NCBI GenBank assembly: GCA_023258955.1
Contig: JAHFRE010000003.1
Coordinates: 1,952 to 65,951 of the forward strand
Length of the DNA: 64,000 nt
Origin: Sterolibacterium sp.
Lineage (GTDB): Bacteria; Pseudomonadota; Gammaproteobacteria; Burkholderiales; Rhodocyclaceae
Reading direction: 5' to 3'
Shown here: piece by piece, positions 1 through 64,000 of the stretch
Numbering within the stretch: the first letter of the stretch is position 1
Layout: every line of letters begins with the position of its first letter
Program-made: the position numbers and the translations under genes
Notes under the pieces: model-generated
What the model was told of the DNA's origin: nothing
Databases searched by the model: none
Seen by the model: only the letters and a program-made list of their open reading frames with translations

Positions 1-963
1 TTGTCCAGTGATGCCGAGCGCGCGCTATGGGCTATCGTGAATTGGCCGCCGCTTGTGGCGCCGGCCTGCGCTGTATTGGCCTTCAATCTCAAGGCCGGCG
101 GGCGTGGTTGGAAACGCCTCAAGATTGCTCCCTGCCCTGAGCTGTATCGCGGGGACTCGGAGATCAAGGCACTGGAGACTGCCCTTGCTTCTGCGTTTAC
201 TCCTCGCAAGGGCACGCCTCGTGCATGCCAGATTGAGATGTTCGACCGCCATCTCGACGGTGGTGTCCAGTTGGGCATCCTAATCGAGGATAACCCGCAG
301 CGCCAGTTAGAGTTCGGCGAGGACGATCGCGTGCACTGGCGTGATACGCGCCCGCCGCAGGAAATGCATCTAGTGATCTATCCGACCACAGGCGTCATCG
401 ATATTATCGTCCCCGGTGGAAGGAAGAACCAGTCTGCTGTTCTAACCCTGTTGGGCCGCCATCTCCTGAACGCCGCTATTCAGCCCCAGGTTGTCGCGGA
501 GCCGATGTTGTTCCTGAATCGCCTTCGCGACGGATTCGAACTGTTCGACGACAGCCAGGTGGACCTCGCCGCTCATCACGTTGAACATATCCGATTGACG
601 CAAGCCAGGCTGCGTTCGGCACACCCTCCAATATGTGACGTAATCATCAAGCCCACCGGGGACAGGGAATCGCCCGATGCTGTCGCATGCTTGAAGTTGC
701 ATAGACTCAGCGACAGTTTGATGGGTAACGGTTTCAACATCATTGAAGCGACAGTGACGCTGTATTTTCTGCCCCGTGGGGCAACCAGGATGGGTCGCGT
801 CCTGCATATCGAGCTAAAGCAAGGCGGGATTACCAACTTACGCGACATGACGGAGGAAGATGCCAAGCTGGCCGAGGCTTTGCTAGTAGCCTGGAATGTG
901 ATGGACAAAGCGGTGGCAAATATTCAGCCGTCTGCCGATACCCAAGTGGACAGTGCGATTTGA
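1..963 (+). CDS. Hypothetical protein, probably 5'-truncated by the window edge
   Basis: Open from base 1 with no upstream stop in the window. GC-rich third codon positions. Stop overlaps the next ORF. No family recognised. Confidence 0.5.
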   Translation: MSSDAERALWAIVNWPPLVAPACAVLAFNLKAGGRGWKRLKIAPCPELYRGDSEIKALETALASAFTPRKGTPRACQIEMFDRHLDGGVQLGILIEDNPQRQLEFGEDDRVHWRDTRPPQEMHLVIYPTTGVIDIIVPGGRKNQSAVLTLLGRHLLNAAIQPQVVAEPMLFLNRLRDGFELFDDSQVDLAAHHVEHIRLTQARLRSAHPPICDVIIKPTGDRESPDAVACLKLHRLSDSLMGNGFNIIEATVTLYFLPRGATRMGRVLHIELKQGGITNLRDMTEEDAKLAEALLVAWNVMDKAVANIQPSADTQVDSAI

Positions 964-980
964 CGGGCGAGAAAGAAGTA

Positions 981-1946
981 ATGCCGAGCGCGCTGAACGA
1001 TAGAGCCCTGACAACGCTTTGTTGGTTGATCGAACAGCCAGATCCCCGACTCGCGCCTGACGCTATTTGGTGCGGTGACGATTCCGACGTCTACAGGCAC
1101 CTTCGCGAAATCGAAGCATTGACGCTTTCGAACGAACTTGCTGACGGAACTCTATGCAGGGAGTGCAGCTTTGAGGTAATTCGTCCCATTGCCAGCGACG
1201 GTGAATCGATGGGCGAGTTTCCCTATCGGGGATGTTGCCCCGGGTGCGGCTGGGTCGCGCTTCGTGCCGATCATGCAAATTGGTGGCATGCGCAGCCCCT
1301 GAAAATAGCCCGTTGGCTAAACAGCGCCATGAAACTTGCGTCACAGTACCGGGTTGAACCTGTTATCGATGGCGTGTTGTGGCGGATCGGCGAACGCGAG
1401 TACAGCCGCAGGCGACACGTCATCTTTTTTGGCAGAAGGCTTACCGCTGCAGCACTTGCAGTAAAAGACGCATTGAGCGCACTTGCCGCTCCTGGCTGTG
1501 AGATCGTCATCACTACGACCGATATCCAGCAACTCCGGGATACTCCTTTGCGAGATCGGAAGTTGATTCCACTGCGCGCGATTGCCCATTTGAAGAAGGC
1601 AGGATTCGTCGTCGAAAACCTTGTTACTTTCCTTCCCGCGATGGCTGCTGTTGAGGCCTCAGACGAGACCTCGCTACGACTGATGCATACGACGCGTGTC
1701 GCGCTGATTGGCGGCCAGGACCACAAGTTGTCACCACAGGTCTGTGCGTTCTTGAGCATTCTTGAGGATGCCGACGGTGACGAGGTGCACAAGCACTACA
1801 TCGCCGAGCGGATGGGACTTGAAGGCGGCTTTCGTAAGGCCGACGTCTTTAAGCGCCACAAGCACGTGTTCGACGCGTTTGTGCAGTACGACATCAAGGG
1901 CAACTACTGGCTCCGGCCTGAGTTCGTCATTCTGGAAAGGAGGTGA
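981..1946 (+). CDS. Hypothetical protein with zinc-ribbon-like motif
   Basis: ATG at 981 (alternative TTG at 960 overlaps the upstream stop). CRECS..(x26)..CCPGCG cysteine pairs near the N-terminus. No family recognised. Confidence 0.55.
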   Translation: MPSALNDRALTTLCWLIEQPDPRLAPDAIWCGDDSDVYRHLREIEALTLSNELADGTLCRECSFEVIRPIASDGESMGEFPYRGCCPGCGWVALRADHANWWHAQPLKIARWLNSAMKLASQYRVEPVIDGVLWRIGEREYSRRRHVIFFGRRLTAAALAVKDALSALAAPGCEIVITTTDIQQLRDTPLRDRKLIPLRAIAHLKKAGFVVENLVTFLPAMAAVEASDETSLRLMHTTRVALIGGQDHKLSPQVCAFLSILEDADGDEVHKHYIAERMGLEGGFRKADVFKRHKHVFDAFVQYDIKGNYWLRPEFVILERR

Positions 1947-2015
1947 CTCATCAACCCCATGATAGATACCCGGTTCGGGTATCGACACTTTTCCTTCCAT
2001 AGAAAGGATTCAAGC

Positions 2016-2240
2016 ATGAGCGGCAAAAATCAACACGTCGTCCGCCGTGACAATAGTTGGGCGGTACGCGGTGAAGGCAACAAGCGTGATACATCGCACC
2101 ACCAAACGCAGGCGGATGCCGAGCGCGCGGCACGCGAAATTGCCATTAACCAGAAGAGCGAAGTTCTCATCCACGGTGAAAATGGGCGCATCCGCGAGCG
2201 CAACAGCTACGGCAACGATCCGTTTCCCCCTCCTGGTTAG
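2016..2240 (+). CDS. DUF2188-like small protein
   Basis: ATG at 2016 preceded by AGGA. The pattern HVV..WAVRGEG..R....H.TQ.DAE.AAREIA......VLIHGENG.I matches my memory of DUF2188. Confidence 0.6.
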   Translation: MSGKNQHVVRRDNSWAVRGEGNKRDTSHHQTQADAERAAREIAINQKSEVLIHGENGRIRERNSYGNDPFPPPG

Positions 2241-2272
2241 GAGCTGACTACCCTACCGTAGCCGGCGACTAA

Positions 2273-2755
2273 TCAATCGCGTAAGGCTGCAGTGAGATCT
2301 TCGACGCCGGGAATATCGAGGACGGTCGAACGCAGATGCATGATGTGGCCGTTCTGGTGACGGCGAAACGTTGCCAGCGTGCCAACGACGTTGTGGGATA
2401 TTTTCGCGGCGCGGAGAACCCGCCAGTCGGCGTCAAAAACTACGCCGATCAGAAAATCAAAGTCGCGACCGTCCAGATTCCTGATAACGCCCATTTGGGC
2501 CGACGGATTGTCACGCGTCACGCGGCGGCCTTTGATCTGGTATCGCAAACCTCGGGAATCCGTCGCGTCGAACCCCTTTGCCGAGTTCGTTTCCAGGGTA
2601 AGTCCAAGCCTCGTGGACACTAGCCATTCGGCGTAGTCGCCCGTTGGGTTGTTTTTCGAGCGAACGACGCCGCGGGTTTTCAACTCATTGAGCACGGCAC
2701 TATGCAGCGAGAGAAGTTCAGCGATCGTCTGTCCGGCTAAATTTTCCGAAGCCAT
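2273..2755 (-). CDS. Small PD-(D/E)xK-like nuclease candidate (160 aa)
   Basis: ATG at 2755, 5 nt downstream of the stop of the 2761..3690 gene (same strand, operon-like). GDYAEW..FDATD..(x7)..YQIKGRR resembles a D...QxK nuclease core. Confidence 0.5.
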   Translation of the reverse strand: MASENLAGQTIAELLSLHSAVLNELKTRGVVRSKNNPTGDYAEWLVSTRLGLTLETNSAKGFDATDSRGLRYQIKGRRVTRDNPSAQMGVIRNLDGRDFDFLIGVVFDADWRVLRAAKISHNVVGTLATFRRHQNGHIMHLRSTVLDIPGVEDLTAALRD

Positions 2756-2760
2756 GGTCC

Positions 2761-3690
2761 TCAAGCCGCCTTGTCTAGTAGCCACCCCGTCAGCCCGCCT
2801 CTTACAGCCTGTGCTGCCAGTCTTTCGACGTCCCACAGGACGAAGTCCGGATCGTCGGCGGCCGCGGCCTCCTTTCGAAGTTCCTTGTCTGGCGAGTGAG
2901 TAACGAAGTAGAACCGAGAGAAACCGCGCATGTCTGCGTATTTCTCGCGGTAGGCGCGCCAGACGGCAGCAGTTGCTTTGGATTTGACCTGTACGGCGAC
3001 GCGCTCGCCCGTGACGGGAGATATGAGATCGAGGTCGATGTCCTTCTCCGTGCCACCGGAAACACCGACGCGCTGCCATCCCGACTGGCGGAAAACCAGG
3101 TCAGTCAATATCTCCAAGTCCTTCGGATGCAACTTCTTGATGATCGGAACCAATGAGGCCTGCAGGTTTTCGTACGCGGTTTGGGCCACCGCGACGTGTG
3201 GCTCGACGGTGCCGTTGATCTTGTGCAGTAGGTAGTCCAGGTCGGAGACGGTGCAAATCGTGCCTTGGTACCCCTGCACGGCCAGCAGACGTCCGCTCAG
3301 TTTCCCCTTGAGCAGCGGTTCGCCGCTGACGTCGCAGTCCTTCCAACCGCCGATGGCTCTTCGCTCCTTCTCGTTGCCCGCCAGGCGGGCGACGTCGCGG
3401 CCAGAGAAACACCACCAGAGCCGATCCGAATGGAACGTGATCCAAAGAACCGCCTCGTCCGCCTCGTAAAACTGCCGCACCTGGGTCGCGTGGAAGGTCG
3501 CCACACCTTTGTTCCGGCTAAACGCCATGGCAAGGCGTCTCACCTCGGGCCAGTCCCTGGCCATGCAGACTTCATGGGGGATTTCGATGTAACCGAAACG
3601 CATCGTTCCGTCCGCGAGGCAACTGGATTCCCATCTTCCGCCTTCGCCGAGTTTGATGAACAAAGCCCGCTCGGCCTTCACCAGTTCCAT
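2761..3690 (-). CDS. Mrr-type restriction-endonuclease-like protein with unassigned N-terminal domain
   Basis: ATG at 3690 with GGAG 7-10 nt upstream; the longer ORF to 3948 starts with GTG and looks less likely. C-terminal GGTEKDIDLDL-x11-VAVQVKSK matches the Mrr catalytic core (D..D/E..QxK). Confidence 0.65.
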   Translation of the reverse strand: MELVKAERALFIKLGEGGRWESSCLADGTMRFGYIEIPHEVCMARDWPEVRRLAMAFSRNKGVATFHATQVRQFYEADEAVLWITFHSDRLWWCFSGRDVARLAGNEKERRAIGGWKDCDVSGEPLLKGKLSGRLLAVQGYQGTICTVSDLDYLLHKINGTVEPHVAVAQTAYENLQASLVPIIKKLHPKDLEILTDLVFRQSGWQRVGVSGGTEKDIDLDLISPVTGERVAVQVKSKATAAVWRAYREKYADMRGFSRFYFVTHSPDKELRKEAAAADDPDFVLWDVERLAAQAVRGGLTGWLLDKAA

Positions 3691-3978
3691 CTTCCACTCC
3701 CCAGACCTATCTGTCCGGAATGGTAACCCGTATCGGAGAGGGGTTGCCATCCGACGAGCGGTTGCGGAAAGGCATTGAGAAATCTCATGCATAGCAAAGG
3801 CTGAAATCACTGAGATATCGGATTCAGTCCGCCGGATGTATTTCGCCCTGAAATAGCCCGCAGGCCCTGAATTGCCGTGAATGCCTGTGCTTTCTGTCCA
3901 CCTTGCCCACCAGTTTGCCCACCCCGTGCTTTCCACAATTCCCCTCACGTTTCCTCAATAACCGAAAGGAGCAATAAC

Positions 3979-4191
3979 GTGAGTATCAAACACCTTAACC
4001 AGGGGCAACTGGCTGAACGCTGGGGCGTCAGTGAAGCGACGCTTGAACGTTGGCGGTCTGACGGGGCCGGTCCGATCTACCTCAAGTTGCAGGGCCGCGT
4101 CATGTATCGCCTTGAGGACATCGAGCAGCACGAGGCCCGCAGTCTGCACAAGAGCACCTCGTCGCGTGCTGTTCGGGGAGAGACGGCATGA
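3979..4191 (+). CDS. Excisionase/AlpA-like helix-turn-helix DNA-binding protein
   Basis: GTG at 3979 with AGGAG upstream. LNQGQLAERWGVSEATLERWRSDGAGPIYLKLQGRVMYRLEDIE matches the MerR/Xis-type HTH pattern. Confidence 0.7.
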   Translation: MSIKHLNQGQLAERWGVSEATLERWRSDGAGPIYLKLQGRVMYRLEDIEQHEARSLHKSTSSRAVRGETA

Positions 4192-4658
4192 GCAATCAAC
4201 TTCTCTTCCAAGCGACCGCGATGCCGGCAACCAAGTTGTCCGAAGCGGCACCCGAGATGCTGCAGAAGCTGCTGATCGCGGCAACGGCAGAACTCAGCCA
4301 GGCGAAGAAGCAGCTGGAGCACATTGAGCACGCAGTCGACCTGCGCTATGCCGAGCAAGCCAAGGCGTTGAGGCTGGGCCAGGGCAAGGATACCGGCGTT
4401 GTTCACTTTGACGACGGCAGCATTCGCATCACGGCGGATCTGCCCAAGAAGGTCGAGTGGGATCAGACAGAGCTGGCTGCGCTCGTTGCCCGAATTACCG
4501 CCGCCGGCGACAACCCCGCCGAGTTCATCGAGACGGCCTATCGCGTGAGCGAAACCAAATACCAGGCCTGGCAAGAGTCCCTGCGGTCCCAATTCACCCC
4601 GGCGCGCACGGTCAAGGTGGGTAAGCCCACCTACCGGCTCGCGTTGATCTCGGAGTAA
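4188..4658 (+). CDS. Phage replication-module protein, possibly Gp157-like coiled-coil protein
   Basis: ATGA start/stop overlap with the upstream gene. Its size and position just before an AAA ATPase and an SSB-like gene match the Gp157/AAA_24/DUF669 module layout as I remember it. Confidence 0.5.
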   Translation: MSNQLLFQATAMPATKLSEAAPEMLQKLLIAATAELSQAKKQLEHIEHAVDLRYAEQAKALRLGQGKDTGVVHFDDGSIRITADLPKKVEWDQTELAALVARITAAGDNPAEFIETAYRVSETKYQAWQESLRSQFTPARTVKVGKPTYRLALISE

Positions 4659-4663
4659 CCAGC

Positions 4664-4948
4664 ATGCAGACAACGTTTGTTGAATCACTGCGCAAGAAGG
4701 CGATGTCACTGTCGGATGTTCCTGCCACCCTTCGCGTGCCAGGCTGTGGCGACAACCCGGGCAACCGCAGCCTTGTGATCGAGGATGCCAGCATCGATGA
4801 CCTGGCCTTCGCTATCCAAGGTCTAGAGAGTGAGATCTCCCTGATCTGTCGCCAGCTGAACGCCCTCCAGAAGCTGCATGACCTGGCGCGCGCTCGCGGC
4901 GCGATCGGCACCGACCGGATCGGCGTGATCTTCGGTGGGGAGGACTGA
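4664..4948 (+). CDS. Hypothetical phage protein
   Basis: ATG with GGAG upstream; compact spacing within the operon. Confidence 0.5.
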   Translation: MQTTFVESLRKKAMSLSDVPATLRVPGCGDNPGNRSLVIEDASIDDLAFAIQGLESEISLICRQLNALQKLHDLARARGAIGTDRIGVIFGGED

Positions 4949-4949
4949 A

Positions 4950-5771
4950 ATGGCCTTCCCCATCGTCACCGCTGACCAGCGCCTCGCAGAAAACCGTCGC
5001 TCGTCCGGCGTCATCCTCGGCCCAGCGGGTGTGGGCAAGACCACCTTGCTCCGGACCGCTGACGCCGCCAGCACTTTGTTCGTTGATATGGAGGATGGCG
5101 ACCTCGCCGTACGAGATTGGCCGTGCGACACCGTTCGGCCAAGGACCTGGCCGGAGTGCCGGGATCTCGCCTGCTTTATCGGCGGCCCGAATCCGGCACT
5201 GCGCGACGACCAAGCCTACAGCCAGGCGCACTACGCGCGGGTCTGCATTGAGTATGGCGATCCGGCCCAATTGGCCAAATACACCTTGATCTTCGTCGAC
5301 TCCATCACCGTAGCCGGCCGCCTGTGCCTGCAGTGGTCCAAGGGCCAGCCGCAGGCCTACAGCGAGAAGACCGGCAAACCCGACAACCGCGGCGCCTACG
5401 GCCTGCATGGGACCGAGCTCATTGCTTGGCTCACGCAGTGGCAGCACATCCGTAGCAAGGACGTCTGGCTCGTCGGGATCCTCGATGAAAAGTTGGACGA
5501 CTTTAATCGCAAGGTGTTCTCACCGCAGATCGATGGCGCCAAGGCCGCCCTCGAGTTGCCAGGGATTCTTGACCAGGTCATCTCGATGGTCGTCCTCAAG
5601 GCCGACGACGGCGCGCCCTATCGCGCCTTTGTCTGCCAGCACCTGAATCCCTGGGGTTACCCCGCCAAAGACCGCTCCGGCCGTCTCGACGTCGTCGAGG
5701 AGCCGCACCTCGGTCGCCTGATTTCCAAGATCACCGCGCCCAGCGCGCAGCAACGCACAGGAGAACTTTGA
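4950..5771 (+). CDS. AAA-type ATPase (AAA_24 / Sak4-like recombination ATPase)
   Basis: Walker A GPAGVGKTTLL and Walker B-like LIFVDSIT. ATG at 4950 lies after a GGGGAGG RBS. Confidence 0.75.
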   Translation: MAFPIVTADQRLAENRRSSGVILGPAGVGKTTLLRTADAASTLFVDMEDGDLAVRDWPCDTVRPRTWPECRDLACFIGGPNPALRDDQAYSQAHYARVCIEYGDPAQLAKYTLIFVDSITVAGRLCLQWSKGQPQAYSEKTGKPDNRGAYGLHGTELIAWLTQWQHIRSKDVWLVGILDEKLDDFNRKVFSPQIDGAKAALELPGILDQVISMVVLKADDGAPYRAFVCQHLNPWGYPAKDRSGRLDVVEEPHLGRLISKITAPSAQQRTGEL

Positions 5772-6397
5772 TGAACAGCACCTGCAACAACGATGCCTGG
5801 AACGACTTCAACGACGCCGAAGATCAGCGCGACTTCGCTCTGATACCGCCCAAGACGCTGGCCAAGGTCGTCATGACCATTCGTCCAGGTGGCTACGATG
5901 ACCCGAGCCAGGGCTGGACCGGTGGCTATGCGACCCGATCGGACAAGACCAATGCCGTGTATCTCAACGGCAAGTTCACAATCCTTGAGGGACCATTCGC
6001 CAAACGCGTGGTCTTTGGCCTGATTGGTCTGTATAGCCCGAAGGGCCCGGACTGGACCAATATGGGCCGCAGCTTCTTGCGCGCCATTCTCAATTCAGCC
6101 CGCGGCATCCACCCGAGCGACCAGTCGCCCCAGGCCCAGACCGCCCGGCGGATCCGTGGCTTCGTCGACCTCGATGGCATCGAGTTTGTTGCTCGCATCG
6201 ATGTCGAGAAGGACCAGAACGGCGATGACAAGAATGTCGTCAAAGCGGCGATCCAGCCTGATCACAAGAGCTACCCGGGGCTGATGGGTGCAGCGCCGCG
6301 GGCGCCGGCACCAAGCGGGGGTTATGGCGGTGCTCCCGCTGCAGCCCCTACGGCCGCGACCGGCGGTGTTCCAACACGCCCCGCGTGGGCGCAGTAG
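5771..6397 (+). CDS. DUF669-like phage protein (putative ssDNA-binding), Gly/Ala/Pro-rich tail
   Basis: TGATG overlap with the ATPase gene. The IPPKTLAKVVMTI..GKFTILEGPFAKRVVF pattern and gene position resemble DUF669. Confidence 0.5.
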   Translation: MNSTCNNDAWNDFNDAEDQRDFALIPPKTLAKVVMTIRPGGYDDPSQGWTGGYATRSDKTNAVYLNGKFTILEGPFAKRVVFGLIGLYSPKGPDWTNMGRSFLRAILNSARGIHPSDQSPQAQTARRIRGFVDLDGIEFVARIDVEKDQNGDDKNVVKAAIQPDHKSYPGLMGAAPRAPAPSGGYGGAPAAAPTAATGGVPTRPAWAQ

Positions 6398-6409
6398 GAA
6401 GGACGCGCG

Positions 6410-8080
6410 ATGATTCTCAGACCGCGTCAACGCGAGTTCGTCTCACGCTGCGTCGGGGCCCTCAAAACTCACGGCAATACGCTGGGGGTTGCCCCGACCG
6501 GTGCTGGCAAGACGATTTGCCTATCCGGCACCGCCGGCGAGTTTCTGGCCCACCCTGATGCCAAGGCCTGCGTGTTAGCCCACCGCGACGAACTGACCGA
6601 GCAGAACCGTACCAAGTTCGCACGGGTGAATCCAGGGATTAGTACCTCGATATTCGATTCCCGCCAAAAGTCCTGGGAGGGCCAGGCGACCTTTGCCATG
6701 GTCCAGACCCTGGTGCGCAACCTGGCCCAACTTCCTGCGCTTGATCTCTTGGTCATCGATGAAGCGCATCACTGCGCGGCAACGACCTACCGGCAGGTCA
6801 TCGACACGACCTTGGCCAGGAATCCGCATGCCCTGATCTACGGGGTCACCGCCACCCCTAACCGGGGCGACGGCAAAGGGCTGCGCGAAGTGTTCTCCAA
6901 CGTCGCAGACCAGATTCGGCTGGGCGAGCTGATCCGCTCTGGCCACCTGGTGGCTCCCCGCACCTTCGTGATCGATGTGGGTACGCGGGAAGCCCTCGAC
7001 GGCGTGAAGAAGTTGGCCGAAGACTACGACATGGCGGCGGTGGCGACCATCATGAATACCTCGCCCGTCAATGCCGCGGTGGTCCACCACTGGAGAGAAC
7101 GTGCCGCTGGTCGCAAGACCATCGCCTTCGGTGCCACGGTGGCGCATGCCCATGCGGTGTGCGATGCATTTCTTGCTGAGGGCGTGCCGGCCACTGTGGT
7201 GTATGGCGATATGCCCGAGGACGAACGGCGGAAGACGCTCGCGGCATTCGAGACCGGCAGCATCACGGTCATCGTGAACGTCGCGGTGCTCACCGAAGGC
7301 TACGACTACACACCCACCTCCTGCATCATTCTGCTGCGCCCAAGCTCCTACAAATCGACGTTAATCCAAATGATCGGCCGTGGGCTACGCACGGTCGATC
7401 CGAGCGAATACCCCACGGTCGTCAAGACGGACTGTGTTGTCCTCGACTTCGGTACCGCGTCGCTGGTCCACGGCAGCCTCGAGCAGGAGGTCGATCTCGA
7501 TGGTTTCGAGGGAACTGGCGAAGCACTGACGAAGGAGTGCCCAAGCTGTCTGGCGGAAATTCCTTTGGCCTCCCGCGAGTGCCCGCTCTGTGGCTATTCC
7601 TTCGAACAGGAGATGAAGGAGGAGAAGGGCGCGCTCGACGACTTTGTAATGTCGGAAATTGATCTGCTCAAGCGATCGAATTTCGCATGGTGTGACCTCT
7701 TTGGTGATGACTGCGCGCTACTGGCCAGTGGCTTCAAAGCCTGGGCCGGCGTGTTCTTCCTCGAGGGACGCTGGCATGCGGTGGGCGGCGCAACAGGTGT
7801 CGCGGTTCGCCTCCTCGGTATTGGTGAGCGCACCGTGTGTCTCGCCCAAGCCAACGACTGGCTAAACGAGCAGGAAACAGACGACGCCGCGCACAAGACG
7901 CGCCGCTGGTTGACAGAGTCCCCTACGTCAGCCCAGCTTCGGTACCTGCCAGCTGAGATTCGGTCGGACTTTAGCCTGACACGGTACCAGGCGTCGGCGC
8001 TGCTCTCGTTCCAGTTCAACAAGCCAGCCATCCGCCGGGTCATCAAGGCGGCGAACGACAACTTCCGGGAGGCCGCGTGA
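6410..8080 (+). CDS. Superfamily-2 DEAD/DEAH-box helicase with C-terminal zinc ribbon
   Basis: Motif I APTGAGKT, motif II VIDEAHH, motif III TATP, motif VI QMIGRGLR. CPSC..x13..CPLCG zinc ribbon. Confidence 0.85.
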   Translation: MILRPRQREFVSRCVGALKTHGNTLGVAPTGAGKTICLSGTAGEFLAHPDAKACVLAHRDELTEQNRTKFARVNPGISTSIFDSRQKSWEGQATFAMVQTLVRNLAQLPALDLLVIDEAHHCAATTYRQVIDTTLARNPHALIYGVTATPNRGDGKGLREVFSNVADQIRLGELIRSGHLVAPRTFVIDVGTREALDGVKKLAEDYDMAAVATIMNTSPVNAAVVHHWRERAAGRKTIAFGATVAHAHAVCDAFLAEGVPATVVYGDMPEDERRKTLAAFETGSITVIVNVAVLTEGYDYTPTSCIILLRPSSYKSTLIQMIGRGLRTVDPSEYPTVVKTDCVVLDFGTASLVHGSLEQEVDLDGFEGTGEALTKECPSCLAEIPLASRECPLCGYSFEQEMKEEKGALDDFVMSEIDLLKRSNFAWCDLFGDDCALLASGFKAWAGVFFLEGRWHAVGGATGVAVRLLGIGERTVCLAQANDWLNEQETDDAAHKTRRWLTESPTSAQLRYLPAEIRSDFSLTRYQASALLSFQFNKPAIRRVIKAANDNFREAA

Positions 8081-8517
8081 AATGTGCCATTTGCTCTCGG
8101 CAGGCGCGCGGATTCGGCTGCTACAACCCAGCACTTCCCCCTACCAGCTCTCGCCGTTACTCGGATCGATGGGTGTTTTGCTCGATGCGCTGCCAGTCGG
8201 CCTACGCCAACTTGATGGATCGCTTGACCAGCCTGCAGGAGGACGCCGTGATTGATCCCACCGACATGGAACTCGCCGCCATGCGGGCAGCAATCATTCC
8301 CCTGGGCGATTACGTCGCATCGATCGGCATGGATCGGCCGTTGGCTGACTACCGCAAGGAGGAAGTCCTGCGCCTGATCGAAGTCGTCATCGATGCCTAC
8401 CAGGCCCACATGCTCGATGAACACGAGCGAATGGCCGCCAAGGACCGCGCCTTTTTTGAACAACGTCTTGCCACTCCACCACAGCCTTCGGGCGCCACCA
8501 CAAGGATTCCCTTCTGA
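8077..8517 (+). CDS. Hypothetical phage protein with N-terminal Cys cluster
   Basis: GTGA overlap with the helicase stop. CAIC...C...C..RC cysteines. Confidence 0.55.
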   Translation: MKCAICSRQARGFGCYNPALPPTSSRRYSDRWVFCSMRCQSAYANLMDRLTSLQEDAVIDPTDMELAAMRAAIIPLGDYVASIGMDRPLADYRKEEVLRLIEVVIDAYQAHMLDEHERMAAKDRAFFEQRLATPPQPSGATTRIPF

Positions 8518-9272
8518 TGCTTGATCTTAACCACCAACCGAAATTCCACGAGCGGGTGACAGCCATCGTGGATACAGCCCTTCAGGCAGAAAGTGCTGCC
8601 CGCGCGAAGCGCCGATATCTGGGTGCCTCTCGCCTGGGTGTTGCCTGCGAGCGGGCGCTGCAATTCGAATATGCCGATACGCCGGAGGATCCGGGTTCGG
8701 AATTCTCCGGTCGAACGCTGCGCATTTTCGATGTCGGCCATGCCCTCGAGGACCTGGCCATCCGCTGGCTTCGCATGGCCGGCTTCGAGCTCTATACCCA
8801 GCGCAACGGCGGCGGCCAGTTTGGCTTCTCTGTTGCGGACGGCCGCATCCAGGGTCATGTCGACGGCATTGTCGCCGGCGCGCCGGCAGAACTTGGTCTT
8901 GCATTCCCAATGCTCTGGGAGTGCAAGACCATGAACGACAAGAACTGGCGCGACACGGCCAAGCGGGGTGTTTCCGTCACAAAGCCCGTCTACGCCGCCC
9001 AGATCGCGGTCTACCAGGCCTACATGGAGCCGTCGATTCCCGGAATATCCGGCAATCCGGCGCTCTTCACCGCCATCAACAAGGACACCCAGGAGCTGTG
9101 GTTTGAAGCCGTTCCGTTCGATGGCGGTCTTGCGCAGCGCATGTCCGATCGTGCCGTTCGTGTGATCCAGGCGACGGAAGCCGGTGAGCAATTGCCGCGC
9201 ATCGCCTCAGAGCCTGGGTACTTCGAGTGCAAATACTGCGCTTGGGCCAATCGCTGCTGGAGCCCGTCATGA
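8517..9272 (+). CDS. Cas4/RecB-like PD-(D/E)xK nuclease with Fe-S type Cys cluster
   Basis: GHVDGIV...LWECKTM core. C-terminal C-x2-C-x5-C (CKYCAWANRC) plus an N-terminal Cys, as in Cas4-family nucleases. Confidence 0.75.
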   Translation: MLDLNHQPKFHERVTAIVDTALQAESAARAKRRYLGASRLGVACERALQFEYADTPEDPGSEFSGRTLRIFDVGHALEDLAIRWLRMAGFELYTQRNGGGQFGFSVADGRIQGHVDGIVAGAPAELGLAFPMLWECKTMNDKNWRDTAKRGVSVTKPVYAAQIAVYQAYMEPSIPGISGNPALFTAINKDTQELWFEAVPFDGGLAQRMSDRAVRVIQATEAGEQLPRIASEPGYFECKYCAWANRCWSPS

Positions 9273-9598
9273 ATGCGCCGAAGCTGGGATTTGATCCACG
9301 CCTGATTAACCAGCGCACGAGACCGGCGGTTTCGACTTCAGCCATTGAGCGGCTATTGCTACGGCACGTCTTCGTCATTTGTCCGGAGTCGCGGCTGTGC
9401 GTAAACATCATTCGGCAGGTCTTCATCGATCTTTGCGGCCCTTCGCGCGAAGCCCGCCGTGATGCGCGCCGCTTCTTCTTGGACGGTCGCTTGGAGTACT
9501 GGTGCGACCTGGTGGACCTCAGTCCCGCCTTTGTGAGGGAAGTCGCCGTCAAGACAGGCTATCTCAACGTTTCCTCGCCAGGAGGCCAGCATGCTTGA
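9269..9598 (+). CDS. Hypothetical phage protein
   Basis: ATGA overlap with the nuclease stop; coupled to the primase gene. Confidence 0.5.
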   Translation: MNAPKLGFDPRLINQRTRPAVSTSAIERLLLRHVFVICPESRLCVNIIRQVFIDLCGPSREARRDARRFFLDGRLEYWCDLVDLSPAFVREVAVKTGYLNVSSPGGQHA

Positions 9599-11867
9599 CT
9601 ACAACGATTTGGCGACCGAGGCAGCAAACCCAAGCGACGGTGCGCGCGACGAAGTTCGCAGCGCCGTTCTCGCCAGGCTGGAGGATGTTCTGCGGCACAT
9701 GTTTCCCGCCGGGGAAGTGCGGCGGGGGCTGTTTCATATTGGGGATATTCTCGGTAGTCCCGGCCGAAGCCTCGAAGTCGTCCTTGAGGGAGACAAAGCC
9801 GGACTTTGGACTGACCGGGCAACGGGTGACGGCGGTGACGTCTTCGATCTTATCGCCCGCTACTACCGCCTCGATGTCAGGCGCGAGTTTGCGCAGGTCT
9901 TGGACAAGGCGCGTGGCCTAGCCGGGTGCCCGTCAACCACCCCTCTACGGAAGGCCAAGAAGGAAGTCTTGGTGGACGAACTGGGCCAGGCGACGGCCAA
10001 GTGGGACTATCTCGCCGCCGACGGTAGTCTCATCGGCTGCGTGTATCGCTATGACCCACCCGGCAGAAAGAAGGAGTTTCGGCCCTGGGATGCCAAGCGC
10101 CGCAAGATGGCGCCCCCGGATCCACGCCCGCTCTACAACCAGCCGGGGATGCTCACAGCTGACCTCGTCGTCCTGGTCGAGGGCGAGAAATGCGCGCAAG
10201 CGTTGATCGACGCGGGCATTGTGGCGACCACCGCCATGAATGGGGCCCACGCGCCGATCGATAAGACTGACTGGTCTCCGCTTGCGGCCAAGCACATCGT
10301 GATTTGGCCGGACCGCGACAGGGCAGGCTGGGAATACGCCATGGCCGCTGGTGCTGCAGCGCTCCAAGCCGGCAGCCAATCGTGCGTCGTCCTGATGCCA
10401 TCTGACGACAAGCCAGAGGGTTGGGACGTTGCCGATGCCTTGGCCGAGGGCTTCGATGTCACGGGGTTTCTGGCATCAGGGCCGCGCATGACGATCAAGC
10501 CGCCGGTGGAGGAAGAGCCGGACGTCCCCGGAGAGAAGGCTGTTTGGGCAACGGACGATGCATTGGCACTGTCCTTCACGCATCGCTATGCCGAGGACTG
10601 GCGCTACTGCGCCTCGTGGGGAAAGTGGCTGGTGTGGACGGGTAACCGTTGGCAGCCCGATGACACCTTGCTGGTCACCCATCTCATGCGTCACATCTGC
10701 CGCGAGGCTGCCATCAAGGCAGAGTCCCACCGGCTCGCCGCTAAGCTGTCAGCCAGCAGCACAGTCAGTGGCGTCGAACGTCTGGCGCGCACCGACCGCC
10801 AGCACGCATCCACCTCTGAGGAATGGGACAGCGACCCCTGGCTCGCCAATGCGCCTGGTGGTGTCATCGATCTTCGCACGGGGCAGGTGCGCCCGCACCG
10901 TCGCGCCGATCGCATGACCAAGATCACTACAGCGACGCCAAAAGGTTCCTGCCCGCGGTGGCTTGCATTCCTTGCCGACATTACTGCCGGTGACGCCGAC
11001 TTGATGGCCTACCTGCAACGGGTGATTGGCTACTGCCTCACCGGTGTGACCACCGAGCACGCCTTGTTCTTCCTCTATGGCACCGGCGCCAACGGCAAGT
11101 CGGTATTCGTCAACGTGATCACCACGATTCTGGGGGACTACGCTGCCAACGCGCCCATGGACACCTTTATGGAAACCCGCGGCGACCGGCACCCGACCGA
11201 TCTGGCTGGGCTGCGCGGCGCGCGCTTCGTGTCATCCGTCGAAACGGAGCAAGGGCGGCGCTGGAACGAATCCAAGGTGAAAGCCATCACCGGTGGCGAC
11301 AAAGTGTCAGCGCGCTTCATGCGCCAGGACTTCTTCGACTACCTGCCGCAGTTCAAGCTGGTCATCGCCGGAAACCACAAACCCTCCATTCGTAACGTGG
11401 ATGAAGCCATGAAGCGCCGGCTGCACCTGATTCCCTTCACGGTGACGGTGCCACCGGAAAAGCGCGACGGCAAGCTCACAGAAAAGCTGCTGAAGGAGCG
11501 GGACGGTATCTTGGCCTGGGCAGTCGACGGCTGCCGCCAGTGGCAGTTGCAGGGCCTGAAGCCGCCCAAGGTTGTGATCGATGCAACCGACGAATATTTC
11601 GAGGACCACGACGGCATCGGCGAGTTCATCGACGAAGAACTCAATGTCTCTTCCGCGGCGCGCGAGGCGATCTCGGCAACCTATCACCGCTGGAAGGAGC
11701 GATCAGAGCGCCTAGGTGAGTATGTCGGCACCAGCAACTGGCTGGTCGACCAATTGATCACCCGCGGGTTTGCAAGGACGCGGCTGCCCGGTGGCGCCAA
11801 GGCGCTCTCCGGCTTTTCCCTCAAGCCCCGGGAGCCGAGTGGCTATCAAGCGTACAGGGATGATTAA
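9591..11867 (+). CDS. Toprim primase fused to P4/D5-type replicative helicase
   Basis: Toprim motifs VVLVEGEKCA and WPDRDRAG. Walker A FLYGTGANGKS. Layout typical of phage/plasmid P4-family primases. Confidence 0.85.
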   Translation: MLDYNDLATEAANPSDGARDEVRSAVLARLEDVLRHMFPAGEVRRGLFHIGDILGSPGRSLEVVLEGDKAGLWTDRATGDGGDVFDLIARYYRLDVRREFAQVLDKARGLAGCPSTTPLRKAKKEVLVDELGQATAKWDYLAADGSLIGCVYRYDPPGRKKEFRPWDAKRRKMAPPDPRPLYNQPGMLTADLVVLVEGEKCAQALIDAGIVATTAMNGAHAPIDKTDWSPLAAKHIVIWPDRDRAGWEYAMAAGAAALQAGSQSCVVLMPSDDKPEGWDVADALAEGFDVTGFLASGPRMTIKPPVEEEPDVPGEKAVWATDDALALSFTHRYAEDWRYCASWGKWLVWTGNRWQPDDTLLVTHLMRHICREAAIKAESHRLAAKLSASSTVSGVERLARTDRQHASTSEEWDSDPWLANAPGGVIDLRTGQVRPHRRADRMTKITTATPKGSCPRWLAFLADITAGDADLMAYLQRVIGYCLTGVTTEHALFFLYGTGANGKSVFVNVITTILGDYAANAPMDTFMETRGDRHPTDLAGLRGARFVSSVETEQGRRWNESKVKAITGGDKVSARFMRQDFFDYLPQFKLVIAGNHKPSIRNVDEAMKRRLHLIPFTVTVPPEKRDGKLTEKLLKERDGILAWAVDGCRQWQLQGLKPPKVVIDATDEYFEDHDGIGEFIDEELNVSSAAREAISATYHRWKERSERLGEYVGTSNWLVDQLITRGFARTRLPGGAKALSGFSLKPREPSGYQAYRDD

Positions 11868-11873
11868 TAACGG

Positions 11874-11970
11874 TTTGTGACCGGATGTGACTCCTCTACC
11901 TATTTACCCGTGTACACGCGCGTGCACGTCTACAGAAAGTAACGATTGGACGGTCACATCCGGTCACAAA
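11874..11970. repeat. Perfect 18-bp inverted repeat (TTTGTGACCGGATGTGAC / GTCACATCCGGTCACAAA) flanking 61 bp with nested palindromes
   Basis: Arms at 11874..11891 and 11953..11970. Internal palindromes GTGTACAC (11910..11917), CACGCGCGTG (11915..11924) and CGTGCACG (11921..11928). Confidence 0.9.
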
Positions 11971-11996
11971 GATCGATTTCAGGCATGGAGAAAATC

Positions 11997-12479
11997 ATGA
12001 ACGTAACAGCGAATCTGACAGTTCTGGCGCTCGACCTAGGCACCCAGACCGGCTGGGCGTTGGGCGTACGCGACGGCAGCATCACCAGTGGAACCGAATG
12101 CTTCAAGCCGCAACGCTTTGAGGGCGGCGGCATGCGCTACCTGCGCTTCAAGCGTTGGCTGACCGAGGTCAAGCAGGCTGCTGGCGGCATTGACGCACTA
12201 TTCTTTGAGGAGGTTCGTCGCCACGCTGGCGTTGATGCGGCCCACGCCTATGGTGGGTTTCTCGCCACACTCACGGCCTGGTGCGAGCACCACCAGATCC
12301 CCTATCAAGGTGTGCCGGTGGGCACGATCAAGAAGCACGCGACCGGCAAAGGCAATGCCAGCAAGGACGAGATGATGGCGGCAGCGATTGATCGTGGCTG
12401 TAGCCCATCTGACGACAACGAAGCTGATGCCCTCGCTCTCTTGCACTGGGCCATCGAGATGCAGGTGGCGGTGAGATGA
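11997..12479 (+). CDS. RuvC-like Holliday junction resolvase
   Basis: ALDLGTQTGWA, FFEEV and DDNEADALALLHWA acidic motifs. ATG at 11997 with GGAG 7 nt upstream (alternative ATG at 11985). Confidence 0.75.
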   Translation: MNVTANLTVLALDLGTQTGWALGVRDGSITSGTECFKPQRFEGGGMRYLRFKRWLTEVKQAAGGIDALFFEEVRRHAGVDAAHAYGGFLATLTAWCEHHQIPYQGVPVGTIKKHATGKGNASKDEMMAAAIDRGCSPSDDNEADALALLHWAIEMQVAVR

Positions 12480-12676
12480 AGAGCCTGACCCCGCCGTACC
12501 GCTGCCCGCTCGGCCGCTCCACGCAAAGGACCGATCCGGACGTGATCAAACGTGAGGGCTGGCAAGATCAGCACATTCTGGTCGTCGCGGAAAGCGATGA
12601 GCGTCTCGATTATGTTGAGCGCGAATTCATCCGGCGCCTTGGCGAACGTCTCTATGGGAGCAAGCGGCATGGCTAG
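12476..12676 (+). CDS. Hypothetical small phage protein
   Basis: ATGA overlap with the resolvase gene. Confidence 0.5.
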   Translation: MKSLTPPYRCPLGRSTQRTDPDVIKREGWQDQHILVVAESDERLDYVEREFIRRLGERLYGSKRHG

Positions 12677-13091
12677 CTGGACGATCGAGCATGTCGCCCG
12701 GCGCTTCGCTGAGGCTGTAGAGACGGGGCGCCGACTGCCCCGGGTTGGCGTCCAAGGCTACTTCAGTGTTTGGCCAGCCTTCGTGCGCGACGACTGGGAA
12801 GGGTTTGCCGAGAAGGAGTCGGTGATCAGGCCTCTGCCGCCAACCCCACAGGCTATCGACCGGATGATGGAGGCAGTGCGCTGGGTGCAATGGCTTGAGG
12901 TTGAGCAGCGCCATCTGGTCTGGCTACGGGCCAAACGCTACGAGTGGCACGAAATCGCGCGGCGCGTAGGGTGCCATCGATCGACTGCCTGGCGCCGCTG
13001 GAAGCAAGCGATGGAGAAACTGATTGCCGAATTGAATTCGGAAAGTCAGCGGCATACGTTTTCAGCGGATGATCCTACGCGCAAAAGGTGA
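12669..13091 (+). CDS. Phage protein with C-terminal HTH (sigma region-4-like)
   Basis: ATG at 12669 overlaps the upstream stop. LRAKRYEWHEIARRVGCHRSTAWRRWKQAMEKL resembles an HTH. Confidence 0.5.
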   Translation: MASWTIEHVARRFAEAVETGRRLPRVGVQGYFSVWPAFVRDDWEGFAEKESVIRPLPPTPQAIDRMMEAVRWVQWLEVEQRHLVWLRAKRYEWHEIARRVGCHRSTAWRRWKQAMEKLIAELNSESQRHTFSADDPTRKR

Positions 13092-13293
13092 GCGTCAAGG
13101 AGTGTCGAATTGTCGTTTGACGCTCCCCTCCCAAAAGGGTAGTTGCGGCAAGTTGCGGCAAGGTAGGGATTAGTGAGTCGCCATGCTTGCCAGTGCTGCA
13201 CTTGGGGCGTCTTGGGCGTGCAACACAATCGAGAAATTTTGCTACGATTGCTGCTAATTTGGCGCGGGAGCTTTGAATGGTACCTCTGCCGCG

Positions 13294-13713
13294 CTATACC
13301 TTCTCCTTTTTGTTCCTGGTCTTCGCGTTCTTGCTCAGATAGAGCTTAACCGCCTCGGTCATCTTGAGGTCGTGGTCCATGACGTGGCCGAGCACCTTGT
13401 CTGAGATCATCTTCCCAAGGATCTCGTAGTCGGATGGATCTGGCGGGTGGTCGAAGTAGTTCTCGAAGATGTTCAGCACGCCTTTGTGCATCTTCTTGTG
13501 CTGGGGCAGGTCGTCGTAATTCACCATGCCCATGAACGCCTCTTCGAAGGTGAAGTGGGTTACGAGAATCTGATGCAACCGCTTCAAGGCTTGATGGACA
13601 AGATGCCGCTGACCCTTTTGGGTGATGACCCCTTGTAGCGCGGCTACCAGTTGACTGATCTCTTCATGCTGGGCGTCGATTTCCGGAATGCCCAAGAGGT
13701 ACTTTTCATCCAT
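13294..13713 (-). CDS. Bacteriohemerythrin-like protein
   Basis: Starts MDEKYLLGIPEIDAQHEE. Further His/Glu/Asp ligand pattern: H..L..HF..EE....Y......H...H......D. Confidence 0.75.
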   Translation of the reverse strand: MDEKYLLGIPEIDAQHEEISQLVAALQGVITQKGQRHLVHQALKRLHQILVTHFTFEEAFMGMVNYDDLPQHKKMHKGVLNIFENYFDHPPDPSDYEILGKMISDKVLGHVMDHDLKMTEAVKLYLSKNAKTRNKKEKV

Positions 13714-13781
13714 TGCGAAGGGGAACGAAGCTGAGTGGGTGATGGCGGAGTCTATCGCACCGCGGTGTGAGACTGGAATGG

Positions 13782-14054
13782 TCAGTAGTGGTAGCGTCCT
13801 TGCAAGAACTCTATCCGATCCGACTTCACGAGATAGACGCAACGATGTTCCTGAGTAATTCGCCGCGACCAGACATCGGAGCCGAGGTATTTCAGCGGCT
13901 CAGGGTTGCCGATGCCCTTGAATGGAGCCCGCAGCACCGCCTTGACGATTTCTAGAAGACGCTTGGCCGTGCGTCGTTCGGCCTCTACCCAGTAGCTGAG
14001 ATCCTCAATGAACTCTGGATGGAAGACCGCTTGCCGTTTGGCCTCAGGCTTCAA
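13782..14054 (-). CDS. yoeB: YoeB/Txe-family toxin (mRNA interferase)
   Basis: FKGIGNPEPLKYLGSDVWSRRITQEHRCVYLV...GRYHY closely parallels E. coli YoeB, including the terminal RYHY. No ATG available; TTG at 14054 (or 14060) overlaps the yefM stop. Confidence 0.85.
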   Translation of the reverse strand: MKPEAKRQAVFHPEFIEDLSYWVEAERRTAKRLLEIVKAVLRAPFKGIGNPEPLKYLGSDVWSRRITQEHRCVYLVKSDRIEFLQGRYHY

Positions 14055-14325
14055 GACCAACTTTCTTTTGCAGTGCGGATACAGACGTAGGCCGAACGTC
14101 TCCACCACGCGCTCTGGCCAGCGCGGCGAGTAGACGTTCAGCATTCTTGGGCGAGCGCAGAAGGTGCGCCGTTTCCATGATGCTCTGAAGTTCGTCAGCA
14201 GCAATCATAGCGACGGAATCGCCGGAACGGCGATGCACGACAATGACCTCACGGTCGTCAATGGCACGATCCATGAGCGTCTTCAACTGCTCTCGTGCTT
14301 GGCTATAGGTGGTTTCAATGGTCAT
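14044..14325 (-). CDS. yefM: YefM/Phd-family antitoxin
   Basis: MTIETTYSQAREQLKTLMDRAIDDREVIVVHRR..VAMIAADELQSIMETAHLLRSP is a classic YefM N-terminal pattern. Confidence 0.85.
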   Translation of the reverse strand: MTIETTYSQAREQLKTLMDRAIDDREVIVVHRRSGDSVAMIAADELQSIMETAHLLRSPKNAERLLAALARARGGDVRPTSVSALQKKVGLEA

Positions 14326-14354
14326 GGCGACACGCTCCGACTTGGACAGACATA

Positions 14355-14362
14355 TTGTACAA
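14355..14362. promoter_or_regulatory. TTGTACAA palindrome upstream of yefM (possible YefM-YoeB operator)
   Basis: Contains a TGTACA core 31-36 nt upstream of the yefM start codon. As I recall, TGTACA is the core of the E. coli yefM-yoeB operator palindromes. Confidence 0.35.
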
Positions 14363-14365
14363 CAC

Positions 14366-14674
14366 ATGGCGATCAAACACCAACGTCTCAGCGACAAGTC
14401 CGGCCACGCCTGGGCAAAGATCCGCGTGCGGATCCTCCGCCGTGACTGCGGGCTGTGCCAGCCGTGCAGAAGGGAAGGTCGCCTAACGTTGGCCGAGCAG
14501 GTCGACCACATCGTCCCGGTGTCGAAGGGCGGCGGCGACGATGATGAGAATCTGCAGGCGATCTGTCTTGCCTGTCACGACGACAAGACGCGCGCCGACC
14601 TCGGGCTGAAGTCGGTCACGGCATTTGATGCGAGCGGATTTCCGCTAGGGCCCGGCCACCACTGGAACAGGTGA
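14366..14674 (+). CDS. Phage HNH endonuclease
   Basis: CQPC...VDHIVPVSKGGGDDDENLQAICLACHDDKT = HNH with zinc-binding Cys pairs. Confidence 0.85.
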   Translation: MAIKHQRLSDKSGHAWAKIRVRILRRDCGLCQPCRREGRLTLAEQVDHIVPVSKGGGDDDENLQAICLACHDDKTRADLGLKSVTAFDASGFPLGPGHHWNR

Positions 14675-14749
14675 CCGGGGGGCGGTCATTCTTTGGATCC
14701 TGGCCGCTCAGCACCGCTCGGGTCCAACGCAGTTAAAAAACTTACGGAA

Positions 14750-14802
14750 AAGCGCCACAAATGCGGTGGCTCGACGCTGGCGCGTAATCGGCTGTGGCGC
14801 TT
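14750..14802. repeat. 10-bp inverted repeat AAGCGCCACA / TGTGGCGCTT in the HNH-terS spacer
   Basis: Arms at 14750..14759 and 14793..14802, 33 bp apart, within the 267-nt spacer between the HNH and small terminase genes. Confidence 0.8.
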
Positions 14803-14941
14803 GGCCCGCCAAGGTGTTGATCATCCTGGGTTCTCGGGGATGGGCCTGCCAAAAGCGGGATGCGGGCTGTTTATATCTCGCCCTTCACCCGCGCTGCGCG
14901 CGCGTGCCATAGCTCGGGCGTGTTGGCAAGAGAGCAGCGAC

Positions 14942-15400
14942 ATGGCAAAAATTCAACGGCTGGGCCGAAACTCGGTGACCGCCGCGGTGGCTGCCGCTGG
15001 CGAGGTATCGAGGGACGTACCTCTACCCGAAGGCGTGATCCTGCGGGACGAGTTTGAGCTCGTCATCTGGCGGCAATTCACCCACGCGCGCCTGCAGGGG
15101 GACTGGCGGGATCTGGACCTGGTGCTGCTCGCCAAGGCGGTACGCGTCGAGTCGGACATCCGCAACCATCAAATCCGACTCGATAAGATTGGGCCGGTCG
15201 TCAAGAACCCACGGGGTACACCGATCCCGAACCCGCTGATCTCCATCATCGACACGCTGCAGCGCCAACAACTGGCAATCATCCGCAGCCTGAGTCTTGC
15301 GCAGACCGAGACCGATCCACGGACCAAGAACGCCGCGGGCTTTGCCCAGACCGGGTTTCGCAACCTGATCGACGGCACCGACGATTTGATCGCGAGGTAG
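14942..15400 (+). CDS. Terminase small subunit, P27-like
   Basis: The pattern W......L..DW.D.DLVLLAKAV.VE and the NP...II are P27-family-like. Lies next to HNH. ATG at 14942 chosen over the upstream in-frame TTG at 14693. Confidence 0.65.
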   Translation: MAKIQRLGRNSVTAAVAAAGEVSRDVPLPEGVILRDEFELVIWRQFTHARLQGDWRDLDLVLLAKAVRVESDIRNHQIRLDKIGPVVKNPRGTPIPNPLISIIDTLQRQQLAIIRSLSLAQTETDPRTKNAAGFAQTGFRNLIDGTDDLIAR

Positions 15401-15402
15401 AT

Positions 15403-16677
15403 GTGAACCAGGATGCAAAGCAGCAGATCGAGTATGTGCCGGTCGAGGAACTCGTCCCCTACGTGCGGAACGCGAGGACCCACAGTGATGCGCAGGTCGC
15501 ACAGATCGCTGGGAGCATCCGGGAGTTTGGCTGGACAGCGCCGCTCTTGATCGATAGCGACAAAGGCATCTTGGCAGGGCATGGTAGGCTCGCCGCTGCG
15601 CGCAAGCTGGGGATGACGGAAGTCCCGTGCATCCGGCTCGACGGCATGACCGAGACGCAAAAGCGTGCGTACATCCTGGCCGACAACAAGCTGGCGATGA
15701 ATGCTGGCTGGGACGACGCGATGCTGGCCTGCGAATTGGCCGACTTGATTGCTGCCGGCTACGACGTCAATCTGACCGGCTTCACGGCGGAGGAACTGGC
15801 AGCGCTAACGGTCGATGAAGTGCCTGCGGGACTCACGGACGACGACGCTAGCCCGGAGCCGCCGCAGACACCGGTGACGGTCTTGGGCGACGTGTGGATC
15901 CTCGACAAGCACCGTTTGATGTGCGGGGACAGCACCAGCGTTGATGCGGTTAACGCACTGATGGATGGCGCCTTGGCGGACATGCTGATCACGGACCCCC
16001 CCTACAACGTGGCCTACGGCGGTGCCGGCGGCAACGCCGCAAACAAGAACAAGGTCGACGGGGGCAAGCGCAATACCCAGACGATACTGAACGACGACAT
16101 GTCGGACGACGCCTTCCGCCAATTTCTGCGGGACGCCTTGGTGACGGCAACCACGGTCTTGAAGCCCGGCGCCGTGTTCTACATCTGGCACAGCGACTCT
16201 GAAGGCTACAACTTCCGCGGCGCCTGCAGGGACGCTGGCTTGACCGTCCGCCAGTGCCTGATCTGGAAAAAGTCGCAGTTGGTCATGGGCCGGCAGGACT
16301 ACCAGTGGAAACACGAGCCCTGCCTTTATGGCTGGAAGGATGGGGCGGGGCACCTGTGGGCGGCCGATCGCAAGCAGACCACGATCCTCGAGTTCGACAA
16401 GCCGGGGACCAATGATGTCCATCCGACCATGAAGCCGGTGGCCCTGTTCGAATACCAGATGCTGAACAACACCAAAGGCGGGGATGTCGTCCTGGACCTC
16501 TTTGGCGGGAGCGGGACCACCGCCATCGCCGCTGAGAAGCACGGTCGACACGCCCGGCTGATGGAACTGGACCCGAAGTATTGCGACGTGATCGTCAAGC
16601 GGTGGCAGGAATGGACCGGAAAAAAAGCGACGCGAAGTGACGGAACCCCTTTTGACTCTTCGATTACGCTGCCATAA
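15403..16677 (+). CDS. ParB-like nuclease domain fused to beta-class DNA (N6-A or N4-C) methyltransferase
   Basis: N-terminal ParB box (YVRNARTHS..GILAGHGRLAAA). Motif IV DPPYN precedes motif I DLFGGSGTT, which is the beta-class order. Confidence 0.85.
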   Translation: MNQDAKQQIEYVPVEELVPYVRNARTHSDAQVAQIAGSIREFGWTAPLLIDSDKGILAGHGRLAAARKLGMTEVPCIRLDGMTETQKRAYILADNKLAMNAGWDDAMLACELADLIAAGYDVNLTGFTAEELAALTVDEVPAGLTDDDASPEPPQTPVTVLGDVWILDKHRLMCGDSTSVDAVNALMDGALADMLITDPPYNVAYGGAGGNAANKNKVDGGKRNTQTILNDDMSDDAFRQFLRDALVTATTVLKPGAVFYIWHSDSEGYNFRGACRDAGLTVRQCLIWKKSQLVMGRQDYQWKHEPCLYGWKDGAGHLWAADRKQTTILEFDKPGTNDVHPTMKPVALFEYQMLNNTKGGDVVLDLFGGSGTTAIAAEKHGRHARLMELDPKYCDVIVKRWQEWTGKKATRSDGTPFDSSITLP

Positions 16678-16713
16678 TCGCGCCTTTCCACACAAAGAGG
16701 GGGGACGCTCAAG

Positions 16714-17043
16714 ATGAACAAATCCGAACTGGTTGAAGCCCTATCGAAGAAGACCGGCGCCACCAAGGCGGCGGCGGGCGAGGCAATTGATGCCCTGGTT
16801 GAGATCATCACGACAACCGTTGCCAAGGGCGGGGATGTCGCCCTGGTCGGCTTCGGGACTTTCTCGGCAACCAAGCGCGCGGCGCGCGCCGGCAGAAATC
16901 CCGCCACGGGTGCTGCCATGAAGATCGCCGCGAGCACGGTGCCGAAGTTCAAGGCGGGCGCTGGATTCAAGGCAGCGGTGTCGGGTAAGAAGGCCGCGGC
17001 GAAGAAGCCGGCTGCCAAGAAGGCGGTAGCCAAGAAGAAGTAA
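16714..17043 (+). CDS. HU-family DNA-binding protein with Lys/Ala-rich C-terminal tail
   Basis: MNKSELVEALS....GFGTF....RAARAGRNPATG......VPKFKAG is canonical HU. It is followed by an extra KKAAAKKPAAKKAVAKKK tail. Confidence 0.85.
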   Translation: MNKSELVEALSKKTGATKAAAGEAIDALVEIITTTVAKGGDVALVGFGTFSATKRAARAGRNPATGAAMKIAASTVPKFKAGAGFKAAVSGKKAAAKKPAAKKAVAKKK

Positions 17044-17065
17044 TCGCGACAACGAATCAATCTGA

Positions 17066-17091
17066 GAAGGGCGGCCCGAGGGTCGCCCTTC
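17066..17091. terminator. Hairpin between convergent genes (bidirectional terminator candidate)
   Basis: GAAGGGCG (17066..17073) pairs with CGCCCTTC (17084..17091). The U-tract is weak on both strands. Confidence 0.45.
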
Positions 17092-17101
17092 TTGCTTGGG
17101 G

Positions 17102-17611
17102 CTAGCTCACACGATAGACGCGATCGCCTTGGTCGGTCTTCTCGGAAATCAGGTTGAGCCCCAACTTCTTCTTGAACGCGCCGGCAAAGGTGCCTCGGAC
17201 AGTGTGAGCCTGCCAGCCCGTTGCGTCACAGATCTGGCGAATGGTCGCTCCCTCCGGCCGTCCGAGCATTTGGATAACGGTGGCTTGTTTGGTGTTCTCG
17301 CGTGTGTGGCGAATGGGTGCGGCGGCATCTTGCTTCTCCCGCTTGCCCGTGCCCTGTGTCGCGGCCACGGCGGCCGCGTTTCCTGGATCTGCGGCTGCTG
17401 GTGTAGGCACCTTCCGCTTGCGGCCCACGGCCGCGTAGCCGGCGTCGGTTAGGCGGTTCTTCTTGGTGATTAGCCCAAGGCCAAAGAGCGCAGCGATGAC
17501 CTTCAGCTTGGCGCCGCCGCGCAATGTGGGCGGCAGGGGCTCAATGTCGCCCTCCGGACGGTAGGCGGCAAATTCGAGGACTGCGGTTTGCGTGGCGCTG
17601 AGTTTTGCCAT
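17102..17611 (-). CDS. DUF3489-like winged-helix protein
   Basis: The C-terminal VIQMLGRPEGATIRQICDATGWQAHTVRGTFAGAFKKKLGL pattern matches my memory of DUF3489. Confidence 0.6.
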   Translation of the reverse strand: MAKLSATQTAVLEFAAYRPEGDIEPLPPTLRGGAKLKVIAALFGLGLITKKNRLTDAGYAAVGRKRKVPTPAAADPGNAAAVAATQGTGKREKQDAAAPIRHTRENTKQATVIQMLGRPEGATIRQICDATGWQAHTVRGTFAGAFKKKLGLNLISEKTDQGDRVYRVS

Positions 17612-17711
17612 GAGGATTCTCCGCCCCTGCACTCCCCGAGGCGCGGGTTGGCCGTGTGGCCGGACGTCTCGCTGCAGGCACCTTAACGGTAAGCGCCTGG
17701 GGCGAGCGGTC

Positions 17712-17918
17712 TTAGGCGTTTTGTGGATAGGTGAGCTCGATCTCCATGTAGGTCGAGTCGGTGAACAAGACCAGCAGCTTCGTGGGCTGCTCGCAATCGG
17801 GGATGACGTATTTCACTTCGTCCGGGGCCTTCCCGCACTGCTTGACCATCCCTGCGACCAGTTCTTTGAGATTGATTCCTTGGGTCAGGCGATCAATTGG
17901 TTCGTTGGCGTGGGTCAT
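17712..17918 (-). CDS. Hypothetical small protein
   Basis: ATG at 17918 with AGGAG upstream; same strand as the DUF3489-like gene. Confidence 0.45.
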   Translation of the reverse strand: MTHANEPIDRLTQGINLKELVAGMVKQCGKAPDEVKYVIPDCEQPTKLLVLFTDSTYMEIELTYPQNA

Positions 17919-18058
17919 TTGCAGCTCCTGGCGAGTTGATGACAGCGCCATGAACGCTTCGTTCTAATGGATAGTCAAGCGCTATCTGCTTGTAATTGTT
18001 GATTCATTTCTTGATTGCTTTCCTGGGCCGTCGCGACGATTTGCAGGAGTGATACCGG

Positions 18059-19579
18059 ATGGCCAGGCCAAGGAAGCGAGGGGATCGCGTGATCGCCTTC
18101 GTGGAGAGCTATTGCCCCGTGCCCGAGGGCGAACGCGTCGGCCAGAAGATCCAACTCGCCCCATTTCAAAAGCGTTTCATCCGGGAGATCTACGACAACC
18201 CGCGCGGCACACGCCGGGGTTACCTCAGCATCTCGAGGAAAAATGGAAAAACGGCCCTGATCGCCGGCATCATGCTGGCCCACCTGGTGGGGCCGGAGGC
18301 CAAGCAGAACAGCCAAATCGTGAGCGGCGCCCGGAGCCGCGAGCAAGCGGGACAGGTTTTCAACTACGCGGCAAAGATGGTGCAGCTGTCGCCAACCCTG
18401 TCCGGCCTCGTGCGCATCGTGCCCAGCGGCAAGCGACTGATTGGCTTGGCGCGCAATGTCGAGTACCGGGCACTCTCAGCCGAGGGCACCACGGCGCATG
18501 GCCTCTCGCCGATCCTGGCGATCCTCGATGAGGTGGGCCAGGTCAAGGGGCCGCAGGACGATTTTATTGATGCGATCACGACGGCGCAGGGGGCGCACTC
18601 GGCGCCACTCCTGATCGCCATCAGTACCCAGGCGGCAGATGACGCCGATCTGTTCTCGCAATGGCTCGATGACGCCGAGCGATCTGCCGATCCTCGGATC
18701 GTGTCTCACGTCTATGCCGCGCCGAAGGATGCGGGGCTACTGGACAAGAAGGCTTGGCGCGCGGCGAATCCGGCGCTGGGCATCTTCCGCAACCTGGACG
18801 ACCTGGCTGAGCAGGCAAAGCAGGCCTCTCGGATGCCGAGCGCGGAGAACACGTTTAGAAACCTGTGCCTCAATCAGCGGGTGTCGATCGTCAGCCCGTT
18901 TATCTCGGTCGATGTCTGGAAGTCCTGCGCAGCGCCGGTAGCCGAATATGGATCCACACCAGTGTGGTGCGGCCTGGATCTGTCTGGCCGGACCGACCTC
19001 ACCGCGCTGGTGATCGTCGGCCGGATCGATGGCGTCTGGCACGTGACGCCGCACTTCTGGACACCGGAGCAGGGATTGATGGACCGGGCCAAGCGCGATC
19101 GATGTGCCTACGATCTGTGGGTGCGGCAAGGCTACTTGCGGACAACGCCCGGTGCAACCGTTGATTACGAATTCGTTGCCCAGGACATCGGGAACATCCT
19201 CGGCATGCTGGACGTGCGCGCCATTGCTTACGACCGCTGGCGGATCGAGCTCCTGCGAAAGGAATTGGACAGCCTGGGCATCACCCTGCCATTGGTCGAA
19301 TACGGCCAAGGCTACAAGGACATGAGCCCGGCGCTCGATACGTTGGAGTCCGAACTACTGAATGGGCGCATTGCCCACGGCATGCACCCGGTGCTCTCCA
19401 TGTGCGCGGCCAACGCCATTGTGGCGAAGGATCCCGCTGGCAACCGGAAGCTCGACAAGCACAAGACGACCGGTCGCATTGATGGACTCGTGGCCTTGGC
19501 GATGGCGATGGGGGTGGCGATCGGAAAGCAGGAGGACACAGTCGTGATCGATAGCAGCTATGAGTTGATGCTGATCTGA
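18059..19579 (+). CDS. Terminase large subunit
   Basis: FQKRFIREIY...SISRKNGKTALIAG...GARSREQAGQVF matches the ATPase pattern typical of HK97-type TerL. AGGAG RBS. Confidence 0.9.
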   Translation: MARPRKRGDRVIAFVESYCPVPEGERVGQKIQLAPFQKRFIREIYDNPRGTRRGYLSISRKNGKTALIAGIMLAHLVGPEAKQNSQIVSGARSREQAGQVFNYAAKMVQLSPTLSGLVRIVPSGKRLIGLARNVEYRALSAEGTTAHGLSPILAILDEVGQVKGPQDDFIDAITTAQGAHSAPLLIAISTQAADDADLFSQWLDDAERSADPRIVSHVYAAPKDAGLLDKKAWRAANPALGIFRNLDDLAEQAKQASRMPSAENTFRNLCLNQRVSIVSPFISVDVWKSCAAPVAEYGSTPVWCGLDLSGRTDLTALVIVGRIDGVWHVTPHFWTPEQGLMDRAKRDRCAYDLWVRQGYLRTTPGATVDYEFVAQDIGNILGMLDVRAIAYDRWRIELLRKELDSLGITLPLVEYGQGYKDMSPALDTLESELLNGRIAHGMHPVLSMCAANAIVAKDPAGNRKLDKHKTTGRIDGLVALAMAMGVAIGKQEDTVVIDSSYELMLI

Positions 19580-21159
19580 TGGGGCTCCTGAGCTTCCTGA
19601 ATCCGTTCCGGGCCGCGGCCGACGATCGCTCCCCTTGGGGTGATTTCTGGTTCACACCGGTGACGTCGCGCACGTCGAGCGGCGCGCGGGTCTCGGCGGA
19701 CAGCGCTATGCGCCTGTCGGCGGTCTACGCCTGCGTCCGGATTCTGTCCGAGACCCTGGCCATGTTGCCCTTTGTGCTCTACCGGCAGAGACCCGATGGG
19801 GGCAAGGACCGCATCACCGACCACTGGCTCTATACCCTGCTGGCCAAGCGGCCTAACCGCTGGCAGAACGCTTTCGAGTGGCGCGAGATGATGCAGGGGC
19901 ATTTGGCCCTGCGAGGGAATGCCTACAACCAGATCATCAGTAACAGCCGCGGAGAGATTGCCGAATTGATTCCGGTCCATCCGGACAAGATCAGCATTGA
20001 ACTTCTGGACAACGGCGACTACCGCTACCGCGTCACTGACCGGCAAGGTGCCGCTCGCCCGGTGCCGCGAGGCGAGATCTGGCACTTGAAGGGGCTCTCC
20101 AGCGATGGGCTCCTGGGGTTGAGTCCCATTGAGCTCGCGCGGGAGAACTTTGGCATGGCGTTGGCTGCCCAGGATTATGGTGCTCGTTTCTTTGCCAATG
20201 ACGCCAAGCCGACCGGCGGCTGGGTGGAGTTCCCGGGTAGTTTTAAGGACAAGACCGCCAAGGAAGTATTTCGGGAGAACTTCCAGTCAGCGCAGGCGGG
20301 AGCTAACCGGGGCAAGATGCTGGTCCTAGAAAACGGGATGAAGTACCACGAGGTCGGTGTGACCAATAAGGATGCCCAGTTCCTGGAACTGCGGAAGTTC
20401 CAAATCACCGACGTCGCCCGGGTGTTTCGCGTCCCGCCGCACATGATTGCGGATCTGGACCGGGCCACGTTCAGCAATATCGAGCATCAGTCCCTCGAGT
20501 TCATCATGCACACCATGACGCCGTGGGCCGAACGGTGGGAAGCGGCGATCGAGGCCGACTTGCTCTTTGATGAAGAGGGCCTGGAGGTCGAGTTTGACTT
20601 TGCCAACCTCCTGCGGGGTGACCGCGCTGCGCGGGCGGCTTACTACCACTCGGGCATCCTGGATGGGTGGCTCACGCGCAACGAAGCGCGCGTCGCGGAG
20701 AACATGAATCCCCTCGACGGGTTGGACGAACCGCTGAGGCCGCTCAACATGGTCGAGGAATCCTGGGCCGAAGAGGAAGAAGGGGCAGCGTCGTTGGCTG
20801 CGCCGGGCAAGCCTACTCAGTCGATGCCGGAGGACAGCGGTGATGATGAGGCTGCGACCAATCAGCGGCTGCGGGAGGTCGTCACCGCAGTGGCGACCCG
20901 AATTGCCCGGAAGGAAGCGGCGGCACTGACGCGAGCCTGGGAGCGGGGCGGCAACCTGACCGAAGCTGCCCGAGCTTTCTATATGGATCATGCCGCGTAC
21001 GTTGCTGAATCCCTGGGCGTCGCCCTAGACGCGGCGCGCGGGCACTGCGAGTACATGCTGGCCACACCCATCAATGATGGCATTGAGCGGGCCCTGGCCA
21101 CGATTGAGCCACGCGCGCGGGCAAGCCTCATCGCAATCGGCACCCACTTGAAAGGTTGA
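19579..21159 (+). CDS. Portal protein (HK97 family)
   Basis: AVYACVRILSETLAMLPF..DHWLYTLLAKRPN..GNAYNQII matches the portal pattern. Follows TerL with a TGATG overlap. Confidence 0.9.
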   Translation: MGLLSFLNPFRAAADDRSPWGDFWFTPVTSRTSSGARVSADSAMRLSAVYACVRILSETLAMLPFVLYRQRPDGGKDRITDHWLYTLLAKRPNRWQNAFEWREMMQGHLALRGNAYNQIISNSRGEIAELIPVHPDKISIELLDNGDYRYRVTDRQGAARPVPRGEIWHLKGLSSDGLLGLSPIELARENFGMALAAQDYGARFFANDAKPTGGWVEFPGSFKDKTAKEVFRENFQSAQAGANRGKMLVLENGMKYHEVGVTNKDAQFLELRKFQITDVARVFRVPPHMIADLDRATFSNIEHQSLEFIMHTMTPWAERWEAAIEADLLFDEEGLEVEFDFANLLRGDRAARAAYYHSGILDGWLTRNEARVAENMNPLDGLDEPLRPLNMVEESWAEEEEGAASLAAPGKPTQSMPEDSGDDEAATNQRLREVVTAVATRIARKEAAALTRAWERGGNLTEAARAFYMDHAAYVAESLGVALDAARGHCEYMLATPINDGIERALATIEPRARASLIAIGTHLKG

Positions 21160-21160
21160 A

Positions 21161-22319
21161 CATGAAACACGCGCTCCTGGTCTCCGAGTTCCTATCCACG
21201 CCCTGGGCGCTGACGCCCGAGCGGCTTCAAGTCTTCTCTGGGGTCATCTCGCGCTGGTCGCAGGACATCAAGCCCACCGACGAGGTCATGGGCGGCATTG
21301 CCGCCGACCGCGAAGCCAGATCTGCCCGCGCCTTGGCCAACAGTCGGGCCGGTGGCGGTGGCATCGCTGTTCTGCCGCTGTACGGCGTGGTCACGCAGCG
21401 CGGCAATATGGTCGATGATGTCTCCGGGCCCGGCAGTGTGAGCACCCAAGCCTTCGCGGCTGCTCTGCAGGATGCGCTGAACGACGATACCGTCGGATCG
21501 ATATTGATCGACATCGACTCGCCCGGGGGCTCCGTCTATGGTGTGAGCGAACTTGCCGACCAAATCTACCAGGCGCGCGGCAAGAAGCCCATCATCGCCA
21601 TTGCCAATAGCCTGGCGGCCTCTGCCGCCTACTGGATCGGGTCTGCCGCCTCAGAGCTCTATGTCACACCGGGTGGGGAGGTGGGGAGCATTGGCGTTTA
21701 TGCGGCGCATCAGGACATCAGCCAAGCGCTCGAGGCCGAGGGGATCAACGTCCAGTTGATCTCCGCCGGAAAGTTCAAGACCGAAGCCAGCCCCTATGGA
21801 CCCTTGTCCGACGAGGCCCGATCTGCCATCCAGCAATCGGTGGATGGCTATTACGCCATGTTCACCAAAGCGGTGAGTCGTGGCAGAGGCGTGAGCGTGG
21901 CACAGGTCCGTGACGGCATGGGGCAGGGCCGGTGCGTGTCTGCCACGGACGCGCTGTCGCAGGACATGGTCGACGGCGTGATGTCCTTTGATGATCTTGT
22001 TCGAAAAATCCAGAAGTCGGCGCGCGCAAGCCGCGGCGCTGGCGCCTCTATCGACATCCCGCCACCGGTTGCAGAGGCCGCGGCCATGGCGCCGGAATCA
22101 ACATCCGTGGTGACCGCGCCGGCTATCGCGGCAGTAGTCGAGCCCGTGCCTGAGATCGTGGAAGATGTTGCGGACGAGGTCGTGGCAGCGGTCACCGTGG
22201 TTGAGGCCGAGGCCAACGCTGAGGTGGAAGCGGCGTTAGAGCCGGCCTGTGACATTGCGCCGGCTGCATCCGCCAACCGCCTAAGCGCGCGGAAGAACGA
22301 TCTCGCTTTGCTCTACTGA
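21161..22319 (+). CDS. Prohead protease, S49/ClpP-related, with Ala/Val/Glu-rich C-terminal region
   Basis: ILIDIDSPGGSVYG..KPIIAIANSLAASAAYW..EVGSIGV matches the S49 pattern. Confidence 0.85.
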
Positions 22320-22337
22320 CCAGGGATCGCGTGAGGC

Positions 22338-22595
22338 CTACTGGAATGCACGAACCGCAATGTAGGTGAAAAGCACTGCGATAACGATGGCCCAGAAGGT
22401 CCCCCCATACAGAATATGGAACCTCACTATCGAACGGGCCCTTCTCGCAGTCCAGTGACGCCTGTAGTAGCCGCCGCGTTGGAGTACGCGGAAATCGCGC
22501 TGGCTGACGTAGAGGATGTAGGTGCCGTTGTACCAGCGGGCTATGGCGTCACCAAGGCGGGAGCGGATACGCATTCGGCCACCCAGAAATCGCAA
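22338..22595 (-). CDS. Possible antisense small membrane protein
   Basis: 85-codon ORF (alternative ATG at 22574) on the opposite strand in the protease-capsid gap. Has a C-terminal hydrophobic helix (GGTFWAIVIAVLFTYIAV). No family recognised. Confidence 0.3.
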   Translation of the reverse strand: MRFLGGRMRIRSRLGDAIARWYNGTYILYVSQRDFRVLQRGGYYRRHWTARRARSIVRFHILYGGTFWAIVIAVLFTYIAVRAFQ

Positions 22596-22695
22596 TCACG
22601 GCCCAACTCCGTTGAGTTAGACCGGCAGCATCTTGCGGCCCGTCGGTCGCACCTTTGAATCATACCGCCATCAGGCGGGCTAAGACTGTCCATCG

Positions 22696-22717
22696 AACCC
22701 GCCCTGTGCGGGTTTTT
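22696..22717 (+). terminator. Intrinsic-terminator-like hairpin immediately 5' of the capsid gene
   Basis: AACCCGC-CCTGT-GCGGGTT followed by TTT. Ends 6 nt before the GGGAG RBS of the capsid gene. Confidence 0.5.
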
Positions 22718-22733
22718 CAATTGGGAGATCCAC

Positions 22734-24077
22734 ATGAGTAAGAAACTCCGCGAGCTGCAAGCCCGCAAGTCGGCATTGGTATCGGACAAGGCCGAATCCC
22801 TGAAGCAAGCGAGCGTGCTGCTGGACGCCGCCGCCGCAGAAAACCGTGACCTGTCGACCGACGAGCAAGCTGCGTTCGACAAGTGCCGTCTCGAGGCCAG
22901 CGGCCGCACCAACGAAATCGAGCGCATTCAGGCCCAGATTGATGTCGAGCAAGAACTCATTGCCGCGCAAGCGCAGATCGGCGTGCAGGAGGCCATCGGC
23001 ATCATCATCACCGAGAACGTCGAGTCCGATCCCAAGCGGGGCTTCAAGTCCGTGGGCGAATTCATGCAGGCCGTCTATCGCGCCGAAAAGTTCGGTCAGA
23101 CCCCGGATCCACGTCTCCTGATCGGTGCCGCTGCGCCCTCAACCTACAGCAACGAAGGTGCTGGCCAAGATGGCGGCTTCTTCGTGCCGCCGGAGTTCTC
23201 GAAGGACATCTTCACACTCTCCCTGGGCGAAGACTCCTTGCTGCCGCTCACCGACGAAGTCGAGATCAACGGCAACAGCATGGCCTTCCCCAAGGATGAG
23301 ACCACGCCCTGGGGGACCAACGGCATCCGGGCCTTCTGGCAGGGAGAGGCGGCCACGGCCGTCTCCACCAAGCTCGCCCTGGGTCTTGCCACGCTTCGCC
23401 TCAAGAAACTCATGGCGCTGGTGCCCACAACCGATGAACTCCTCGAAGACGCCAATGCCCTGGCGAGCTACCTCCCGGGCAAGATCGCCGACTCGATCCG
23501 CTGGAAGACCAACGAGGCCATCCTCTTTGGTGCCGGCGCCGGCGTCCCCATCGGCTGCATCTCCAGTCCGGCAATCGTCACTGTCGCCAAGGAATCCGGC
23601 CAGTCCACGGCAACGCTCTTGCCGGCCAACCTCGCCAAGATGGTCTCGCGCCTGCCTGCCGGGTCCTACAACAAGGCGGTGTGGATCATCAACAACGATG
23701 TCCTGCCCGCGCTCTTTACCCTCACCCTTGGCAACTACCCGATCTACCTGCCCTGCGGGTGCATGACCGGTAGTGGCGGCGGCATCCAAGGCAATCCCTA
23801 CGGGATCCTGCTCGGTCGCCCGATCGTGGTCTCCCAGCATGCAGCAAGCTTCTCCAGCCAAGGCGACGTGATCCTGGCCGACCTCTCCTACTACCAGACC
23901 ATCACCAAGGCAGGTGGGATGCAGACAGCCACGTCCATGCACCTCTACTTCGACGCGGACCTCACGGCATTTCGCACCACCTTCCGCATGGACGGCCAAC
24001 CGAAGATCGTCGCCCCCATCAACCCGGCCAAGGGTAGCAGCACCCTCTCACCCTTCATCCAACTCGGCTCCCGCTAA
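22734..24077 (+). CDS. Major capsid protein, HK97 family, with N-terminal coiled-coil delta/scaffold region
   Basis: GGFFVPPEFSKDIF...FPKDETTPW...LVPTTDELLEDA matches the HK97 MCP pattern. The N-terminal ~100 aa are coiled-coil. Confidence 0.9.
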   Translation: MSKKLRELQARKSALVSDKAESLKQASVLLDAAAAENRDLSTDEQAAFDKCRLEASGRTNEIERIQAQIDVEQELIAAQAQIGVQEAIGIIITENVESDPKRGFKSVGEFMQAVYRAEKFGQTPDPRLLIGAAAPSTYSNEGAGQDGGFFVPPEFSKDIFTLSLGEDSLLPLTDEVEINGNSMAFPKDETTPWGTNGIRAFWQGEAATAVSTKLALGLATLRLKKLMALVPTTDELLEDANALASYLPGKIADSIRWKTNEAILFGAGAGVPIGCISSPAIVTVAKESGQSTATLLPANLAKMVSRLPAGSYNKAVWIINNDVLPALFTLTLGNYPIYLPCGCMTGSGGGIQGNPYGILLGRPIVVSQHAASFSSQGDVILADLSYYQTITKAGGMQTATSMHLYFDADLTAFRTTFRMDGQPKIVAPINPAKGSSTLSPFIQLGSR

Positions 24078-24149
24078 CCCTTAGCAGGGCGGCAATTTTG
24101 ATGGGCACCGAGGAGGTGCCCGTCTCGCAGATTTCATAGGAGATCACAC

Positions 24150-24596
24150 ATGTACCCGAACGCAAAACCAAGCGAGATCGTTACCGTTCTCGCCACCATC
24201 GATCCCGTCAGCCAAGCTGCCGGGAGTGCTACGACTGGCTGGATTCCGGTGGCGAACTTCCACAACTTCCTGGCTGCCATTGAAACCGGCGTGCTGGGCA
24301 CCGGTGCCACGGTCGACGCCAAGATCCAGCAGGCGCAAGACAACAGCGGCACCGGTGCGAAGGACATCACCGGCAAGGCGATCACCCAGATCGTCAAGGC
24401 CTCCGGCGACAACAAGCAGGCGCTGATCAATTTCCGAGGTGAAGATCTGGACAACCTCAATGGCTTCGCCTATGTCCGCCTGTCGATTACCGTCGGCACG
24501 GCGGCAAGCCAAGTGGCGGCGCAAGTTCTTGGCTTCACCCCGCGCTATGCCACGGCAGACGCCTTCAACCAGGCCGGTGTCGTGCAGATCGTATAA
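24150..24596 (+). CDS. Hypothetical head-module protein (decoration candidate)
   Basis: Strong RBS (AGGAG) and GC-rich third positions. Lies directly after the MCP gene and is bracketed by hairpins at 24103..24121 and 24624..24643. Confidence 0.6.
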   Translation: MYPNAKPSEIVTVLATIDPVSQAAGSATTGWIPVANFHNFLAAIETGVLGTGATVDAKIQQAQDNSGTGAKDITGKAITQIVKASGDNKQALINFRGEDLDNLNGFAYVRLSITVGTAASQVAAQVLGFTPRYATADAFNQAGVVQIV

Positions 24597-24663
24597 GCCA
24601 AACGGCTTCCTGTAACCGAATCCGGGGCACCGCTTGGTGCCCCGACCCATTTTGGAGACCGAC

Positions 24664-24894
24664 ATGACCAAGGCTTTGATGTACTCGCAGACCTGGTTCG
24701 ACTGCGATGCGGGCGGCACGAGCTTCGCCAAGTACCAGGCGGGCCAGACCTATCCGCTCCACGAGGATGCAGAGCGCCACGTCGCACTTGGCATCGCCGA
24801 GGTCATTGATGTTCGCGCGGCCGAGAAACCTGCCGCGGAAAAGGCCGACCGCGCGCAGGGCAAAGCCGCTGCCGAGTCGACTGCTACCCCCTAG
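24664..24894 (+). CDS. Hypothetical small virion-module protein
   Basis: ATG at 24664 with GGAG upstream. Confidence 0.5.
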   Translation: MTKALMYSQTWFDCDAGGTSFAKYQAGQTYPLHEDAERHVALGIAEVIDVRAAEKPAAEKADRAQGKAAAESTATP

Positions 24895-24904
24895 GAGAAA
24901 CCAG

Positions 24905-25489
24905 ATGCAGACTCATAATGGAATCGCCGCCGGCAACGCGGCGACCGACAGCGCTATTGCCTCGCAGAGCAGCGTTGTCGAGAAGGCCGGCGTCATCGGC
25001 GTCTACAGCGTTCAGTGCGTTGGCCCCGACGGCCAGGTGAAGTGGGAAGACACCGCCGACAACATCGTTACCAACGTTGGCAAGAACCTGGCGTTGGACA
25101 CCTTCCTCGCCGGCTCCGCCTATACCGCCGCCGTCTATATGGGCTTGGCCAATGGCTCAGCCTCAAGCTGCACGGTGACGGACACAATGGCCAGCAAGAC
25201 GACGTGGCTGGAAGTGGGTGCTACCAATGCGCCAACCTACACCAGTCCGCGCAAGACCCCGAGCTGGTCGAGTGCCTCAGCAGGATCCAAAGCCACAAGC
25301 GCCGCTGTCTCGTTTGCAATCACCTCGAGCGGCACGGTCGGCGGGTGCTTCCTGGTCTTTGGCTCAGGCGCGGTGACGACCATTGATAACACGTCGGGCG
25401 TCCTGTATTCCTGCGGCGCCTTTACCGGTGGCAGCAAGACGGTCTCCAATGGGGACACATTGAACGTCACGTACACCGCTAGCATGTAG
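24905..25489 (+). CDS. Hypothetical beta-rich virion-module protein
   Basis: ATG at 24905. Gly/Ser/Thr/Ala-rich beta-type composition. No family recognised. Confidence 0.6.
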   Translation: MQTHNGIAAGNAATDSAIASQSSVVEKAGVIGVYSVQCVGPDGQVKWEDTADNIVTNVGKNLALDTFLAGSAYTAAVYMGLANGSASSCTVTDTMASKTTWLEVGATNAPTYTSPRKTPSWSSASAGSKATSAAVSFAITSSGTVGGCFLVFGSGAVTTIDNTSGVLYSCGAFTGGSKTVSNGDTLNVTYTASM

Positions 25490-25502
25490 AGGAGAAGCAA
25501 AC

Positions 25503-25796
25503 ATGGCCTCAAAATTCCCCAAAGGCACGATCGTCCATCAGGTCGTGCAGGTGCTCTCCGGCAAGGTACAGTCCTTCTCTGTCGATCAGGAGTCCGGCGA
25601 CGTGCAGTATTGCGTCGAGTGGGTCGATCCGGAGGGCAATATCCACAGCCGCTACTTCGTTGAATCGGAGCTTGCAGCGGATTCGACCGTTGAGACCGTT
25701 GGCGCGCCGGTGGACGCTGAAGTTGCTGCGGCGGCGGCCGCCACTGCAGCTGCAGCCGCTACCGCTCACGCTGCTGCGTCCGCGCAGAGCACATAA
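25503..25796 (+). CDS. Hypothetical protein with poly-Ala C-terminus
   Basis: GAGGAG RBS; AAAAATAAAAATAHAAA tail. Confidence 0.55.
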   Translation: MASKFPKGTIVHQVVQVLSGKVQSFSVDQESGDVQYCVEWVDPEGNIHSRYFVESELAADSTVETVGAPVDAEVAAAAAATAAAAATAHAAASAQST

Positions 25797-25799
25797 GCC

Positions 25800-26132
25800 A
25801 TGGGCGCCCAAGGCACAGCGACGCTCAACTTCGGAAGTTTTCCAGGCTCTCAAGAGGCGAGCGTCGCTGTCATCGGTCAGACAGGCATCACGGCCGGTTC
25901 GCTGGTTGATGTCTGGGTTCTGCCCGCCGATGGTACAGACCACTCGGCCGATGAGATGCGCGTTGACCCTATTCGGGTCACCGTCGGAAACATTGTGGCC
26001 GGTGTCGGTTTCACCATCTATGGCTATCCCGGCGACGTCCAAGTGTTCGGTACAAAGACCGCCTATGGTGGCCTGCCTGACCAACAGGCAGACACCTATG
26101 GTGCCTACAACATCGCATGGGTATGGAACTGA
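25800..26132 (+). CDS. Hypothetical virion-module protein
   Basis: Starts 3 nt after the upstream stop; consistent codon bias. Confidence 0.55.
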   Translation: MGAQGTATLNFGSFPGSQEASVAVIGQTGITAGSLVDVWVLPADGTDHSADEMRVDPIRVTVGNIVAGVGFTIYGYPGDVQVFGTKTAYGGLPDQQADTYGAYNIAWVWN

Positions 26133-26305
26133 TGAGCCAGAAAAGCTTCGTGAAGGATGCGGCAGAAGCAGAGATTCAAGCCGTCCTCGAAAAATATCAG
26201 GTCGATTTGGTGTTTATCGGGATCACCCGCAACGGACTGCCTGCCGGTGGGCAATTTACCGTAGAGCCACGCCAAGTAGGGCGTTCGCAGATACAGGAGC
26301 AGTGA
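26132..26305 (+). CDS. Hypothetical small protein
   Basis: TGATG overlap with the upstream stop. Confidence 0.4.
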   Translation: MSQKSFVKDAAEAEIQAVLEKYQVDLVFIGITRNGLPAGGQFTVEPRQVGRSQIQEQ

Positions 26306-26306
26306 A

Positions 26307-26942
26307 GTGGCGATTCAGATCATTGGCAATGGCGGTACGGTTGCGGAAGTCGACGGCACCACGTGGCGCGCGCTGCGGGTCACCGACCGCCCGACCGAGT
26401 TTGGCGCCGGGGGTTATTACAGAACAGCGATCTCCCAGCTGACCGCTGCCGCCCCTGCAGCGGGCGCCAACCTCGCATCCCTGCGTTGGACCTCCGGGTC
26501 GCTCCTCATGCTGATCCGTTACCTGCAGATCACAATCAACGTCAGCACGGCGTCTACCGCAGGTTTGCCGCAGTTCGCGGGCTATGTCGCTCGTGCTTAC
26601 ACTGTGACAGACACGGGCGGCACGGCGGCCACGCTCTCGGGCAACAGTTTCAAGAAGCGCACCAGTCACGGGGGCACGTCGTTGGGCGATCTGCGCTACA
26701 CCGCAGCTGCCACACTGACAGCCGGTACGCGCACCCTGGACGCTGCGCCATTCATCACGACGACGACGAATATCGCGCTGGGTTCAACCAGCACAGCGAT
26801 CCTCGACATCGACGGCCCCGGCGATCACCCGATCGTGCTGGCCCAGAACGAAGGCCTTGTCTTCCAGAATGTCACCGCTGTGACCGCCGGTGTCTATCAA
26901 TATACGATCAATATGGCGTGGGCCGAAGTGCCGGCGTACTAA
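26307..26942 (+). CDS. Hypothetical beta-rich virion-module protein
   Basis: GTG at 26307 with AGGAG 8 nt upstream. No family recognised. Confidence 0.55.
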   Translation: MAIQIIGNGGTVAEVDGTTWRALRVTDRPTEFGAGGYYRTAISQLTAAAPAAGANLASLRWTSGSLLMLIRYLQITINVSTASTAGLPQFAGYVARAYTVTDTGGTAATLSGNSFKKRTSHGGTSLGDLRYTAAATLTAGTRTLDAAPFITTTTNIALGSTSTAILDIDGPGDHPIVLAQNEGLVFQNVTAVTAGVYQYTINMAWAEVPAY

Positions 26943-26945
26943 GCC

Positions 26946-29900
26946 ATGGGGCTCCTTCTTGCGCGTGAGGGAGGGCTATCGAGCGCGAACATCCATTTCA
27001 TCGGCAGCGTCGAGTCAACCAATGCTTACGATGCGTTAACCGCAAGTGGCGCCTACGGCGTCGCCGCCACAGAAGCCGTCTATCCGGCAGTCGGCCAGCT
27101 AAATATCTACGCCGCCATGGTGGCGGCAAGCGGAGGCTACGTTGCGAGTAGCGGTCCGTACGGGCAGTCGCAGACCTTCCTAGCGAACGTCACCGGGCAG
27201 ATTCAGTCAATCGCTCTGCGCGGCTATCGAGACACCTCAGCCGCCGGTGTGCCGGCGCAACTTGGGCGCATTGCCCTGTTCTCGCTGACGGCCAATTCAG
27301 TGGCGGGGCTTCCGCAGACTCAGCTTGCCGCCATCACCTTCAACCTGATGACGCTCAGCACAACGCCGGGGCTGATCACCTTTGACTTTAGCCAGGTATC
27401 CGGTGCAACGGTGACGGCAGGCACATGGTACGCAGCGGTCTGGTGTCATGGCAGCGATTGGGGGAGTAACAACAGCAATCAGACGATGGGGTATTTCGAT
27501 GCCTCTGGCAACGTTTCTCCGAGCATTTCCACCAGCGGTTACACCGCGGCTGCGTCCTATCCGACCGGATGGGCCGCTGACACCTGGTCATACGACATCG
27601 AGGTTGTGGTTACCGGGTCGACGCCAGGTGCGGTAGATGCCGAGGCTGGAACGTTCTCAACGACTGTTGCTATGACCGAATCAGCGACAGCGGCCGATAG
27701 TCCGGTGGGCAGTTTTTTGGATGGCGTATTCAGCTTTGAGTTAAGCACGAATCCAACGTGGGATGGCAAAACCGTACTCCACAATCATCTGTCTACGTCA
27801 TCCGGCACGGTGTCCAATGACTCCGTGGCGATAGGTTGTCCCGGATCATTTGCCTATTCGGCAACACAGACGCTATTTGGACTTCAGAATAGCGCGTGGC
27901 AAAAATACACCGGCGGCTCGTGGAGTTTCGGAAATATCGGAATTTACACGGGCGCCCAATCGTTACTTCCGCAGACGTCATTGCCCATCTGGACGGTTGA
28001 GCTTTGGTATTTCCGAAACGCCGTCCAACCCACGGCTGGCGGCAATGATGCGTTCTATATCTACTGGGCTGGGTATGTCCCGCAGTACATTCGTTTCGAC
28101 GGGCTGAATGTGACTGTCAGGTTGGGCGCTAGCGCCCTGACGGTTACCGCGCCCGCGATTTCGATCAATGGTTGGCATCACATCGCGGTGCAAAATGACG
28201 GCACGACCATCATATTTTTCTTGGACGGTGTGCCGACGGTTGTGTCTTCCACGGATGGTAGTTTGAATCCCTTTGCTCTGAATACGTTTGATGTCTTTGG
28301 ACAGGACAACGATACCGGGGTCATCCATAACACCTACACCCAAGAGTTTCGCCTTTCAAACTGCGCAATCTACTCAAACAGCGGATTCACACCACCGACA
28401 GCCGCATTTGCTGATCCGATTTTATCGACGGATGTCACAGCCTCACCCATCACTGCGGCGATACCGGAAGCGGCGACGGCCACTGACAGCTTGCCCAAGC
28501 CCACAGGAATTACGGGCGTGGTGCAGACCGAGGCCACCGGCGGCACGCTCGAGGCCTCCGACGCATTCAACGGTGGGTACCAGGAAGAACACCTGACGCT
28601 GGTTGATAGCGTAACCAGTTTGGCAACAGCGAATGGCGCTCAGATGGAGCCGCTGGGCGACCCGGCAATCGCCCTGTACTGCAATTTTGAGGGCGGCGTG
28701 TGGGACCTGGCCGGGAACGGTTCTCAGGCCCTCGCCGGAGCGGCGACGATCCAGAACAGCATCGTAAAGTTTGGCAGCTACGCGCTTTCCTTCGGGAGCG
28801 CCGGCAATGCCTATCAATATACGCCGCTCGCGAACCACACAGAGACGATCCCTGTTTGGACGTATGAATGTTGGTATTACCCGGCCACCACATCGAGCTA
28901 CTGGTTCTACTTCTTCTATCCGGGTAATGGCATTGGTGGCTTTAACCTCGTATCCGCGACCAGTACCTATGGCACGGGGCTGTTCGTCGGGGTGGGGGTC
29001 GGCAGCTTCGCTCTGAATAATGCGGCGTGGAATCACCTCTGCTTGCAGTTCGACGGAACGACGCTCTGTTTTTTCGTGAACGGAACCGCGGTTACCCTGA
29101 CAAATAATACAGGTGCCGGCAAGTTCGCACTCAACCTGACACCTTGTGTGAATTGGGCTTGGTACACGGGGCCGTCTGGCAACGCCGCCTATCTTGATGA
29201 AGTCATTCTGACCCGCGCGGCCAAGTACAGCAACAGCGGGTTTACACCGCCAACGACGCCGTTGAGCTACTACGCCGCCAGTGACACGATGGCAGCACCG
29301 GTGCAAGGAGGCCTCACCGAAGCGGCGACGGGTGCCGATGTGGTTGCCACTCCGAATACTTCCTGGAACCCAACGCAGACCGAGGCGGCTGCTGCGGCAG
29401 ACCCGCAGGGTGCCATGGGTGGAGCCGAAAATCAGCTTGAAGCCGTAATGGGCGCTGACGCTGTTGCTGTGCTATCAACCTATGGCGTGGTGGATAGCGA
29501 ATCGATATCGCTGAGCGATGTTTCTGTCGGCGGCGTTCCTTTCGCAGTAACCGATACCGAAGCAACGACTGGGAGCGACAACGGGGCGGTGACCGCTTCC
29601 TCGCCGCATTGGATTCTCGAGCGCGGAACGCCGGACGCGAATACTTACCTCTTGTACCACTGTGCTGATGGTTCGAGTGCTTGCGGTGGTCCGGCCTTTT
29701 CTGGAACTTTCGGAAGCACTCATACGACACTGGGGTTTGCGACAAGCCTGACGCTGCCGGGATACGGGTTGATATATTTCCCTGTAACGCAAACGCTGCC
29801 AGCACCCGCCAATTTAGGGAAGATTTGGACGATAGAATTTTGGGTGTACACGACAGTCACTTTTAACGCGATTGTGATGGAGACGTCTACTGGGGCATCC

Positions 29901-32900
29901 GCGATGCTTCAGGTAACGTCCGGCGCGTCAAGTAGTATTTATACCGGCAGTTCGGGTAGCTATTTCACGGCCCCAGCGATTTCGACGAATGCTTGGCACC
30001 ATATTGCAGTCCAGTGCGATGGAACAAGCGCCTACTTCTTCTTAGACGGTTCTCCTACGTTGGTCGGGACGAATGTCGCGGCCCATGACTACGATTTGTC
30101 CGGTAGCGCTAGTGTATTTGGGTTGGTCAACGCGGACGGGATGAACACGATCTACGTCCAAGAGTTTCGCGTCTCGACTATTGCTCGCTACGCCAATAGC
30201 GGATTTACATCGCCCACAGTTCCATTCACTGTTGTGGGGGCGGCAGATGCGGGCGACGGCAAGCTGCCGACGTCCTGCTACCTCCCCGAGACGATGTCCA
30301 ACAATGCCCTTGCGTCGTCGTTGGCGTATGGCAATGGCGCGCCCTATGTCAAATACCTCGACAGCGCTTCGACCATCTATGGCTACGGGGTGACTTTCAT
30401 CGCCTCTGTTACGGCGCACCTTGGCCCGGTCACTGCTTACGTCTACAAGAACAATCATTCCAATCCACCGGCACAGCCGGGTACAGTTGAACTTTGGCAG
30501 TTGGCGAGCAATTCGATTTCGGCGATGCCAAGTACCAAATTGGCGTCGTTGACGTTCACCCAGGCATCCGCTCCAACATCCGGACTGTTTTGCGTAGATT
30601 TCACTGCGGTAAGTGGGGCGAATGTGACTGCTGGGGTCGGCTATGCGGTGGTCTTCTATCGCGGGTCAGATTGGACAGGGACCAACGATCAGTTTGCGTT
30701 GCTTGCCCAGTATTGGGGCATGCCGTCGCCAATGGCAGTGATCTGGAATCAGAATGGCGTAGCGTGGTACGCGGAAAGCAACTACTCGCCGGGAATACTT
30801 GTTGAATACGTGACGCCGCAAGATGCCGCCAACGGCATTGGTGGTTTGACGCTTGTCTCCATTACAGAGGCCTTGGCAGGCGTTGATGCGTCTGACTATA
30901 ACGCGGGAATGAACGCGAATGAGGCGGCGGCTTGTTCTGACAGCGCCTCGACGATAGTGACTTTCTATGGGGATCAGTCAAATTCCGTACATGGCCCGGT
31001 CCAACACGATTACACGCAGCTTATTTCCCGCGTTGGTTCATCTGACTACTGGATCGGTGGTGATGGTAGGTCGGGCCACACGTTCCAAGCAACTGCGTCA
31101 GGACAACTGGGTGCCGTGTTGTTTTGCATGCGTCAGGGATGGGGCCTTGTAACCCCAACCGCGACAGGAAGCATCGAGCTTTGGGTAACGGCCGGTGGCG
31201 GGCCAAGTGGCATTCCAACGACACAGATCGCATCCGTTCCTCTTCCTTGGTCGAGTCTAACAACGACTGACACATGGTATTCGTTCGACTTCACCATGGT
31301 TGGTGGCGCCGTGTTGTCGAGTGGGACTTGGTATTACATCTGCATTCACACTGGCTCCGATTGGGATGGTGCCAATAATCACCTTGTTGCCGTTCTGTGC
31401 AATACGGGCGGCATCGCTTCTTCTGCGACTACCGAGTACGGCGGCACGACCACTGCAACGGACGGTGGAAGTTGGAGCACCTACGGCAACGATTGGATGA
31501 TGATCGTCCAGATGGCCGGTAATGCTGACACGCTCATGGGTAATTGGGTAACAACCGTGTGGGGCGCTGAGGCTGCGACCGGGACTGACAGCCCTGCGGG
31601 CGGCTACACGGTGGCGATGCCAGAGGCGGCAACAAGCACAGATGGGCTGATATCAACCGCAATCGTCCCTATGGTTGGCTTAGAGCCTGCTACAGGTGCT
31701 GACGTACCAGTGGGTGCATTCGTTTCTCCGCAGGCAATAGCCGAAATAGGAACCGGAACCGACGTAAAGGACTCAACCTGTGTTACAGGCGCAACGGAAA
31801 TCGAATCCGCAGCGGGATCGGATGTGCCAGCGGCGACGGCGATCCTTGTCGGTACTGAATCTGAGGCTGCAAGTTCGGTTGATTCTCCTGTTTCTGTATT
31901 CGCGTTTGGCGTTGCTGACACAGAAACTGCAGCTGGTGGAGACGCACCCGTGGTGTCGGCGAGTTTTGCCAGCACACTCAGCGAATCGGGGGCGCTTGCA
32001 GATACAACAGACGGAGTAGGGCCAGAGAGTGCGACGATTACTGAACCGACTACAGCTGCTGATGCGAGCTCCACATCCGGTGTGCAGCCTGCCTCGATCC
32101 CCGAGGGTGCGACAGCCGCAGACGCCCCTGTTTCAACCTTCGTCACAAGCGCTGTGGAATCGGAGGCGGCAACCGGTGCTGACGCACCTGTTGGTGCAAA
32201 TGCTACTGCGGCAGCGGGATTGGAAGCCACAAGTGGTACGGATTTACCTATTGGCCAGAATGTCACGTCCTCTGCGGGAACAGAAGCGGCAAGTGCGTCG
32301 GACGCTGCAACTGGTGGGAATGTTGCCGTTGCGTCGATAGCAGAAAGCGCAACTGCTGCTGACGTTTTGGCTGCTGCTGCGCTATTTGTCGGTGCGCGAG
32401 CTGAGGCTGCATCTTCTGCCGAAGCGATTATTGCCGCAGCCGCGTTCGTGAGTGCCATGAGCGAGACGGTGAGTGGAGCAGATGCCGAAACTGTCACCGC
32501 TCTGCTGGTCAGTGCGATCACCGAAGCTGTAGCTGCTGGCGACGCCACGGACGGGGTCGGGCCGCAGGGCGTTACAGTCAGCGAGGTCGCTGCCGGATCT
32601 GATATACAGGTCGCGGCGGCTGGATTTATTGCGGCGGCGACCGCAGCCATGGCTGCCTTGGACGCAGCCGATGCCGCCAATGCGGGGGGCAATGCACCCC
32701 AATCTGAGATGGCCACAGCAATGGACGCCCCGGCTGCATTGGCGCTCTTTGTTGCGGCGCTGACGGAGGCGGCAACAGGAGCAGACGTCCCAACGGCAAC
32801 CGCCGTGTTCGTAGCAGACACCGCCGGCGCGGCGACGGCGACCGAGCTTGCAGGAGTAGCAGCAGCGTTCGTCGGCGCCGCTGTCGAAAATGCCTCAGGG

Positions 32901-33950
32901 GTGGATACGGTGTCCGCATTCTGGGTTGCCTATGCCTCGCTCACGGAGGCGAGTACCGTTGCCGATGCGATTGCCCTGATGGGCCTATTCGTGGGCGCGG
33001 TGGCAGAAGCTTCTATCGGTGCCGACATTGAGGGAGCCTGGACCGGTGTCACGCGGGCGATGGCGGAAGCCCTCACGGGAATTGATACAGGCTCCGCCAC
33101 GATGGCTGGCGCCGGCCAACAGTTGGAAGTGGGTGTCTCGAGCGATTTGCCGGCTGGCGTTGGCACCGTGCCCGTGCTGGAGACGGAGTCGGTGGCTGGC
33201 ACCGATGGCACTGCGGCCGTGTTTGCCTCGCCGCAAGCAATCGAAGAGGTGAGCGTGGCTAGCGATGGCAAGGCGGGGCAACTGGCAGCAGTGGGTGCGA
33301 GCAACGAATTGGCACTTGCTGCCGATGTCGGAGCCAGCACGATGGCCGCTGTTGCTTCTACCGGCGAACTGACTTCTGCTGTTGATGGTTCGGCGGGCGC
33401 CGTTGCCTTCACCCTCGTGATGGCGGAGTCGGCACTGGCAGGTGACGGTGGAACTGCGACGTTCTCCGCAGTGGCGGCAGCGCTTGAAGCGATTGCTGGC
33501 GTTGACTGGCCTGCGGCGGCGTTGAGCGCTGCAGCAGATTTGGTCGTCAGCGTGACCGCAGCGGATTGGTTGGGTGCCGCGACCGTGGCGAACGCCGAGG
33601 CGGCTGAAGCGGTTGTGGCTCTTGAGGAGACCGGCGGCGAGGCTGGCCAATGGGTGGGGATTTACGAGGTCGTGTCGGCGACTGAGTCCGGGATAGTGGA
33701 ACTGGCGCGCTTGGCATTCGGCCTGGAGGACGTCAGCACCACAGACTTGGTCCTGGCGAACGTGAATTTTCATGTTGGCACGGTCGAGTACGTCGTGGCA
33801 GTCGATCTCTGGACCGGCGTTCTGTGGGTCTTTGACCACCGCTTCGTCGTCTCCGGCGCCGGTCGATCGTTCTCAGTTCAGCGTGGCGGCATTTCGCCGG
33901 TCGCGATGGGGCCAAGGCATTTTGAGGTGACGGAGGCCGGCACGACATGA
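26946..33950 (+). CDS. Giant (2334 aa) multi-domain virion-module protein: 3 LamG/concanavalin-like domains, 3 copies of a second ~150-aa domain, long 20-residue-periodic repeat region
   Basis: Uninterrupted 7005-nt ORF. Three copies of W(T)xExW.Y...W(H/N)H(I/L)..Q.DGT...FF(L/V)(D/N)G...(Y/F)...(F/V)....A.Y(S/A)NSGFT.PT at about aa 285-490, 575-775 and 890-1095. Three copies of a QxF.A...G.....(I/V)(A/E)L....(P).....(L/I)A......GA.(V/L)..G..Y......G(S)DW domain at about aa 60-215, 1140-1290 and 1375-1525. Confidence 0.85.
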   Translation: MGLLLAREGGLSSANIHFIGSVESTNAYDALTASGAYGVAATEAVYPAVGQLNIYAAMVAASGGYVASSGPYGQSQTFLANVTGQIQSIALRGYRDTSAAGVPAQLGRIALFSLTANSVAGLPQTQLAAITFNLMTLSTTPGLITFDFSQVSGATVTAGTWYAAVWCHGSDWGSNNSNQTMGYFDASGNVSPSISTSGYTAAASYPTGWAADTWSYDIEVVVTGSTPGAVDAEAGTFSTTVAMTESATAADSPVGSFLDGVFSFELSTNPTWDGKTVLHNHLSTSSGTVSNDSVAIGCPGSFAYSATQTLFGLQNSAWQKYTGGSWSFGNIGIYTGAQSLLPQTSLPIWTVELWYFRNAVQPTAGGNDAFYIYWAGYVPQYIRFDGLNVTVRLGASALTVTAPAISINGWHHIAVQNDGTTIIFFLDGVPTVVSSTDGSLNPFALNTFDVFGQDNDTGVIHNTYTQEFRLSNCAIYSNSGFTPPTAAFADPILSTDVTASPITAAIPEAATATDSLPKPTGITGVVQTEATGGTLEASDAFNGGYQEEHLTLVDSVTSLATANGAQMEPLGDPAIALYCNFEGGVWDLAGNGSQALAGAATIQNSIVKFGSYALSFGSAGNAYQYTPLANHTETIPVWTYECWYYPATTSSYWFYFFYPGNGIGGFNLVSATSTYGTGLFVGVGVGSFALNNAAWNHLCLQFDGTTLCFFVNGTAVTLTNNTGAGKFALNLTPCVNWAWYTGPSGNAAYLDEVILTRAAKYSNSGFTPPTTPLSYYAASDTMAAPVQGGLTEAATGADVVATPNTSWNPTQTEAAAAADPQGAMGGAENQLEAVMGADAVAVLSTYGVVDSESISLSDVSVGGVPFAVTDTEATTGSDNGAVTASSPHWILERGTPDANTYLLYHCADGSSACGGPAFSGTFGSTHTTLGFATSLTLPGYGLIYFPVTQTLPAPANLGKIWTIEFWVYTTVTFNAIVMETSTGASAMLQVTSGASSSIYTGSSGSYFTAPAISTNAWHHIAVQCDGTSAYFFLDGSPTLVGTNVAAHDYDLSGSASVFGLVNADGMNTIYVQEFRVSTIARYANSGFTSPTVPFTVVGAADAGDGKLPTSCYLPETMSNNALASSLAYGNGAPYVKYLDSASTIYGYGVTFIASVTAHLGPVTAYVYKNNHSNPPAQPGTVELWQLASNSISAMPSTKLASLTFTQASAPTSGLFCVDFTAVSGANVTAGVGYAVVFYRGSDWTGTNDQFALLAQYWGMPSPMAVIWNQNGVAWYAESNYSPGILVEYVTPQDAANGIGGLTLVSITEALAGVDASDYNAGMNANEAAACSDSASTIVTFYGDQSNSVHGPVQHDYTQLISRVGSSDYWIGGDGRSGHTFQATASGQLGAVLFCMRQGWGLVTPTATGSIELWVTAGGGPSGIPTTQIASVPLPWSSLTTTDTWYSFDFTMVGGAVLSSGTWYYICIHTGSDWDGANNHLVAVLCNTGGIASSATTEYGGTTTATDGGSWSTYGNDWMMIVQMAGNADTLMGNWVTTVWGAEAATGTDSPAGGYTVAMPEAATSTDGLISTAIVPMVGLEPATGADVPVGAFVSPQAIAEIGTGTDVKDSTCVTGATEIESAAGSDVPAATAILVGTESEAASSVDSPVSVFAFGVADTETAAGGDAPVVSASFASTLSESGALADTTDGVGPESATITEPTTAADASSTSGVQPASIPEGATAADAPVSTFVTSAVESEAATGADAPVGANATAAAGLEATSGTDLPIGQNVTSSAGTEAASASDAATGGNVAVASIAESATAADVLAAAALFVGARAEAASSAEAIIAAAAFVSAMSETVSGADAETVTALLVSAITEAVAAGDATDGVGPQGVTVSEVAAGSDIQVAAAGFIAAATAAMAALDAADAANAGGNAPQSEMATAMDAPAALALFVAALTEAATGADVPTATAVFVADTAGAATATELAGVAAAFVGAAVENASGVDTVSAFWVAYASLTEASTVADAIALMGLFVGAVAEASIGADIEGAWTGVTRAMAEALTGIDTGSATMAGAGQQLEVGVSSDLPAGVGTVPVLETESVAGTDGTAAVFASPQAIEEVSVASDGKAGQLAAVGASNELALAADVGASTMAAVASTGELTSAVDGSAGAVAFTLVMAESALAGDGGTATFSAVAAALEAIAGVDWPAAALSAAADLVVSVTAADWLGAATVANAEAAEAVVALEETGGEAGQWVGIYEVVSATESGIVELARLAFGLEDVSTTDLVLANVNFHVGTVEYVVAVDLWTGVLWVFDHRFVVSGAGRSFSVQRGGISPVAMGPRHFEVTEAGTT
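31569..33845 (+). repeat. About 38 consecutive degenerate 60-nt (20-aa) coding repeats, consensus E-x5-D-x13
   Basis: Glu falls at residues 1560, 1580, ... 1880, then 1921, 1941 ... 2281, with Asp (rarely Glu) six residues later. There is only one 1-residue indel. The DNA copies are diverged. Confidence 0.85.
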
Positions 33951-33987
33951 ACGATGGAATCGTTGCCAGTGCTTGTGAGAGGTCCCG

Positions 33988-34305
33988 ATGACCGCGCGCC
34001 TGGATACTAAGGACCCCGAAGAAGCGCTCACCCTGACCTTCGACTTCTCGGTGGGACTTGGCGCGGACGATCTTCTGACGGGCACGCCGACCGTGACAGT
34101 CGCCGTCCTGATTGGGCGGGATCCTGGTCCAGCCGGCCTCTTGAATGGCTCGCCGGCGATCGATGGCACATCGACGCGCGTCTATCTGCCGGTTCAGGCG
34201 GGCAACGAGGGTTGCGATTATCTGATCAAAGTGGTTTGTGCGACAACGAACCCATCCAAGGTCCTGGCGCTCTCCGCCGTGCTGCCGGTCCGTTCCTTGA
34301 ACTGA
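33988..34305 (+). CDS. Small beta-sandwich-like virion protein (pattern reminiscent of phage fibre/tail adaptor-type proteins)
   Basis: LDTKDPEEALTLTFDFS..L..DDLLTG.PTVTV...G...YLIKV pattern. Assignment is from memory only. Confidence 0.45.
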   Translation: MTARLDTKDPEEALTLTFDFSVGLGADDLLTGTPTVTVAVLIGRDPGPAGLLNGSPAIDGTSTRVYLPVQAGNEGCDYLIKVVCATTNPSKVLALSAVLPVRSLN

Positions 34306-34364
34306 GGGACGGTCGAATCTGATAAGCCAGGGCGCTTAAGGGCGCTCTTTTTACTGGGAAATCC

Positions 34365-35213
34365 ATGCCCCTCCAGCTTCTGACCCCGCCAGCGGCTGAG
34401 CCGTTGCATCTTAACGATGCGATCGCCCACATCAAGCAAGACGCCGGGATCGATGACGCCCATATCCTGGCCACCATCGTTGCGGCGCGGAAGTCCGTCG
34501 AGAACCGGACCTGGCGGCAGCTGGTGGCTGCGCGCTACCGGCAGGTCTTGGATAGCTTTCCGGGGATGGGGGAGTTTGGTACCCGTTGGGGCTACCCCTT
34601 CATGCTACCGAGCAATGCCATCCTCCTGGATCGGGCGCCGGTGTTGCATGTCGAGTCGATCCAGTACCTGGCCATGGATGGCAGCACGCAAACGATGCCA
34701 GCGGCCGACTATACGGTGGACTATGCCTGCGAGCCGTGCCGGATCACCCCGCTCTTCGGCAAGATCTGGCCGATTCCGCTGCCGCAGATCGGAGCGGCGT
34801 GGGTAACGTTCAGCACTGGATTCGCTTCGCCGATTGTGGCGGATCCGGTCGCCGATACGGTGTCAGTCAAGATCTGGCGGCCGCTCGCCGTGGGCGACGT
34901 GGTCCAGTTCTCGAACAGCGGGGGCATTCCGCCCGCACCACTGCAGATCAACACCGACTACACCCTGGTTTCTGTCCTGGCGGACGGCGTGTTTCAGGTC
35001 GCGTTGGCGGCTGGCGCCGCGGCTATTGATATTACTGACCGCGGCATTGGCCAGACTTTCATCGGCGAGGTGCCTGGCGACATTCTCGCCTGGATACGGA
35101 TGCGCGTGGGCTCCTTGGATGTCTTCCGGGAAGAGGCTATTGCTATGAGCCGCGGCAAGATTGAGAACCTGCCCTTCGTCGATTCGCTCTTTGATAGCTA
35201 CACGACCTGGTGA
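34365..35213 (+). CDS. Head-tail connector (gp6-like) with C-terminal extension
   Basis: EPLHLNDAIAHIKQDAGIDDAHILATIVAARKSVENRTWRQL is the gp6-like N-terminal signature. Confidence 0.75.
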   Translation: MPLQLLTPPAAEPLHLNDAIAHIKQDAGIDDAHILATIVAARKSVENRTWRQLVAARYRQVLDSFPGMGEFGTRWGYPFMLPSNAILLDRAPVLHVESIQYLAMDGSTQTMPAADYTVDYACEPCRITPLFGKIWPIPLPQIGAAWVTFSTGFASPIVADPVADTVSVKIWRPLAVGDVVQFSNSGGIPPAPLQINTDYTLVSVLADGVFQVALAAGAAAIDITDRGIGQTFIGEVPGDILAWIRMRVGSLDVFREEAIAMSRGKIENLPFVDSLFDSYTTW

Positions 35214-35216
35214 GCC

Positions 35217-35570
35217 ATGGCTGTCGTCTTCAAGTCTGGCGACCTTCGCCACAGGGTCGATATCCAGCTGCCAGTGGTTGCAACCGGCGAGATCGGGGGT
35301 GGGATCAAGACCTGGCAGACGGTTGCGAGCGTGGCGGCATCCATCACACCGACGTCCGGATCAGAACGCATGGCCGCGGCGGCGATTCAGTCGTCGGTCA
35401 GCCACACCATCATGATCCGCTGGAAGGCGATCTTTTCGGATCCGAAGGTGGTGGCGACGATGCGCGTCGTCTTCGGCACTCGGATCTTCAACATTCACGA
35501 TAGCGAGAACGTGGAAGAGCGCAATCGCATCATCGTGTTATCGGCCTCGGAGGGGATGAATGATGGCTGA
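35217..35570 (+). CDS. Head closure / head-tail adaptor protein
   Basis: LRHRVDIQ.....GE.GG..KTWQTVASV.ASI.P.SG.E matches the head-tail adaptor pattern. Confidence 0.75.
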   Translation: MAVVFKSGDLRHRVDIQLPVVATGEIGGGIKTWQTVASVAASITPTSGSERMAAAAIQSSVSHTIMIRWKAIFSDPKVVATMRVVFGTRIFNIHDSENVEERNRIIVLSASEGMNDG

Positions 35571-36039
35571 GGCAAGCGTGGAGGGCCTGTCTGATCTGTG
35601 GGCGGCCATGCAGGACGTGCCGGTCAAGATCGAGACCAATATCCTGCGCGGGGGACTGCGCGCGATGGCTATTCCGATCCAGCAGGAAGCGAAGAGCCTG
35701 GTGCACAGCGTGTCGGGCGACCTGGCGAAGTCAATTCGGATTGCGACCGGTTCGAGAAATGGGACGGTGTACGCCAAGGTGATCGCCGGCAAGAACAACA
35801 AGCCGGGCGATCCCTTTTACGCGCACATGGTCGAGTTTGGCACCGCGGCGCATTGGATCAAGCCCAGATACACCAAGTCGCTCGCCTTCGGCGGCGTGAT
35901 GCGCGATGCCGTGCGCCACCCAGGCGCGCAGAAGAAGCCGTTCATGCGCCCGGCCATGGATGGGCGGGCCCAGGAGGGATTGGAAGCCATGGCGGATTAC
36001 ATGGCGGACCGGCTGCCCAAAGAACTCGCCAAGCTGTGA
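35560..36039 (+). CDS. HK97 gp10-like tail-completion protein
   Basis: Pattern, size and position resemble HK97 gp10. Confidence 0.65.
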   Translation: MMAEASVEGLSDLWAAMQDVPVKIETNILRGGLRAMAIPIQQEAKSLVHSVSGDLAKSIRIATGSRNGTVYAKVIAGKNNKPGDPFYAHMVEFGTAAHWIKPRYTKSLAFGGVMRDAVRHPGAQKKPFMRPAMDGRAQEGLEAMADYMADRLPKELAKL

Positions 36040-36434
36040 AACCAGAAAAGGTCCTTTTTACCTTGCTCTCTGCCAGTGCGGGAGTTGTGGCGCTGGCCGG
36101 TCATCGCCTCTACGCGGATGCTGCGCCCCAAGGGACGATTAAACCGTTCATTGTCCTTGGCCTCCTTGGCGACCAACCGATACACCCCATCGATGCCACG
36201 CCGGGCATGGATCCCTGGACGGCGAGGGTGCAGGTGAATTGTTTTGGTGGGACATCGGAATCAGCGAAGGGTTTGGCTGAGGCGGCAATTACCGCCTGCG
36301 AAAAGGAAAACGGGATCATCGGCGGTGTGCAGGTCATCTTGATTCGCGTCGACACGCGCGTCGCTTCGCATTACGACATGGACGTCGACACCTACCAGCA
36401 AGCCGTCGATTTCTTTGTGCATTACTACCGATAG
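36036..36434 (+). CDS. DUF3168-like tail terminator candidate
   Basis: GTGA overlap start. The LSASAGVVALAGHRLYADAAPQG...PFIV pattern resembles DUF3168. Confidence 0.6.
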   Translation: MKPEKVLFTLLSASAGVVALAGHRLYADAAPQGTIKPFIVLGLLGDQPIHPIDATPGMDPWTARVQVNCFGGTSESAKGLAEAAITACEKENGIIGGVQVILIRVDTRVASHYDMDVDTYQQAVDFFVHYYR

Positions 36435-36457
36435 CACCTTTCAACCGCAATACCGCA

Positions 36458-36480
36458 GCCGCCCGTGAGGCGGCCTTTTT
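36458..36480 (+). terminator. Intrinsic-terminator-like hairpin immediately 5' of the tail tube gene
   Basis: GCCGCC-CGTGA-GGCGGC followed by C TTTTT. Ends 6 nt before the AAGGAG RBS. Confidence 0.55.
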
Positions 36481-36498
36481 ACGTCCAAGGAGTCTCCC

Positions 36499-37710
36499 AT
36501 GGTCATGTCATCTGGCGTATTCAAACAAGTTACCTACAAGGCCGAGACGGTCTTTGGCACAGCGCCCGGTGCGTCGGGCGCGCAAATTATCCGGCGCGTG
36601 GAATCGGTCCTGGACCTTTCCAAAGATACCTTCAGCTCGAACGAAATCCGAACCGACATGCAGGTGGCCGACTTTCGCCATGGCACGCGGCGCGTCAAAG
36701 GCTCGCTCAAGGGGGAACTTTCACCCAAGACCTATGCTGACTTTATCGCCGCGGTGGTACGGCGCGACTTTGCCTCGGTGAGCCCTATTGCGAGTGCGTC
36801 GATCACGATCGCCGGCACCGGCCCCACCTGGACCGTGACCCGGGCGGCAGGGTCATTTCTGACCGATGGTGTCAAGGTCGGCGACGTGATTCGGTTGAGT
36901 GTGGGGGTCTTCAATGCGGCGAATCTCAACAAGAACTTGATGGTTACTGCGCTGACCGCCACCGTCGCCACGGTGATCGTCCTGAATGGGACCGCACTCA
37001 TTGCCGAAGGCCCGATTGCCGCGTCGACCGTGACGGTGGTGGGCAAGAAGACCTACATGCCGACCACGGGCCACACGGCAAAGTCGTTTTCCTACGAGCA
37101 TTTCAATGCCGACACGAGTCTCTCCGAGCTCTTTACCGGCGTCAAGATCGACACGATGGCCATTGCCCTGCCACCCACCGGCATGGGCACCATCGACTTT
37201 GGGTTAATTGGGCAGAACATCACCACGGGCTCATCTGCCTACTACACAGGCTCCACATCAGCGTCAGCAACGGGTGTGGTCTCCGCCGTCAACGGCGTGT
37301 TGCTTATCAGCGGTGTGCCAGTGGCGAACTGCACGGGCCTCACGATCAACGTCGCCGGCGCCCTGTCAGGAGATCCGGTCGTAGGACAGAATTTCGTGCC
37401 TTACGTGTTCCCCGGACGGATGACGGTGACTGGACAATTCACGGCCTACTTTGATTCGGGCACCTTCCGCGACAACTTTATCAATGAGGACGTGATCGGC
37501 ATCTCCGTGGCGCTCACGAGCAGCAATGTCGCCGCCGCCGATTTCATTGCCATCAGCCTGCCGTCCTTGAAACTGAGTAGCTGCACCAAGACGGATACGG
37601 AGAAGGGAATCATCGCGACCTATGCCTTCACGGCACTACTCAATACCGCCGGTGGCGCTGGCACGTCCAGTGAGCAAACCACCGTCGTTGTGCAGGACTC
37701 CGCAGCTTAA
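36499..37710 (+). CDS. Major tail (tube) protein, 403 aa
   Basis: Lies between the tail terminator and the chaperone pair. Strong RBS. Beta-rich sequence. Confidence 0.65.
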   Translation: MVMSSGVFKQVTYKAETVFGTAPGASGAQIIRRVESVLDLSKDTFSSNEIRTDMQVADFRHGTRRVKGSLKGELSPKTYADFIAAVVRRDFASVSPIASASITIAGTGPTWTVTRAAGSFLTDGVKVGDVIRLSVGVFNAANLNKNLMVTALTATVATVIVLNGTALIAEGPIAASTVTVVGKKTYMPTTGHTAKSFSYEHFNADTSLSELFTGVKIDTMAIALPPTGMGTIDFGLIGQNITTGSSAYYTGSTSASATGVVSAVNGVLLISGVPVANCTGLTINVAGALSGDPVVGQNFVPYVFPGRMTVTGQFTAYFDSGTFRDNFINEDVIGISVALTSSNVAAADFIAISLPSLKLSSCTKTDTEKGIIATYAFTALLNTAGGAGTSSEQTTVVVQDSAA

Positions 37711-37735
37711 ATTTCTCGTCATCCAAAGGACCCTC

Positions 37736-38170
37736 ATGAACGCCAATGCGTCACCCGTTTCACTCTCCTCCCTCCTCGACATCTCGACCATCAGCGAATT
37801 GACCGAGGCTGACGTCGCGATAAAGCATCCGGTGACCGGGGCGCCCACGGGTGCCCTGGTGACGCTCGCTGGTCCCGAGCACCCCAAGCGAAAGCAGCTC
37901 CTCTTCACGCGCACCCGGAAGCTGCGCGCCAAATTCCAGAAGGCGGGCAAGGTACAGTTGGATGATCCGGAGGATGAGGAAGCCGATGGCCTGAGCTATC
38001 TCGCCGCCTGCACCCTGGGTTGGATCGGGATCGGTGAGGATGGGAAGGAGATCCCGTTCTCGACCCAGGCCGCAGCCGACCTCTACGCGCGGGTAGGCTG
38101 GCTCAAAGCGCAGGTAGCTGCTGCCCTGGAGGAAAAGGAAAATTTTATCAGGGCTTGCGCGACGGACTGA
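37736..38170 (+). CDS. Tail assembly chaperone (G-like, zero-frame product)
   Basis: Lies immediately upstream of the tape measure gene. Acidic C-terminal half. Contains the slippery site. Confidence 0.7.
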   Translation: MNANASPVSLSSLLDISTISELTEADVAIKHPVTGAPTGALVTLAGPEHPKRKQLLFTRTRKLRAKFQKAGKVQLDDPEDEEADGLSYLAACTLGWIGIGEDGKEIPFSTQAAADLYARVGWLKAQVAAALEEKENFIRACATD

Positions 38171-38508
38171 TCCGCCACGCCGAGCAGCAACTTGGGCTGA
38201 GCCGCCGGGATAAGGAGGGCACCACCTTTCGCCAACACCTGGAGGCGGTGGCCCAGGCAACCGGCGAGACGCCGCCAGAGCTGATTCCGCTCCCCATCCC
38301 GGCAGGCTGTGGCGCGGTCTGGTCGGTATTCCTGCAGTTGAACGCGCGCCGTGGCAACAATGGCATGGCGGTGTCGCCCATTGCGCTCGCGGACATCGTG
38401 GCCTGGCAAACGCTCATGGGTGTGGACCTCACGCCCTGGGAAATCGAGACCCTCTTGCAACTGGACTGCGTCGCCCTCGCGGCGCCAACTTCACTGAGTG
38501 ATTCATGA
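37736..38508 (+). CDS. Tail assembly chaperone, -1 frameshift fusion product (GT-like)
   Basis: The -1 frame from the heptamer continues ...KFYQGLRDGLIRHAEQQ... to the TGA at 38506..38508, which overlaps the tape measure ATG. Confidence 0.6.
38140..38146 (+). promoter_or_regulatory. -1 programmed ribosomal frameshift heptamer A AAT TTT
   Basis: Zero frame reads GA A AAT TTT ATC, which is the X XXY YYZ form. The -1 frame is open from here to 38508. Confidence 0.65.
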
Positions 38509-41500
38509 GCGATATCACGATTGGCAACCTGGTGGTTCAGATGTCGGCCAACGTCGCCCGTTTGTCCTCGGACATGCGGGAAGCGAAGAATGCGGTCACC
38601 GAAGCCACCAGCCAGATCAGCGACGCGGCGGAAAGCGCCATGCACGCCTTGGAGGCGCTAGGCGTTGGGCTATCCATCGCCGAATTTGCCGAGTTCGTGC
38701 GCCACACGAGAGAAGCGGCCGAACATTTGCTCAATCTGCAGAAGGCCACGGGCATTGCTGTCGAGGCCCTCTCCGGTCTGAGTCTTCTTGCCAAGCAGAA
38801 CGGCACAGATATCGATTCGCTCGCGCGCGCCGTCGAAAAGCTCTCCGTCAACATGGGCAAGACCCCGGAGGACTTCAGGGCGCTCGGCGTCTCAGCCAAG
38901 GATCCGCTGGAGGCCTTCAAGCAGCTAGCTGACGTCTTCAATCTGATCCCGGACATCCAGACGAGAAACGCCGTGGCCATGAAGGCGCTCGGCAAATCCT
39001 GGGCCGAGGTGGCACCGGTGATGTCGCTCGGTTCTGAGGAGATCGGCAAGACCGTGGAGAAGGGACTGGCGCTCTCTCACATGAATACGGAGCTCGCCAA
39101 GTCCTCGAAAGAATTCAACGACAAGTGGGTGGAGTTGACCGGCACTGGCGGCTTTGCCAACCAGATGCTCGCAGCACTCCTGCCCACCATGAACGGCGTG
39201 GTCGACGACTTCTTGGCCCTGCGCGACAGTGCGGGCGGAACCGGCACGGCCTTCGAGAAATTTGGCGCGTCGGTGGCCTCCGTCGTTTCAACCACCAAGG
39301 ACGTGGTGGTCTGGCTCACCAACCACAAGGAAGCGGTGGAGGCCGTGGCCGGTGCCTACGGCTCCTGGAAGATCGCGACCTGGCTTGGGCCACTTATCAC
39401 CGGCTACGCCCAGGCGGCTGTCGCCACCTACGAAAAGGTGACCGCCGACATGGCGCTAAAGGCGGCGACCTTGGCCAGCGCCGAAGCGAATGTCGCGGCG
39501 ACCGCTTCCACTGCGGCACTCACCGCCACCCGGGTGGCTGAACTGCGCGCGGCCGTCCTGGCCACCGAGGGAGAGGTGGCGCTGGAAATTGCCACGAACG
39601 GCTTGATTCCTGCCCAAGCCCGGGCCACTGCCGCAGAACTTGCCCATGTCACCGCGCTTGAAGCGCTGGTCGTCGCGCAAGAAGGTGCATCGGTCACCGC
39701 GGCGGCAGCCGGCGGGGCGGTGACGCTCCTGGGTGGCCCGGTCGGCGTGATCATCACGCTCTTGGGTCTTGCCGCCACCGCTTGGTTTGCCTTTGGAGAT
39801 TCTGGCAAAACGGCGCTCGACAAGCTGGTTCCTTCAGCGGACGACGCCCAGGAGCGGCTCGACAAGATCAACCTGACGCTGAAGTACGGCACCGGTGAGC
39901 GGGCGCAAATCGAAGCGCAGCTCGCGGCGATCTCCGCCAAGAAGGTCGAGCTCTACCAGCAGGAGGACTATTTCGTCAAAGGCCAGATCGAGGAACTCGA
40001 CAAGACCCGGGCCACACTCCTGCTGCAGCGTGATGCCTTGGATGCGATCGATGCCAAGCAAAAGGCCGCTGCGGGCTCGGCGGGTACACTGACCCAGGCG
40101 CAGAAGGATGCGGCGCAAGCGGCAGCAGACTTCCTGGCCAAGGGTACTCAGGCGGCGGATGACCAAGTTGCCAAGTACAACGCGTTGGTCGATCGGGTCA
40201 ATGCCTACGCTGCGCAGATCTCCCTGGCGGTGGATCAGAACAAGGCCGTGACCGAAGGAGAAAAGCTCAACCTCGCCGTCAAAGACATGCTTGGAAAGTC
40301 TATCGTCGGTGTCGACGCCGGCATGAAGGCATTGCTGAAGTCAGCCGCCGCTTACATCCTGCTGAAGGAATCGGAAAGGAAGGCCGAGGAAGATGCCACG
40401 AAGGCCCTCAAGGATCGCGCCACCGTTCTGGCGGCGGTGGACAAGGTGACCCAGGAAGTATCGAAGTCCACGGAAGCCTTTGCTCTCAAGCAAAAGGAAT
40501 CCGTCGATGCGCTAAAGACTGGGATTGCGGAAATCGACATGAGCCCGCAAGAGCGGGCCGTGACGCAAGCGATGGCGGTGATCGACAAGGCACTGGAACA
40601 GGAAATCGAAAAGGTCTCCGAACTCATGGGATCGAAAGGGTGGGGCGGCACCGAGGAGTTCGATCGAGTGATCGGCGCGCTGCAGCAATCGGCAGAAAAG
40701 CAGAAAGCCATCGTCACCGATCTGATCAACTTCAAGATCGCGAAGGAGCGTGACTGGGTGACGGGCACGAACCAGGCGTTCATGGACTACGTCAACAACG
40801 CGACGAACGCCGCTGTGCAAGCGAAGTCCTTCTGGAATGTGGCGCTGACCGGCATGGAGGATCTTCTGACCAAGTTCTTCACGACTGGGAAACTCGGATT
40901 CTCCGACTTCATCAAAGTCATCGAAGCGCAGCTCGCCAAGATGGTCGCCCAGCAGATCGTCGTGTCCATTGTCGGGGAAGTCACCGGGGGTGCTGTCGCA
41001 GGGGCTGCCGCGGGTGCAGCCGGCTCAGCCGGCGGCGCTGCGGCGGGAGGGTTCATGTCGTCTGCTGCCGGGAGCATGCTTGCCGCGAATGCCGGGACGA
41101 TTGGGGCGATGCAAGGCGGTGTGGGTTCCGCTTTTGCAGACTACCTGGCGACCAACGGCTTCATTTCCTCGGCAGGATCTTACATGGCGGCCGAGGTCGT
41201 TCCGGTCCTTGGCGAGGTGGTATTGGCAATCTCAGCCCTGAACGCCCTTTTTGGCAGCCACGGCACGCCGACGTCCTCGACCGGCAACAACACCACCAAT
41301 TTCGATACGTCGGGGAATATCCAAAACGCGACATCGCAATTCGGTGGGACCAGCGCCACGGCGGATGCGATGGTCCAAATGATGGAGACGACGTACACGA
41401 CGTTCATGACCTCGATCGGAGCCACCGCGGCGGCAGCGACGTTCGGTTACGGCGGGAATACCGGCAAAGACGGAAAGGTTCCGAATTTCGATATTACGGG

Positions 41501-44093
41501 TGCTGCCGGATCATCGCTCTATCGCGCTGGTGAAACCGCGATTGGTTCGGACAACACCGCGGTCCAGCTTGCCGCCTCCCGGGCGGTGCTCGCCGCGATC
41601 GAGGGCAGCGATCTGCCGAGCTACCTGTCTAAGGTGTTCGATGGGCTGACCCCATCGACGGCGACCCTTGCGCAGATCAATGCGGCGGAGTCCTTTGCAA
41701 CGACACTGGCGACGGTGAAGGCTGGGCTGACGGAAACGCGAACCGCAGCGCAGCAGTATGCCGACGCGATCGCTACGCAGACAAAGGCGTTGGGCACCTC
41801 AGCGAGCACTTTTAAAACCGACTTCACCGCGGCGCTGAATGCCGGTCTGACCCCTGACCAGTTGACCAAATGGCAGACGCTCGGCAAGACACTTGCTGAC
41901 GCCGCGGCGAACGCAGCCGCTTTCACCGCGTCGATCCGCGGGATAGGCAACACCATCGACACCCTGACCGGGGGGACGTCCCACGGCGCTGCATACGCTG
42001 CCACCGATGCGGCAACTACCGACGCGGCCCTTTATACTGCGCTCGGGGTCCACGTTTCCGACTTGGTGACCATGACCGACGAGCAGATCGCGGTGATGGG
42101 CCGGGCTAAGGACGGCAATCTTACGCTGATGCAAAGCGCCCTGGATGCTGCGAATGCAAACAAACAGTACACCGACGCCCAGGCCCAGGCGCTCGCTGAC
42201 GAAGCCAAAGCCAAGGCTGCAGCGGAGGCCATCACTGCAAAGGCCACGAGCGACTATAACGTGGCGATGGCCACTGCGACGGGGGATACCGCGGGGCTCG
42301 CTGTTCTCAATAAGGCATTGCAGGATTCCGCCCATATCGCCGCTGGCTGGACCCAGGCGCAGGTCGATGCACTCGATGCGGCGCAAAGCGCGAGGGATCT
42401 TGCGGCGGCCAACCGGTCGGCGGCCGATGCCATCGCGCAGACCTCGGCGTCGATCGCCTCCTCCCTCGACTCGCTGAACGGAAACAATCAGGCTTCTCTG
42501 GCGCTGGCCAATCTGAACGTCACGACCGCAATGCAAGCCGTGACAACGGCGATGCCTTGGATTCAAAGTGCTGCGCAGTTGGCGACGATCACACCGGAGG
42601 ACGCCAGCCACTATTCTGCTGCCAATCAGGCAATAATCGCCCCCGCCCTAGCTGCGATCGCAGCACTTGCGCATGCGCAGGCTACGGCAAACCAACCCAC
42701 GTCGTCGGGGTACTCGCCTTCGCCAGGGGCTGCGCCTTTGACTGCCGATCAGACGGCCTACAACACCCTGGTCCAGCAACTGGGCGCGGCCAACGATTCG
42801 CTCCTGACGCATACGCAATTGCTGGCGCAACAGCGCGCAGGACTGAGTGTTGCGAACCAGGCCATCTTCGATCAGATCCAGCTCGTCACGAAGCAAAAAA
42901 CGGCGATGACAGCCCTACAGGCCGCCTACGACGCCGAGCATACGGCCCTCACGAACACGATCACCGGTATGGGGAACTTTGCGAAGAGTCTCACGGCGTT
43001 CAGGAATGGCATGCTCCTTGGCAATTTGTCTCCGCTCACGCCCGAGGAGAAATACGCCGAGGCCAAGACCCAGTACGAGGCAACGCTTGCGGCAGCCAAG
43101 GGCACCGGCCCGGATGCGGCCAAGGCGCAGGCGGATCTACAGAACTCCGCCACCGCCTTCCTGCAGGCCTCCCAGGTCGTCAATGCGTCGAGCCAGCGGT
43201 ATCAGGAGGACTTCGCCCACGTGCGCGATTCCACCGGCCTCATGGTCGATTGGGCCCAGCAGCAGGTTAATCTTGCCCAGGCGAGTCTTACCGCGCTCGA
43301 TCAGCAGGTCTCGGGGCTGGTCACGGTCAATGCTTCGGTGCTGAGTGTGGCTGATGCGATCAAGGCGCTGGCGGCCGCCATGAACGCCAATGGCCAGAAC
43401 GGGGGTGCCATGACCACCACGGGCAATACGGCGGCGATCACCTCACTCTACCAAAGCTTGTTGCACCGCGCGCCGGACGCCACTGGGCTTGCCAATTCGG
43501 TGGCTTGGATGTCCCACGGCGGCACGATTAATGATCTAGCGACAAACATCATGCAAAGCCCAGAGTATTTGATGCGCCAGCGGATCAAGGAGGCGCTGGG
43601 GGCGAATGCCGAGGTGATGGCCTACAACCCCAACTTCCTGACTGCTCCGACTGATGCGCAGCTTGGGGCAATCGATTGGTACACCCGAATCGCCTTAAGC
43701 CAAGGGTTTCAGGCGGCGGTGGAGCAGATTGGTAAGGATGCGCACGCTTATGCCACCGCGCATCCGATGGCCTCCCACGCCACGGGCCTGGATTATGTGC
43801 CCTACGACAACTACCAGGCCAAGTTGCACCAGGGAGAAATGGTGCTGACTCAGGGGCAGGCGACGGACTTCCGCCAGTTTGGTACGGCAGGCATGGGGTC
43901 ATTGGTTGCGGAGATCAAGGCATTGCGCGAGGAGGTCAGGACCTTGCGTGCCGAGCAGAAGGAGCAGACCGGCGCGGTCATTGCCAGCAACTATGATGCG
44001 AACGACCGGGCGGCAGTGAAGGTCGCCGCCGGCGCCACGGTGGCTGCCAAGACGGCGGCGTGGGCGCAGAAGACGAAGGCGGTCCTCAAATGA
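38505..44093 (+). CDS. Tail tape measure protein (1862 aa) with DUF4214-like segment
   Basis: Position, length, Ala/Gln-rich helical composition and Gly-rich hydrophobic stretches fit a tape measure. LYQSLLHRAPDATGLANSVAWMSHGGTINDLATNIMQSPEY (nt 43437..43571) resembles DUF4214. Confidence 0.9.
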   Translation: MSDITIGNLVVQMSANVARLSSDMREAKNAVTEATSQISDAAESAMHALEALGVGLSIAEFAEFVRHTREAAEHLLNLQKATGIAVEALSGLSLLAKQNGTDIDSLARAVEKLSVNMGKTPEDFRALGVSAKDPLEAFKQLADVFNLIPDIQTRNAVAMKALGKSWAEVAPVMSLGSEEIGKTVEKGLALSHMNTELAKSSKEFNDKWVELTGTGGFANQMLAALLPTMNGVVDDFLALRDSAGGTGTAFEKFGASVASVVSTTKDVVVWLTNHKEAVEAVAGAYGSWKIATWLGPLITGYAQAAVATYEKVTADMALKAATLASAEANVAATASTAALTATRVAELRAAVLATEGEVALEIATNGLIPAQARATAAELAHVTALEALVVAQEGASVTAAAAGGAVTLLGGPVGVIITLLGLAATAWFAFGDSGKTALDKLVPSADDAQERLDKINLTLKYGTGERAQIEAQLAAISAKKVELYQQEDYFVKGQIEELDKTRATLLLQRDALDAIDAKQKAAAGSAGTLTQAQKDAAQAAADFLAKGTQAADDQVAKYNALVDRVNAYAAQISLAVDQNKAVTEGEKLNLAVKDMLGKSIVGVDAGMKALLKSAAAYILLKESERKAEEDATKALKDRATVLAAVDKVTQEVSKSTEAFALKQKESVDALKTGIAEIDMSPQERAVTQAMAVIDKALEQEIEKVSELMGSKGWGGTEEFDRVIGALQQSAEKQKAIVTDLINFKIAKERDWVTGTNQAFMDYVNNATNAAVQAKSFWNVALTGMEDLLTKFFTTGKLGFSDFIKVIEAQLAKMVAQQIVVSIVGEVTGGAVAGAAAGAAGSAGGAAAGGFMSSAAGSMLAANAGTIGAMQGGVGSAFADYLATNGFISSAGSYMAAEVVPVLGEVVLAISALNALFGSHGTPTSSTGNNTTNFDTSGNIQNATSQFGGTSATADAMVQMMETTYTTFMTSIGATAAAATFGYGGNTGKDGKVPNFDITGAAGSSLYRAGETAIGSDNTAVQLAASRAVLAAIEGSDLPSYLSKVFDGLTPSTATLAQINAAESFATTLATVKAGLTETRTAAQQYADAIATQTKALGTSASTFKTDFTAALNAGLTPDQLTKWQTLGKTLADAAANAAAFTASIRGIGNTIDTLTGGTSHGAAYAATDAATTDAALYTALGVHVSDLVTMTDEQIAVMGRAKDGNLTLMQSALDAANANKQYTDAQAQALADEAKAKAAAEAITAKATSDYNVAMATATGDTAGLAVLNKALQDSAHIAAGWTQAQVDALDAAQSARDLAAANRSAADAIAQTSASIASSLDSLNGNNQASLALANLNVTTAMQAVTTAMPWIQSAAQLATITPEDASHYSAANQAIIAPALAAIAALAHAQATANQPTSSGYSPSPGAAPLTADQTAYNTLVQQLGAANDSLLTHTQLLAQQRAGLSVANQAIFDQIQLVTKQKTAMTALQAAYDAEHTALTNTITGMGNFAKSLTAFRNGMLLGNLSPLTPEEKYAEAKTQYEATLAAAKGTGPDAAKAQADLQNSATAFLQASQVVNASSQRYQEDFAHVRDSTGLMVDWAQQQVNLAQASLTALDQQVSGLVTVNASVLSVADAIKALAAAMNANGQNGGAMTTTGNTAAITSLYQSLLHRAPDATGLANSVAWMSHGGTINDLATNIMQSPEYLMRQRIKEALGANAEVMAYNPNFLTAPTDAQLGAIDWYTRIALSQGFQAAVEQIGKDAHAYATAHPMASHATGLDYVPYDNYQAKLHQGEMVLTQGQATDFRQFGTAGMGSLVAEIKALREEVRTLRAEQKEQTGAVIASNYDANDRAAVKVAAGATVAAKTAAWAQKTKAVLK

Positions 44094-45565
44094 CGGATGC
44101 GGCCTTCCTCGCCTGGCTGCAAAGCGCCACCGCCATTCGCGTGGTCTTGATCGAGGCCGCGGTCAATGTGGGTGGTACCGACATCACCCGGTATCTGTCC
44201 ACCAAACCCTATGTCACGGAGGCGGGGGATACGCCGGCCAACACGCATTACCTCCCGCGCGCGTCCAACGGCATCCAGTACACCGAGGCAGTCTCTCTCT
44301 CGACCGAGGCGAGTTTGACCCAGGGAGATATTGAACTCAACAATCAGGACGGCGCCTTGGATAGCTGGCTGGGTGACGTGTGGGTGGGTCGGCCAATTCA
44401 GGCGTTCATTGGGGACCCGCGCTGGGCGAGAAGCGACTTTCGGCTGATCTTCAATGGCATCGTGGATGACATCCACAGCAAGAGCCGGGAAGTCGTGAAT
44501 CTTGTTCTGCGCGACAAGTTGCAGCGGCTGAATACTTCGGTGTCCGAGGCGGTGCTCGGTGGCACGACCGCGAACCAGTCGGCCTGCATCCCGATGACCT
44601 TTGGCGAGTGCCACAACGTTTCTCCGCTCCTGACCAACCCGGCTACCCTTGAGTACCAGGTCCATAACGGGCCGATCGAGGGCGTGATCGAAGTGCGCGA
44701 CAACGGGATTCCGGTTGCCTGCACCGTGACGGCATCGACCGGGAAATTTACTTTGAGCGCTTCGCCGGCCGGCCAGATCACGGCGAGCGTTCAGGGCGAC
44801 AAGCCCTCTGGCGGCAGCTACAGCAATACGATTTCACAGTTGGTCCAGCGCATCGTGCAGGCCTTCGGCAAGACCTCGGACCAGTTCGGGTCGGGAGATC
44901 TGGATGCAGGGAACCTCGCAGCATTTGAGACAGCGCACCCTCAACCGGTCGGCATCTATCTCCAGGATCGAGAAAATGTACTCTCCGTCATCCAGCGTCT
45001 GGCGGCGAGCGTGGGTGCTCAGGTCGTCATGAGCCGGGCGGGGCAATTGCGTCTGATTCAGATTGCTTTGCCGCCCGCAGGCACACCAACGGTGATCACG
45101 GAAGCGCAGATGGTTGAGCGGACATTGCAGGTCGTGGATCGCCCTACGGTGTCGGCGAGCGTGCAGATTGGTTTCTGCCAGAACTGGACCGTGCAGGCGG
45201 GCCTGCTCACCACCATCCCCGCCGCGCACAAGGATCTGTTTAAGACCGCGTGGCTCACCGCCATCGCCACCGACACTGCCGTCCAGGCGACGTACAAGTT
45301 GAACGCCATGCCGGTGCAGGAGGATTCGTGTCTTCTGGTGCGCACCGATGCGGCGGCCGAGGCCACGCGCCGGTTGGGGATCCGGAAGGTGGCGCGGACG
45401 ATCTATCAGTTCGAGGGCACACCAGATTTGCTCCTCCTCGAGTTGGGGCAGGCCGTTACCCTGGTCAATCATCGGTTTGGGCTCTCTGGCGGCATCACCG
45501 GCATGGTGGTCTCCCTTGCCCCCAATTGGATGACCGGGCATGTGACCGTGGGAGTGCTCATCTAA
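44090..45565 (+). CDS. Tail tip/distal tail protein candidate
   Basis: ATGA overlap with the tape measure stop. Assigned on position only. Confidence 0.5.
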   Translation: MTDAAFLAWLQSATAIRVVLIEAAVNVGGTDITRYLSTKPYVTEAGDTPANTHYLPRASNGIQYTEAVSLSTEASLTQGDIELNNQDGALDSWLGDVWVGRPIQAFIGDPRWARSDFRLIFNGIVDDIHSKSREVVNLVLRDKLQRLNTSVSEAVLGGTTANQSACIPMTFGECHNVSPLLTNPATLEYQVHNGPIEGVIEVRDNGIPVACTVTASTGKFTLSASPAGQITASVQGDKPSGGSYSNTISQLVQRIVQAFGKTSDQFGSGDLDAGNLAAFETAHPQPVGIYLQDRENVLSVIQRLAASVGAQVVMSRAGQLRLIQIALPPAGTPTVITEAQMVERTLQVVDRPTVSASVQIGFCQNWTVQAGLLTTIPAAHKDLFKTAWLTAIATDTAVQATYKLNAMPVQEDSCLLVRTDAAAEATRRLGIRKVARTIYQFEGTPDLLLLELGQAVTLVNHRFGLSGGITGMVVSLAPNWMTGHVTVGVLI

Positions 45566-48532
45566 ATGGCGACGGTGGTCAATGAGCGGGACCTCCTGCT
45601 GGAAGGGGTGTCGCCGCGCTGGGTAAACTCGACGAGTTGCGCGTTGCTCCTCACGACCGACACACCGGCATTCCATGTTTCGACCGGGGGTGCGGGCTCA
45701 CCCACGCTGATCAATATCACGGCGAATTTGGTCATGATTCCCGGCACCGTCACTTGGTCGGTGCTATCAGGGGCCTCGGGTATTACCGCCTCTGGCAACA
45801 GTTGTACGCTCGCCTTTGCCGCCATGACCGCGGCGAGCGCCACCGTTCAGGCAACGATCACCTACAACACCGTCACCTATACCCAGACGGTGGTGATCGC
45901 CAAGGTACTGGATGGCTCCTCCGGGGCGATCGCCTATTCGTTGATCGTGCCGACGGTTGTGTTTCAGTTGTCGGGCACCACGTTTACGCCAGCGAACGAA
46001 ACAATTCAGGCCATGTCGCAGACCGGATCTACGGCGCCGGTCGCCTACGCGGGGCGGTTCGAGGTCTATGAAAACGGTTCGTTGATCTATACCTCGGCCG
46101 CGGATGAGGCGAGCCACGTCTACACACCGACGAGTAGCAGCGTCACAAACGCCAAGGTTGAGTTGTATATGGCCGGTGGCACGACGAATCTCCTCGATAC
46201 GCAGACCATGGCGGTGGTAACGAACGGCACCGCTGGTGCGGACGCCTATATCGCCATCCTAACGAACGAGAATGCGACGTTCCCCTGTGACAGCAGCGGA
46301 ACCATCCTCTCCGGGTTGCCGCTTGCGACGACCTTGCAAGTCTATAAGGGTGCGACCCTTCTGTCGTCTGGCCTGACTTTCTCTGTGGCGAGTAGCAGTG
46401 GTTGCACCACGACCATCAATGCATCAACGGGTGTGGCCAGCGTGACCGCCCTGTCAGCCGACTCAGCGTCAGCCATCTACCAGTGCGTGGTCAGTGGCGG
46501 GCCGACGCTAACGAAGGCGCTGACGCTCTCCAAGGCCAAGGCAGGTGTGACAGGTACGCCAGGCTCCCCCGGTTCGCCCGGCACGCCCGGCGCAGCCGGC
46601 CCGCAGAACGTTACCGTCTATGCGTTTCAGTGGTCGAACGCGGGCGCGGGTGCGCACAGTCAGTCCTTCAGCTACACCTGGTCGGGTGGCGCGATCTCGG
46701 CCTACCCGAGCGGATGGACGGCGTCAGCTGGGGCAGCACCCGGATCGGGCTACACGCTCTACACCCTGGTCCTACCGATTACTGATCCGACCGGGATTGC
46801 CGCTTCCACGGGCGCGAACTGGAGTAGCGCGTCGGTGAGCACCTTGGGCTACCGCCAAGACGGGAGCATTGGCCTCACCGGTTCGCCCGGGGCGACGGGT
46901 GCGTCGGGTAATTCGTCGTTCACGGCCTACCAGGTCAATACGAGCAGCAGCGCGCCAGGCTCGCCGGGGACGGTGGCTGGCAATAGCGCCCCGTCGGGTT
47001 GGACATACACCGCCTCATCGTCGCTGTCCTCGGGGCAGTATATGTGGCAGGTCGATGGGTCGTATAACCCGAACACCGGCTTCACCTCCTGGGGCAATCC
47101 GTATCTCTCGAACCTCAAAGTGGGCTCCCTCTCAGCCCTTGCCGCGGACCTGGGGGTGGTGACGATCAGTTCGGTGGGCAGCCTGAGCAGTGGCGTGGGT
47201 TACGGTGGCGCCGGGGGATTCTTTCTGGGTTACTCCGGCGGCTACAAGTTCTCTGTCTTGAATAGCTCGGGCTATGGCTTGTCCGTCGACACCGCGGGCA
47301 GCACGGTCAACTTCTCCGGCAGCATCAATACCACGGGCTACGTCTTGACCGGCGGGGCGAACTCGTCGAATCCCTATGGGATGAGTACGAGCGGCTTCTT
47401 CAATTCGACGAACAGCGCCACCTATGGGGTGGCTGGGTACTCCGGAACCAACGGCGGGGCGGCGATCTATGGGCACAACACCTCGACCGGTGCAAGTAGC
47501 TACGGTATGTATGGTGTGCAGGATGGCTCCGGTGCGGGGATCTACGGTTGGGCCTCATCGGTCAGCTCAGCGGGGGCGTCGGGTGTGACCGGTGCGTGCC
47601 AGAACGGCAACCAGTATGGGGTCATGGCGTACAACTATGGCAGCGGCACCGCGCTCTACTGCAGTGGTCATGCTGAAGTCACGGGCGTCACGTTCCATGA
47701 CAGCACCGCGGCCGTCACGGGCCTAAACAATAGCGTCAATCACAACGCCGGTCTGGAACTGGGCTACTCGACCAACGCCTATGTCAATGCCTGCTCAAGG
47801 ACCGGCGGCTCGCCGTCATTCCTGCCCATGAAGATATGGGGAACGAGCTTCCTCTTTGGGGACAACACCGGCGACTGGGGTGGCTGGGACGCGAACAAGA
47901 ATTTCAGTGTTTCGTCCGGCACGATTCGCGCGACCGGTGTTGGCAGTTCCTTCGCTAATGGCGCCAGTGTCGAACTGGCCTACGCCGGCGGGGGCTATTT
48001 GGCCTGCGGCACGCGAAGTGGCGGCGTTCTCACTGGAACCGTGCTGAACATTTGGGGCAGCCAATTGGTCTTTGGGCCGGTGGGGGGCGTTTGGCATGTC
48101 ATGGATCAGTATGGGTGCCTGTTGGCCGGCTACGGCACATCGGCCGGTACGACCTACAAGCTTCAATCGAGCAGCCAGATCGCCGCAACGAATGCCTCGA
48201 TCTACGTCCCATCCGACGCTCGCCTGAAAGAGAACATCGCGCCGCTCGAGAGTTGCCTTGCCCAGATCCTGCTGCTGGAGCCGGTCACCTTTACCTACAA
48301 GCCCAGCGACCAATTCAAGCACGCCGAGGGTACGCAGATCGGCTTCATCGCGCAGGAGGTTGAGCGGGTCCTTGCGGGCGAAATCTACCTCGATCAAATC
48401 ATCCATACGAGCGATAGCCGGGAGGGCGAGGTCCCGAATCAGAAGATCATGGGGGAAACCCACTTGATCCCCCTGCTGGTGAAAGCCGTGCAAGAGCTCA
48501 AAACAGAAATTGACGAACTGAAAGGAAGATGA
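45566..48532 (+). CDS. Tail fibre/spike with short collagen-like G-X-Y runs and C-terminal S74 intramolecular chaperone domain
   Basis: G-X-Y runs at 46544..46603 (GVTGTPGSPGSPGTPGAAGP) and 46871..46909. SDARLKENI...GFIAQEVE...LIPLLVKAVQEL (48212..48529) is the peptidase S74 signature. Confidence 0.8.
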   Translation: MATVVNERDLLLEGVSPRWVNSTSCALLLTTDTPAFHVSTGGAGSPTLINITANLVMIPGTVTWSVLSGASGITASGNSCTLAFAAMTAASATVQATITYNTVTYTQTVVIAKVLDGSSGAIAYSLIVPTVVFQLSGTTFTPANETIQAMSQTGSTAPVAYAGRFEVYENGSLIYTSAADEASHVYTPTSSSVTNAKVELYMAGGTTNLLDTQTMAVVTNGTAGADAYIAILTNENATFPCDSSGTILSGLPLATTLQVYKGATLLSSGLTFSVASSSGCTTTINASTGVASVTALSADSASAIYQCVVSGGPTLTKALTLSKAKAGVTGTPGSPGSPGTPGAAGPQNVTVYAFQWSNAGAGAHSQSFSYTWSGGAISAYPSGWTASAGAAPGSGYTLYTLVLPITDPTGIAASTGANWSSASVSTLGYRQDGSIGLTGSPGATGASGNSSFTAYQVNTSSSAPGSPGTVAGNSAPSGWTYTASSSLSSGQYMWQVDGSYNPNTGFTSWGNPYLSNLKVGSLSALAADLGVVTISSVGSLSSGVGYGGAGGFFLGYSGGYKFSVLNSSGYGLSVDTAGSTVNFSGSINTTGYVLTGGANSSNPYGMSTSGFFNSTNSATYGVAGYSGTNGGAAIYGHNTSTGASSYGMYGVQDGSGAGIYGWASSVSSAGASGVTGACQNGNQYGVMAYNYGSGTALYCSGHAEVTGVTFHDSTAAVTGLNNSVNHNAGLELGYSTNAYVNACSRTGGSPSFLPMKIWGTSFLFGDNTGDWGGWDANKNFSVSSGTIRATGVGSSFANGASVELAYAGGGYLACGTRSGGVLTGTVLNIWGSQLVFGPVGGVWHVMDQYGCLLAGYGTSAGTTYKLQSSSQIAATNASIYVPSDARLKENIAPLESCLAQILLLEPVTFTYKPSDQFKHAEGTQIGFIAQEVERVLAGEIYLDQIIHTSDSREGEVPNQKIMGETHLIPLLVKAVQELKTEIDELKGR

Positions 48533-48533
48533 C

Positions 48534-48878
48534 ATGGGTAGGCAGATCACCGTTCCTGCTGTGCCGGCGCAAACGCTGCAGGAGGAAATCGTAGGCGTGC
48601 AGCACACCTTGGGGAAGCAAGTGATTGCGCATGTCGCCATTGGCGTCATGGTCGACACCCCGGTGGCGATTCCTGGCGACACGCCGATGACGCCAAGGTA
48701 CAGGATGAAGAGTATCTTCACCATGGCGAAGAACGAAGTCCAGGGCTACACGATCGAGGGCTACGACTACGACGAGCTGATGTCGGCGGGTCCTTCCTGG
48801 GCGCCGGGCAAGAAAGCGGGAAAGTTTCAGCCGGACGATCTTTGGCTTTACATTGACAAGCAGCGGGCCGCTCAGTGA
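48534..48878 (+). CDS. Hypothetical tail-module protein
   Basis: Starts 2 nt after the fibre stop. Confidence 0.5.
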   Translation: MGRQITVPAVPAQTLQEEIVGVQHTLGKQVIAHVAIGVMVDTPVAIPGDTPMTPRYRMKSIFTMAKNEVQGYTIEGYDYDELMSAGPSWAPGKKAGKFQPDDLWLYIDKQRAAQ

Positions 48879-49705
48879 ACAACCTGCGCATCGTCTATGA
48901 CAATGCGGTCAACCGAACATCTTCGCTCACCGCCTCGAGTACCGCAGGCTCCCTGGTCGCAGCCAACCTGCTCACCGATATCAAGTCGCAGACCTGGCGG
49001 GCGACAGGAACTTCGGCCACGCTGACAGCCACCTTGGCGGCAAACGAGACCATTGCCTGTGTCGCGTTGCCATTTGTGAATTTCACATCCGGCGCGACCA
49101 TTCGAGTGCGCGGCTATGCCACGCCCAGTGGCACGCTCTTGATCGACACGGGTGCGGTTGCGGCTTGCGCATCGGTGCCGGCAGGGTTGAAAGGTTGGGG
49201 CACTCGATCCCTTGGGGCCAATGCCTTTGCCTACAACGGGGGGGCTTATGCCTATGCCTGGTTTGCGCCGACTGTGGTTCAGCAGTTGGTCATTGATCTC
49301 GCGGACTCGGGCAACCCTGCGGGATATATCGAGGTCTCGCGGCTGGTGGTGGGTAATTACTGGTCGCCGACCTACAACGCCGACTACGGCGTGACCCTGA
49401 CGCCAGCGGACCAGAGCAAGCAATTCCGGACCGACGCGGGCGATTTGCTGACTGACTTGGGCACGCGCAGCCGGTCTATGAAACTCAACCTGTCCAATAT
49501 GCCAGCCACCGACCGGCTGGCGATGACGAATCTCTTGACCGGCAACGGGCTGTCAGCGCCGGTGTTCTTTAGTTTGTACCCGGGCAGTAGCGATCCGGCC
49601 CTCGAGCAAACCTTCTCGATTTACGCAAAGCTCTCGGCAATCTCGTCAATCACAGCCAACTTGCCTGGGGTCTTTGTCGCGCCGCTGGAGTTGGAAGAAG
49701 TCTAG
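48875..49705 (+). CDS. Hypothetical tail-module protein
   Basis: GTGA overlap start. Beta-rich. Last gene before a strong terminator. Confidence 0.55.
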   Translation: MNNLRIVYDNAVNRTSSLTASSTAGSLVAANLLTDIKSQTWRATGTSATLTATLAANETIACVALPFVNFTSGATIRVRGYATPSGTLLIDTGAVAACASVPAGLKGWGTRSLGANAFAYNGGAYAYAWFAPTVVQQLVIDLADSGNPAGYIEVSRLVVGNYWSPTYNADYGVTLTPADQSKQFRTDAGDLLTDLGTRSRSMKLNLSNMPATDRLAMTNLLTGNGLSAPVFFSLYPGSSDPALEQTFSIYAKLSAISSITANLPGVFVAPLELEEV

Positions 49706-49736
49706 AAGCCAAGCAGGAAGGCAGTGTAGTCCCACC

Positions 49737-49764
49737 GGGCCGTCATTCGACGGCCCTTTCTTTT
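49737..49764 (+). terminator. Rho-independent terminator ending the tail operon
   Basis: GGGCCGTC-ATTC-GACGGCCC followed by TTTCTTTT. Confidence 0.75.
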
Positions 49765-49775
49765 GGAGGTGACCC

Positions 49776-50459
49776 ATGAGAGTTCTACTTCGTTGCACCC
49801 TGATCGCCACGCTTCTTCTTGCTGGATGTGCGACCCAGGCCGAGAAGCAAGCTGCAGCCGATCACCACTACGAGGCGCAAAAGGAGTTTGTGACCGCCAG
49901 TGCTGCCGCGCAGCGCCCCATCTTTGAGCTTGAGGGGGTCGATGGCCAGACGATCAATCTGTCGGGTGTCAGGGCGCTGCGCGTCTTTGGCCCGAACAAC
50001 CAGCAGGCCCAGTTTCAAGCCGCCCCCGTGGAGCCCAGCCCCTGGATCGAGTCGCTCAAGATCGCCAAGGAACTGACCCTTGGGATTGCGCCCATCTATC
50101 TGGGCGGCAAGGTGCTGGGAACCATGAACAAGATGTCGGACAACATTGCATCTGGCCGCGGACCCGTGACCACGACGACCGCCACGACTACGACGAACAC
50201 GGCCACAACGAGTAACGCCAACCAGCAGAACACGACCACGACCAGCAACGCCAATCAACAGAACACAACGACGCAGACCCTGGGGAGTAACAGCGTTCTT
50301 GGCTCGGGCACCTCGAGCAATCCCGTGACGACGTCGACCAATACGAGTTCGACCAATTCGACGACAACCAATACGACGTCGACCAACAACACACCGACCA
50401 CAACCACCAGCACGACCACGAATAGCAATCATGGCACGTGCACCACCGGGACATGCTGA
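49776..50459 (+). CDS. Lipoprotein with Thr/Asn-rich low-complexity C-terminal half
   Basis: Signal peptide with lipobox LLAGC (Cys18). Residues 131-227 are almost entirely T/N/S/Q, with SNANQQNTTT duplicated. Ends HGTCTTGTC. Confidence 0.7.
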   Translation: MRVLLRCTLIATLLLAGCATQAEKQAAADHHYEAQKEFVTASAAAQRPIFELEGVDGQTINLSGVRALRVFGPNNQQAQFQAAPVEPSPWIESLKIAKELTLGIAPIYLGGKVLGTMNKMSDNIASGRGPVTTTTATTTTNTATTSNANQQNTTTTSNANQQNTTTQTLGSNSVLGSGTSSNPVTTSTNTSSTNSTTTNTTSTNNTPTTTTSTTTNSNHGTCTTGTC

Positions 50460-50460
50460 T

Positions 50461-50769
50461 ATGGATGACAGGAGAGCGACACCCGACGCCGAATACAAAT
50501 CGCTGCTGATGGCCCACATCGCGGAGGAGGAGGGCCTCTTTCGGGGAATCAAGTTGCTGGGTGCCATTCTCGCTGCGCTCTTCAGCGTCCTGGTCTGGAT
50601 CTTTATCCAGAAGTCGGACGACATTAAGGCCATGCAGCAGACCTTGAACCAGCACTCTATTCAGATCAGCGAGACCCTGGTGATCCTGAAGACCGCCATT
50701 GAGAACGACCGGCGACAGCAGGACAGCATCGAGCAGACGCGGGAGCAGTTGTGGAAGCGCGGCAAATGA
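50461..50769 (+). CDS. Single-pass membrane protein with coiled-coil C-terminus (i-spanin or holin-associated candidate)
   Basis: One TM helix (LLGAILAALFSVLVWIFI) followed by a charged helical tail. Overlaps the endolysin start (ATGA). Confidence 0.5.
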   Translation: MDDRRATPDAEYKSLLMAHIAEEEGLFRGIKLLGAILAALFSVLVWIFIQKSDDIKAMQQTLNQHSIQISETLVILKTAIENDRRQQDSIEQTREQLWKRGK

Positions 50770-51212
50770 ACTTTCTCTCTGCGCATTTCACACTGGAAGA
50801 GCTGACGCGCAGCCCGTATGCCGAGCGCTGGGGCATCGACAACACGCCACCTACCGAGGTACTGGCCAATCTGGGGCTACTTGCGGCGGGCCTGGAGCGG
50901 GTGCGGACCGTCTTGTCGATGCCGATCCATGTCGACAGTGGGTATCGCTGTCCGAAGCTGAACAGTGCGATCAAGGGCGCCCGGGACAGCGCGCACATGC
51001 TGGGCTTGGCGGCCGACATCATTTGCCCGGGTTTCGGCACGCCGCTGGAAATCGCTCAGGCGCTGATCGAGCAAGAGCAGTTGGTCGGCTTCGACACGCT
51101 GATCCAGGAGGGGTCGTGGCTGCATGTTGCCTTTGCCGACGAACCTCGGTCTCGGGTGCTGACGGCGCACTTTGGCAATGGCAGCACAACCTACACGGAG
51201 GGATTGTCATGA
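50766..51212 (+). CDS. Endolysin, peptidase M15 (D-Ala-D-Ala carboxypeptidase-like) family
   Basis: HFTLEELTRS...VDSGYRCPKLN...S.H..G.AADI matches the zinc-ligand pattern (H, D, H). Confidence 0.8.
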   Translation: MNFLSAHFTLEELTRSPYAERWGIDNTPPTEVLANLGLLAAGLERVRTVLSMPIHVDSGYRCPKLNSAIKGARDSAHMLGLAADIICPGFGTPLEIAQALIEQEQLVGFDTLIQEGSWLHVAFADEPRSRVLTAHFGNGSTTYTEGLS

Positions 51213-51388
51213 GCAACATGAACGATGCACAACTCAAGATGCTGGCCGCTGCTGCGCTCCTCGCGGTCTGGGGTGCGCTGGTTGCGTTCGGCCAGACGGA
51301 TGCCGACGCATACGTCAATTTCATCCAGAGCGCGCTGGTCGGTCTGGGCGTCTTCCATGCAGCGCTGACTATCCCACCAAAGGAGTGA
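51209..51388 (+). CDS. Small membrane protein (holin/antiholin candidate)
   Basis: ATGA overlap with the endolysin stop; two hydrophobic segments. Confidence 0.5.
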   Translation: MSNMNDAQLKMLAAAALLAVWGALVAFGQTDADAYVNFIQSALVGLGVFHAALTIPPKE

Positions 51389-51390
51389 CC

Positions 51391-51675
51391 GTGATTACCG
51401 AAATGATCGAGGCGCTGCAGGCCGGCAAACAGCTAGAAAACAGTGCGGGGTGGAAAAATGCGCAAGCCACAGCCAATGCAATCGCCGCCATTATCGCGGC
51501 GGGAGTTTCCGGGCTCTCGCTCTTCGGTGTCCATCTGCCGATCACCCATGAGCAGATCGTTACGTTGGGCAGTGCTGGTGCTGTGCTGCTCGGCCTGTTC
51601 AACAGCTATACGACTGCCGCCACCTCTAAGTCCGTTGGTCTGCCGCCCAAAGGCCCACCTGATCCTGAACCCTGA
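51391..51675 (+). CDS. Small membrane protein (holin candidate)
   Basis: GTG with AAGGAG upstream; two hydrophobic helices. Confidence 0.5.
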   Translation: MITEMIEALQAGKQLENSAGWKNAQATANAIAAIIAAGVSGLSLFGVHLPITHEQIVTLGSAGAVLLGLFNSYTTAATSKSVGLPPKGPPDPEP

Positions 51676-51722
51676 ATGTGAGCCGCCGGCGGATAACCCG
51701 GAGGCCCCTGCAGTGCAAGATT

Positions 51723-51755
51723 GCCCGCTCACCACCCTGGTCAGCGGGCTTTTTG
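51723..51755 (+). terminator. Rho-independent terminator
   Basis: GCCCGCT-13 nt-AGCGGGC followed by TTTTTGTT. Confidence 0.7.
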
Positions 51756-51790
51756 TTGGTGTTGGTTGTCAATTCTAAAGGAGAAACAAT

Positions 51791-52042
51791 ATGCCCCAAG
51801 TCGTAACGCTGGCCCTCTCAATCCTGTCGTTCCTCGTCAGCAACAAGGCGCAGATCGTGCAGGTCATCACGGAAATTGAACTCTTGATTCCGGATGCGCC
51901 CGGTGCCACCAAGGCGGCAGCGGTCAAGTCGTTCATCGCTACATCGCTCGGAGTCGAGGCGCAGGTCGAGCAGGCATGGCCGCTGGTGGGGCCGCTATTC
52001 AATGCCCTTGTGGCACTGGTGAAGTCGCCAAAGGCGGCGTGA
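51791..52042 (+). CDS. Small N-terminal-TM protein (possibly LL-H-type holin-like); last gene of the prophage
   Basis: N-terminal hydrophobic helix. Its C-terminal 54 codons are repeated at 56187..56348. Confidence 0.5.
   Translation: MPQVVTLALSILSFLVSNKAQIVQVITEIELLIPDAPGATKAAAVKSFIATSLGVEAQVEQAWPLVGPLFNALVALVKSPKAA
51881..52042 (+). repeat. Copy 1 of the diverged 162-nt repeat (3' end of the holin-like gene)
   Basis: LLIPDAPGATKAAAVKSFIATSLGVEAQVEQAWPLVGPLFNALVALVKSPKAA versus LLIHDAPGATKAEAAKTFIASSLGIEAQVEQAWPLVGPLFNALVALVKEPKTA. Confidence 0.9.
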
Positions 52043-52109
52043 TAGGTCTTATCGGGCATCCTGCCGCGCCCAGGTGCAATGCTTGGGCGGTGGCGGGGTG
52101 CCCCAATGG

Positions 52110-52697
52110 CTACTTCGTAGGAGCAGGTGCAGTAGCCGGCTGATCCGAGTTTGCTGCCTCGAAAGCAGCATAGCCTTGCTGTACTAGCTGACTCGTTCTG
52201 TCGATATTGCTTGCAATGTCGCCATTCAACACCTGGAGTCCTTGCAAAATATCCTTCGCCTCATTCAGGCCTTGTGCGAAGCCTTTGCGTATGGTAGCCA
52301 TGAAATTCGTTAGCGCTTCAGGCATGGACATTTCCGGATGCTGTTTCTTGTAGGCGTCGAAGAAACCTGTCGACAGAGTCACAATTCGGTCAGCGGTACC
52401 TTGTGGCGTGTTGTCCTGGCTAGCAGCGCTCTGGATTGCGTTGGCACCCAATGTCGGTTGCAGGTTCGCGTTGATCTTGTCAACAGCCGACTTGAACAGC
52501 AGCGTAAGCGCTTGATTACCCGTTTCAATTGAAACTGATAGCGAAGCCTGAACGATAGAGATATTCAATTGCGCCTTCGCATCGCCTTGGATTGAGCTGC
52601 TCTTGCTCGGTGACGATGTCGACGTTGCAGTCACGCTCGAAGTGCTTGCGTCAGATGGTTGAGGGACAACGGTACTAGGGATGATATTGAGGGCCAT
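52110..52697 (-). CDS. DUF5610-like protein
   Basis: TADRIVTLSTGFFDAYKKQHP......F...IRKGFAQGLNEAKDIL matches my memory of DUF5610. Confidence 0.5.
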   Translation of the reverse strand: MALNIIPSTVVPQPSDASTSSVTATSTSSPSKSSSIQGDAKAQLNISIVQASLSVSIETGNQALTLLFKSAVDKINANLQPTLGANAIQSAASQDNTPQGTADRIVTLSTGFFDAYKKQHPEMSMPEALTNFMATIRKGFAQGLNEAKDILQGLQVLNGDIASNIDRTSQLVQQGYAAFEAANSDQPATAPAPTK

Positions 52698-52777
52698 GGC
52701 GGTCTACCAAAGAGACTCTGCGATAACTAGCTATCGGCGCTATCCTGAGAAACTAAAGGACGCAGGCAGTATTTGTG

Positions 52778-53230
52778 CTATTTGTCGTGAGGATTGAAGG
52801 GTTTTGGCAATTGCGGCGTATCCCACTGCGGGGCCGGATCTCTTTCGGCCAATTCCAGCAGGAGTTGGCCGCCTTTCTCTTCATCGAAGAGATCGTGGAT
52901 GAATTTGTAGGAGCAATTCACCACGTCGACCATCAGCGCCTTCATCTCCGAGTCGTTCAGGCGCGATACATCTTTCCATGGAATCACGTCAGACGGAGTA
53001 TGGACCGTCACGTCCGTGTAGTCCCCGGTCTCTGATTGAATCCGCTTTCCGCAATGAAACTCCTCCAAAACAGTATTGCGAAAGCATCGCAGGGCCATAT
53101 ATTTGGCAAGACGTTGCTGCATCACGGGGTCAGTCACCAGCGCTTTGAGCGCACTTTCCATATTTCCCTCTCCGCAATATTGCATCCTATCCGCCTCTGT
53201 CACGCCCCGATCTTTATCCATCCATTCCAC
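52778..53230 (-). CDS. Hypothetical protein
   Basis: 150-codon ORF. Its start overlaps the 3' end of the upstream gene; alternative ATGs at 53221 and 53185. Confidence 0.45.
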   Translation of the reverse strand: MEWMDKDRGVTEADRMQYCGEGNMESALKALVTDPVMQQRLAKYMALRCFRNTVLEEFHCGKRIQSETGDYTDVTVHTPSDVIPWKDVSRLNDSEMKALMVDVVNCSYKFIHDLFDEEKGGQLLLELAERDPAPQWDTPQLPKPFNPHDK

Positions 53231-53835
53231 AATAATCTGGAAATCGCCGCATTTGCTGCCTGGCGGTCAAAGCGTTCTGGGTCAAAATCCAGCCCTGCCC
53301 ATTCCCGAGCTTCGTTTGCCTCGTGGCCGTACGGCTCATTCTCCAGAATTGCGAGCATCTCCTGGTACGCACCAGCGCCACCGGTATCCTCTGGTGGGCA
53401 GGCGTGCGCGCCAGATTCAACCCAAGCATCACCAGCGCCGTCATTGGAATCATCTATGTCTTCGATCGCTTCGACGGTGATACGATGCTTCCAGCTATCG
53501 CCAAAATCATAGATATAGACGCAGACGTTGCCGACGTCCAGCAGCTGGTTGAGGCGAAATTGGCTTTCATCGAGTAATTTCCATTCGAGATCACTATCAT
53601 CGGGGTCAGGAACCCCGTAGCGCTTCTTGTTCATCTCGAATTGATGCAAATGTGCGTCTGACCAGCCCATTGCCGCTTGTAGGACATGGTGCAGTACGTC
53701 GAGTCTGGCACGGCCATCGATGTAGAGGCGGCGCCAAATCACCGGCTTGATCTCCAGCATCTCTACGTACAGCGTGTAGAGGCGTGGCGAGGACTGCCTC
53801 TTGCTCTGCTTCTTCTTGGGCGTGGTGGCTAGCAT
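53200..53835 (-). CDS. pRiA4b ORF-3-like (PF07929-type) protein
   Basis: LYTLYVEMLEIKPVIWRRL......L..LH.VLQAAMGW.D.HLH.F........YIYDFGDSW.H.I.VE is the signature I recall for this family. Confidence 0.7.
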   Translation of the reverse strand: MLATTPKKKQSKRQSSPRLYTLYVEMLEIKPVIWRRLYIDGRARLDVLHHVLQAAMGWSDAHLHQFEMNKKRYGVPDPDDSDLEWKLLDESQFRLNQLLDVGNVCVYIYDFGDSWKHRITVEAIEDIDDSNDGAGDAWVESGAHACPPEDTGGAGAYQEMLAILENEPYGHEANEAREWAGLDFDPERFDRQAANAAISRLLWNGWIKIGA

Positions 53836-53988
53836 GGCAGTCTGCACCTCTCCTACACAAAACAAGAACGGCCTTGATGCCAAATGGCAATTGTATGCCA
53901 ATGCGCTCGACGAGACGGCATGGCTCATTTGGCAAATGGGGCGCTTGTGTATAGTAGAGCCTTTTCTCGATAAACAGGAAGAGCCAAA

Positions 53989-54426
53989 GTGCCAAATATT
54001 GCGTCAGTGCTAAAGGAAGAAATTGCTCGAGTTGCGCGAAAAGAGCTGCGCAACGAAACCGAGAAACTAAAGAAGGCGTCGGCGCAGTATCGGTCAGATA
54101 TTGCCGCGTTGAAGCGGCGGCTGGCAATACTGGAGCAGCAGGTTTCTCGTCTTGACAAGAACGCCGCCAAGAAAATGGTAGAGCCCGCGGAATCCGATGA
54201 ACTCGGTCGAGCCCGGTTTTCCGCAAAAGGATTCTGCACCTTGCGAGCGAAGCTTGGGCTGACCGCGGCCCAGATGGGTACCCTCGTCGGTGTGTCAGCC
54301 CAGACAATCTACAACTGGGAAACCGAGAAATCGACCCCTCGACAATCGCAGATGGCGGCCATTGTTGCCGTAAGGGGCATGGGAAAGAGGGAAGCTGCCG
54401 CTCATCTTAACCAGATGACAGAGTAG
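53989..54426 (+). CDS. Coiled-coil plus XRE-type HTH protein
   Basis: GTG start. N-terminal heptad-rich region. C-terminal LRAKLGLTAAQMGTLVGVSAQTIYNWE forms the HTH. Confidence 0.6.
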   Translation: MPNIASVLKEEIARVARKELRNETEKLKKASAQYRSDIAALKRRLAILEQQVSRLDKNAAKKMVEPAESDELGRARFSAKGFCTLRAKLGLTAAQMGTLVGVSAQTIYNWETEKSTPRQSQMAAIVAVRGMGKREAAAHLNQMTE

Positions 54427-54549
54427 GTCAGGGGCATTGCAGGTGCCGTCAATTAGGGCGACAGTCATAGGCGACGCGTTTAACCAGTCCGGCCAGGCGA
54501 TCGAATTCTGCTGCATGCAGGGGAACCAGGCATTGATACAGGCTCCCGG

Positions 54550-55050
54550 TCAAGCAGCCGCCGGCCGAGCCCGTATAGACTGCAGACAGTCCTCCAGACC
54601 GCCCTCGACGATATGGGCAGGTACCGCCACCATCAGATTGCAGGGCAGATTGAAGTTCTCGATGAGCATGCCGTGGCGGTCGGCAAGCTGGCCACCGAGG
54701 ACTGCCGACGCATCACGCCTTTCCTCAGCGATTTCGACGCGCTTGGCCACTACACCAAGGCGCGTAACATAACCGCAAATCTTCTTGCCAAGTGCCAGGG
54801 CATAGCCCAACTCGAATGCGGTTCCTGAATCTGGCTCTGCGCCGCGAAAGGGATCGAGGTTGGCGACGAAAATCTGCGTTTTGCGGATCATGTCGATGTT
54901 TGCGTGGAAGATCCGTTCCGGATCCGTCTCGCCAGGACCGATTGGTATCAATGGGTCAAATCCGTAGCGCCGGCATAGCTCCTGGGCCGACTCCGACCAA
55001 GCCTCAAAGTCAGGGCGAAAGACATCGGGGCCAGCGAGGTAGATCTTCAT
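54550..55050 (-). CDS. Nucleoside 2-deoxyribosyltransferase-like protein
   Basis: MKIYLAGP.VF.......................I.......ANL.PFRG.EPDSGTAFELGYA matches the family pattern. Confidence 0.75.
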   Translation of the reverse strand: MKIYLAGPDVFRPDFEAWSESAQELCRRYGFDPLIPIGPGETDPERIFHANIDMIRKTQIFVANLDPFRGAEPDSGTAFELGYALALGKKICGYVTRLGVVAKRVEIAEERRDASAVLGGQLADRHGMLIENFNLPCNLMVAVPAHIVEGGLEDCLQSIRARPAAA

Positions 55051-55080
55051 GGTGAGGATGGTGATTATCTCTTGCTGCGA

Positions 55081-55278
55081 TTATCGGTGAATTGGCACGC
55101 GACTGTCGTCTGCTCTTAAGGGGTCCAATAGAGACGACAACCCGTTGTGATCCATTTCCTGCATCAGCGCTAGCAGGCGTCCTATTTCCCCAGACGGGAA
55201 TCCCTTACGAGCAAACCAGTTGAGGTAGTTGCCAGGTAGATTGGCGATCACGCGTCCCATATACTTGCCGTACGGCAT
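55081..55278 (-). CDS. DUF3820-like small protein
   Basis: MPYGKYMGRVIANLPGNYLNWFARKGFPSGEIGRLLAL matches my memory of DUF3820. Confidence 0.6.
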   Translation of the reverse strand: MPYGKYMGRVIANLPGNYLNWFARKGFPSGEIGRLLALMQEMDHNGLSSLLDPLRADDSRVPIHR

Positions 55279-55430
55279 GAGCGTGTGACCAGCAGTTCGA
55301 GATCGGTGGGTTCCACGCTGACACGTTATACTTTACGCGAGAGAATATCCAATCCAACGCATTCGGATATAGGGTGATGTCTCTTGCGTTTCCATGCTGA
55401 CGTTGCGACCAATTTTAAGCGAGTCGTACA

Positions 55431-55679
55431 ATGGTAGATGATTTCGAGCCCTCGGCCGACGAAAACGACCGCGCAAGCAATGCGGAGTACACCCACAACC
55501 AGGATGCGTTGGATCGCATTCGAGCGTTGGCAAAGCCGGAGACTCACCCGGATTTTGATGGGCGTCATTGCGTTGAGTGCGGCGAGCCGGTACTGAAGGC
55601 CAGGCTGGCCCTCGGCAAGGTCAGGTGCGTAATCTGCCAGGCTCGAATCGAGCGCCAATCCATTGGACGCCGTGTTTAA
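55431..55679 (+). CDS. TraR/DksA-family C4 zinc finger protein
   Basis: CVECGEPV...x15...CVICQ, typical of phage TraR. Confidence 0.75.
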   Translation: MVDDFEPSADENDRASNAEYTHNQDALDRIRALAKPETHPDFDGRHCVECGEPVLKARLALGKVRCVICQARIERQSIGRRV

Positions 55680-55710
55680 TCCAGAAACTGCTGCGTGCCT
55701 CGGCCAAAAT

Positions 55711-55983
55711 ATGAGTTTTGCTCGCTCTACTCGTGCAACAGCTGCCGTAGCCCGGCTAAATTCGCGGAGCGAAGGGCGGAACTATAGGCTGATTCTCATG
55801 AGCACTGGTCAATTCAAGCTATCTGAGCGGAGCGAGAGCTGCGACAAACAGATAGGTGATGTCCTACCTCTAGATGACTTTGTGCGCTACGTAGATTCCT
55901 TGGCGCCGCCACCAGAACCCCGTGTTACAAAGAGCGAGGCGGCTTTCGCAAAGCAGTTGGTCAAGAAGGGCAGGACGCAATGA
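55711..55983 (+). CDS. Hypothetical protein
   Basis: ATG at 55711; stop overlaps the next start (ATGA). Confidence 0.4.
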   Translation: MSFARSTRATAAVARLNSRSEGRNYRLILMSTGQFKLSERSESCDKQIGDVLPLDDFVRYVDSLAPPPEPRVTKSEAAFAKQLVKKGRTQ

Positions 55984-56348
55984 ACTTTTCCGATGTTCTG
56001 AAGGCGCTGAATTGCGTCTCAGCCTTCGAACTCTACCGAATGCGCGCTGCGATCGACCGTGTCCTGGATGAGCCACGTTGGATTCTGGCGGTTCGGTCAC
56101 ACCTGGCGGGACACCGGGACATCGTTGGCCTTTATGGTGATTACTTCAATTGGGAATTATCGGCAGTTGTTTCGAGCGAGAGCGGACTCTTGATCCATGA
56201 CGCCCCGGGTGCCACCAAGGCGGAGGCAGCCAAAACGTTCATTGCCTCGTCGCTCGGCATCGAAGCTCAGGTGGAGCAGGCTTGGCCGCTGGTGGGGCCG
56301 CTCTTTAACGCGTTGGTTGCGTTGGTAAAGGAGCCGAAGACAGCATGA
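55980..56348 (+). CDS. Chimeric ORF: unrelated N-terminus fused to a holin-like C-terminal fragment (probable deletion junction)
   Basis: Residues 70-122 repeat the C-terminus of the 51791..52042 product. Residues 1-69 have no counterpart there and lack the TM helix. Confidence 0.5.
   Translation: MNFSDVLKALNCVSAFELYRMRAAIDRVLDEPRWILAVRSHLAGHRDIVGLYGDYFNWELSAVVSSESGLLIHDAPGATKAEAAKTFIASSLGIEAQVEQAWPLVGPLFNALVALVKEPKTA
56187..56348 (+). repeat. Copy 2 of the diverged 162-nt repeat
   Basis: Same alignment as copy 1. Nucleotide similarity continues for roughly 25 nt past both stop codons. Confidence 0.9.
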
Positions 56349-56399
56349 TTGGTAGTTCGGGCAGCTATCTTGCTCAGGACGTGGTCGCTAGATAACTCA

Positions 56400-57010
56400 G
56401 TGAGGTAAGCCCCCGGCTGTGCCGGGGGACTCACCAAGGTTTGACCTATACGGCGGTCATTGTGAATCTTCAGTCTCGACCAAGAGACGGAGATACACGA
56501 TGAAAGAGTACCAGAGTTTGAGCCACACGAGATGGGACTGTAAGTACCACGTGGTTTTCATTCCGAAGAAGCGGAAGAAGAAGATATTCGAGGGACTGCG
56601 GCGGTATCTTGGAGAAATATTCCGGGAATTGGCGAAGTAAAAGGATTCGCAGGTTGTCGAGGGTCACCTGATGTCGGACCATGTTCACATGTGCCTGAGC
56701 ATTCCACCGAAGTATGCAGTATCGAATGTGGTGGGGTACATCAAGGGCAAAAGTGCGATTGCAATAGCGCGGCATTTTGGAGGCCGGGAACGGAATTTCA
56801 CGGGAGAGGTTTTCTGGGCCCGCGGGTATTTCGTCTCGACGGTGGGACTGGATGAAACGATGGTCAGAGAGTACATCCGCAACCAGCAGCACGAAGATGA
56901 ACGATACGACCAAATGAAACTGGGCATGTAGCCGCCTTGGGCGGCTCATGGTTTGCCAGCGCCTTTGAGGCGCTCAACTGATAGGCCCCCGGCTTTGCCG
57001 GGGGTCATTT
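56400..57010 (+). mobile_element. IS200/IS605-family insertion sequence (IS200-type, tnpA only); ends approximate
   Basis: Y1 transposase ORF flanked by near-identical subterminal hairpins: CCCCCGGC-TGT-GCCGGGGG (56410..56428) and CCCCCGGC-TTT-GCCGGGGG (56986..57004). Confidence 0.8.
56500..56931 (+). pseudogene. tnpA: IS200-type Y1 transposase interrupted by an in-frame TAA
   Basis: MKEYQSLSHTRWDCKYHVVFIPKKR...ELAK-TAA(56638..56640)-KDSQVVEGHLMSDHVHMCLSIPPKY...YIRNQ. Both halves are in the same frame. The HUH (HVH) and catalytic Tyr regions lie after the stop. Confidence 0.85.
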
Positions 57011-57177
57011 AACTTAACCATTCTTCCGAATTATAGTTAAGCAGGCGTCGGCAACCATCAGAGTTCTGATTTTGGCCAGAAATGCCAGCCAACTGATCGG
57101 AATATTGTGTGCTTGGCACGATGCCCGGGTCGACACTCAGACAATATTGGGTTCTCTCACTGACGTGAACTACAATC

Positions 57178-58620
57178 TCATGCGTTCGAGCGTCCACTAC
57201 GCCATGCTGGATATATTGCTAGCAAAAAAATCACAGATAGTGCAAAGAAACTGTTACTGAAAGGTGCAGCTTGTGCGGTTCCAACCGTATGCTCAAACTG
57301 CGCCTCGCGTGCGCTCATCCAGTCAAGAAATATCGAAAGCGCATTGACCCCGATCGCGCCACCAACTTGACGGAAAAAGCTTATCGCTCCGGCCGCCTGG
57401 ACGAATTGATCAGAAGGCACAACCTTTAATGCGCCTATGGTCATAGCCGGGACGGTAAGCCCTAATCCAAAATGACCGATCACAACGAAGGCGGCCATGG
57501 TAAAGAAAGAGGTGTCCTTCCCTGTCGTGGCAAGGAGCAGAAACGATATAACTAGAAGCCCTAATCCCACGATCATAAGTCGAGATGTGGGAAAGTAATC
57601 GGGCAAACGGCCACCCATGGTAATACTTAGCGCCAACGCGATTCCAGCAGGAATTAGCAATACGCCGGATTTGCCAGCATCATAATGCGCGACACTCTGC
57701 ACATATAGTGGAATCAGGTAGGTAGATCCGAATTGTCCAAGTCCATAGGCAAAGGCAACGAGTGTCGTGGCGACGAATCGTTTATTGCGCAGCAATTGAA
57801 GATTAATCAGAGGGTGGTCTAGCTTTGCTTCAATGAGAACGAAACTGCCAGCCAGACAAAGTGTCACGGCAAGTCTAACGAGGAAGTTGAGAGACAGCCA
57901 GCCTTCGCGGTGGCCAACGACAAAACCGACCAGGAGGCTAGCCAAGGAAAGGGAGAGGAGGACGAAACCAAGCCAATCGAATGGCGAGCGGGGCTCTGGT
58001 GACTCATCCTTTGGCAAATAGACACTGCTTAACCAGATGCTTATCAAACATACCGGAACCGATACAAAGAATATTGCACGCCAGCTAAATAGAGTTACAA
58101 GATAGCCTCCAAGTGCCGGTCCAAGAGCCGGCGCAAGTACCACACCCAACCCATATACGGCCATTGCTTTGCCACGATCGGCCACGGGAAAGGCACGGTA
58201 GACTGAAACGAGTGCTAGGGGCTGAATTAACCCGGCAATGGCTCCCTGGAGGGTGCGGGCAAGAATTAACAAGGCAGTACTGTTGGCAAACCCGCCAAGC
58301 ATGGAAGAGACAACAAAGAGGCTAAGTGCTGCAATGTAGACCCTGCGTTGCCCGAAACTTCGATCCATCCATGGCGCCAAGAGAATCGTGGCCGACATTC
58401 CGCCTAGAAAACCGGTGGACAACCACTGCGCCGAATCTTGCGTCATAGAGAAATGGCGCATGATTGTCGGGATTGCCACATTGATGATTGTTGTCTCGAC
58501 AATCATGGCCCAGACAGCCAGCATAACAGCCAGCATCGCCAACCAAGGCCCCGGCGTGGCCGAACCTGGGCTCGCGTGAAGTGGCGGTGTTGGTGCGCGA
58601 GAACTTACTTCATAGTCCAT
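57178..58620 (-). CDS. MFS transporter, DHA2 (EmrB/QacA-like, 14-TMS) type
   Basis: VAIPTIMRHF......W..TGF motif and many hydrophobic helices over 480 aa. Confidence 0.85.
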   Translation of the reverse strand: MDYEVSSRAPTPPLHASPGSATPGPWLAMLAVMLAVWAMIVETTIINVAIPTIMRHFSMTQDSAQWLSTGFLGGMSATILLAPWMDRSFGQRRVYIAALSLFVVSSMLGGFANSTALLILARTLQGAIAGLIQPLALVSVYRAFPVADRGKAMAVYGLGVVLAPALGPALGGYLVTLFSWRAIFFVSVPVCLISIWLSSVYLPKDESPEPRSPFDWLGFVLLSLSLASLLVGFVVGHREGWLSLNFLVRLAVTLCLAGSFVLIEAKLDHPLINLQLLRNKRFVATTLVAFAYGLGQFGSTYLIPLYVQSVAHYDAGKSGVLLIPAGIALALSITMGGRLPDYFPTSRLMIVGLGLLVISFLLLATTGKDTSFFTMAAFVVIGHFGLGLTVPAMTIGALKVVPSDQFVQAAGAISFFRQVGGAIGVNALSIFLDWMSAREAQFEHTVGTAQAAPFSNSFFALSVIFLLAIYPAWRSGRSNA

Positions 58621-59179
58621 GGAGCCAGCGAAATGGAGTGGTGAGAAAGAAGATTGCGTGGGACGCCGCAGGCTATTCGATGCTCAATTAACAATGGGCA
58701 ATGCCGCCTTTGAATGCGCTAACTCATTGAGCACGAATGTCAAGCACGCTGCGTAGACATCCTAATCCTTGTAGCAGTCGGCGGAATTGTTCTTGCGCAG
58801 CCAGCTGATATGTCCTCCTGCTTTGGTTAGCAAGTGCCTATTTCGTGTTTCTTGGCTCTATGAACGATTGAGGGGTTGACCGTCTTGGCGATTATACAGC
58901 ATAATCAAAAAATCATATCACAAAGAAACCATGATGGGAGGCAACCGATGAAAGTGGAACAGCGAACAGGAAGGTCACGCATTGGAGGCGACGACGTGCC
59001 CAGGCCTTGCCACTTTCTATTGCCGGTTGCTTCAGGTGGGTCTGGATTGATAGTTAAGTCAACGATGCTGGATCGCCGTTGGCCGTGGCAGATTGAGAGT
59101 GGGACCGCGGCGCATGAAATGCCGCGCCTTCGAGCGCAATGTGGTAGATCCAGCGCTTCATTGATCGTGAACTCAGCGG

Positions 59180-60544
59180 ATGTCTGTCGCTGAATATGGG
59201 CGAATATCGCTGATGAGAAATACAGCTGAAGGACTCATCAGTCCTACTAACAGCACAGAAGACAAATATAGTGCGGACCCTTATCGCCAATACTTCACTG
59301 TGCGACAGCAAGTAATCATTGTAATTGGCATCGCAATTGGACTTTCGGTAGGGTTTGGACCGATGTTCTTGGCTGTGTCGGGAATCGTTCTGAAGCCGAT
59401 GGCAAGTTCATTCAGTTGGAGTCGAGCGGATGTTGCAATCTTACCAATGGTGGGAATGTTGGGCGTAGCAATCGGTGCGCCATTCATTGGCTATGTTGCT
59501 GACCGGAAAGGATGGAGAAAGGTCACAGGCGTGTCAATCGTACTCTTTCCCATCGGATTGCTTGCGCTGGCCGCTGCTCCGCCGAGCCATGCGTACATTA
59601 TTGCGATCGCGCTACTAACAGGACTTGCTGGCGCATCAACTACTGCAGCAGGATACGTTGCTGTACTCGCGCGAGTATTTGACGCGCGACTCGGTATGGC
59701 GATGGGATTCGCTATGATTGGAATTGGCGTCGGAACGTCTGCTATGCCGATAATCGCGGGAAAGTTGCTCCAATACATGAATTGGCGGGAGGCATATGTA
59801 TGTTTCAGTGGAATCTCGCTACTGATGGGAGTAATTGCACACAGAACGATCTTCGGCATTCTGCCAGCGGGTCATGCCAAAGTTGTTGCAACGACGCGCC
59901 AAACTATATCGTTTGCCAAGGGCACGGAAGGATTGCATGCCGGATGTTCTTTGGGCCAAGCCGTCAGGAGCTATCGGTTTTGGTTGATTGGCGTCGTTGT
60001 GGTCATAATTTTTGGTTCAACTTTGGGCGCGTCTGTTCACATGGCGTCATTTGCTAGTGATCGTGGGATAAGTCCAATGATTGCAGCGCAGTCCGCCGGA
60101 TTGATCGGTGTTGGGGTGGCGTTTGCGCGAATTGGTGTTGGTTTTGTATTAGATAGATTCTTCGCGCCTCTTGTTGCTCTATCAGCATTTCTTCTTGGGG
60201 CCGGCGGGCTATTCCTTCTCACGACAGAATATGTCCAGTCAGCATGGATTCTTTCGTTGGCAGCAGTTCTTATTGGAATTGCGAGTGGGGCAGAAGGTGA
60301 CCTTCTGCCATTCCTGACCAAGAAGTACTTTGGTATCAAGGCATTTGGGAGCATTTATGGTGCCCTCTTCGCCATCGCGACAATTGGTGGTGCTGCGGGC
60401 CCGTATCTTTACGGAATGTCCTTTGACCGTTTTCGTTCGTATATTCCCATTTATGAAGGTTCAGCATTTCTCTGCAGCGTCTGTGGCTTTTCGATATTGA
60501 TGCTTGGTCGTTACAAGTATGCTTCAGTGAAGGCTGGACGATAG
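59180..60544 (+). CDS. MFS transporter (12-TMS type); start uncertain
   Basis: GYVADRKGWRK loop motif and repeated TM helices. Alternative ATG at 59213. Confidence 0.8.
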   Translation: MSVAEYGRISLMRNTAEGLISPTNSTEDKYSADPYRQYFTVRQQVIIVIGIAIGLSVGFGPMFLAVSGIVLKPMASSFSWSRADVAILPMVGMLGVAIGAPFIGYVADRKGWRKVTGVSIVLFPIGLLALAAAPPSHAYIIAIALLTGLAGASTTAAGYVAVLARVFDARLGMAMGFAMIGIGVGTSAMPIIAGKLLQYMNWREAYVCFSGISLLMGVIAHRTIFGILPAGHAKVVATTRQTISFAKGTEGLHAGCSLGQAVRSYRFWLIGVVVVIIFGSTLGASVHMASFASDRGISPMIAAQSAGLIGVGVAFARIGVGFVLDRFFAPLVALSAFLLGAGGLFLLTTEYVQSAWILSLAAVLIGIASGAEGDLLPFLTKKYFGIKAFGSIYGALFAIATIGGAAGPYLYGMSFDRFRSYIPIYEGSAFLCSVCGFSILMLGRYKYASVKAGR

Positions 60545-60652
60545 CTTCTGGCTGCTTAGACATTGGGAAGCATTAGGGTGGGAAGGTGGGAGACGAGCGA
60601 GTCGGTCTTTCGGATGATTTGGCGTTGGTGATTGGAGGGGAATAAATAGATC

Positions 60653-61282
60653 GTGGACTACGCTCAGCAGCAAAGAAATCCAGGCAAACACCTGATCGGC
60701 ATCACCTTCGTGATCGTGTTCCACGTCACGCTGGTCTATGCGCTGGTCAACGGTCTGGCGCACAAGATCGTCGAGATCGTCAGGAAACCCTACGAGACCA
60801 AGCTGATCGAGGAGGCGAAGAAGCCGCCGCCAGACAAGGCCCCGCCGCCGCCGCCCAAGCTCGCGCCGCCGCCGCCGGCCTACATCCCGCCGGTGGAGGT
60901 GAACATCTCGGTCGCCGCCCCTGCCGCCAACACCATCAGCGTCACCACCAGCGCGAGACCCGTGGCGGCACCGCCGCCGGTGGCGGCGGCAAGACACGTC
61001 GAGCGCACCGCCCCGGTGATCGACGCCGCCCGCTCCTGCCAGCAACCGGAGTATCCGGCGGCGGCAAGACGCAACGAAGAGACGGGGACGGTGACCCTGA
61101 GGTTCCTGATCGGGGTCGATGGGCGGGTGGCCGAGAGCAAGATCGAAACCTCGAGCGGTTATCCGCGGCTCGACGAGGCGGCGCGACGGGCGCTCTCCCT
61201 GTGCCAGTTCAAGGCGGGGACGGTCGACGGCAAGCCCGAGACCTCCTGGGCGCGGCTGCAGTACGTGTGGAAGCTCGAATAG
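60653..61282 (+). CDS. tonB: TonB energy transducer
   Basis: N-terminal TM helix, Pro-rich spacer (PPPDKAPPPPPKLAPPPPAYIPP), and C-terminal YPAAARRNEETGTVTLRFLIGVDGRV domain. Confidence 0.85.
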   Translation: MDYAQQQRNPGKHLIGITFVIVFHVTLVYALVNGLAHKIVEIVRKPYETKLIEEAKKPPPDKAPPPPPKLAPPPPAYIPPVEVNISVAAPAANTISVTTSARPVAAPPPVAAARHVERTAPVIDAARSCQQPEYPAAARRNEETGTVTLRFLIGVDGRVAESKIETSSGYPRLDEAARRALSLCQFKAGTVDGKPETSWARLQYVWKLE

Positions 61283-61360
61283 CCGGCGCCCATCGATAAC
61301 ACCGAAACAACACTCACGCAATCACAGCAACGCACTCAAACGAAGCTAGGAGATGGAAAG

Positions 61361-62218
61361 ATGGGAACACTGAACAAAGGATGGCTGGCCCTGGCCGGCG
61401 CCGCCCTGATCGGGGCGATTGCCCTGACGAGCCTGCCGGTCGTCGCCGCCGACGAGCCAGCGCCTGCGGCCGCAGCGGCCGGCGACGCCGCCAAGGTGAC
61501 ACCGATCGCCTCGGGTCTGCCGGAGCTGAAGAAGGAAGAAGTGAAGAAGGACGTCGAGAAGATCGACAACCCCTATGGTCTCGACGCCCTGTGGAAGACC
61601 GGCGACTTCGTCGCCAAGGGCACGCTGATCATCCTGGTGATCATGTCCATGGGCAGCTGGTACATCATCGTCACCAAGTTCTACGAACAGCTGAAGATGT
61701 TCTCCCAGGCCAACGCCGCCAAGACCTCCTTCGACCAGGCCCGAAGCGTCCAGGAGGGGATCAACGCGCTGGAAGCGGGCAACGCCTTCCGCTACATCGC
61801 CGAAGCGGCGGTGGAGGCGGGAAGCCGGCACGAGGGGGCGATCGTGGCCAAGATCGACCAGCACACCTGGCTCACCATGCAGATCCAGCGGGCCACGGAG
61901 AGCGTGCAGAACCGGCTGCAGGACGGCCTGGCCTTCCTCGCCACGGTCGGCTCGACCGCCCCCTTCGTCGGCCTTTTTGGCACGGTCTGGGGCATCTACC
62001 ACGCGCTGACCGCCATCGGCATCGCCGGACAGGCCTCGATCGACAAGGTGGCCGGCCCCGTGGGCGAAGCGCTGATCATGACGGCCATCGGTCTGGCGGT
62101 GGCGGTGCCGGCGGTGCTGGGCTACAACTGGCTGGTGCGGCGCAACAAGGTGGCGATGGAGAAGATCCGCGGTTTCAGTGCGGATGTGCACGCCATCCTG
62201 ATGGGCGGCAAGGGCTAA
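61361..62218 (+). CDS. exbB: ExbB/MotA/TolQ-family proton channel
   Basis: LATVGSTAPFVGLFGTVWGI and PVGEALIMTAIGLAVAVPAV motifs. Confidence 0.9.
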   Translation: MGTLNKGWLALAGAALIGAIALTSLPVVAADEPAPAAAAAGDAAKVTPIASGLPELKKEEVKKDVEKIDNPYGLDALWKTGDFVAKGTLIILVIMSMGSWYIIVTKFYEQLKMFSQANAAKTSFDQARSVQEGINALEAGNAFRYIAEAAVEAGSRHEGAIVAKIDQHTWLTMQIQRATESVQNRLQDGLAFLATVGSTAPFVGLFGTVWGIYHALTAIGIAGQASIDKVAGPVGEALIMTAIGLAVAVPAVLGYNWLVRRNKVAMEKIRGFSADVHAILMGGKG

Positions 62219-62222
62219 TAGC

Positions 62223-62654
62223 ATGAGCATGACCGTAGGCACAGAGTCGAGCGACGAGGACGAGGTCGTCTCGTCGATCAACACCACGCCCCTGGTGGAC
62301 GTGATGTTGGTGCTGCTGATCATCTTCCTCATCACGATCCCGGTGGTGACCCAGTCGGTGCCGGTGGAGCTGCCCAAGGAAGAGAACGTGCCGACGGTGA
62401 CCAAGCCGGAGAACGTGCTCTTGTCGGTGAGCCGGGAGGGCGACGTGTATTGGAACACCAAGCTCATCACCGACAACGAGGACCTGGTGAACCGGCTGAA
62501 GAAGGTGTCGGTGCTCGACCCGCAGCCGGAGGTGCACATCCGCGGCGACATGGAAGCGCGCTACGAGGCGGTGGGCCGTGTGGTGTTCGCCTGCCAGCGG
62601 GCGGGGATCGTCAAGATCGGCTTCATCACCGAGCCGCCGGGCAGGGAGGGTTGA
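62223..62654 (+). CDS. exbD: ExbD/TolR biopolymer transport protein
   Basis: INTTPLVDVMLVLLIIFLIT motif. Confidence 0.9.
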   Translation: MSMTVGTESSDEDEVVSSINTTPLVDVMLVLLIIFLITIPVVTQSVPVELPKEENVPTVTKPENVLLSVSREGDVYWNTKLITDNEDLVNRLKKVSVLDPQPEVHIRGDMEARYEAVGRVVFACQRAGIVKIGFITEPPGREG

Positions 62655-62655
62655 G

Positions 62656-63087
62656 ATGTCGATGAACGTAGGTCCGAGCGGAGGCTCGGGGGATCCGGAA
62701 GTGATGGTGGAGATGAACACCACCCCCTTGATCGACGTGATGCTGGTGCTCTTGATCATGCTGATCATCACCATCCCGATCCAGACGCACGCGGTGAAGC
62801 TCAACATGCCGGTGGGCAACCCGCCGCCGCCGCTGAAGCCGCCGGAGATCGTCAGGATCGAGGTGGACTTCGACGGGACCGTCATCTGGGACGGGCAGGT
62901 GGTGCCGGATCGGCCGACGCTCGAAGGCAAGATGGCGACACTGGCCGCATTGCCCGATCAGCCGGAAGTGCATCTGCGACCGAACAAGCTGGTGCTCTAC
63001 AAATCGGTGGCGATGGTGATGGCCACGGCGCAGCGCCGCGGCGTGACCAAGATCGGCCTCGTCGGCAACGAACAATTTGTAAACTGA
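62656..63087 (+). CDS. exbD: Second ExbD/TolR paralogue
   Basis: MNTTPLIDVMLVLLIMLIIT motif; ATG at 62656. Confidence 0.9.
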   Translation: MSMNVGPSGGSGDPEVMVEMNTTPLIDVMLVLLIMLIITIPIQTHAVKLNMPVGNPPPPLKPPEIVRIEVDFDGTVIWDGQVVPDRPTLEGKMATLAALPDQPEVHLRPNKLVLYKSVAMVMATAQRRGVTKIGLVGNEQFVN

Positions 63088-63127
63088 GTGTGAACTGATT
63101 ATGAAGAGACAGAGAGGTCTCCTCCTT

Positions 63128-63154
63128 CGCGGTCGGATGTCGGCCGCGCTTTTT
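63128..63154 (+). terminator. Rho-independent terminator after the exbD operon
   Basis: CGCGGTCG-GATGT-CGGCCGCG (one G-U pair) followed by C TTTTT. Confidence 0.6.
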
Positions 63155-63161
63155 ATTCGAT

Positions 63162-64000
63162 TCATCCGACTCTCCTGTGGGACAGGGCAGACGGATATAG
63201 GTTGAGACCACCGCAGTGGAAATTGTCGGTGAACTTGAAATTGTCCGGATTGTGATAGCCGCAAGCCCGTTTCTGGACCGTAGCAACTGTGGAGTTCAAC
63301 CCTTCTGCGACGCCGTTGGTGATGCAATGCTTGAAGTAGGTCAGCACATTCGGAGGATGACCAGCGATCAGCTTAGCGACGGCGATCATCTGTGCCAGCC
63401 TGCTATGTGTTGCCCAGAACTGCCAACGCTGCCAGAATCTGGTGACCCGCCCGGTAGTGCGATAGCTCCACAGTTGGCGCAGTGCTTCCCTGATCGCCTA
63501 GGCCCGGCCATTCTTCAGCTCCATCGTCCTGAGTTCGTTGAAGTGTCCTTTCGACGGCTCATTCAGGTTCTCAGGGTTGGTCAGCCGCAGATACTTACTG
63601 CGGGCCAAGGTGTCACCTCCGGTCTTAATCCGCGCCTTGTATTCTTGCTTCCTCACCATATCAACAGCGACGAGGACATGGCGCATGATGTGGAAGCGAT
63701 CGAACACCATTTTCTCGTCGGCACCGGGGACTTTGGCCAGGCAGGCGCCGATATAGGCTGGCCACATGTCCAACCTGATGGCCTCGACGCTATCCAGGCT
63801 TTCCTTGGGAAGCACCTCAATGTAGGCGGCCAGGCTGGCTTCCTTGCGGTCCTTGCCGCTGTATTCCACGGTTGCTTCTTCCAGATCGCAAACCAGAGTC
63901 ATGCAACGATGGCCCTTGGCCATGGCCTTCTCGTCGATACCGATCTGGCGAGGTGTCAGGTTGACCTTAGCTGCGTGCCCACGAATCACCGATTTCTCAA
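63162..64000 (-). pseudogene. ISL3-family transposase, 5' part beyond the window, interrupted by an in-frame TAG
   Basis: ...ELKNGRA-TAG(63498..63500)-AIREALRQLWSY...FWATHSRLAQMIAVAKLI...GLNSTVATVQKRACGYHN...HCGGLNL. Both ORF-track fragments are in the same frame. The stop sits where this family usually has Trp (RAWAIKE). Confidence 0.8.

Follow-up and report, generated by a model that had tools for sequence, protein, structure and literature searches.

The stretch of DNA analysed here, which we call the window, comprises 64,000 nucleotides of a Sterolibacterium sp. contig (JAHFRE010000003.1) and carries a siphophage-type prophage. A first-pass annotation, made from the letters alone, had reported one uninterrupted 7-kb ORF encoding 2334 residues between the capsid cluster and the connector genes, and the ORF listing, the translation and the gene calls on either side agree with this (Table 1). 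The ORF is 7,005 nt long, starts with ATG and has an unbroken reading frame. The genes for TerL, the portal, an S49 protease and an HK97-fold capsid protein are located 5' of it, and the genes for the head-tail adaptor, head closure, tail completion, tube, chaperones and tape measure 3' of it. The giant gene lies in this structural operon on the same strand as its neighbours and with close packing on either side, its start being only 4 nt past the stop codon of the upstream gene. The capsid gene is found 2.9 kb upstream, separated from the giant ORF by several uncharacterised small genes. An MFS transporter gene that flanks the prophage reaches no more than 43% identity to alphaproteobacterial genomes, with a Roseiarcus MAG as the nearest.

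Table 1 The giant ORF, its parts and neighbouring genes (positions in the window; aa numbers refer to the giant protein).
Feature	Position	Strand	Basis or remark
194-aa protein, candidate whisker subunit	24905..25489	+	Listed ORF 24707-25489; an internal ATG is the probable start
97-aa protein, gene found together with those of the 194-aa and giant proteins	25503..25796	+	BLASTP
Giant ORF, 2334 aa, proposed accessory neck-fibre adhesin ("rope-adhesin")	26946..33950	+	ORF listing, translation
N-terminal peptide, aa 1-24, MGLLLAREGGLSSANIHFIG...	26946..27017	+	Kept in P0001 and P0002 despite the shuffled domains after it (first 40 residues compared)
Domain X copy 1, aa 33-229, beta-sandwich	27042..27632	+	Self-BLAST, HMM, AlphaFold2, Foldseek
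LamG / concanavalin-A-like domain 1, aa 286-530	27801..28535	+	Pfam PF13385, internal HMM
LamG domain 2, aa 576-814	28671..29387	+	Pfam PF13385, self-comparison, internal HMM
LamG domain 3, aa 905-1103	29658..30254	+	Best Pfam stretch aa 951-1048; internal HMM
Domain X copy 2, aa 1100-1291	30243..30818	+	Self-BLAST, HMM
Domain X copy 3, aa 1341-1526	30966..31523	+	Self-BLAST, HMM
About 37 tandem 20-residue repeats, aa 1541-2280, proposed shaft or "rope"	31566..33785	+	Autocorrelation, stacking
C-terminal tail, aa 2281-2334, proposed to dock onto the Ig-like collar protein	33786..33950	+	Motif FDHRFVV...GRSFSV...PRHFEV
Gp77-like protein of 105 aa with an Ig fold, proposed collar joining fibre to neck	33988..34305	+	Pfam PF23148
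282-aa probable head-to-tail adaptor, inferred collar platform	34365..35213	+	PHROG 442 head-tail adaptor, E 8e-6
Head closure	35217..35570
HK97 gp10-like	35560..36039
Conventional tail-tip fibre with S74 chaperone	45566..48532		Separate from the giant ORF

Domain architecture of the giant protein

The protein starts with a short N-terminal peptide, which is followed by one copy of a domain here called X, three LamG domains, two further X copies, approximately 37 repeats of 20 residues and a C-terminal tail, with six domains of sugar-binding type (three X and three LamG) preceding the repeat region. This is the triplicated modular layout that the first-pass annotation had described, and it is supported by self-comparison and by Pfam. 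The LamG domains belong to PF13385 (Laminin_G_3), which scores 56.1 bits against a gathering cutoff of 27.6 (E 6e-15) in three stretches, all of them within aa 286-1103. The three X copies are pairwise 24-41% identical, with E values down to 2e-22 in the self-comparison, and none of them matched Pfam or NCBIfam (E up to 1-10); copy 1 had no match among PDB sequences either. DUF4082 / choice-of-anchor R was considered as the family of domain X, and no copy matches its Pfam or NCBIfam models; sub-threshold matches were obtained from distant small bacterial relatives of X only. The AlphaFold2 model of domain X is a beta-sandwich with a core pLDDT of about 90, and its Foldseek matches are a phi812 baseplate protein (E 1.4e-4), CBM16, a SUN domain and mycobacteriophage minor tail proteins. 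In its predicted fold, domain X thus resembles carbohydrate-binding modules as well as phage receptor-binding and minor tail proteins.

The region between aa 1541 and 2280 is strictly periodic. BLOSUM autocorrelation peaks at lags of 20, 40, 60 and 80 residues only, the period of 20 reaching z = 16.2 compared with shuffles, and about 37 units can be stacked in register with the consensus E-A-A-t-G-a-D-x-P-x-x-x-x-x-F-V-x-A-x-x and a single register shift near aa 1900-1920. It is clear from this that the roughly 760 residues of 20-residue repeats noticed at first pass are real, and the E-A-A-T-G-x-D linkers noticed between the globular domains were found as well, the repeat motif being present in single copy at aa ~243, ~790 and ~1306. 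No match to the repeats was obtained among the sequences of solved structures.

An assembly artefact of collapsed repeats, which the first-pass annotation had named as a possible explanation of the ORF, was ruled out on two grounds. Tandem Repeats Finder detected no tandem repeat at the DNA level in the giant ORF, showing that the repeat copies have diverged and making such an artefact unlikely, and an independently assembled homologue, P0002, has the identical repeat count.

Relatives of the giant protein

P0002 is 62% identical to the giant protein and is encoded in a syntenic phage locus. Its C-terminal 808 residues align with the giant ORF without a gap, so that the number of repeats is exactly equal; the repeat region is 75% identical and the last 88 residues are 96-98% identical. 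The globular half has been reshuffled, from X-L-L-L-X-X in the giant ORF to L-X-X-X-X in P0002 (L, LamG). Gapless repeats and a nearly identical C-terminus next to a shuffled globular half are the pattern expected of a conserved anchor with a variable distal end. Against a C-terminal anchor, fibres are mostly anchored by their N-termini, and the first 24 residues of the giant protein are conserved as well.

More distant proteins with X domains, 1,200-3,000 aa in size, are found in podo-, myo- and siphophages. Their X domains alternate with 3-8 repeats, and 20 is the commonest motif spacing in nearly every one of them. All strong members of the family are located in phage structural modules; distant relatives of domain X are present in small bacterial PEP-CTERM surface proteins. 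Whether homologues always lie between capsid and connector genes, as the first-pass annotation had asked, receives a divided answer, since P0002 keeps this position and the distant relatives, like the adaptor cassette described below, are found at several other sites in head and neck modules. In T4-like contigs (L059 among them) X-domain giants are located directly upstream of gp13/gp14/gp15, the slot of the whisker gene wac in T4; the proteins encoded upstream of the giant gene in a T4-like contig had no relatives among solved structures.

The first pass did not recognise the combination from any characterised phage, and this holds within the cultured-phage collection that we searched. Neither Pfam nor PHROG contains a model for the family of X domains and 20-residue repeats, six of its giants having been scanned against both without a match, and the collection holds no phage with a member of it. 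Megablast of the head genes and tblastn of the 105-aa protein against the cultured phages found nothing, and tblastn of the giant ORF found the LamG segment only, where LamG domain 3 is the sole part with similarity (30% identity to hypothetical proteins of Salmonella phages). With the family member P0008 the N-terminal domain alone was matched, in Microcystis phages, and the family member P0009 had no match among the sequences of solved structures.

A Gp77-like gene and a shared C-terminal motif

The gene directly downstream of the giant ORF encodes a 105-aa protein that scores just above the threshold of PF23148 (28.3 bits, cutoff 27, E 2.6e-6), an assignment that is marginal but consistent with the other comparisons. 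It has 27 homologues, 11 of which carry a precomputed PF23148 match, and its family aligns with gp77 of phage GP4 (hhalign E 3.2e-4); the only PDB sequence match is likewise from GP4 and weak (8jou_D, E 0.5). The AlphaFold2 model (pLDDT 92.7) is an Ig-like sandwich whose top Foldseek matches are Ig-type domains, generic ones at E ~1e-2, and the GP4 chain is not among the top 50. Leaving the 105-aa protein aside, the canonical connector set is already full, consisting of the probable adaptor of 282 aa encoded next, head closure and the HK97 gp10-like protein. The 282-aa protein is 31% identical to a protein of contig L024 that precedes a head-closure gene. According to PMC11445570, GP4 gp77 has 93 aa and an Ig-like fold, and a ring of 15 copies around the head-to-tail adaptor holds the fibres; the complex of fibre-tail adaptor, "rope" and fibre I is credited to Zheng et al. 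2023 (J Mol Biol 435:168258, PDB 8JOU) in PMC11445570 and PMC12609058.

The arrangement recurs. In five of five further contigs (L020-L024), which represent three morphotypes, a Gp77-like gene is located directly 3' of a variable ORF of 157-855 aa and usually overlaps it. The proteins encoded upstream of the Gp77-like gene in all five end, like the giant ORF, in an apparently common C-terminal motif D-P-x-F/Y-I/V-I/V … R-S/T-F-x-V, which is short and degenerate. A related motif ends L015_315. Clear 20-residue repeats are present in two of the upstream proteins, L023_525 (z 14.5) and L024_351 (z 10.1), the latter also carrying a Pfam LamG match, and the repeat in L021_417 is 22-26 residues long. 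The repeats of the giant ORF, L023, L024 and GP4 have the period in common without a clear common consensus. The X-domain giants of L015, L016, L017, L019 and L059 have no Gp77-like gene in the fetched stretches, except for that of L015, which is 8 kb away.

The small genes upstream of the giant ORF

Among the small genes upstream is the one encoding the 194-aa protein. It is 48% identical to genes directly upstream of the X-domain giants in L016 and L019, a member of its family is found upstream of the giant in L059 too, and at the P0002 locus the same position holds a gene of 194 aa, matched by length alone. BLASTP with the 97-aa protein found genes of 57-58 aa between the 194-aa-family gene and the giant in L019 (E 5e-7) and L016 (E 2e-5). 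The 211-aa gene upstream of the giant ORF was considered as a fused or dedicated partner and ruled out, as nothing in it resembles the "MAIQYVGG" domains with which the family giants begin; the 211-aa and 110-aa genes are an independent pair that is found in 14 viral contigs without a giant gene. A scan of genomes with the 211-aa protein gave no match.

Comparison of the 194-aa protein with the Gp80 family (PF23140) gave an hhalign E value of 4.1e-5 and a probability of 70% over 116 columns, with very shallow alignments, and a Pfam scan gave no Gp80 match. The family profile also matches a solved chain, 26la_U (annotated "Structural protein", E 4.3e-10), which is identical to part of a protein of Pseudomonas phage KPP25. 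The neighbourhood of this relative in KPP25 showed no Gp77 or Gp80 match and no strong 20-residue periodicity. From the comparison with the Gp80 family, a remote relationship between the 194-aa protein and the GP4 fibre I protein gp80 is weakly suggested.

A proposed neck adhesin and its alternatives

The results above show how the protein is built from domains, what it is homologous to and which genes it is linked with. That it belongs to the virion and is located at the neck, and likewise how it is oriented, which oligomer it forms and what it binds, we infer from the gene neighbourhoods and the domain content, and we propose, with about even confidence, that the giant ORF encodes an accessory virion adhesin that is docked at the neck via a Gp77-type ring and exposes a distal lectin half. 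The 105-aa Ig-like protein would form this ring around the head-to-tail adaptor as in GP4, a fused form of it being present in Bas63 and Sf14. The giant protein would dock to the ring by its conserved C-terminal tail (DHRFVV...RSFSV...RHFEV), the 37 twenty-residue repeats would constitute a long shaft, and the variable N-terminal half (X-LamG-LamG-LamG-X-X) would be placed distally and bind glycans of the host surface in a weak, multivalent manner, so that the particle would remain close to the cell while the conventional tail-tip fibre has yet to engage its receptor. The role in reversible adsorption that the first-pass annotation had suggested seems reasonable because this separate fibre with its S74 chaperone is present. 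In a less certain version, the repeats would be an extended chain in which each 20-residue unit threads one Gp80-like 194-aa subunit as beads on a string, and here it counts against the model that about 37 whisker subunits would be demanded per chain, a very large copy number.

The comparison with GP4 bears directly on this. There too, a gp77-family gene follows right after a fibre gene near the head-to-tail adaptor genes, with gp80 perhaps corresponding to the 194-aa protein here, and between gp80 and gp77 lies the gene of a 325-aa protein that is periodic at 20 residues (z 6.4) and contains a related motif, ERQLFV..SRTLVV. This 325-aa protein is only putatively the rope. GP4 differs in being a podophage, in having a putative rope that is part of a 325-aa protein compared with 760 aa here, and in having no counterpart to the lectin and CBM-like domains, approximately 1,500 aa in all, to which the repeats of the giant protein are fused. 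Furthermore, the C-terminal motif is missing from the 568-aa product of the GP4 gene that immediately precedes gp77.

The most serious alternative, though in our view an unlikely one, is that the repeats fold by themselves, in the manner of a triple beta-spiral or beta-helix, into a self-assembled and probably trimeric neck or side fibre without threaded whiskers, the 194-aa protein being an unrelated structural protein or a chaperone. Fibrous phage shafts typically have a strict short period in which small and hydrophobic positions are conserved, the link between the 194-aa protein and Gp80 is weak, and with only 3-8 repeats between the single X domains of the relatives the repeats could be simple spacers. 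What argues against a self-folded shaft is that no sequence similarity to any solved fibre was found, that the 325-aa protein of GP4 has an equal period, and that the 194-aa family recurs beside the giants.

The first-pass annotation had favoured a fibre or filament anchored to the capsid. Such a protein would bind hexamers or vertices, like Hoc, the phi29 head fibres or the phiCbK head filament, and project its lectin domains from the shell. The idea of a virion adhesin with lectin domains is supported by the domain content and by the structural operon; its anchoring to the capsid is not, as nothing ties the protein to the shell, and we regard this as rather improbable. The distance of the gene from the capsid gene within the head block, small uncharacterised genes before the giant ORF that could encode capsid adaptors, and domains of binding type would all be compatible with it. 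Against these stands the lack of any capsid-binding or Ig-like decoration domain detected in the giant ORF. The conserved partner is instead a Gp77-type adaptor, which in GP4 binds the head-to-tail adaptor according to PMC11445570. Neither the Gp77 cassette nor the X-domain giants keep to one site: in podophages and T4-like phages they vary in position and adjoin genes for adaptor and neck proteins. Taken together, the Gp77-type gene downstream, the common C-terminal motif, the conserved C-terminus and the position before gp13-15 in T4-like contigs point to the neck.

A side fibre on the tail tube or baseplate with an oddly placed gene is very unlikely; fibre genes can be displaced and LamG or CBM-like domains are common in tail proteins, but the distal tail genes and the S74-chaperone fibre are located 10 kb downstream, and the gene that accompanies the giant ORF is one for a neck-type adaptor rather than for a baseplate protein. 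That the protein is a non-virion moron, meaning a lysogenic-conversion or host-surface protein in the late operon, is hardly credible despite the PEP-CTERM surface proteins among the distant X relatives, since inspection by eye suggests neither a signal peptide nor an anchor at its N-terminus, structural genes are coupled to the giant gene on either side and the strong family members are all from phage structural modules.

Comparison with other neck and head appendages

With respect to the preferred reading, an accessory adhesin at the neck, further close precedents besides GP4 are Bas63 and Sf14, where the connector bears an Ig-like collar, an extended rope runs through whisker dimers and the whisker genes belong to the head module (PMC12609058, PMC11821841). 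In Bas63 a homologous Ig-like collar bears the whiskers on a "rope" (PMC12609058), and in Sf14 the whisker genes gp30 and gp31 adjoin the portal gene, setting a precedent for whiskers encoded in the head module (PMC11821841). According to our gene-based model the window would likewise encode Ig-like collar, rope and whiskers in the head module. The Bas63 rope differs in being a short N-terminal extension of the collar protein that carries two dimers and no distal binding domains.

The neck passage structure of lactococcal 936/P335 phages is a non-essential siphophage neck fibre ending in carbohydrate-binding modules (PMC6669499), as proposed here; weak binding to the host cell has been shown for it, and multivalency is assumed to compensate (PMC6669499). 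The lactococcal protein is 500-900 aa long, is anchored by a BppU-like collar domain at its N-terminus, continues as a trimeric coiled coil and ends in a CBM (PMC6669499). The domain order is reversed in the giant protein, which has its binding domains in the N-terminal half and is conserved at the C-terminal end, and neither a BppU-like nor a coiled-coil match was found in it with Pfam or PHROG.

The giant protein has in common with the accessory surface proteins T4 Hoc, T5 pb10 and head fibres that its gene lies in the head module and that weak adhesion is its proposed role; unlike it, Hoc and pb10 are small Ig-domain proteins at hexamer centres, and no Ig, decoration-family or capsid-binding module was found in the giant ORF by Pfam or PHROG. 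T4 fibritin (wac), 487 aa long, forms a trimeric coiled coil that ends in a C-terminal foldon and has no binding domains. The likeness to fibritin is limited to the proposed attachment at the neck and to the wac slot filled by X-domain giants in T4-like contigs: the giant ORF has no fibritin family match in Pfam or PHROGs, no sequence relationship between the two was found, and its 20-residue period differs from a heptad pattern.

Implications for collar-whisker systems

Ig-like collars with whiskers on a threaded rope were first described by cryo-EM in 2023-2025 for one podophage and two myophages (PMC11445570, PMC12609058, PMC11821841). The locus described here suggests that the collar-whisker system occurs in siphophage-type prophages too, that it can be expanded to a lectin-bearing adhesin of 2,334 residues, and that the variable protein and the Gp77-like gene make up a mobile cassette that inserts at several points in the head module. 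It is tempting, and quite speculative, to regard the 20-residue repeat as a general "rope" code, giving neck fibres of about 37 subunits with six lectin or CBM domains at the tip, and the X-domain giants as variants of one system. We would be similarly tentative in stating that GP4, Bas63 and Sf14 represent minimal forms, the only ones in which the rope system is so far known.

The shuffling of domains between the giant ORF and P0002 makes it likely that the globular half is a determinant of host range or niche. If the proposed reading is true, the collar-whisker system would gain a testable function, namely glycan-mediated pre-adsorption, and it would be recognisable in genomes by a signature consisting of a 20-residue period and a C-terminal D-P-x-F/Y...R-S/T-F-x-V motif beside a gene for an Ig-like protein of about 100 aa. 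A role would thereby be assigned to a family of giant phage proteins from metagenomes that lies outside the Pfam and PHROG models.

Results

The window carries a prophage-like structural module, in which genes for the small terminase, a ParB-methyltransferase, further downstream the large terminase, and then the portal, an S49 protease and an HK97-fold capsid protein are followed by six small ORFs, the giant ORF encoding a 2334-aa protein, a 105-aa ORF, the head-tail adaptor, head closure, HK97 gp10-like, tail completion, tube, chaperones and the tape measure. Coordinates are collected in the table.

Features of the prophage region and of the giant protein
Feature	Position	Strand	Remarks
Mrr-type restriction endonuclease domain protein	2761-3948	-	early region of element
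D5_N/DUF5906 primase-helicase	9591-11867	+	early region of element
ParB-like nuclease domain fused to DNA methyltransferase	15403-16677	+	PHROG 498, E 4e-172
HK97-fold capsid protein	22734-24077		
194-aa protein	24707-25489 (listed ORF)		candidate whisker subunit; start probably 24905
110-aa ORF	25800-26132	+	
211-aa ORF	26307-26942	+	
Giant ORF	26946-33950		uninterrupted reading frame
Domain X (three copies)	aa 33-229, 1100-1291, 1341-1526		in giant ORF
LamG (three copies)	aa 286-530, 576-814, 905-1103		in giant ORF
Strict 20-residue repeats (about 37)	aa 1541-2280		in giant ORF; z = 16 (periodicity against shuffles)
105-aa Gp77-like protein	33988-34305		Pfam Gp77, 28.3 bits (cutoff 27)
Tape measure, 1862 aa	38505-44093	+	unusually long
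988-aa fibre	45566-48532	+	C-terminal Peptidase_S74 intramolecular chaperone, E 1.4e-15
MFS transporter	57178-58620	-	
MFS transporter	59180-60544	+	

The giant ORF starts 4 nt past the stop codon of the upstream gene. In the first-pass annotation it consisted of a domain X present three times, three LamG domains and a block of 20-residue repeats, and this architecture proved exact, including the E-x-x-T-x-x-D motif of the repeats, which also occurs singly in the linkers. Since no tandem repeat was found at the DNA level in the giant ORF, the repeat copies are old and diverged. Only one close relative was present among 5.8 billion clustered proteins, P0002 (1921 aa, 62% identical across 51% of the query), whose gene occupies the equivalent place in a syntenic phage locus. 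Its layout of N-peptide, LamG, four consecutive X domains, repeats and tail differs in domain order, showing a reshuffled globular half. Over the C-terminal 808 aa, on the other hand, the two proteins align without gaps at 75% identity and the last 88 aa are 96-98% identical, which makes the C-terminus the conserved end of the protein.

Directly downstream lies the gene for the 105-aa protein matching Pfam Gp77, which is described there as “podophage GP4 fiber-tail adaptor”. In podophage GP4, gp77 is a 93-aa Ig-like protein present in 15 copies round the dodecameric head-to-tail adaptor, and three sets of fibres are attached via it (PMC11445570). A homologous arrangement is found in myophage Bas63, with an Ig-like collar mounted where the adaptor meets the head-completion proteins and whisker dimers threaded on a rope “like beads on a string”; the GP4 rope is a separate protein, interlocked with the collar and bearing five fibre I dimers (PMC12609058). 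The 105-aa protein has 27 homologues, 11 of which carry a precomputed PF23148 match, and the conserved motifs line up when its profile is aligned with GP4 gp77 (E 3.2e-4). The single match among PDB sequences was GP4 chain 8jou_D, a weak one (E 0.5), and the structure was modelled with confidence as an Ig-like sandwich (pLDDT 92.7). The connector set (282-aa adaptor, head closure, gp10-like and gp17-like proteins) is already complete without it.

Five Gp77-like homologues encoded on long contigs (one SU10-like podophage, two lambda-like siphophages, one siphophage with a Mu-like head and one HK97-like siphophage) were surveyed for their surroundings. In all five a larger ORF (157-855 aa) lies directly 5' of the Gp77-like gene, usually overlapping it, and the site of this cassette varies: portal/protease, portal/capsid, portal/Mu F, or decoration protein/FII. 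The sequences of the preceding ORFs differ while their organisation is common. None of the five had precomputed Pfam matches, and a later Pfam scan gave a LamG match in the 351-aa protein of contig L024. Strong 20-residue repeats are present in this protein (z 10.1) and in the 525-aa protein of L023 (z 14.5), and the 417-aa protein of L021 has a repeat of 22-26 residues. The proteins end in D-P-x-[FY]-[IV]-[IV] and then, once or twice, R-[ST]-F-x-[VI], apart from the 855-aa protein of L022, which has the latter part only. The same terminal motif closes the giant ORF (FDHRFVV..GRSFSV..PRHFEV). In GP4 itself, the gene for a Gly/Ala-rich 325-aa protein with 20- and 10-residue periodicity (z 6.4) and the sequence ERQLFV..SRTLVV lies between fibre I gp80 and the genes for a 568-aa protein and gp77; we suspect this protein to be the GP4 rope. 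On the Mu-like-head contig L022, the gene directly after the Gp77-like gene (10282-11778) encodes a fusion of the Mu F minor head protein with ADP-ribosyltransferase toxin domains (Pfam ART, ADPrib_exo_Tox).

Upstream of the giant ORF, the 194-aa protein has a counterpart of equal size at the matching position of the P0002 locus, shares 48% identity with the genes just ahead of giants in contigs L016 and L019, and has a family member upstream of the giant in L059. The adjoining 97-aa ORF matches the small gene next in order in L016 and L019. In a profile-profile comparison the 194-aa protein aligned with almost the full length of the profile of the Gp80 (GP4 fibre I) family (E 4.1e-5, probability 70%), a relationship not detected by Pfam alone. 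The only solved relative of the family is chain U of 26la/44nx (“Structural protein”, 171 aa, E 4.3e-10), the aligned part of which is identical to the 171-aa ORF007 of Pseudomonas podophage KPP25, encoded within the neck/tail gene block (L060, 8953-9468).

Domain X had no match in Pfam, NCBIfam or PDB sequences. When 1.84 billion representative proteins were searched with its profile, 13 strong matches (E < 1e-30) were obtained, including the query and P0002, all of 1,200-2,600 aa with 2-7 X copies each, and a Pfam/PHROG scan of six such X-domain giants returned zero matches. Nearly all giants have 20 as the commonest spacing of the motif I-T-E-S/T-x-T-A-T-D between X copies, the low-GC counterpart of the Ala-rich repeat in the window. 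The AlphaFold2 model of domain X (33-sequence alignment) has a beta-sandwich core (pLDDT about 90), and Foldseek matched it to a phi812 baseplate protein, CBM16, CBM11 and SUN domains, as well as to many phage minor tail and collagen-repeat fibre proteins. More weakly related are small PEP-CTERM surface proteins of bacteria, which have sub-threshold similarity to choice-of-anchor R and DUF4082. From the modelled fold, these matches and the surface-protein relatives, domain X is best read as a binding-type jelly-roll domain.

The X-domain giant P0005 (2594 aa) is encoded directly upstream of gp13, gp14 and gp15 in a T4-like contig, the slot filled in T4 by the whisker gene wac, and L059 encodes a 3001-aa giant with the same N-terminal type. 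P0003, P0013 and P0016 lie on SU10/GP4-like podophage contigs near SU10-adaptor genes, with Gp80 genes near the latter two and a Gp77 gene in addition on the P0016 contig. A domain of about 230 aa (MAIQYVGGNT...) is common to the N-termini of P0003, P0007, P0008, P0010 and P0012, its first 200 or so residues matching a hypothetical protein of Microcystis phages Mae-JY04/Mae-JY28 at about 42% identity; the same five have C-terminal W-x-x-I-N-D-x-Q repeats. X-domain giants thus use several different end modules, and anchoring in some of them may be N-terminal. P0014 (2182 aa) and P0018 (1564 aa) have in common a long N-terminal region full of S/T-x-D-G-G-x-T-W-type repeats resembling BNR/sialidase-type propeller repeats, suggesting that X domains combine with glycosidase-like modules too.

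The 110-aa and 211-aa ORFs, with no Pfam or PHROG assignment, form a conserved adjacent pair with 40-50% identity to its counterparts in 14 IMG/VR viral contigs; there the pair occupies varied head-module sites, e.g. between portal and capsid genes, and precedes proteins of about 280 aa, not a giant gene. The length of the tape measure implies a very long non-contractile tail. GC content falls from about 0.62 to 0.52-0.56 over 52000-60600, where two MFS genes follow; the prophage probably ends here on its right-hand side. For the MFS transporter the best match among genomes was a Roseiarcus MAG at only 43% identity, which would loosely place the host near the Alphaproteobacteria. No tRNA genes were found anywhere in the 64-kb window.

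Discussion

The prophage has its conventional tail-tip fibre or spike in the 988-aa S74 protein, and the giant protein is therefore an additional, not the primary, surface protein. The best-supported reading, to which we give an even chance, is that it serves as a neck-attached accessory adhesin. The Gp77-like protein would form a ring-shaped collar onto which the conserved C-terminal tail docks, the 20-residue repeats would make up the shaft, either self-folded or as a rope that the 194-aa protein coats, and the distal glycan-binding end would be the variable array of LamG and X domains. We infer location, orientation, stoichiometry and ligand from comparative genomics. Anchoring to the capsid, as proposed in the first-pass annotation, now appears improbable, since nothing specific points to it and neck attachment is better supported; a baseplate fibre or a non-virion protein is unlikely. 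A functional analogue of the proposed fibre exists in lactococcal siphophages, where the CBMs of the neck passage structure attach to host cells weakly but in many copies (PMC6669499).

The collar-rope-whisker principle has precedents in GP4, Bas63 and Sf14, and LamG domains are widespread. New here are the siphophage-type setting and a single 2,334-aa chain in which six binding domains are joined to a very long module of 20-residue repeats. Also new is that two groupings without an earlier name are recognised: the X-domain giants, and the cassette made up of a variable protein with its C-terminal motif and a Gp77-like gene.

Follow-up and report, generated by a model that had tools for sequence, protein, structure and literature searches.

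Organisation of the giant ORF

A 64,000-nucleotide stretch of Sterolibacterium DNA (the window) carries an open reading frame of 2334 residues (26946..33950 in the ORF list and its translation), and the long run of 20-residue units within it raises the question of whether such an array builds a structural shaft, as the sequence-only reading had suggested, or an unstructured low-complexity linker. The ORF, which like all features described here lies on the + strand, proceeds from a modular N-terminal part through the repeat array to a conserved C-terminal segment. Its N-terminal 25 residues (26946..27020) are kept in the related protein P0002 despite differing following domains, as seen by direct sequence comparison, and are directly followed by the first E-x5-D motif, E23/D29.

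Repeat units are also dispersed in the N-terminal part. One or more units at aa 229-256, including E245/D251 (27630..27713; family HMM, 16 bits, i-E 5e-7), and a partial unit at aa 503-515, including E508/D514 (28452..28490; weak family HMM match and E-x5-D motif), lie between globular domains, while a run of four or five units at aa 789-885 (29310..29600; motif check and family HMM) sits between LamG-type domains. Asp follows at +6 after seven of the upstream Glu residues listed in the sequence-only reading (245, 508, 792, 813, 832, 852 and 872); E529 has no Asp at +6 and drops from the list. Pfam Laminin_G_3 recognises three stretches of the giant protein, all in the N-terminal part, with a whole-protein score of 56.1 bits (cut-off 27.6). 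The first LamG/concanavalin-like domain spans aa 349-474 (27990..28367; Laminin_G_3, E 1e-5, just short of the gathering score in a scan of this segment alone). The second, LamG-like, covers about aa 600-776 (28743..29273, approximate boundaries), with the second Laminin_G_3 stretch and phrog_38322 at aa 685-776, and the third, again LamG/concanavalin-like, occupies aa 897-1096 (29634..30233), with the best Laminin_G_3 stretch at aa 951-1048 and phrog_3545 across aa 897-1096.

The C-terminal segment, aa 2221-2334 (33606..33947), joins the last degenerate units to a tail with three R-x-F-x-V motifs and exceeds the rest of the protein in conservation, showing 96-97% identity to P0002 versus 51-88% in the array. 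Short aromatic repeats also close other family members. For the C-terminal 794 aa of the giant protein, no related loci were found in viral or genome collections.

Register, periodicity and composition of the array

Laid out in rows of 20, the translation resolves into 38 back-to-back units at aa 1541-2300 (31566..33845), a delimitation that draws on the row layout, column counts and codon pattern and agrees with the earlier estimate of about 38. The array starts one unit before the position first assigned, with E1542/D1548 followed by an 18-residue unit. Glu occupies unit position 20 in 34 of the 38 units, so that the proposed Glu series holds without being unbroken, its exceptions being A1900, G1961, V2201 and V2301; Asp or Glu stands six residues after the Glu position in 36 units (Asp in 32, Glu in 4), as proposed. 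The row layout also bears out the single-residue phase shift, with one extra residue between E1880 and E1921, two units amounting to 41 residues at aa 1881-1921 (32586..32708), and the unit ending at aa 1900 devoid of Glu. The hydrophobic x-F-V-x-A stretch, once ascribed to later units generally, is present in only about ten units (aa 1801-2021), where it agrees with the A-[VT]-[FL]-x-A-[AS]-[IVL] part of the family consensus.

Fourier power at period 20 reaches 1.44 for Glu (1000 composition-matched shuffles: mean 0.06, maximum 0.42) and 1.42 for Asp (shuffle maximum 0.63), far above the shuffles for both residues. The codon pattern for six consecutive E-x5-D units finds 14 matches in the window, all within the giant ORF, and 0 in 100 dinucleotide shuffles. 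The units are strongly diverged from one another, with mean pairwise identities of 23% for protein and 39% for DNA (DNA maximum 63%); Tandem Repeats Finder reported no tandem repeat in the array, and no lag stands out that would mark higher-order super-repeats. The 760 residues contain 94 Asp and Glu versus 6 Lys and Arg, giving a net charge of about -88, with Ala at 26%, Gly at 10%, Thr at 10% and Ser at 9%, and with Val, Ile, Leu, Phe, Met or Trp making up about 25%. A disordered linker would not have this make-up.

A repeat family in uncultivated phages

Profile searches and the codon pattern place the array in a large, so far uncatalogued phage repeat family found in hundreds of uncultivated phage proteins. 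A double-unit profile from the window retrieves 159 proteins at E<=1e-3 among 1.84 billion representatives, nearly all with E-x5-D spaced exactly 20, and at least 120 IMG/VR viral stretches carry six consecutive units by the codon pattern. In 255 related proteins, spacings close to 20 are exactly 20 in 93% of cases, the median number of units per protein is 11, and the family consensus reads E-[AST]-A-[TS]-A-[TA]-D-x-[VP]-S-A-x-[AL]-[VT]-[FL]-x-A-[AS]-[IVL]-[STA]. The array shows the defining pattern of the family, a Glu and an Asp six residues apart that return every 20 residues over at least five units, and is recognised by a profile built without the query: a family HMM made from 140 double units of other proteins, window sequences excluded, matches double units all along aa 1541-2226, with up to 34 bits in 1541-2077 and <=2 bits in 2080-2226.

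One protein from the profile search, P0042, has a period of 11 residues and was set aside as a false positive. Among the listed BFVD matches, the highest TM-score belongs to Roseobacter phage CRP-5 gp55, which on inspection proved to lie outside the family. The existence of a large phage family behind the array was not foreseen in the sequence-only reading.

No model of the repeat was found in Pfam-A, PHROGs v4, NCBIfam 20 or PDB sequences, and the array has no Pfam family match even at E<=10. Against GenBank phages, tblastn with the giant protein matches only LamG-like domains of Salmonella phages, while a short family member gives no match, possibly owing to the low-complexity filter; with the searches tried, no family members were found in GenBank isolate phages. 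The N-terminal motif of short members (MFGxSAFxQAPFSSL... or MAEGGWGSGTWG...) was not found in the giant protein, and assignment of the giant N-terminus to this 'MFG...' type was rejected, an HMM of 48 N-termini scoring it below many shuffles of itself. Different N-terminal domains also occur in other long family members.

Conservation of the unit length

The giant protein forms its own cluster, and a whole-protein homologue search recovers only itself and P0002, its sole orthologue, which has the same gene context. P0002 likewise has 38 units, against the family median given above, and aligns across all of them without indel; the register slip is therefore common to both proteins. Within the array, even positions are 84% identical between the two proteins and odd positions 65%, while blastp shows the domains of the N-terminal part to be rearranged. 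Because the DNA copies are diverged to 39% identity, P0002 is indel-free and the relatives keep their spacing at exactly 20 in 93% of cases, the 60-nt phase appears to have been held by selection and not by recent expansion, in line with the original proposal.

This constancy bears on the reading of the array as a flexible, disordered polyanionic spacer, an entropic bristle perhaps O-glycosylated at Ser/Thr, whose periodic Glu and Asp would reflect descent from a duplicated unit. Disordered spacers do not keep their length in this way, and the exact spacing across hundreds of diverged proteins, together with the indel-free orthologues, therefore counts against disorder, as do the share of about 25% Val, Ile, Leu, Phe, Met or Trp, the period-2 conservation described below and the conserved Ala, Phe, Leu and Ile positions. 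A spacer of this kind is accordingly unlikely, even with a low-complexity composition almost free of basic residues, the lack of a database model or solved relative of the repeat, and the known tendency of AlphaFold2 (AF2) to fold such repeats spuriously, combined with the low confidence of its second model, all speaking in its favour.

Predicted fold of the repeat unit

In the family consensus, even positions are conserved, with small or hydrophobic residues; 59% of the power for hydrophobicity and 42% for information falls at period 2, versus 17% and 6% at helical periods (3.3-4). Conservation and hydrophobicity alternate with period 2 in these consensus profiles, as in beta strands; the window's own units have no period-2 hydrophobicity peak (5% of power), and among them only the conservation profile has one. 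Alternatively, the units could be alpha-helical hairpins or a coiled-coil-like helical fibre, resembling the helix-turn-helix supercoil of the phi29 head fibre, whose gene follows the capsid gene just as the giant gene does. Some middle units are indeed Ala/Leu-rich and start with D-x-P, a motif resembling a helix N-cap. With so little power at helical periods, units rich in Gly, Thr, Val and Ser, and zero helix in both AF2 runs, a helical fibre is extremely improbable.

AF2 was run in single-chain mode on a pseudo-alignment of repeat windows as input MSA. The first array segment gave an all-beta model with about three strands to each unit (pLDDT 75.5, pTM 0.67), the second the same pattern at a pLDDT of 60.8, and the spread over five models was wide, from 75 down to 52 in the first segment and from 61 down to 40 in the second. 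These values are to be read against the known over-prediction of beta-solenoids for repeats by AF2, which yields confident but unrealistic models, including uncompensated internal stacks of Glu or Asp (PMC11795689). Foldseek matches of the first model in the PDB are parallel beta-helices only, with tapirin, LpxD/GlmU, CsgA, an ice-binding protein and two-partner-secretion domains as neighbours; all are weak (E >= 0.06, TM <= 0.38), and thus no solved structure backs the predicted fold. A comparison of the repeat profile with PDB sequences gave no match. Mutual information between adjacent units contains no antiparallel (anti-diagonal) signal, and its diagonal signal is confounded by lineage-specific consensus; since lineage effects dominate that signal, this measure does not discriminate between topologies.

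Both monomer models are all-beta, at moderate-to-low confidence. The solenoid or fibre shaft of the sequence-only reading stands as the leading model, drawing on the structural module in which the gene lies, the period-2 signal, the all-beta AF2 models and the composition, with the fold itself being a prediction.

A homotrimeric intertwined fibre, a triple beta-helix or triple beta-spiral with Glu and Asp facing the trimer axis or the subunit interfaces, is possible, though clearly less probable than a single-chain rod. Phage fibres and spikes are typically trimers, and the repeat genes adjoin tail fibre or spike genes; the period-2 pattern and strict unit length fit a trimer equally well, and the low TM scores to monomeric beta-helices leave room for it. 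Known triple beta-helix repeats are shorter, however, such as the 8-residue units of T4 gp5, and the AF2 monomer model already satisfies its own beta ladders.

Genomic context

The giant gene lies in a siphophage morphogenesis module, with the capsid gene upstream and adaptor, tube, tape measure and fibre genes downstream. The major capsid protein gene (22734..24077; phrog_10, E 8.6e-48) has a Phage_capsid counterpart at the matching position in the P0002 contig. Between it and the giant ORF lies a gene for a phrog_8123-type virion structural protein of 194 aa (24905..25489; phrog_8123, E 5.7e-9), whose start corresponds to M67 of ORF 24707-25489. Downstream of the giant ORF are a head-tail adaptor-like gene (34365..35213; phrog_442, E 8e-6), a tail tube gene (36499..37710; Pfam Phage_tube_2, 110.8 bits), the presence of which identifies the phage as a siphophage, and a tape measure protein gene (38505..44093; Pfam Tape_meas_lam_C, 64 bits, and tape-measure PHROGs). 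A conventional tail fibre gene whose product ends in an intramolecular chaperone (45566..48532; Pfam Peptidase_S74, 57.8 bits, and tail fibre PHROGs) is also present, and the giant ORF is therefore not the sole fibre of the phage.

In viral contigs, a phrog_8123-type gene lies upstream at 68 of 106 repeat-gene loci, immediately so in 39, and the usual order is an SU10-type adaptor, phrog_644, phrog_8123, the repeat protein and a tail fibre or spike gene. The window gene at 24905-25489 matches the family HMM of these neighbours with E 8e-52, extending the synteny of the family to this locus, where it is separated from the giant gene by four small ORFs and not adjacent to it. The phrog_8123 family profile matches PDB 26la_U (E 9e-19). 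In a KPP25-type podophage, the homologue has been solved as one chain of a virion sub-assembly, in a deposition that also contains a 620-aa structural protein and is separate from those of the capsid and portal. Literature searches on PDB entries 26la/44nx and on a Kochitakasuvirus structure yielded no paper, and we therefore infer the position of this homologue in the virion only from the chains with which it shares PDB entries. KPP25 and phage Rollin have the phrog_8123 gene and no E-x5-D protein.

The same context weighs on the notion that the giant protein is not part of the virion, being instead a prophage-encoded cell-surface adhesin or exclusion factor (moron) that occupies the late region by chance. 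Bacterial adhesins also have LamG domains and long acidic repeats, and one family member gives weak, sub-threshold matches to MSCRAMM adhesins in NCBIfam. Yet in two related phages the giant gene lies between the capsid and connector genes and points the same way, the family occurs on at least 120 viral contigs with a conserved adaptor-to-fibre gene order, and the N-terminus of the giant protein shows neither an evident signal peptide nor an anchor motif, leaving a moron very unlikely.

Comparison with known repeat proteins

Ca2+-bound beta-solenoids include region IV of the Marinomonas primoryensis ice-binding adhesin, with coils of about 19 residues and one Ca2+ per coil, and the RTX beta-rolls (GGxGxDxUx). 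They share with the predicted rod of the array a coil of about 18-20 residues and an invariant acidic residue per rung stacked as a ladder, and they form long rigid rods in surface or adhesion proteins. The array unit differs in lacking a Gly-rich turn motif and in having two acids six apart with an Ala-rich core; no Pfam or NCBIfam match to these families, RTX/haemolysin-type beta-rolls included, was obtained.

The repeats of CsgA (19-23 residues, S-x5-Q-x4-N-x5-Q) are of similar length, with conserved polar residues six apart, and form a strand-turn-strand solenoid with ladders, the fibril 8enq_A being among the Foldseek matches (E 0.32). CsgA is, however, a secreted amyloid subunit of five repeats as opposed to 38, its ladders are Gln/Asn amides in place of carboxylates, and no sequence-family match links the two. 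Single-chain parallel beta-helices such as LpxD and GlmU (hexapeptide, 18 residues per coil), tapirin and two-partner-secretion domains have triangular coils of about 18-22 residues and are the only kind of neighbour of the AF2 model. They are enzymes or secretion domains, whereas the array has neither a hexapeptide motif nor a family match; for the hexapeptide left-handed beta-helix, Pfam gives no match and the resemblance of the AF2 model is weak (E >= 0.14, TM <= 0.17).

In pentapeptide-repeat proteins, four pentapeptides make up 20 residues per coil, and some are negatively charged rods (MfpA, Qnr). This coil length equals the array unit, but conservation in the array has period 2 and not 5, and neither the A(D/N)LXX motif nor a Pfam Pentapeptide match at E<=10 was detected. 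Phage shafts, comprising the triple beta-helix of T4 gp5, tailspike beta-helices and the adenovirus-type triple beta-spiral, are repeat-built beta shafts bearing binding domains, as is predicted for the array, and the repeat genes of the array family neighbour tail fibre and spike genes. Unlike those shafts, the array consists of 20-residue units with an E/D pair absent from PHROGs, and its gene lies between capsid and connector genes and not at the tail tip.

Proposed shaft and its significance

The combined modelling and sequence evidence suggests that the repeat most likely forms a stiff, very acidic fibre shaft of beta type. The full reading, to which we assign a probability of roughly 0.5, is that a temperate siphophage bears a virion-associated fibre whose shaft is formed by the array, a beta-solenoid-type rod with acidic ladders that carries lectin-like domains. 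Each 20-residue unit would be one rung of the rod, and at about 4.8 Å per rung the 38 units would span roughly 18 nm. Even positions (A2, A4, x8, A10, A/L12, F/L14, A16, I/V/L18) would point into the core, the Ser-, Thr- and Ala-rich odd positions would face the solvent, and Glu0 and Asp6 would stack as two continuous acidic ladders locking the register, perhaps via divalent cations or turn capping. The shaft would bear variable lectin-like beta-sandwich domains (three LamG and three others) with single rungs between them, and these domains would bind host surface glycans at adsorption, while the fibre probably docks on the virion via, or beside, the phrog_8123-type structural protein encoded upstream.

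A bolder version, which we regard as speculative and improbable, is that a row of divalent cations, one for each rung, runs without a break along the Glu0/Asp6 ladders. Such a metal-zippered polyanionic fibre, with Ca2+/Mg2+-dependent stiffness or assembly and docking through the phrog_8123-type protein, would represent a new fold class common to hundreds of uncultivated phages, with no solved or catalogued relative.

If the shaft model is true, the repeat would be an abundant building block of phage appendages that Pfam-A, PHROGs v4, NCBIfam 20 and PDB sequences all overlook. With a unit model in place, hundreds of 'hypothetical' proteins from viral metagenomes could be named, and their neighbours, namely the phrog_644 and phrog_8123 types and the downstream fibres, could be recognised as parts of a single adsorption module. 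The repeat would be a simple one, each strict 20-residue rung contributing to two carboxylate ladders and to a core packed with Ala, and could serve as a cation-dependent rod, which, if true, would be of interest to structural virology and to solenoid scaffold design. In the giant version, lectin-like domains interrupt the proposed shaft, and their shuffling between close relatives would be the expected signature of host-range evolution.

A 20-residue repeat array in the giant ORF

The giant ORF (26946-33950, + strand), taken from the ORF list and its translation, encodes a 2334-residue prophage structural protein. When the translation is written 20 residues per row, residues 1541-2300 resolve into 38 units. 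The last column is Glu in 34 of the 38 units, and six residues after it stands Asp in 32 units and Glu in 4 (the E-x5-D motif). The sequence-only reading had proposed about 38 such repeats, and row layout, column counts and a shuffle-tested period of 20 confirm the register. The single one-residue insertion that it described was found between E1880 and E1921, where it shifts the phase. Its Glu series, presented as running on regularly, is in fact interrupted at 1900, 1961, 2201 and 2301, and one more unit, of 18 residues and starting at E1542/D1548, precedes the proposed start of the array. Glu power at period 20 reached 1.44, and none of 1000 shuffles that preserve composition exceeded 0.42; Asp gave a similar outcome. 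Eight Glu residues upstream of the array had also been assigned to the motif; seven have Asp at +6, while E529 does not. A codon pattern of six consecutive units matches the window 14 times, always within the giant ORF, and gave no match in 100 shuffles. Altogether the giant ORF contains 43 motifs, the second-highest count among the 255 family proteins compared.

The strong divergence of the DNA copies is borne out: mean pairwise identity between units is 39% for DNA and 23% for protein, and Tandem Repeats Finder reported no tandem repeat in the array. On both grounds, the copies are old. Alignment of the array with that of P0002, the sole orthologue of the giant ORF, contains no indel over 38 units at 51-88% identity, and the view that selection has held the 60-nt phase is supported.

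The array is strongly acidic (94 acidic vs 6 basic residues, net about -88). V, I, L, F, M and W together make up roughly one quarter of it, a composition unlike that of a disordered linker. GC skew peaks at 0.138 in window 32001-34000, coinciding with the G-starting codons (GCN, GGN, GTN, GAR, GAY) that dominate the repeat. ORFs of 160-405 aa lie antisense to the array on the - strand (31604-32821, 32930-33412, 32985-33839); most likely they arise as frame artefacts from the repeat, which is GC-rich and full of Ala/Gly/Val codons, and P0002 and the family conserve the + strand frame only, not these antisense ORFs.

A widespread repeat family

A 40-position profile built from the window's own double units was searched against 1.84 billion representative proteins, and 159 proteins scored E<=1e-3, 27 of them E<=1e-10, with an E-x5-D spacing of exactly 20 in almost all of the 159. 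One of these hits, P0042, was rejected as a false positive with a period of 11 residues. In IMG/VR, at least 120 stretches carry the six-consecutive-unit codon pattern. Units from other proteins (n=1339) give the consensus E-[AST]-A-[TS]-A-[TA]-D-[TAS]-[VP]-S-A-x-[AL]-[VT]-[FL]-x-A-[AS]-[IVL]-[STA], and an HMM built solely from other proteins matches the window array as well as isolated units at aa 229-256 and 789-885. Across 255 family proteins, the number of units has a median of 11 (interquartile range 9-14, maximum 45), and 93% of spacings between 15 and 25 residues are exactly 20.

On the giant ORF, Pfam recognises Laminin_G_3 alone, in the N-terminal part, and leaves the array blank even at E<=10; sequence membership of the pentapeptide-repeat and RTX families thus failed, and that of the hexapeptide and curlin repeat families failed likewise. 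The array has no match among PDB sequences, nor has a 160-position repeat profile at E<=1, and Pfam, PHROGs and NCBIfam hold no repeat model for any family member tested. The repeat is best filed as a previously uncatalogued, widespread phage family, of which the window protein is among the largest and most elaborate members. Further very long arrays occur in the viral loci L020 (IMGVR_UViG_3300037261_000033, 92 kb) and L059 and in the proteins P0003 and P0048. They include a 5'-truncated product of 1027 aa with at least 45 units, two proteins (1129 and 2369 aa) with 39 units each, and a run of 21 consecutive units in P0048 (2433 aa). These very long arrays indicate that giant versions arose in several phage lineages.

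Evidence for a probable beta-type fold

In the family consensus, the even positions are all conserved and small or hydrophobic (E0, A2, A4, D6, V/P8, A10, A/L12, F/L14, A16, I/V/L18), and Ser, Thr or Ala fill the odd ones. Period 2 accounts for 59% of hydrophobicity power and 42% of information power in the family profile, and helical periods for 17% and 6%, respectively. The window units show the period-2 peak in their conservation profile only, their own hydrophobicity profile being without it. Comparison with P0002, which is independent of the family profile, gives 84% identity at even and 65% at odd positions. Even-position conservation, this alternation and the lack of indels between orthologues, and the hydrophobic quarter of the residues together point to a folded beta-type repeat.

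For aa 1719-1878, AF2 given aligned 8-unit windows of family proteins produced an all-beta model (pLDDT 75.5, pTM 0.67). Each unit forms three short strands, or the ladders run on uninterrupted except at the two residues that follow each Glu. A second run, on aa 1980-2139, repeated this pattern with a pLDDT of 60.8. PDB neighbours of the first model are parallel beta-helices only, all weak (E >= 0.06, TM <= 0.38), and its BFVD matches are mainly uncharacterised proteins of uncultured tailed phages. On repeat sequences AF2 is documented to produce beta-solenoids that are confident yet unrealistic, among them models with uncompensated internal Glu or Asp stacks (PMC11795689). The present models are consistent with a solenoid; owing to this documented bias and an alignment fitted to the repeat, they are not taken as proof. 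The putative structural solenoid or fibre shaft of the sequence-only reading is the best available model for the array. Among known systems, Ca2+-bound or polar-ladder beta-solenoids and repeat-built phage fibre shafts are its closest functional parallels.

Gene neighbourhood and the syntenic partner

The window is a prophage whose helicase, D5-type primase and methylase genes, for replication and modification, fall at 6-17 kb. Its left side (window 1-17000) encodes an Mrr-type endonuclease, the helicase, the D5-type primase and a fusion of ParB with a methylase. The probable prophage end lies on the right side (window 52000-64000), marked by a PRiA4_ORF3-like gene at 53200-53928 and by host genes for two MFS transporters (57178-60544); no tRNA gene was found within the 64-kb window. 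The giant ORF sits within the morphogenesis module, downstream of the major capsid gene (22734-24077). After it come an adaptor-like gene, the genes for tail tube and tape measure, and that of a conventional tail fibre bearing a Peptidase_S74 chaperone. The tape measure protein (38505-44093) is very long (1862 aa), with a DUF4214 domain near its C-terminus. The contig of P0002 (1921 aa) matches this order: terminase, portal, protease, capsid, seven small genes, giant gene, connectors and tube.

Neighbourhoods were readable at 106 of the viral loci, where most repeat genes encode 200-500 aa. Gene order there varies strikingly little: an SU10-type adaptor (PF24175) comes first, followed by a 139-aa phrog_644 protein, a 192-aa phrog_8123 protein and the repeat protein, and last in line is a tail fibre, tail spike or virion structural gene. 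The fibre or spike genes directly 3' of the repeat gene (e.g. L002:9159-12881, L010:10073-11458) share a conserved N-terminal motif, L.L.L..TG...GTWG.T.N....AIAG, which is probably a shared domain for virion attachment on fibres of otherwise varied make-up; 22 of 63 match phrog_31104, whose function is not known.

The phrog_8123-type family, small virion structural proteins, is tightly syntenic with the repeat genes. The window's copy (24905-25489, 194 aa; E 8e-52 against the neighbour family) is separated from the giant gene downstream by four small ORFs. The longest ORF there (24707-25489) places the start 66 codons too far upstream, adding an Arg/Pro-rich lead-in to the conserved protein, which starts at M67. 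The partner-family profile matches PDB chain 26la_U ('Structural protein') at E 9e-19, a chain 100% identical to ORF007 of podophage KPP25, and this solved chain proves the partner to be a virion component in a relative. The ORF007 gene comes just after one annotated 'head closure Hc3'. Chain 26la_U shares PDB entries with the 620-aa ORF005, and separate entries contain the capsid protein (26de, 44ny) or the portal together with ORF008 (26fb); this distribution suggests that the partner belongs to a tail or neck sub-assembly. KPP25 itself has no E-x5-D protein.

Domain architecture and likely role

Three parts make up the short family members: about 25 residues of N-terminal motif, then 5-30 units, and a tail of aromatic repeats of about 11 residues. 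The tail motif (e.g. TQTANWQNIxN, 2-8 copies; L002:8301-9146, L039:2488-3267, L065:1514-2716 and many other loci) is uncatalogued, Pfam giving a weak sub-threshold W_rich_C match in one member only. The giant protein follows the same logic with globular domains inserted. Its N-terminal 25 residues, for which homology to the motif of short members was not found, are conserved with P0002 and directly followed by E23/D29. The N-part combines three domains of LamG type with a second, beta-sandwich-like domain that is present in three copies, at aa about 46-254, 1059-1290 and 1340-1545 (about 27081-27707, 30120-30815 and 30963-31580); single units or short unit runs separate these domains. This second type carries the motif ...VELWQL..NS...TF.F..VSGA.VTAG..Y.....GSDW and is not recognised by Pfam. 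In place of the aromatic tail repeats, three R-x-F-x-V motifs occur at aa 2297-2330 (about 33834-33935), and the C-terminal 110 residues are 96-97% identical to P0002.

P0002 has one LamG match and more copies of the second domain type than the window protein, which indicates domain shuffling between the two orthologues. The N-part is thus rearranged, with the shaft and both termini conserved, a pattern expected of a fibre carrying fast-evolving binding modules on a conserved scaffold.
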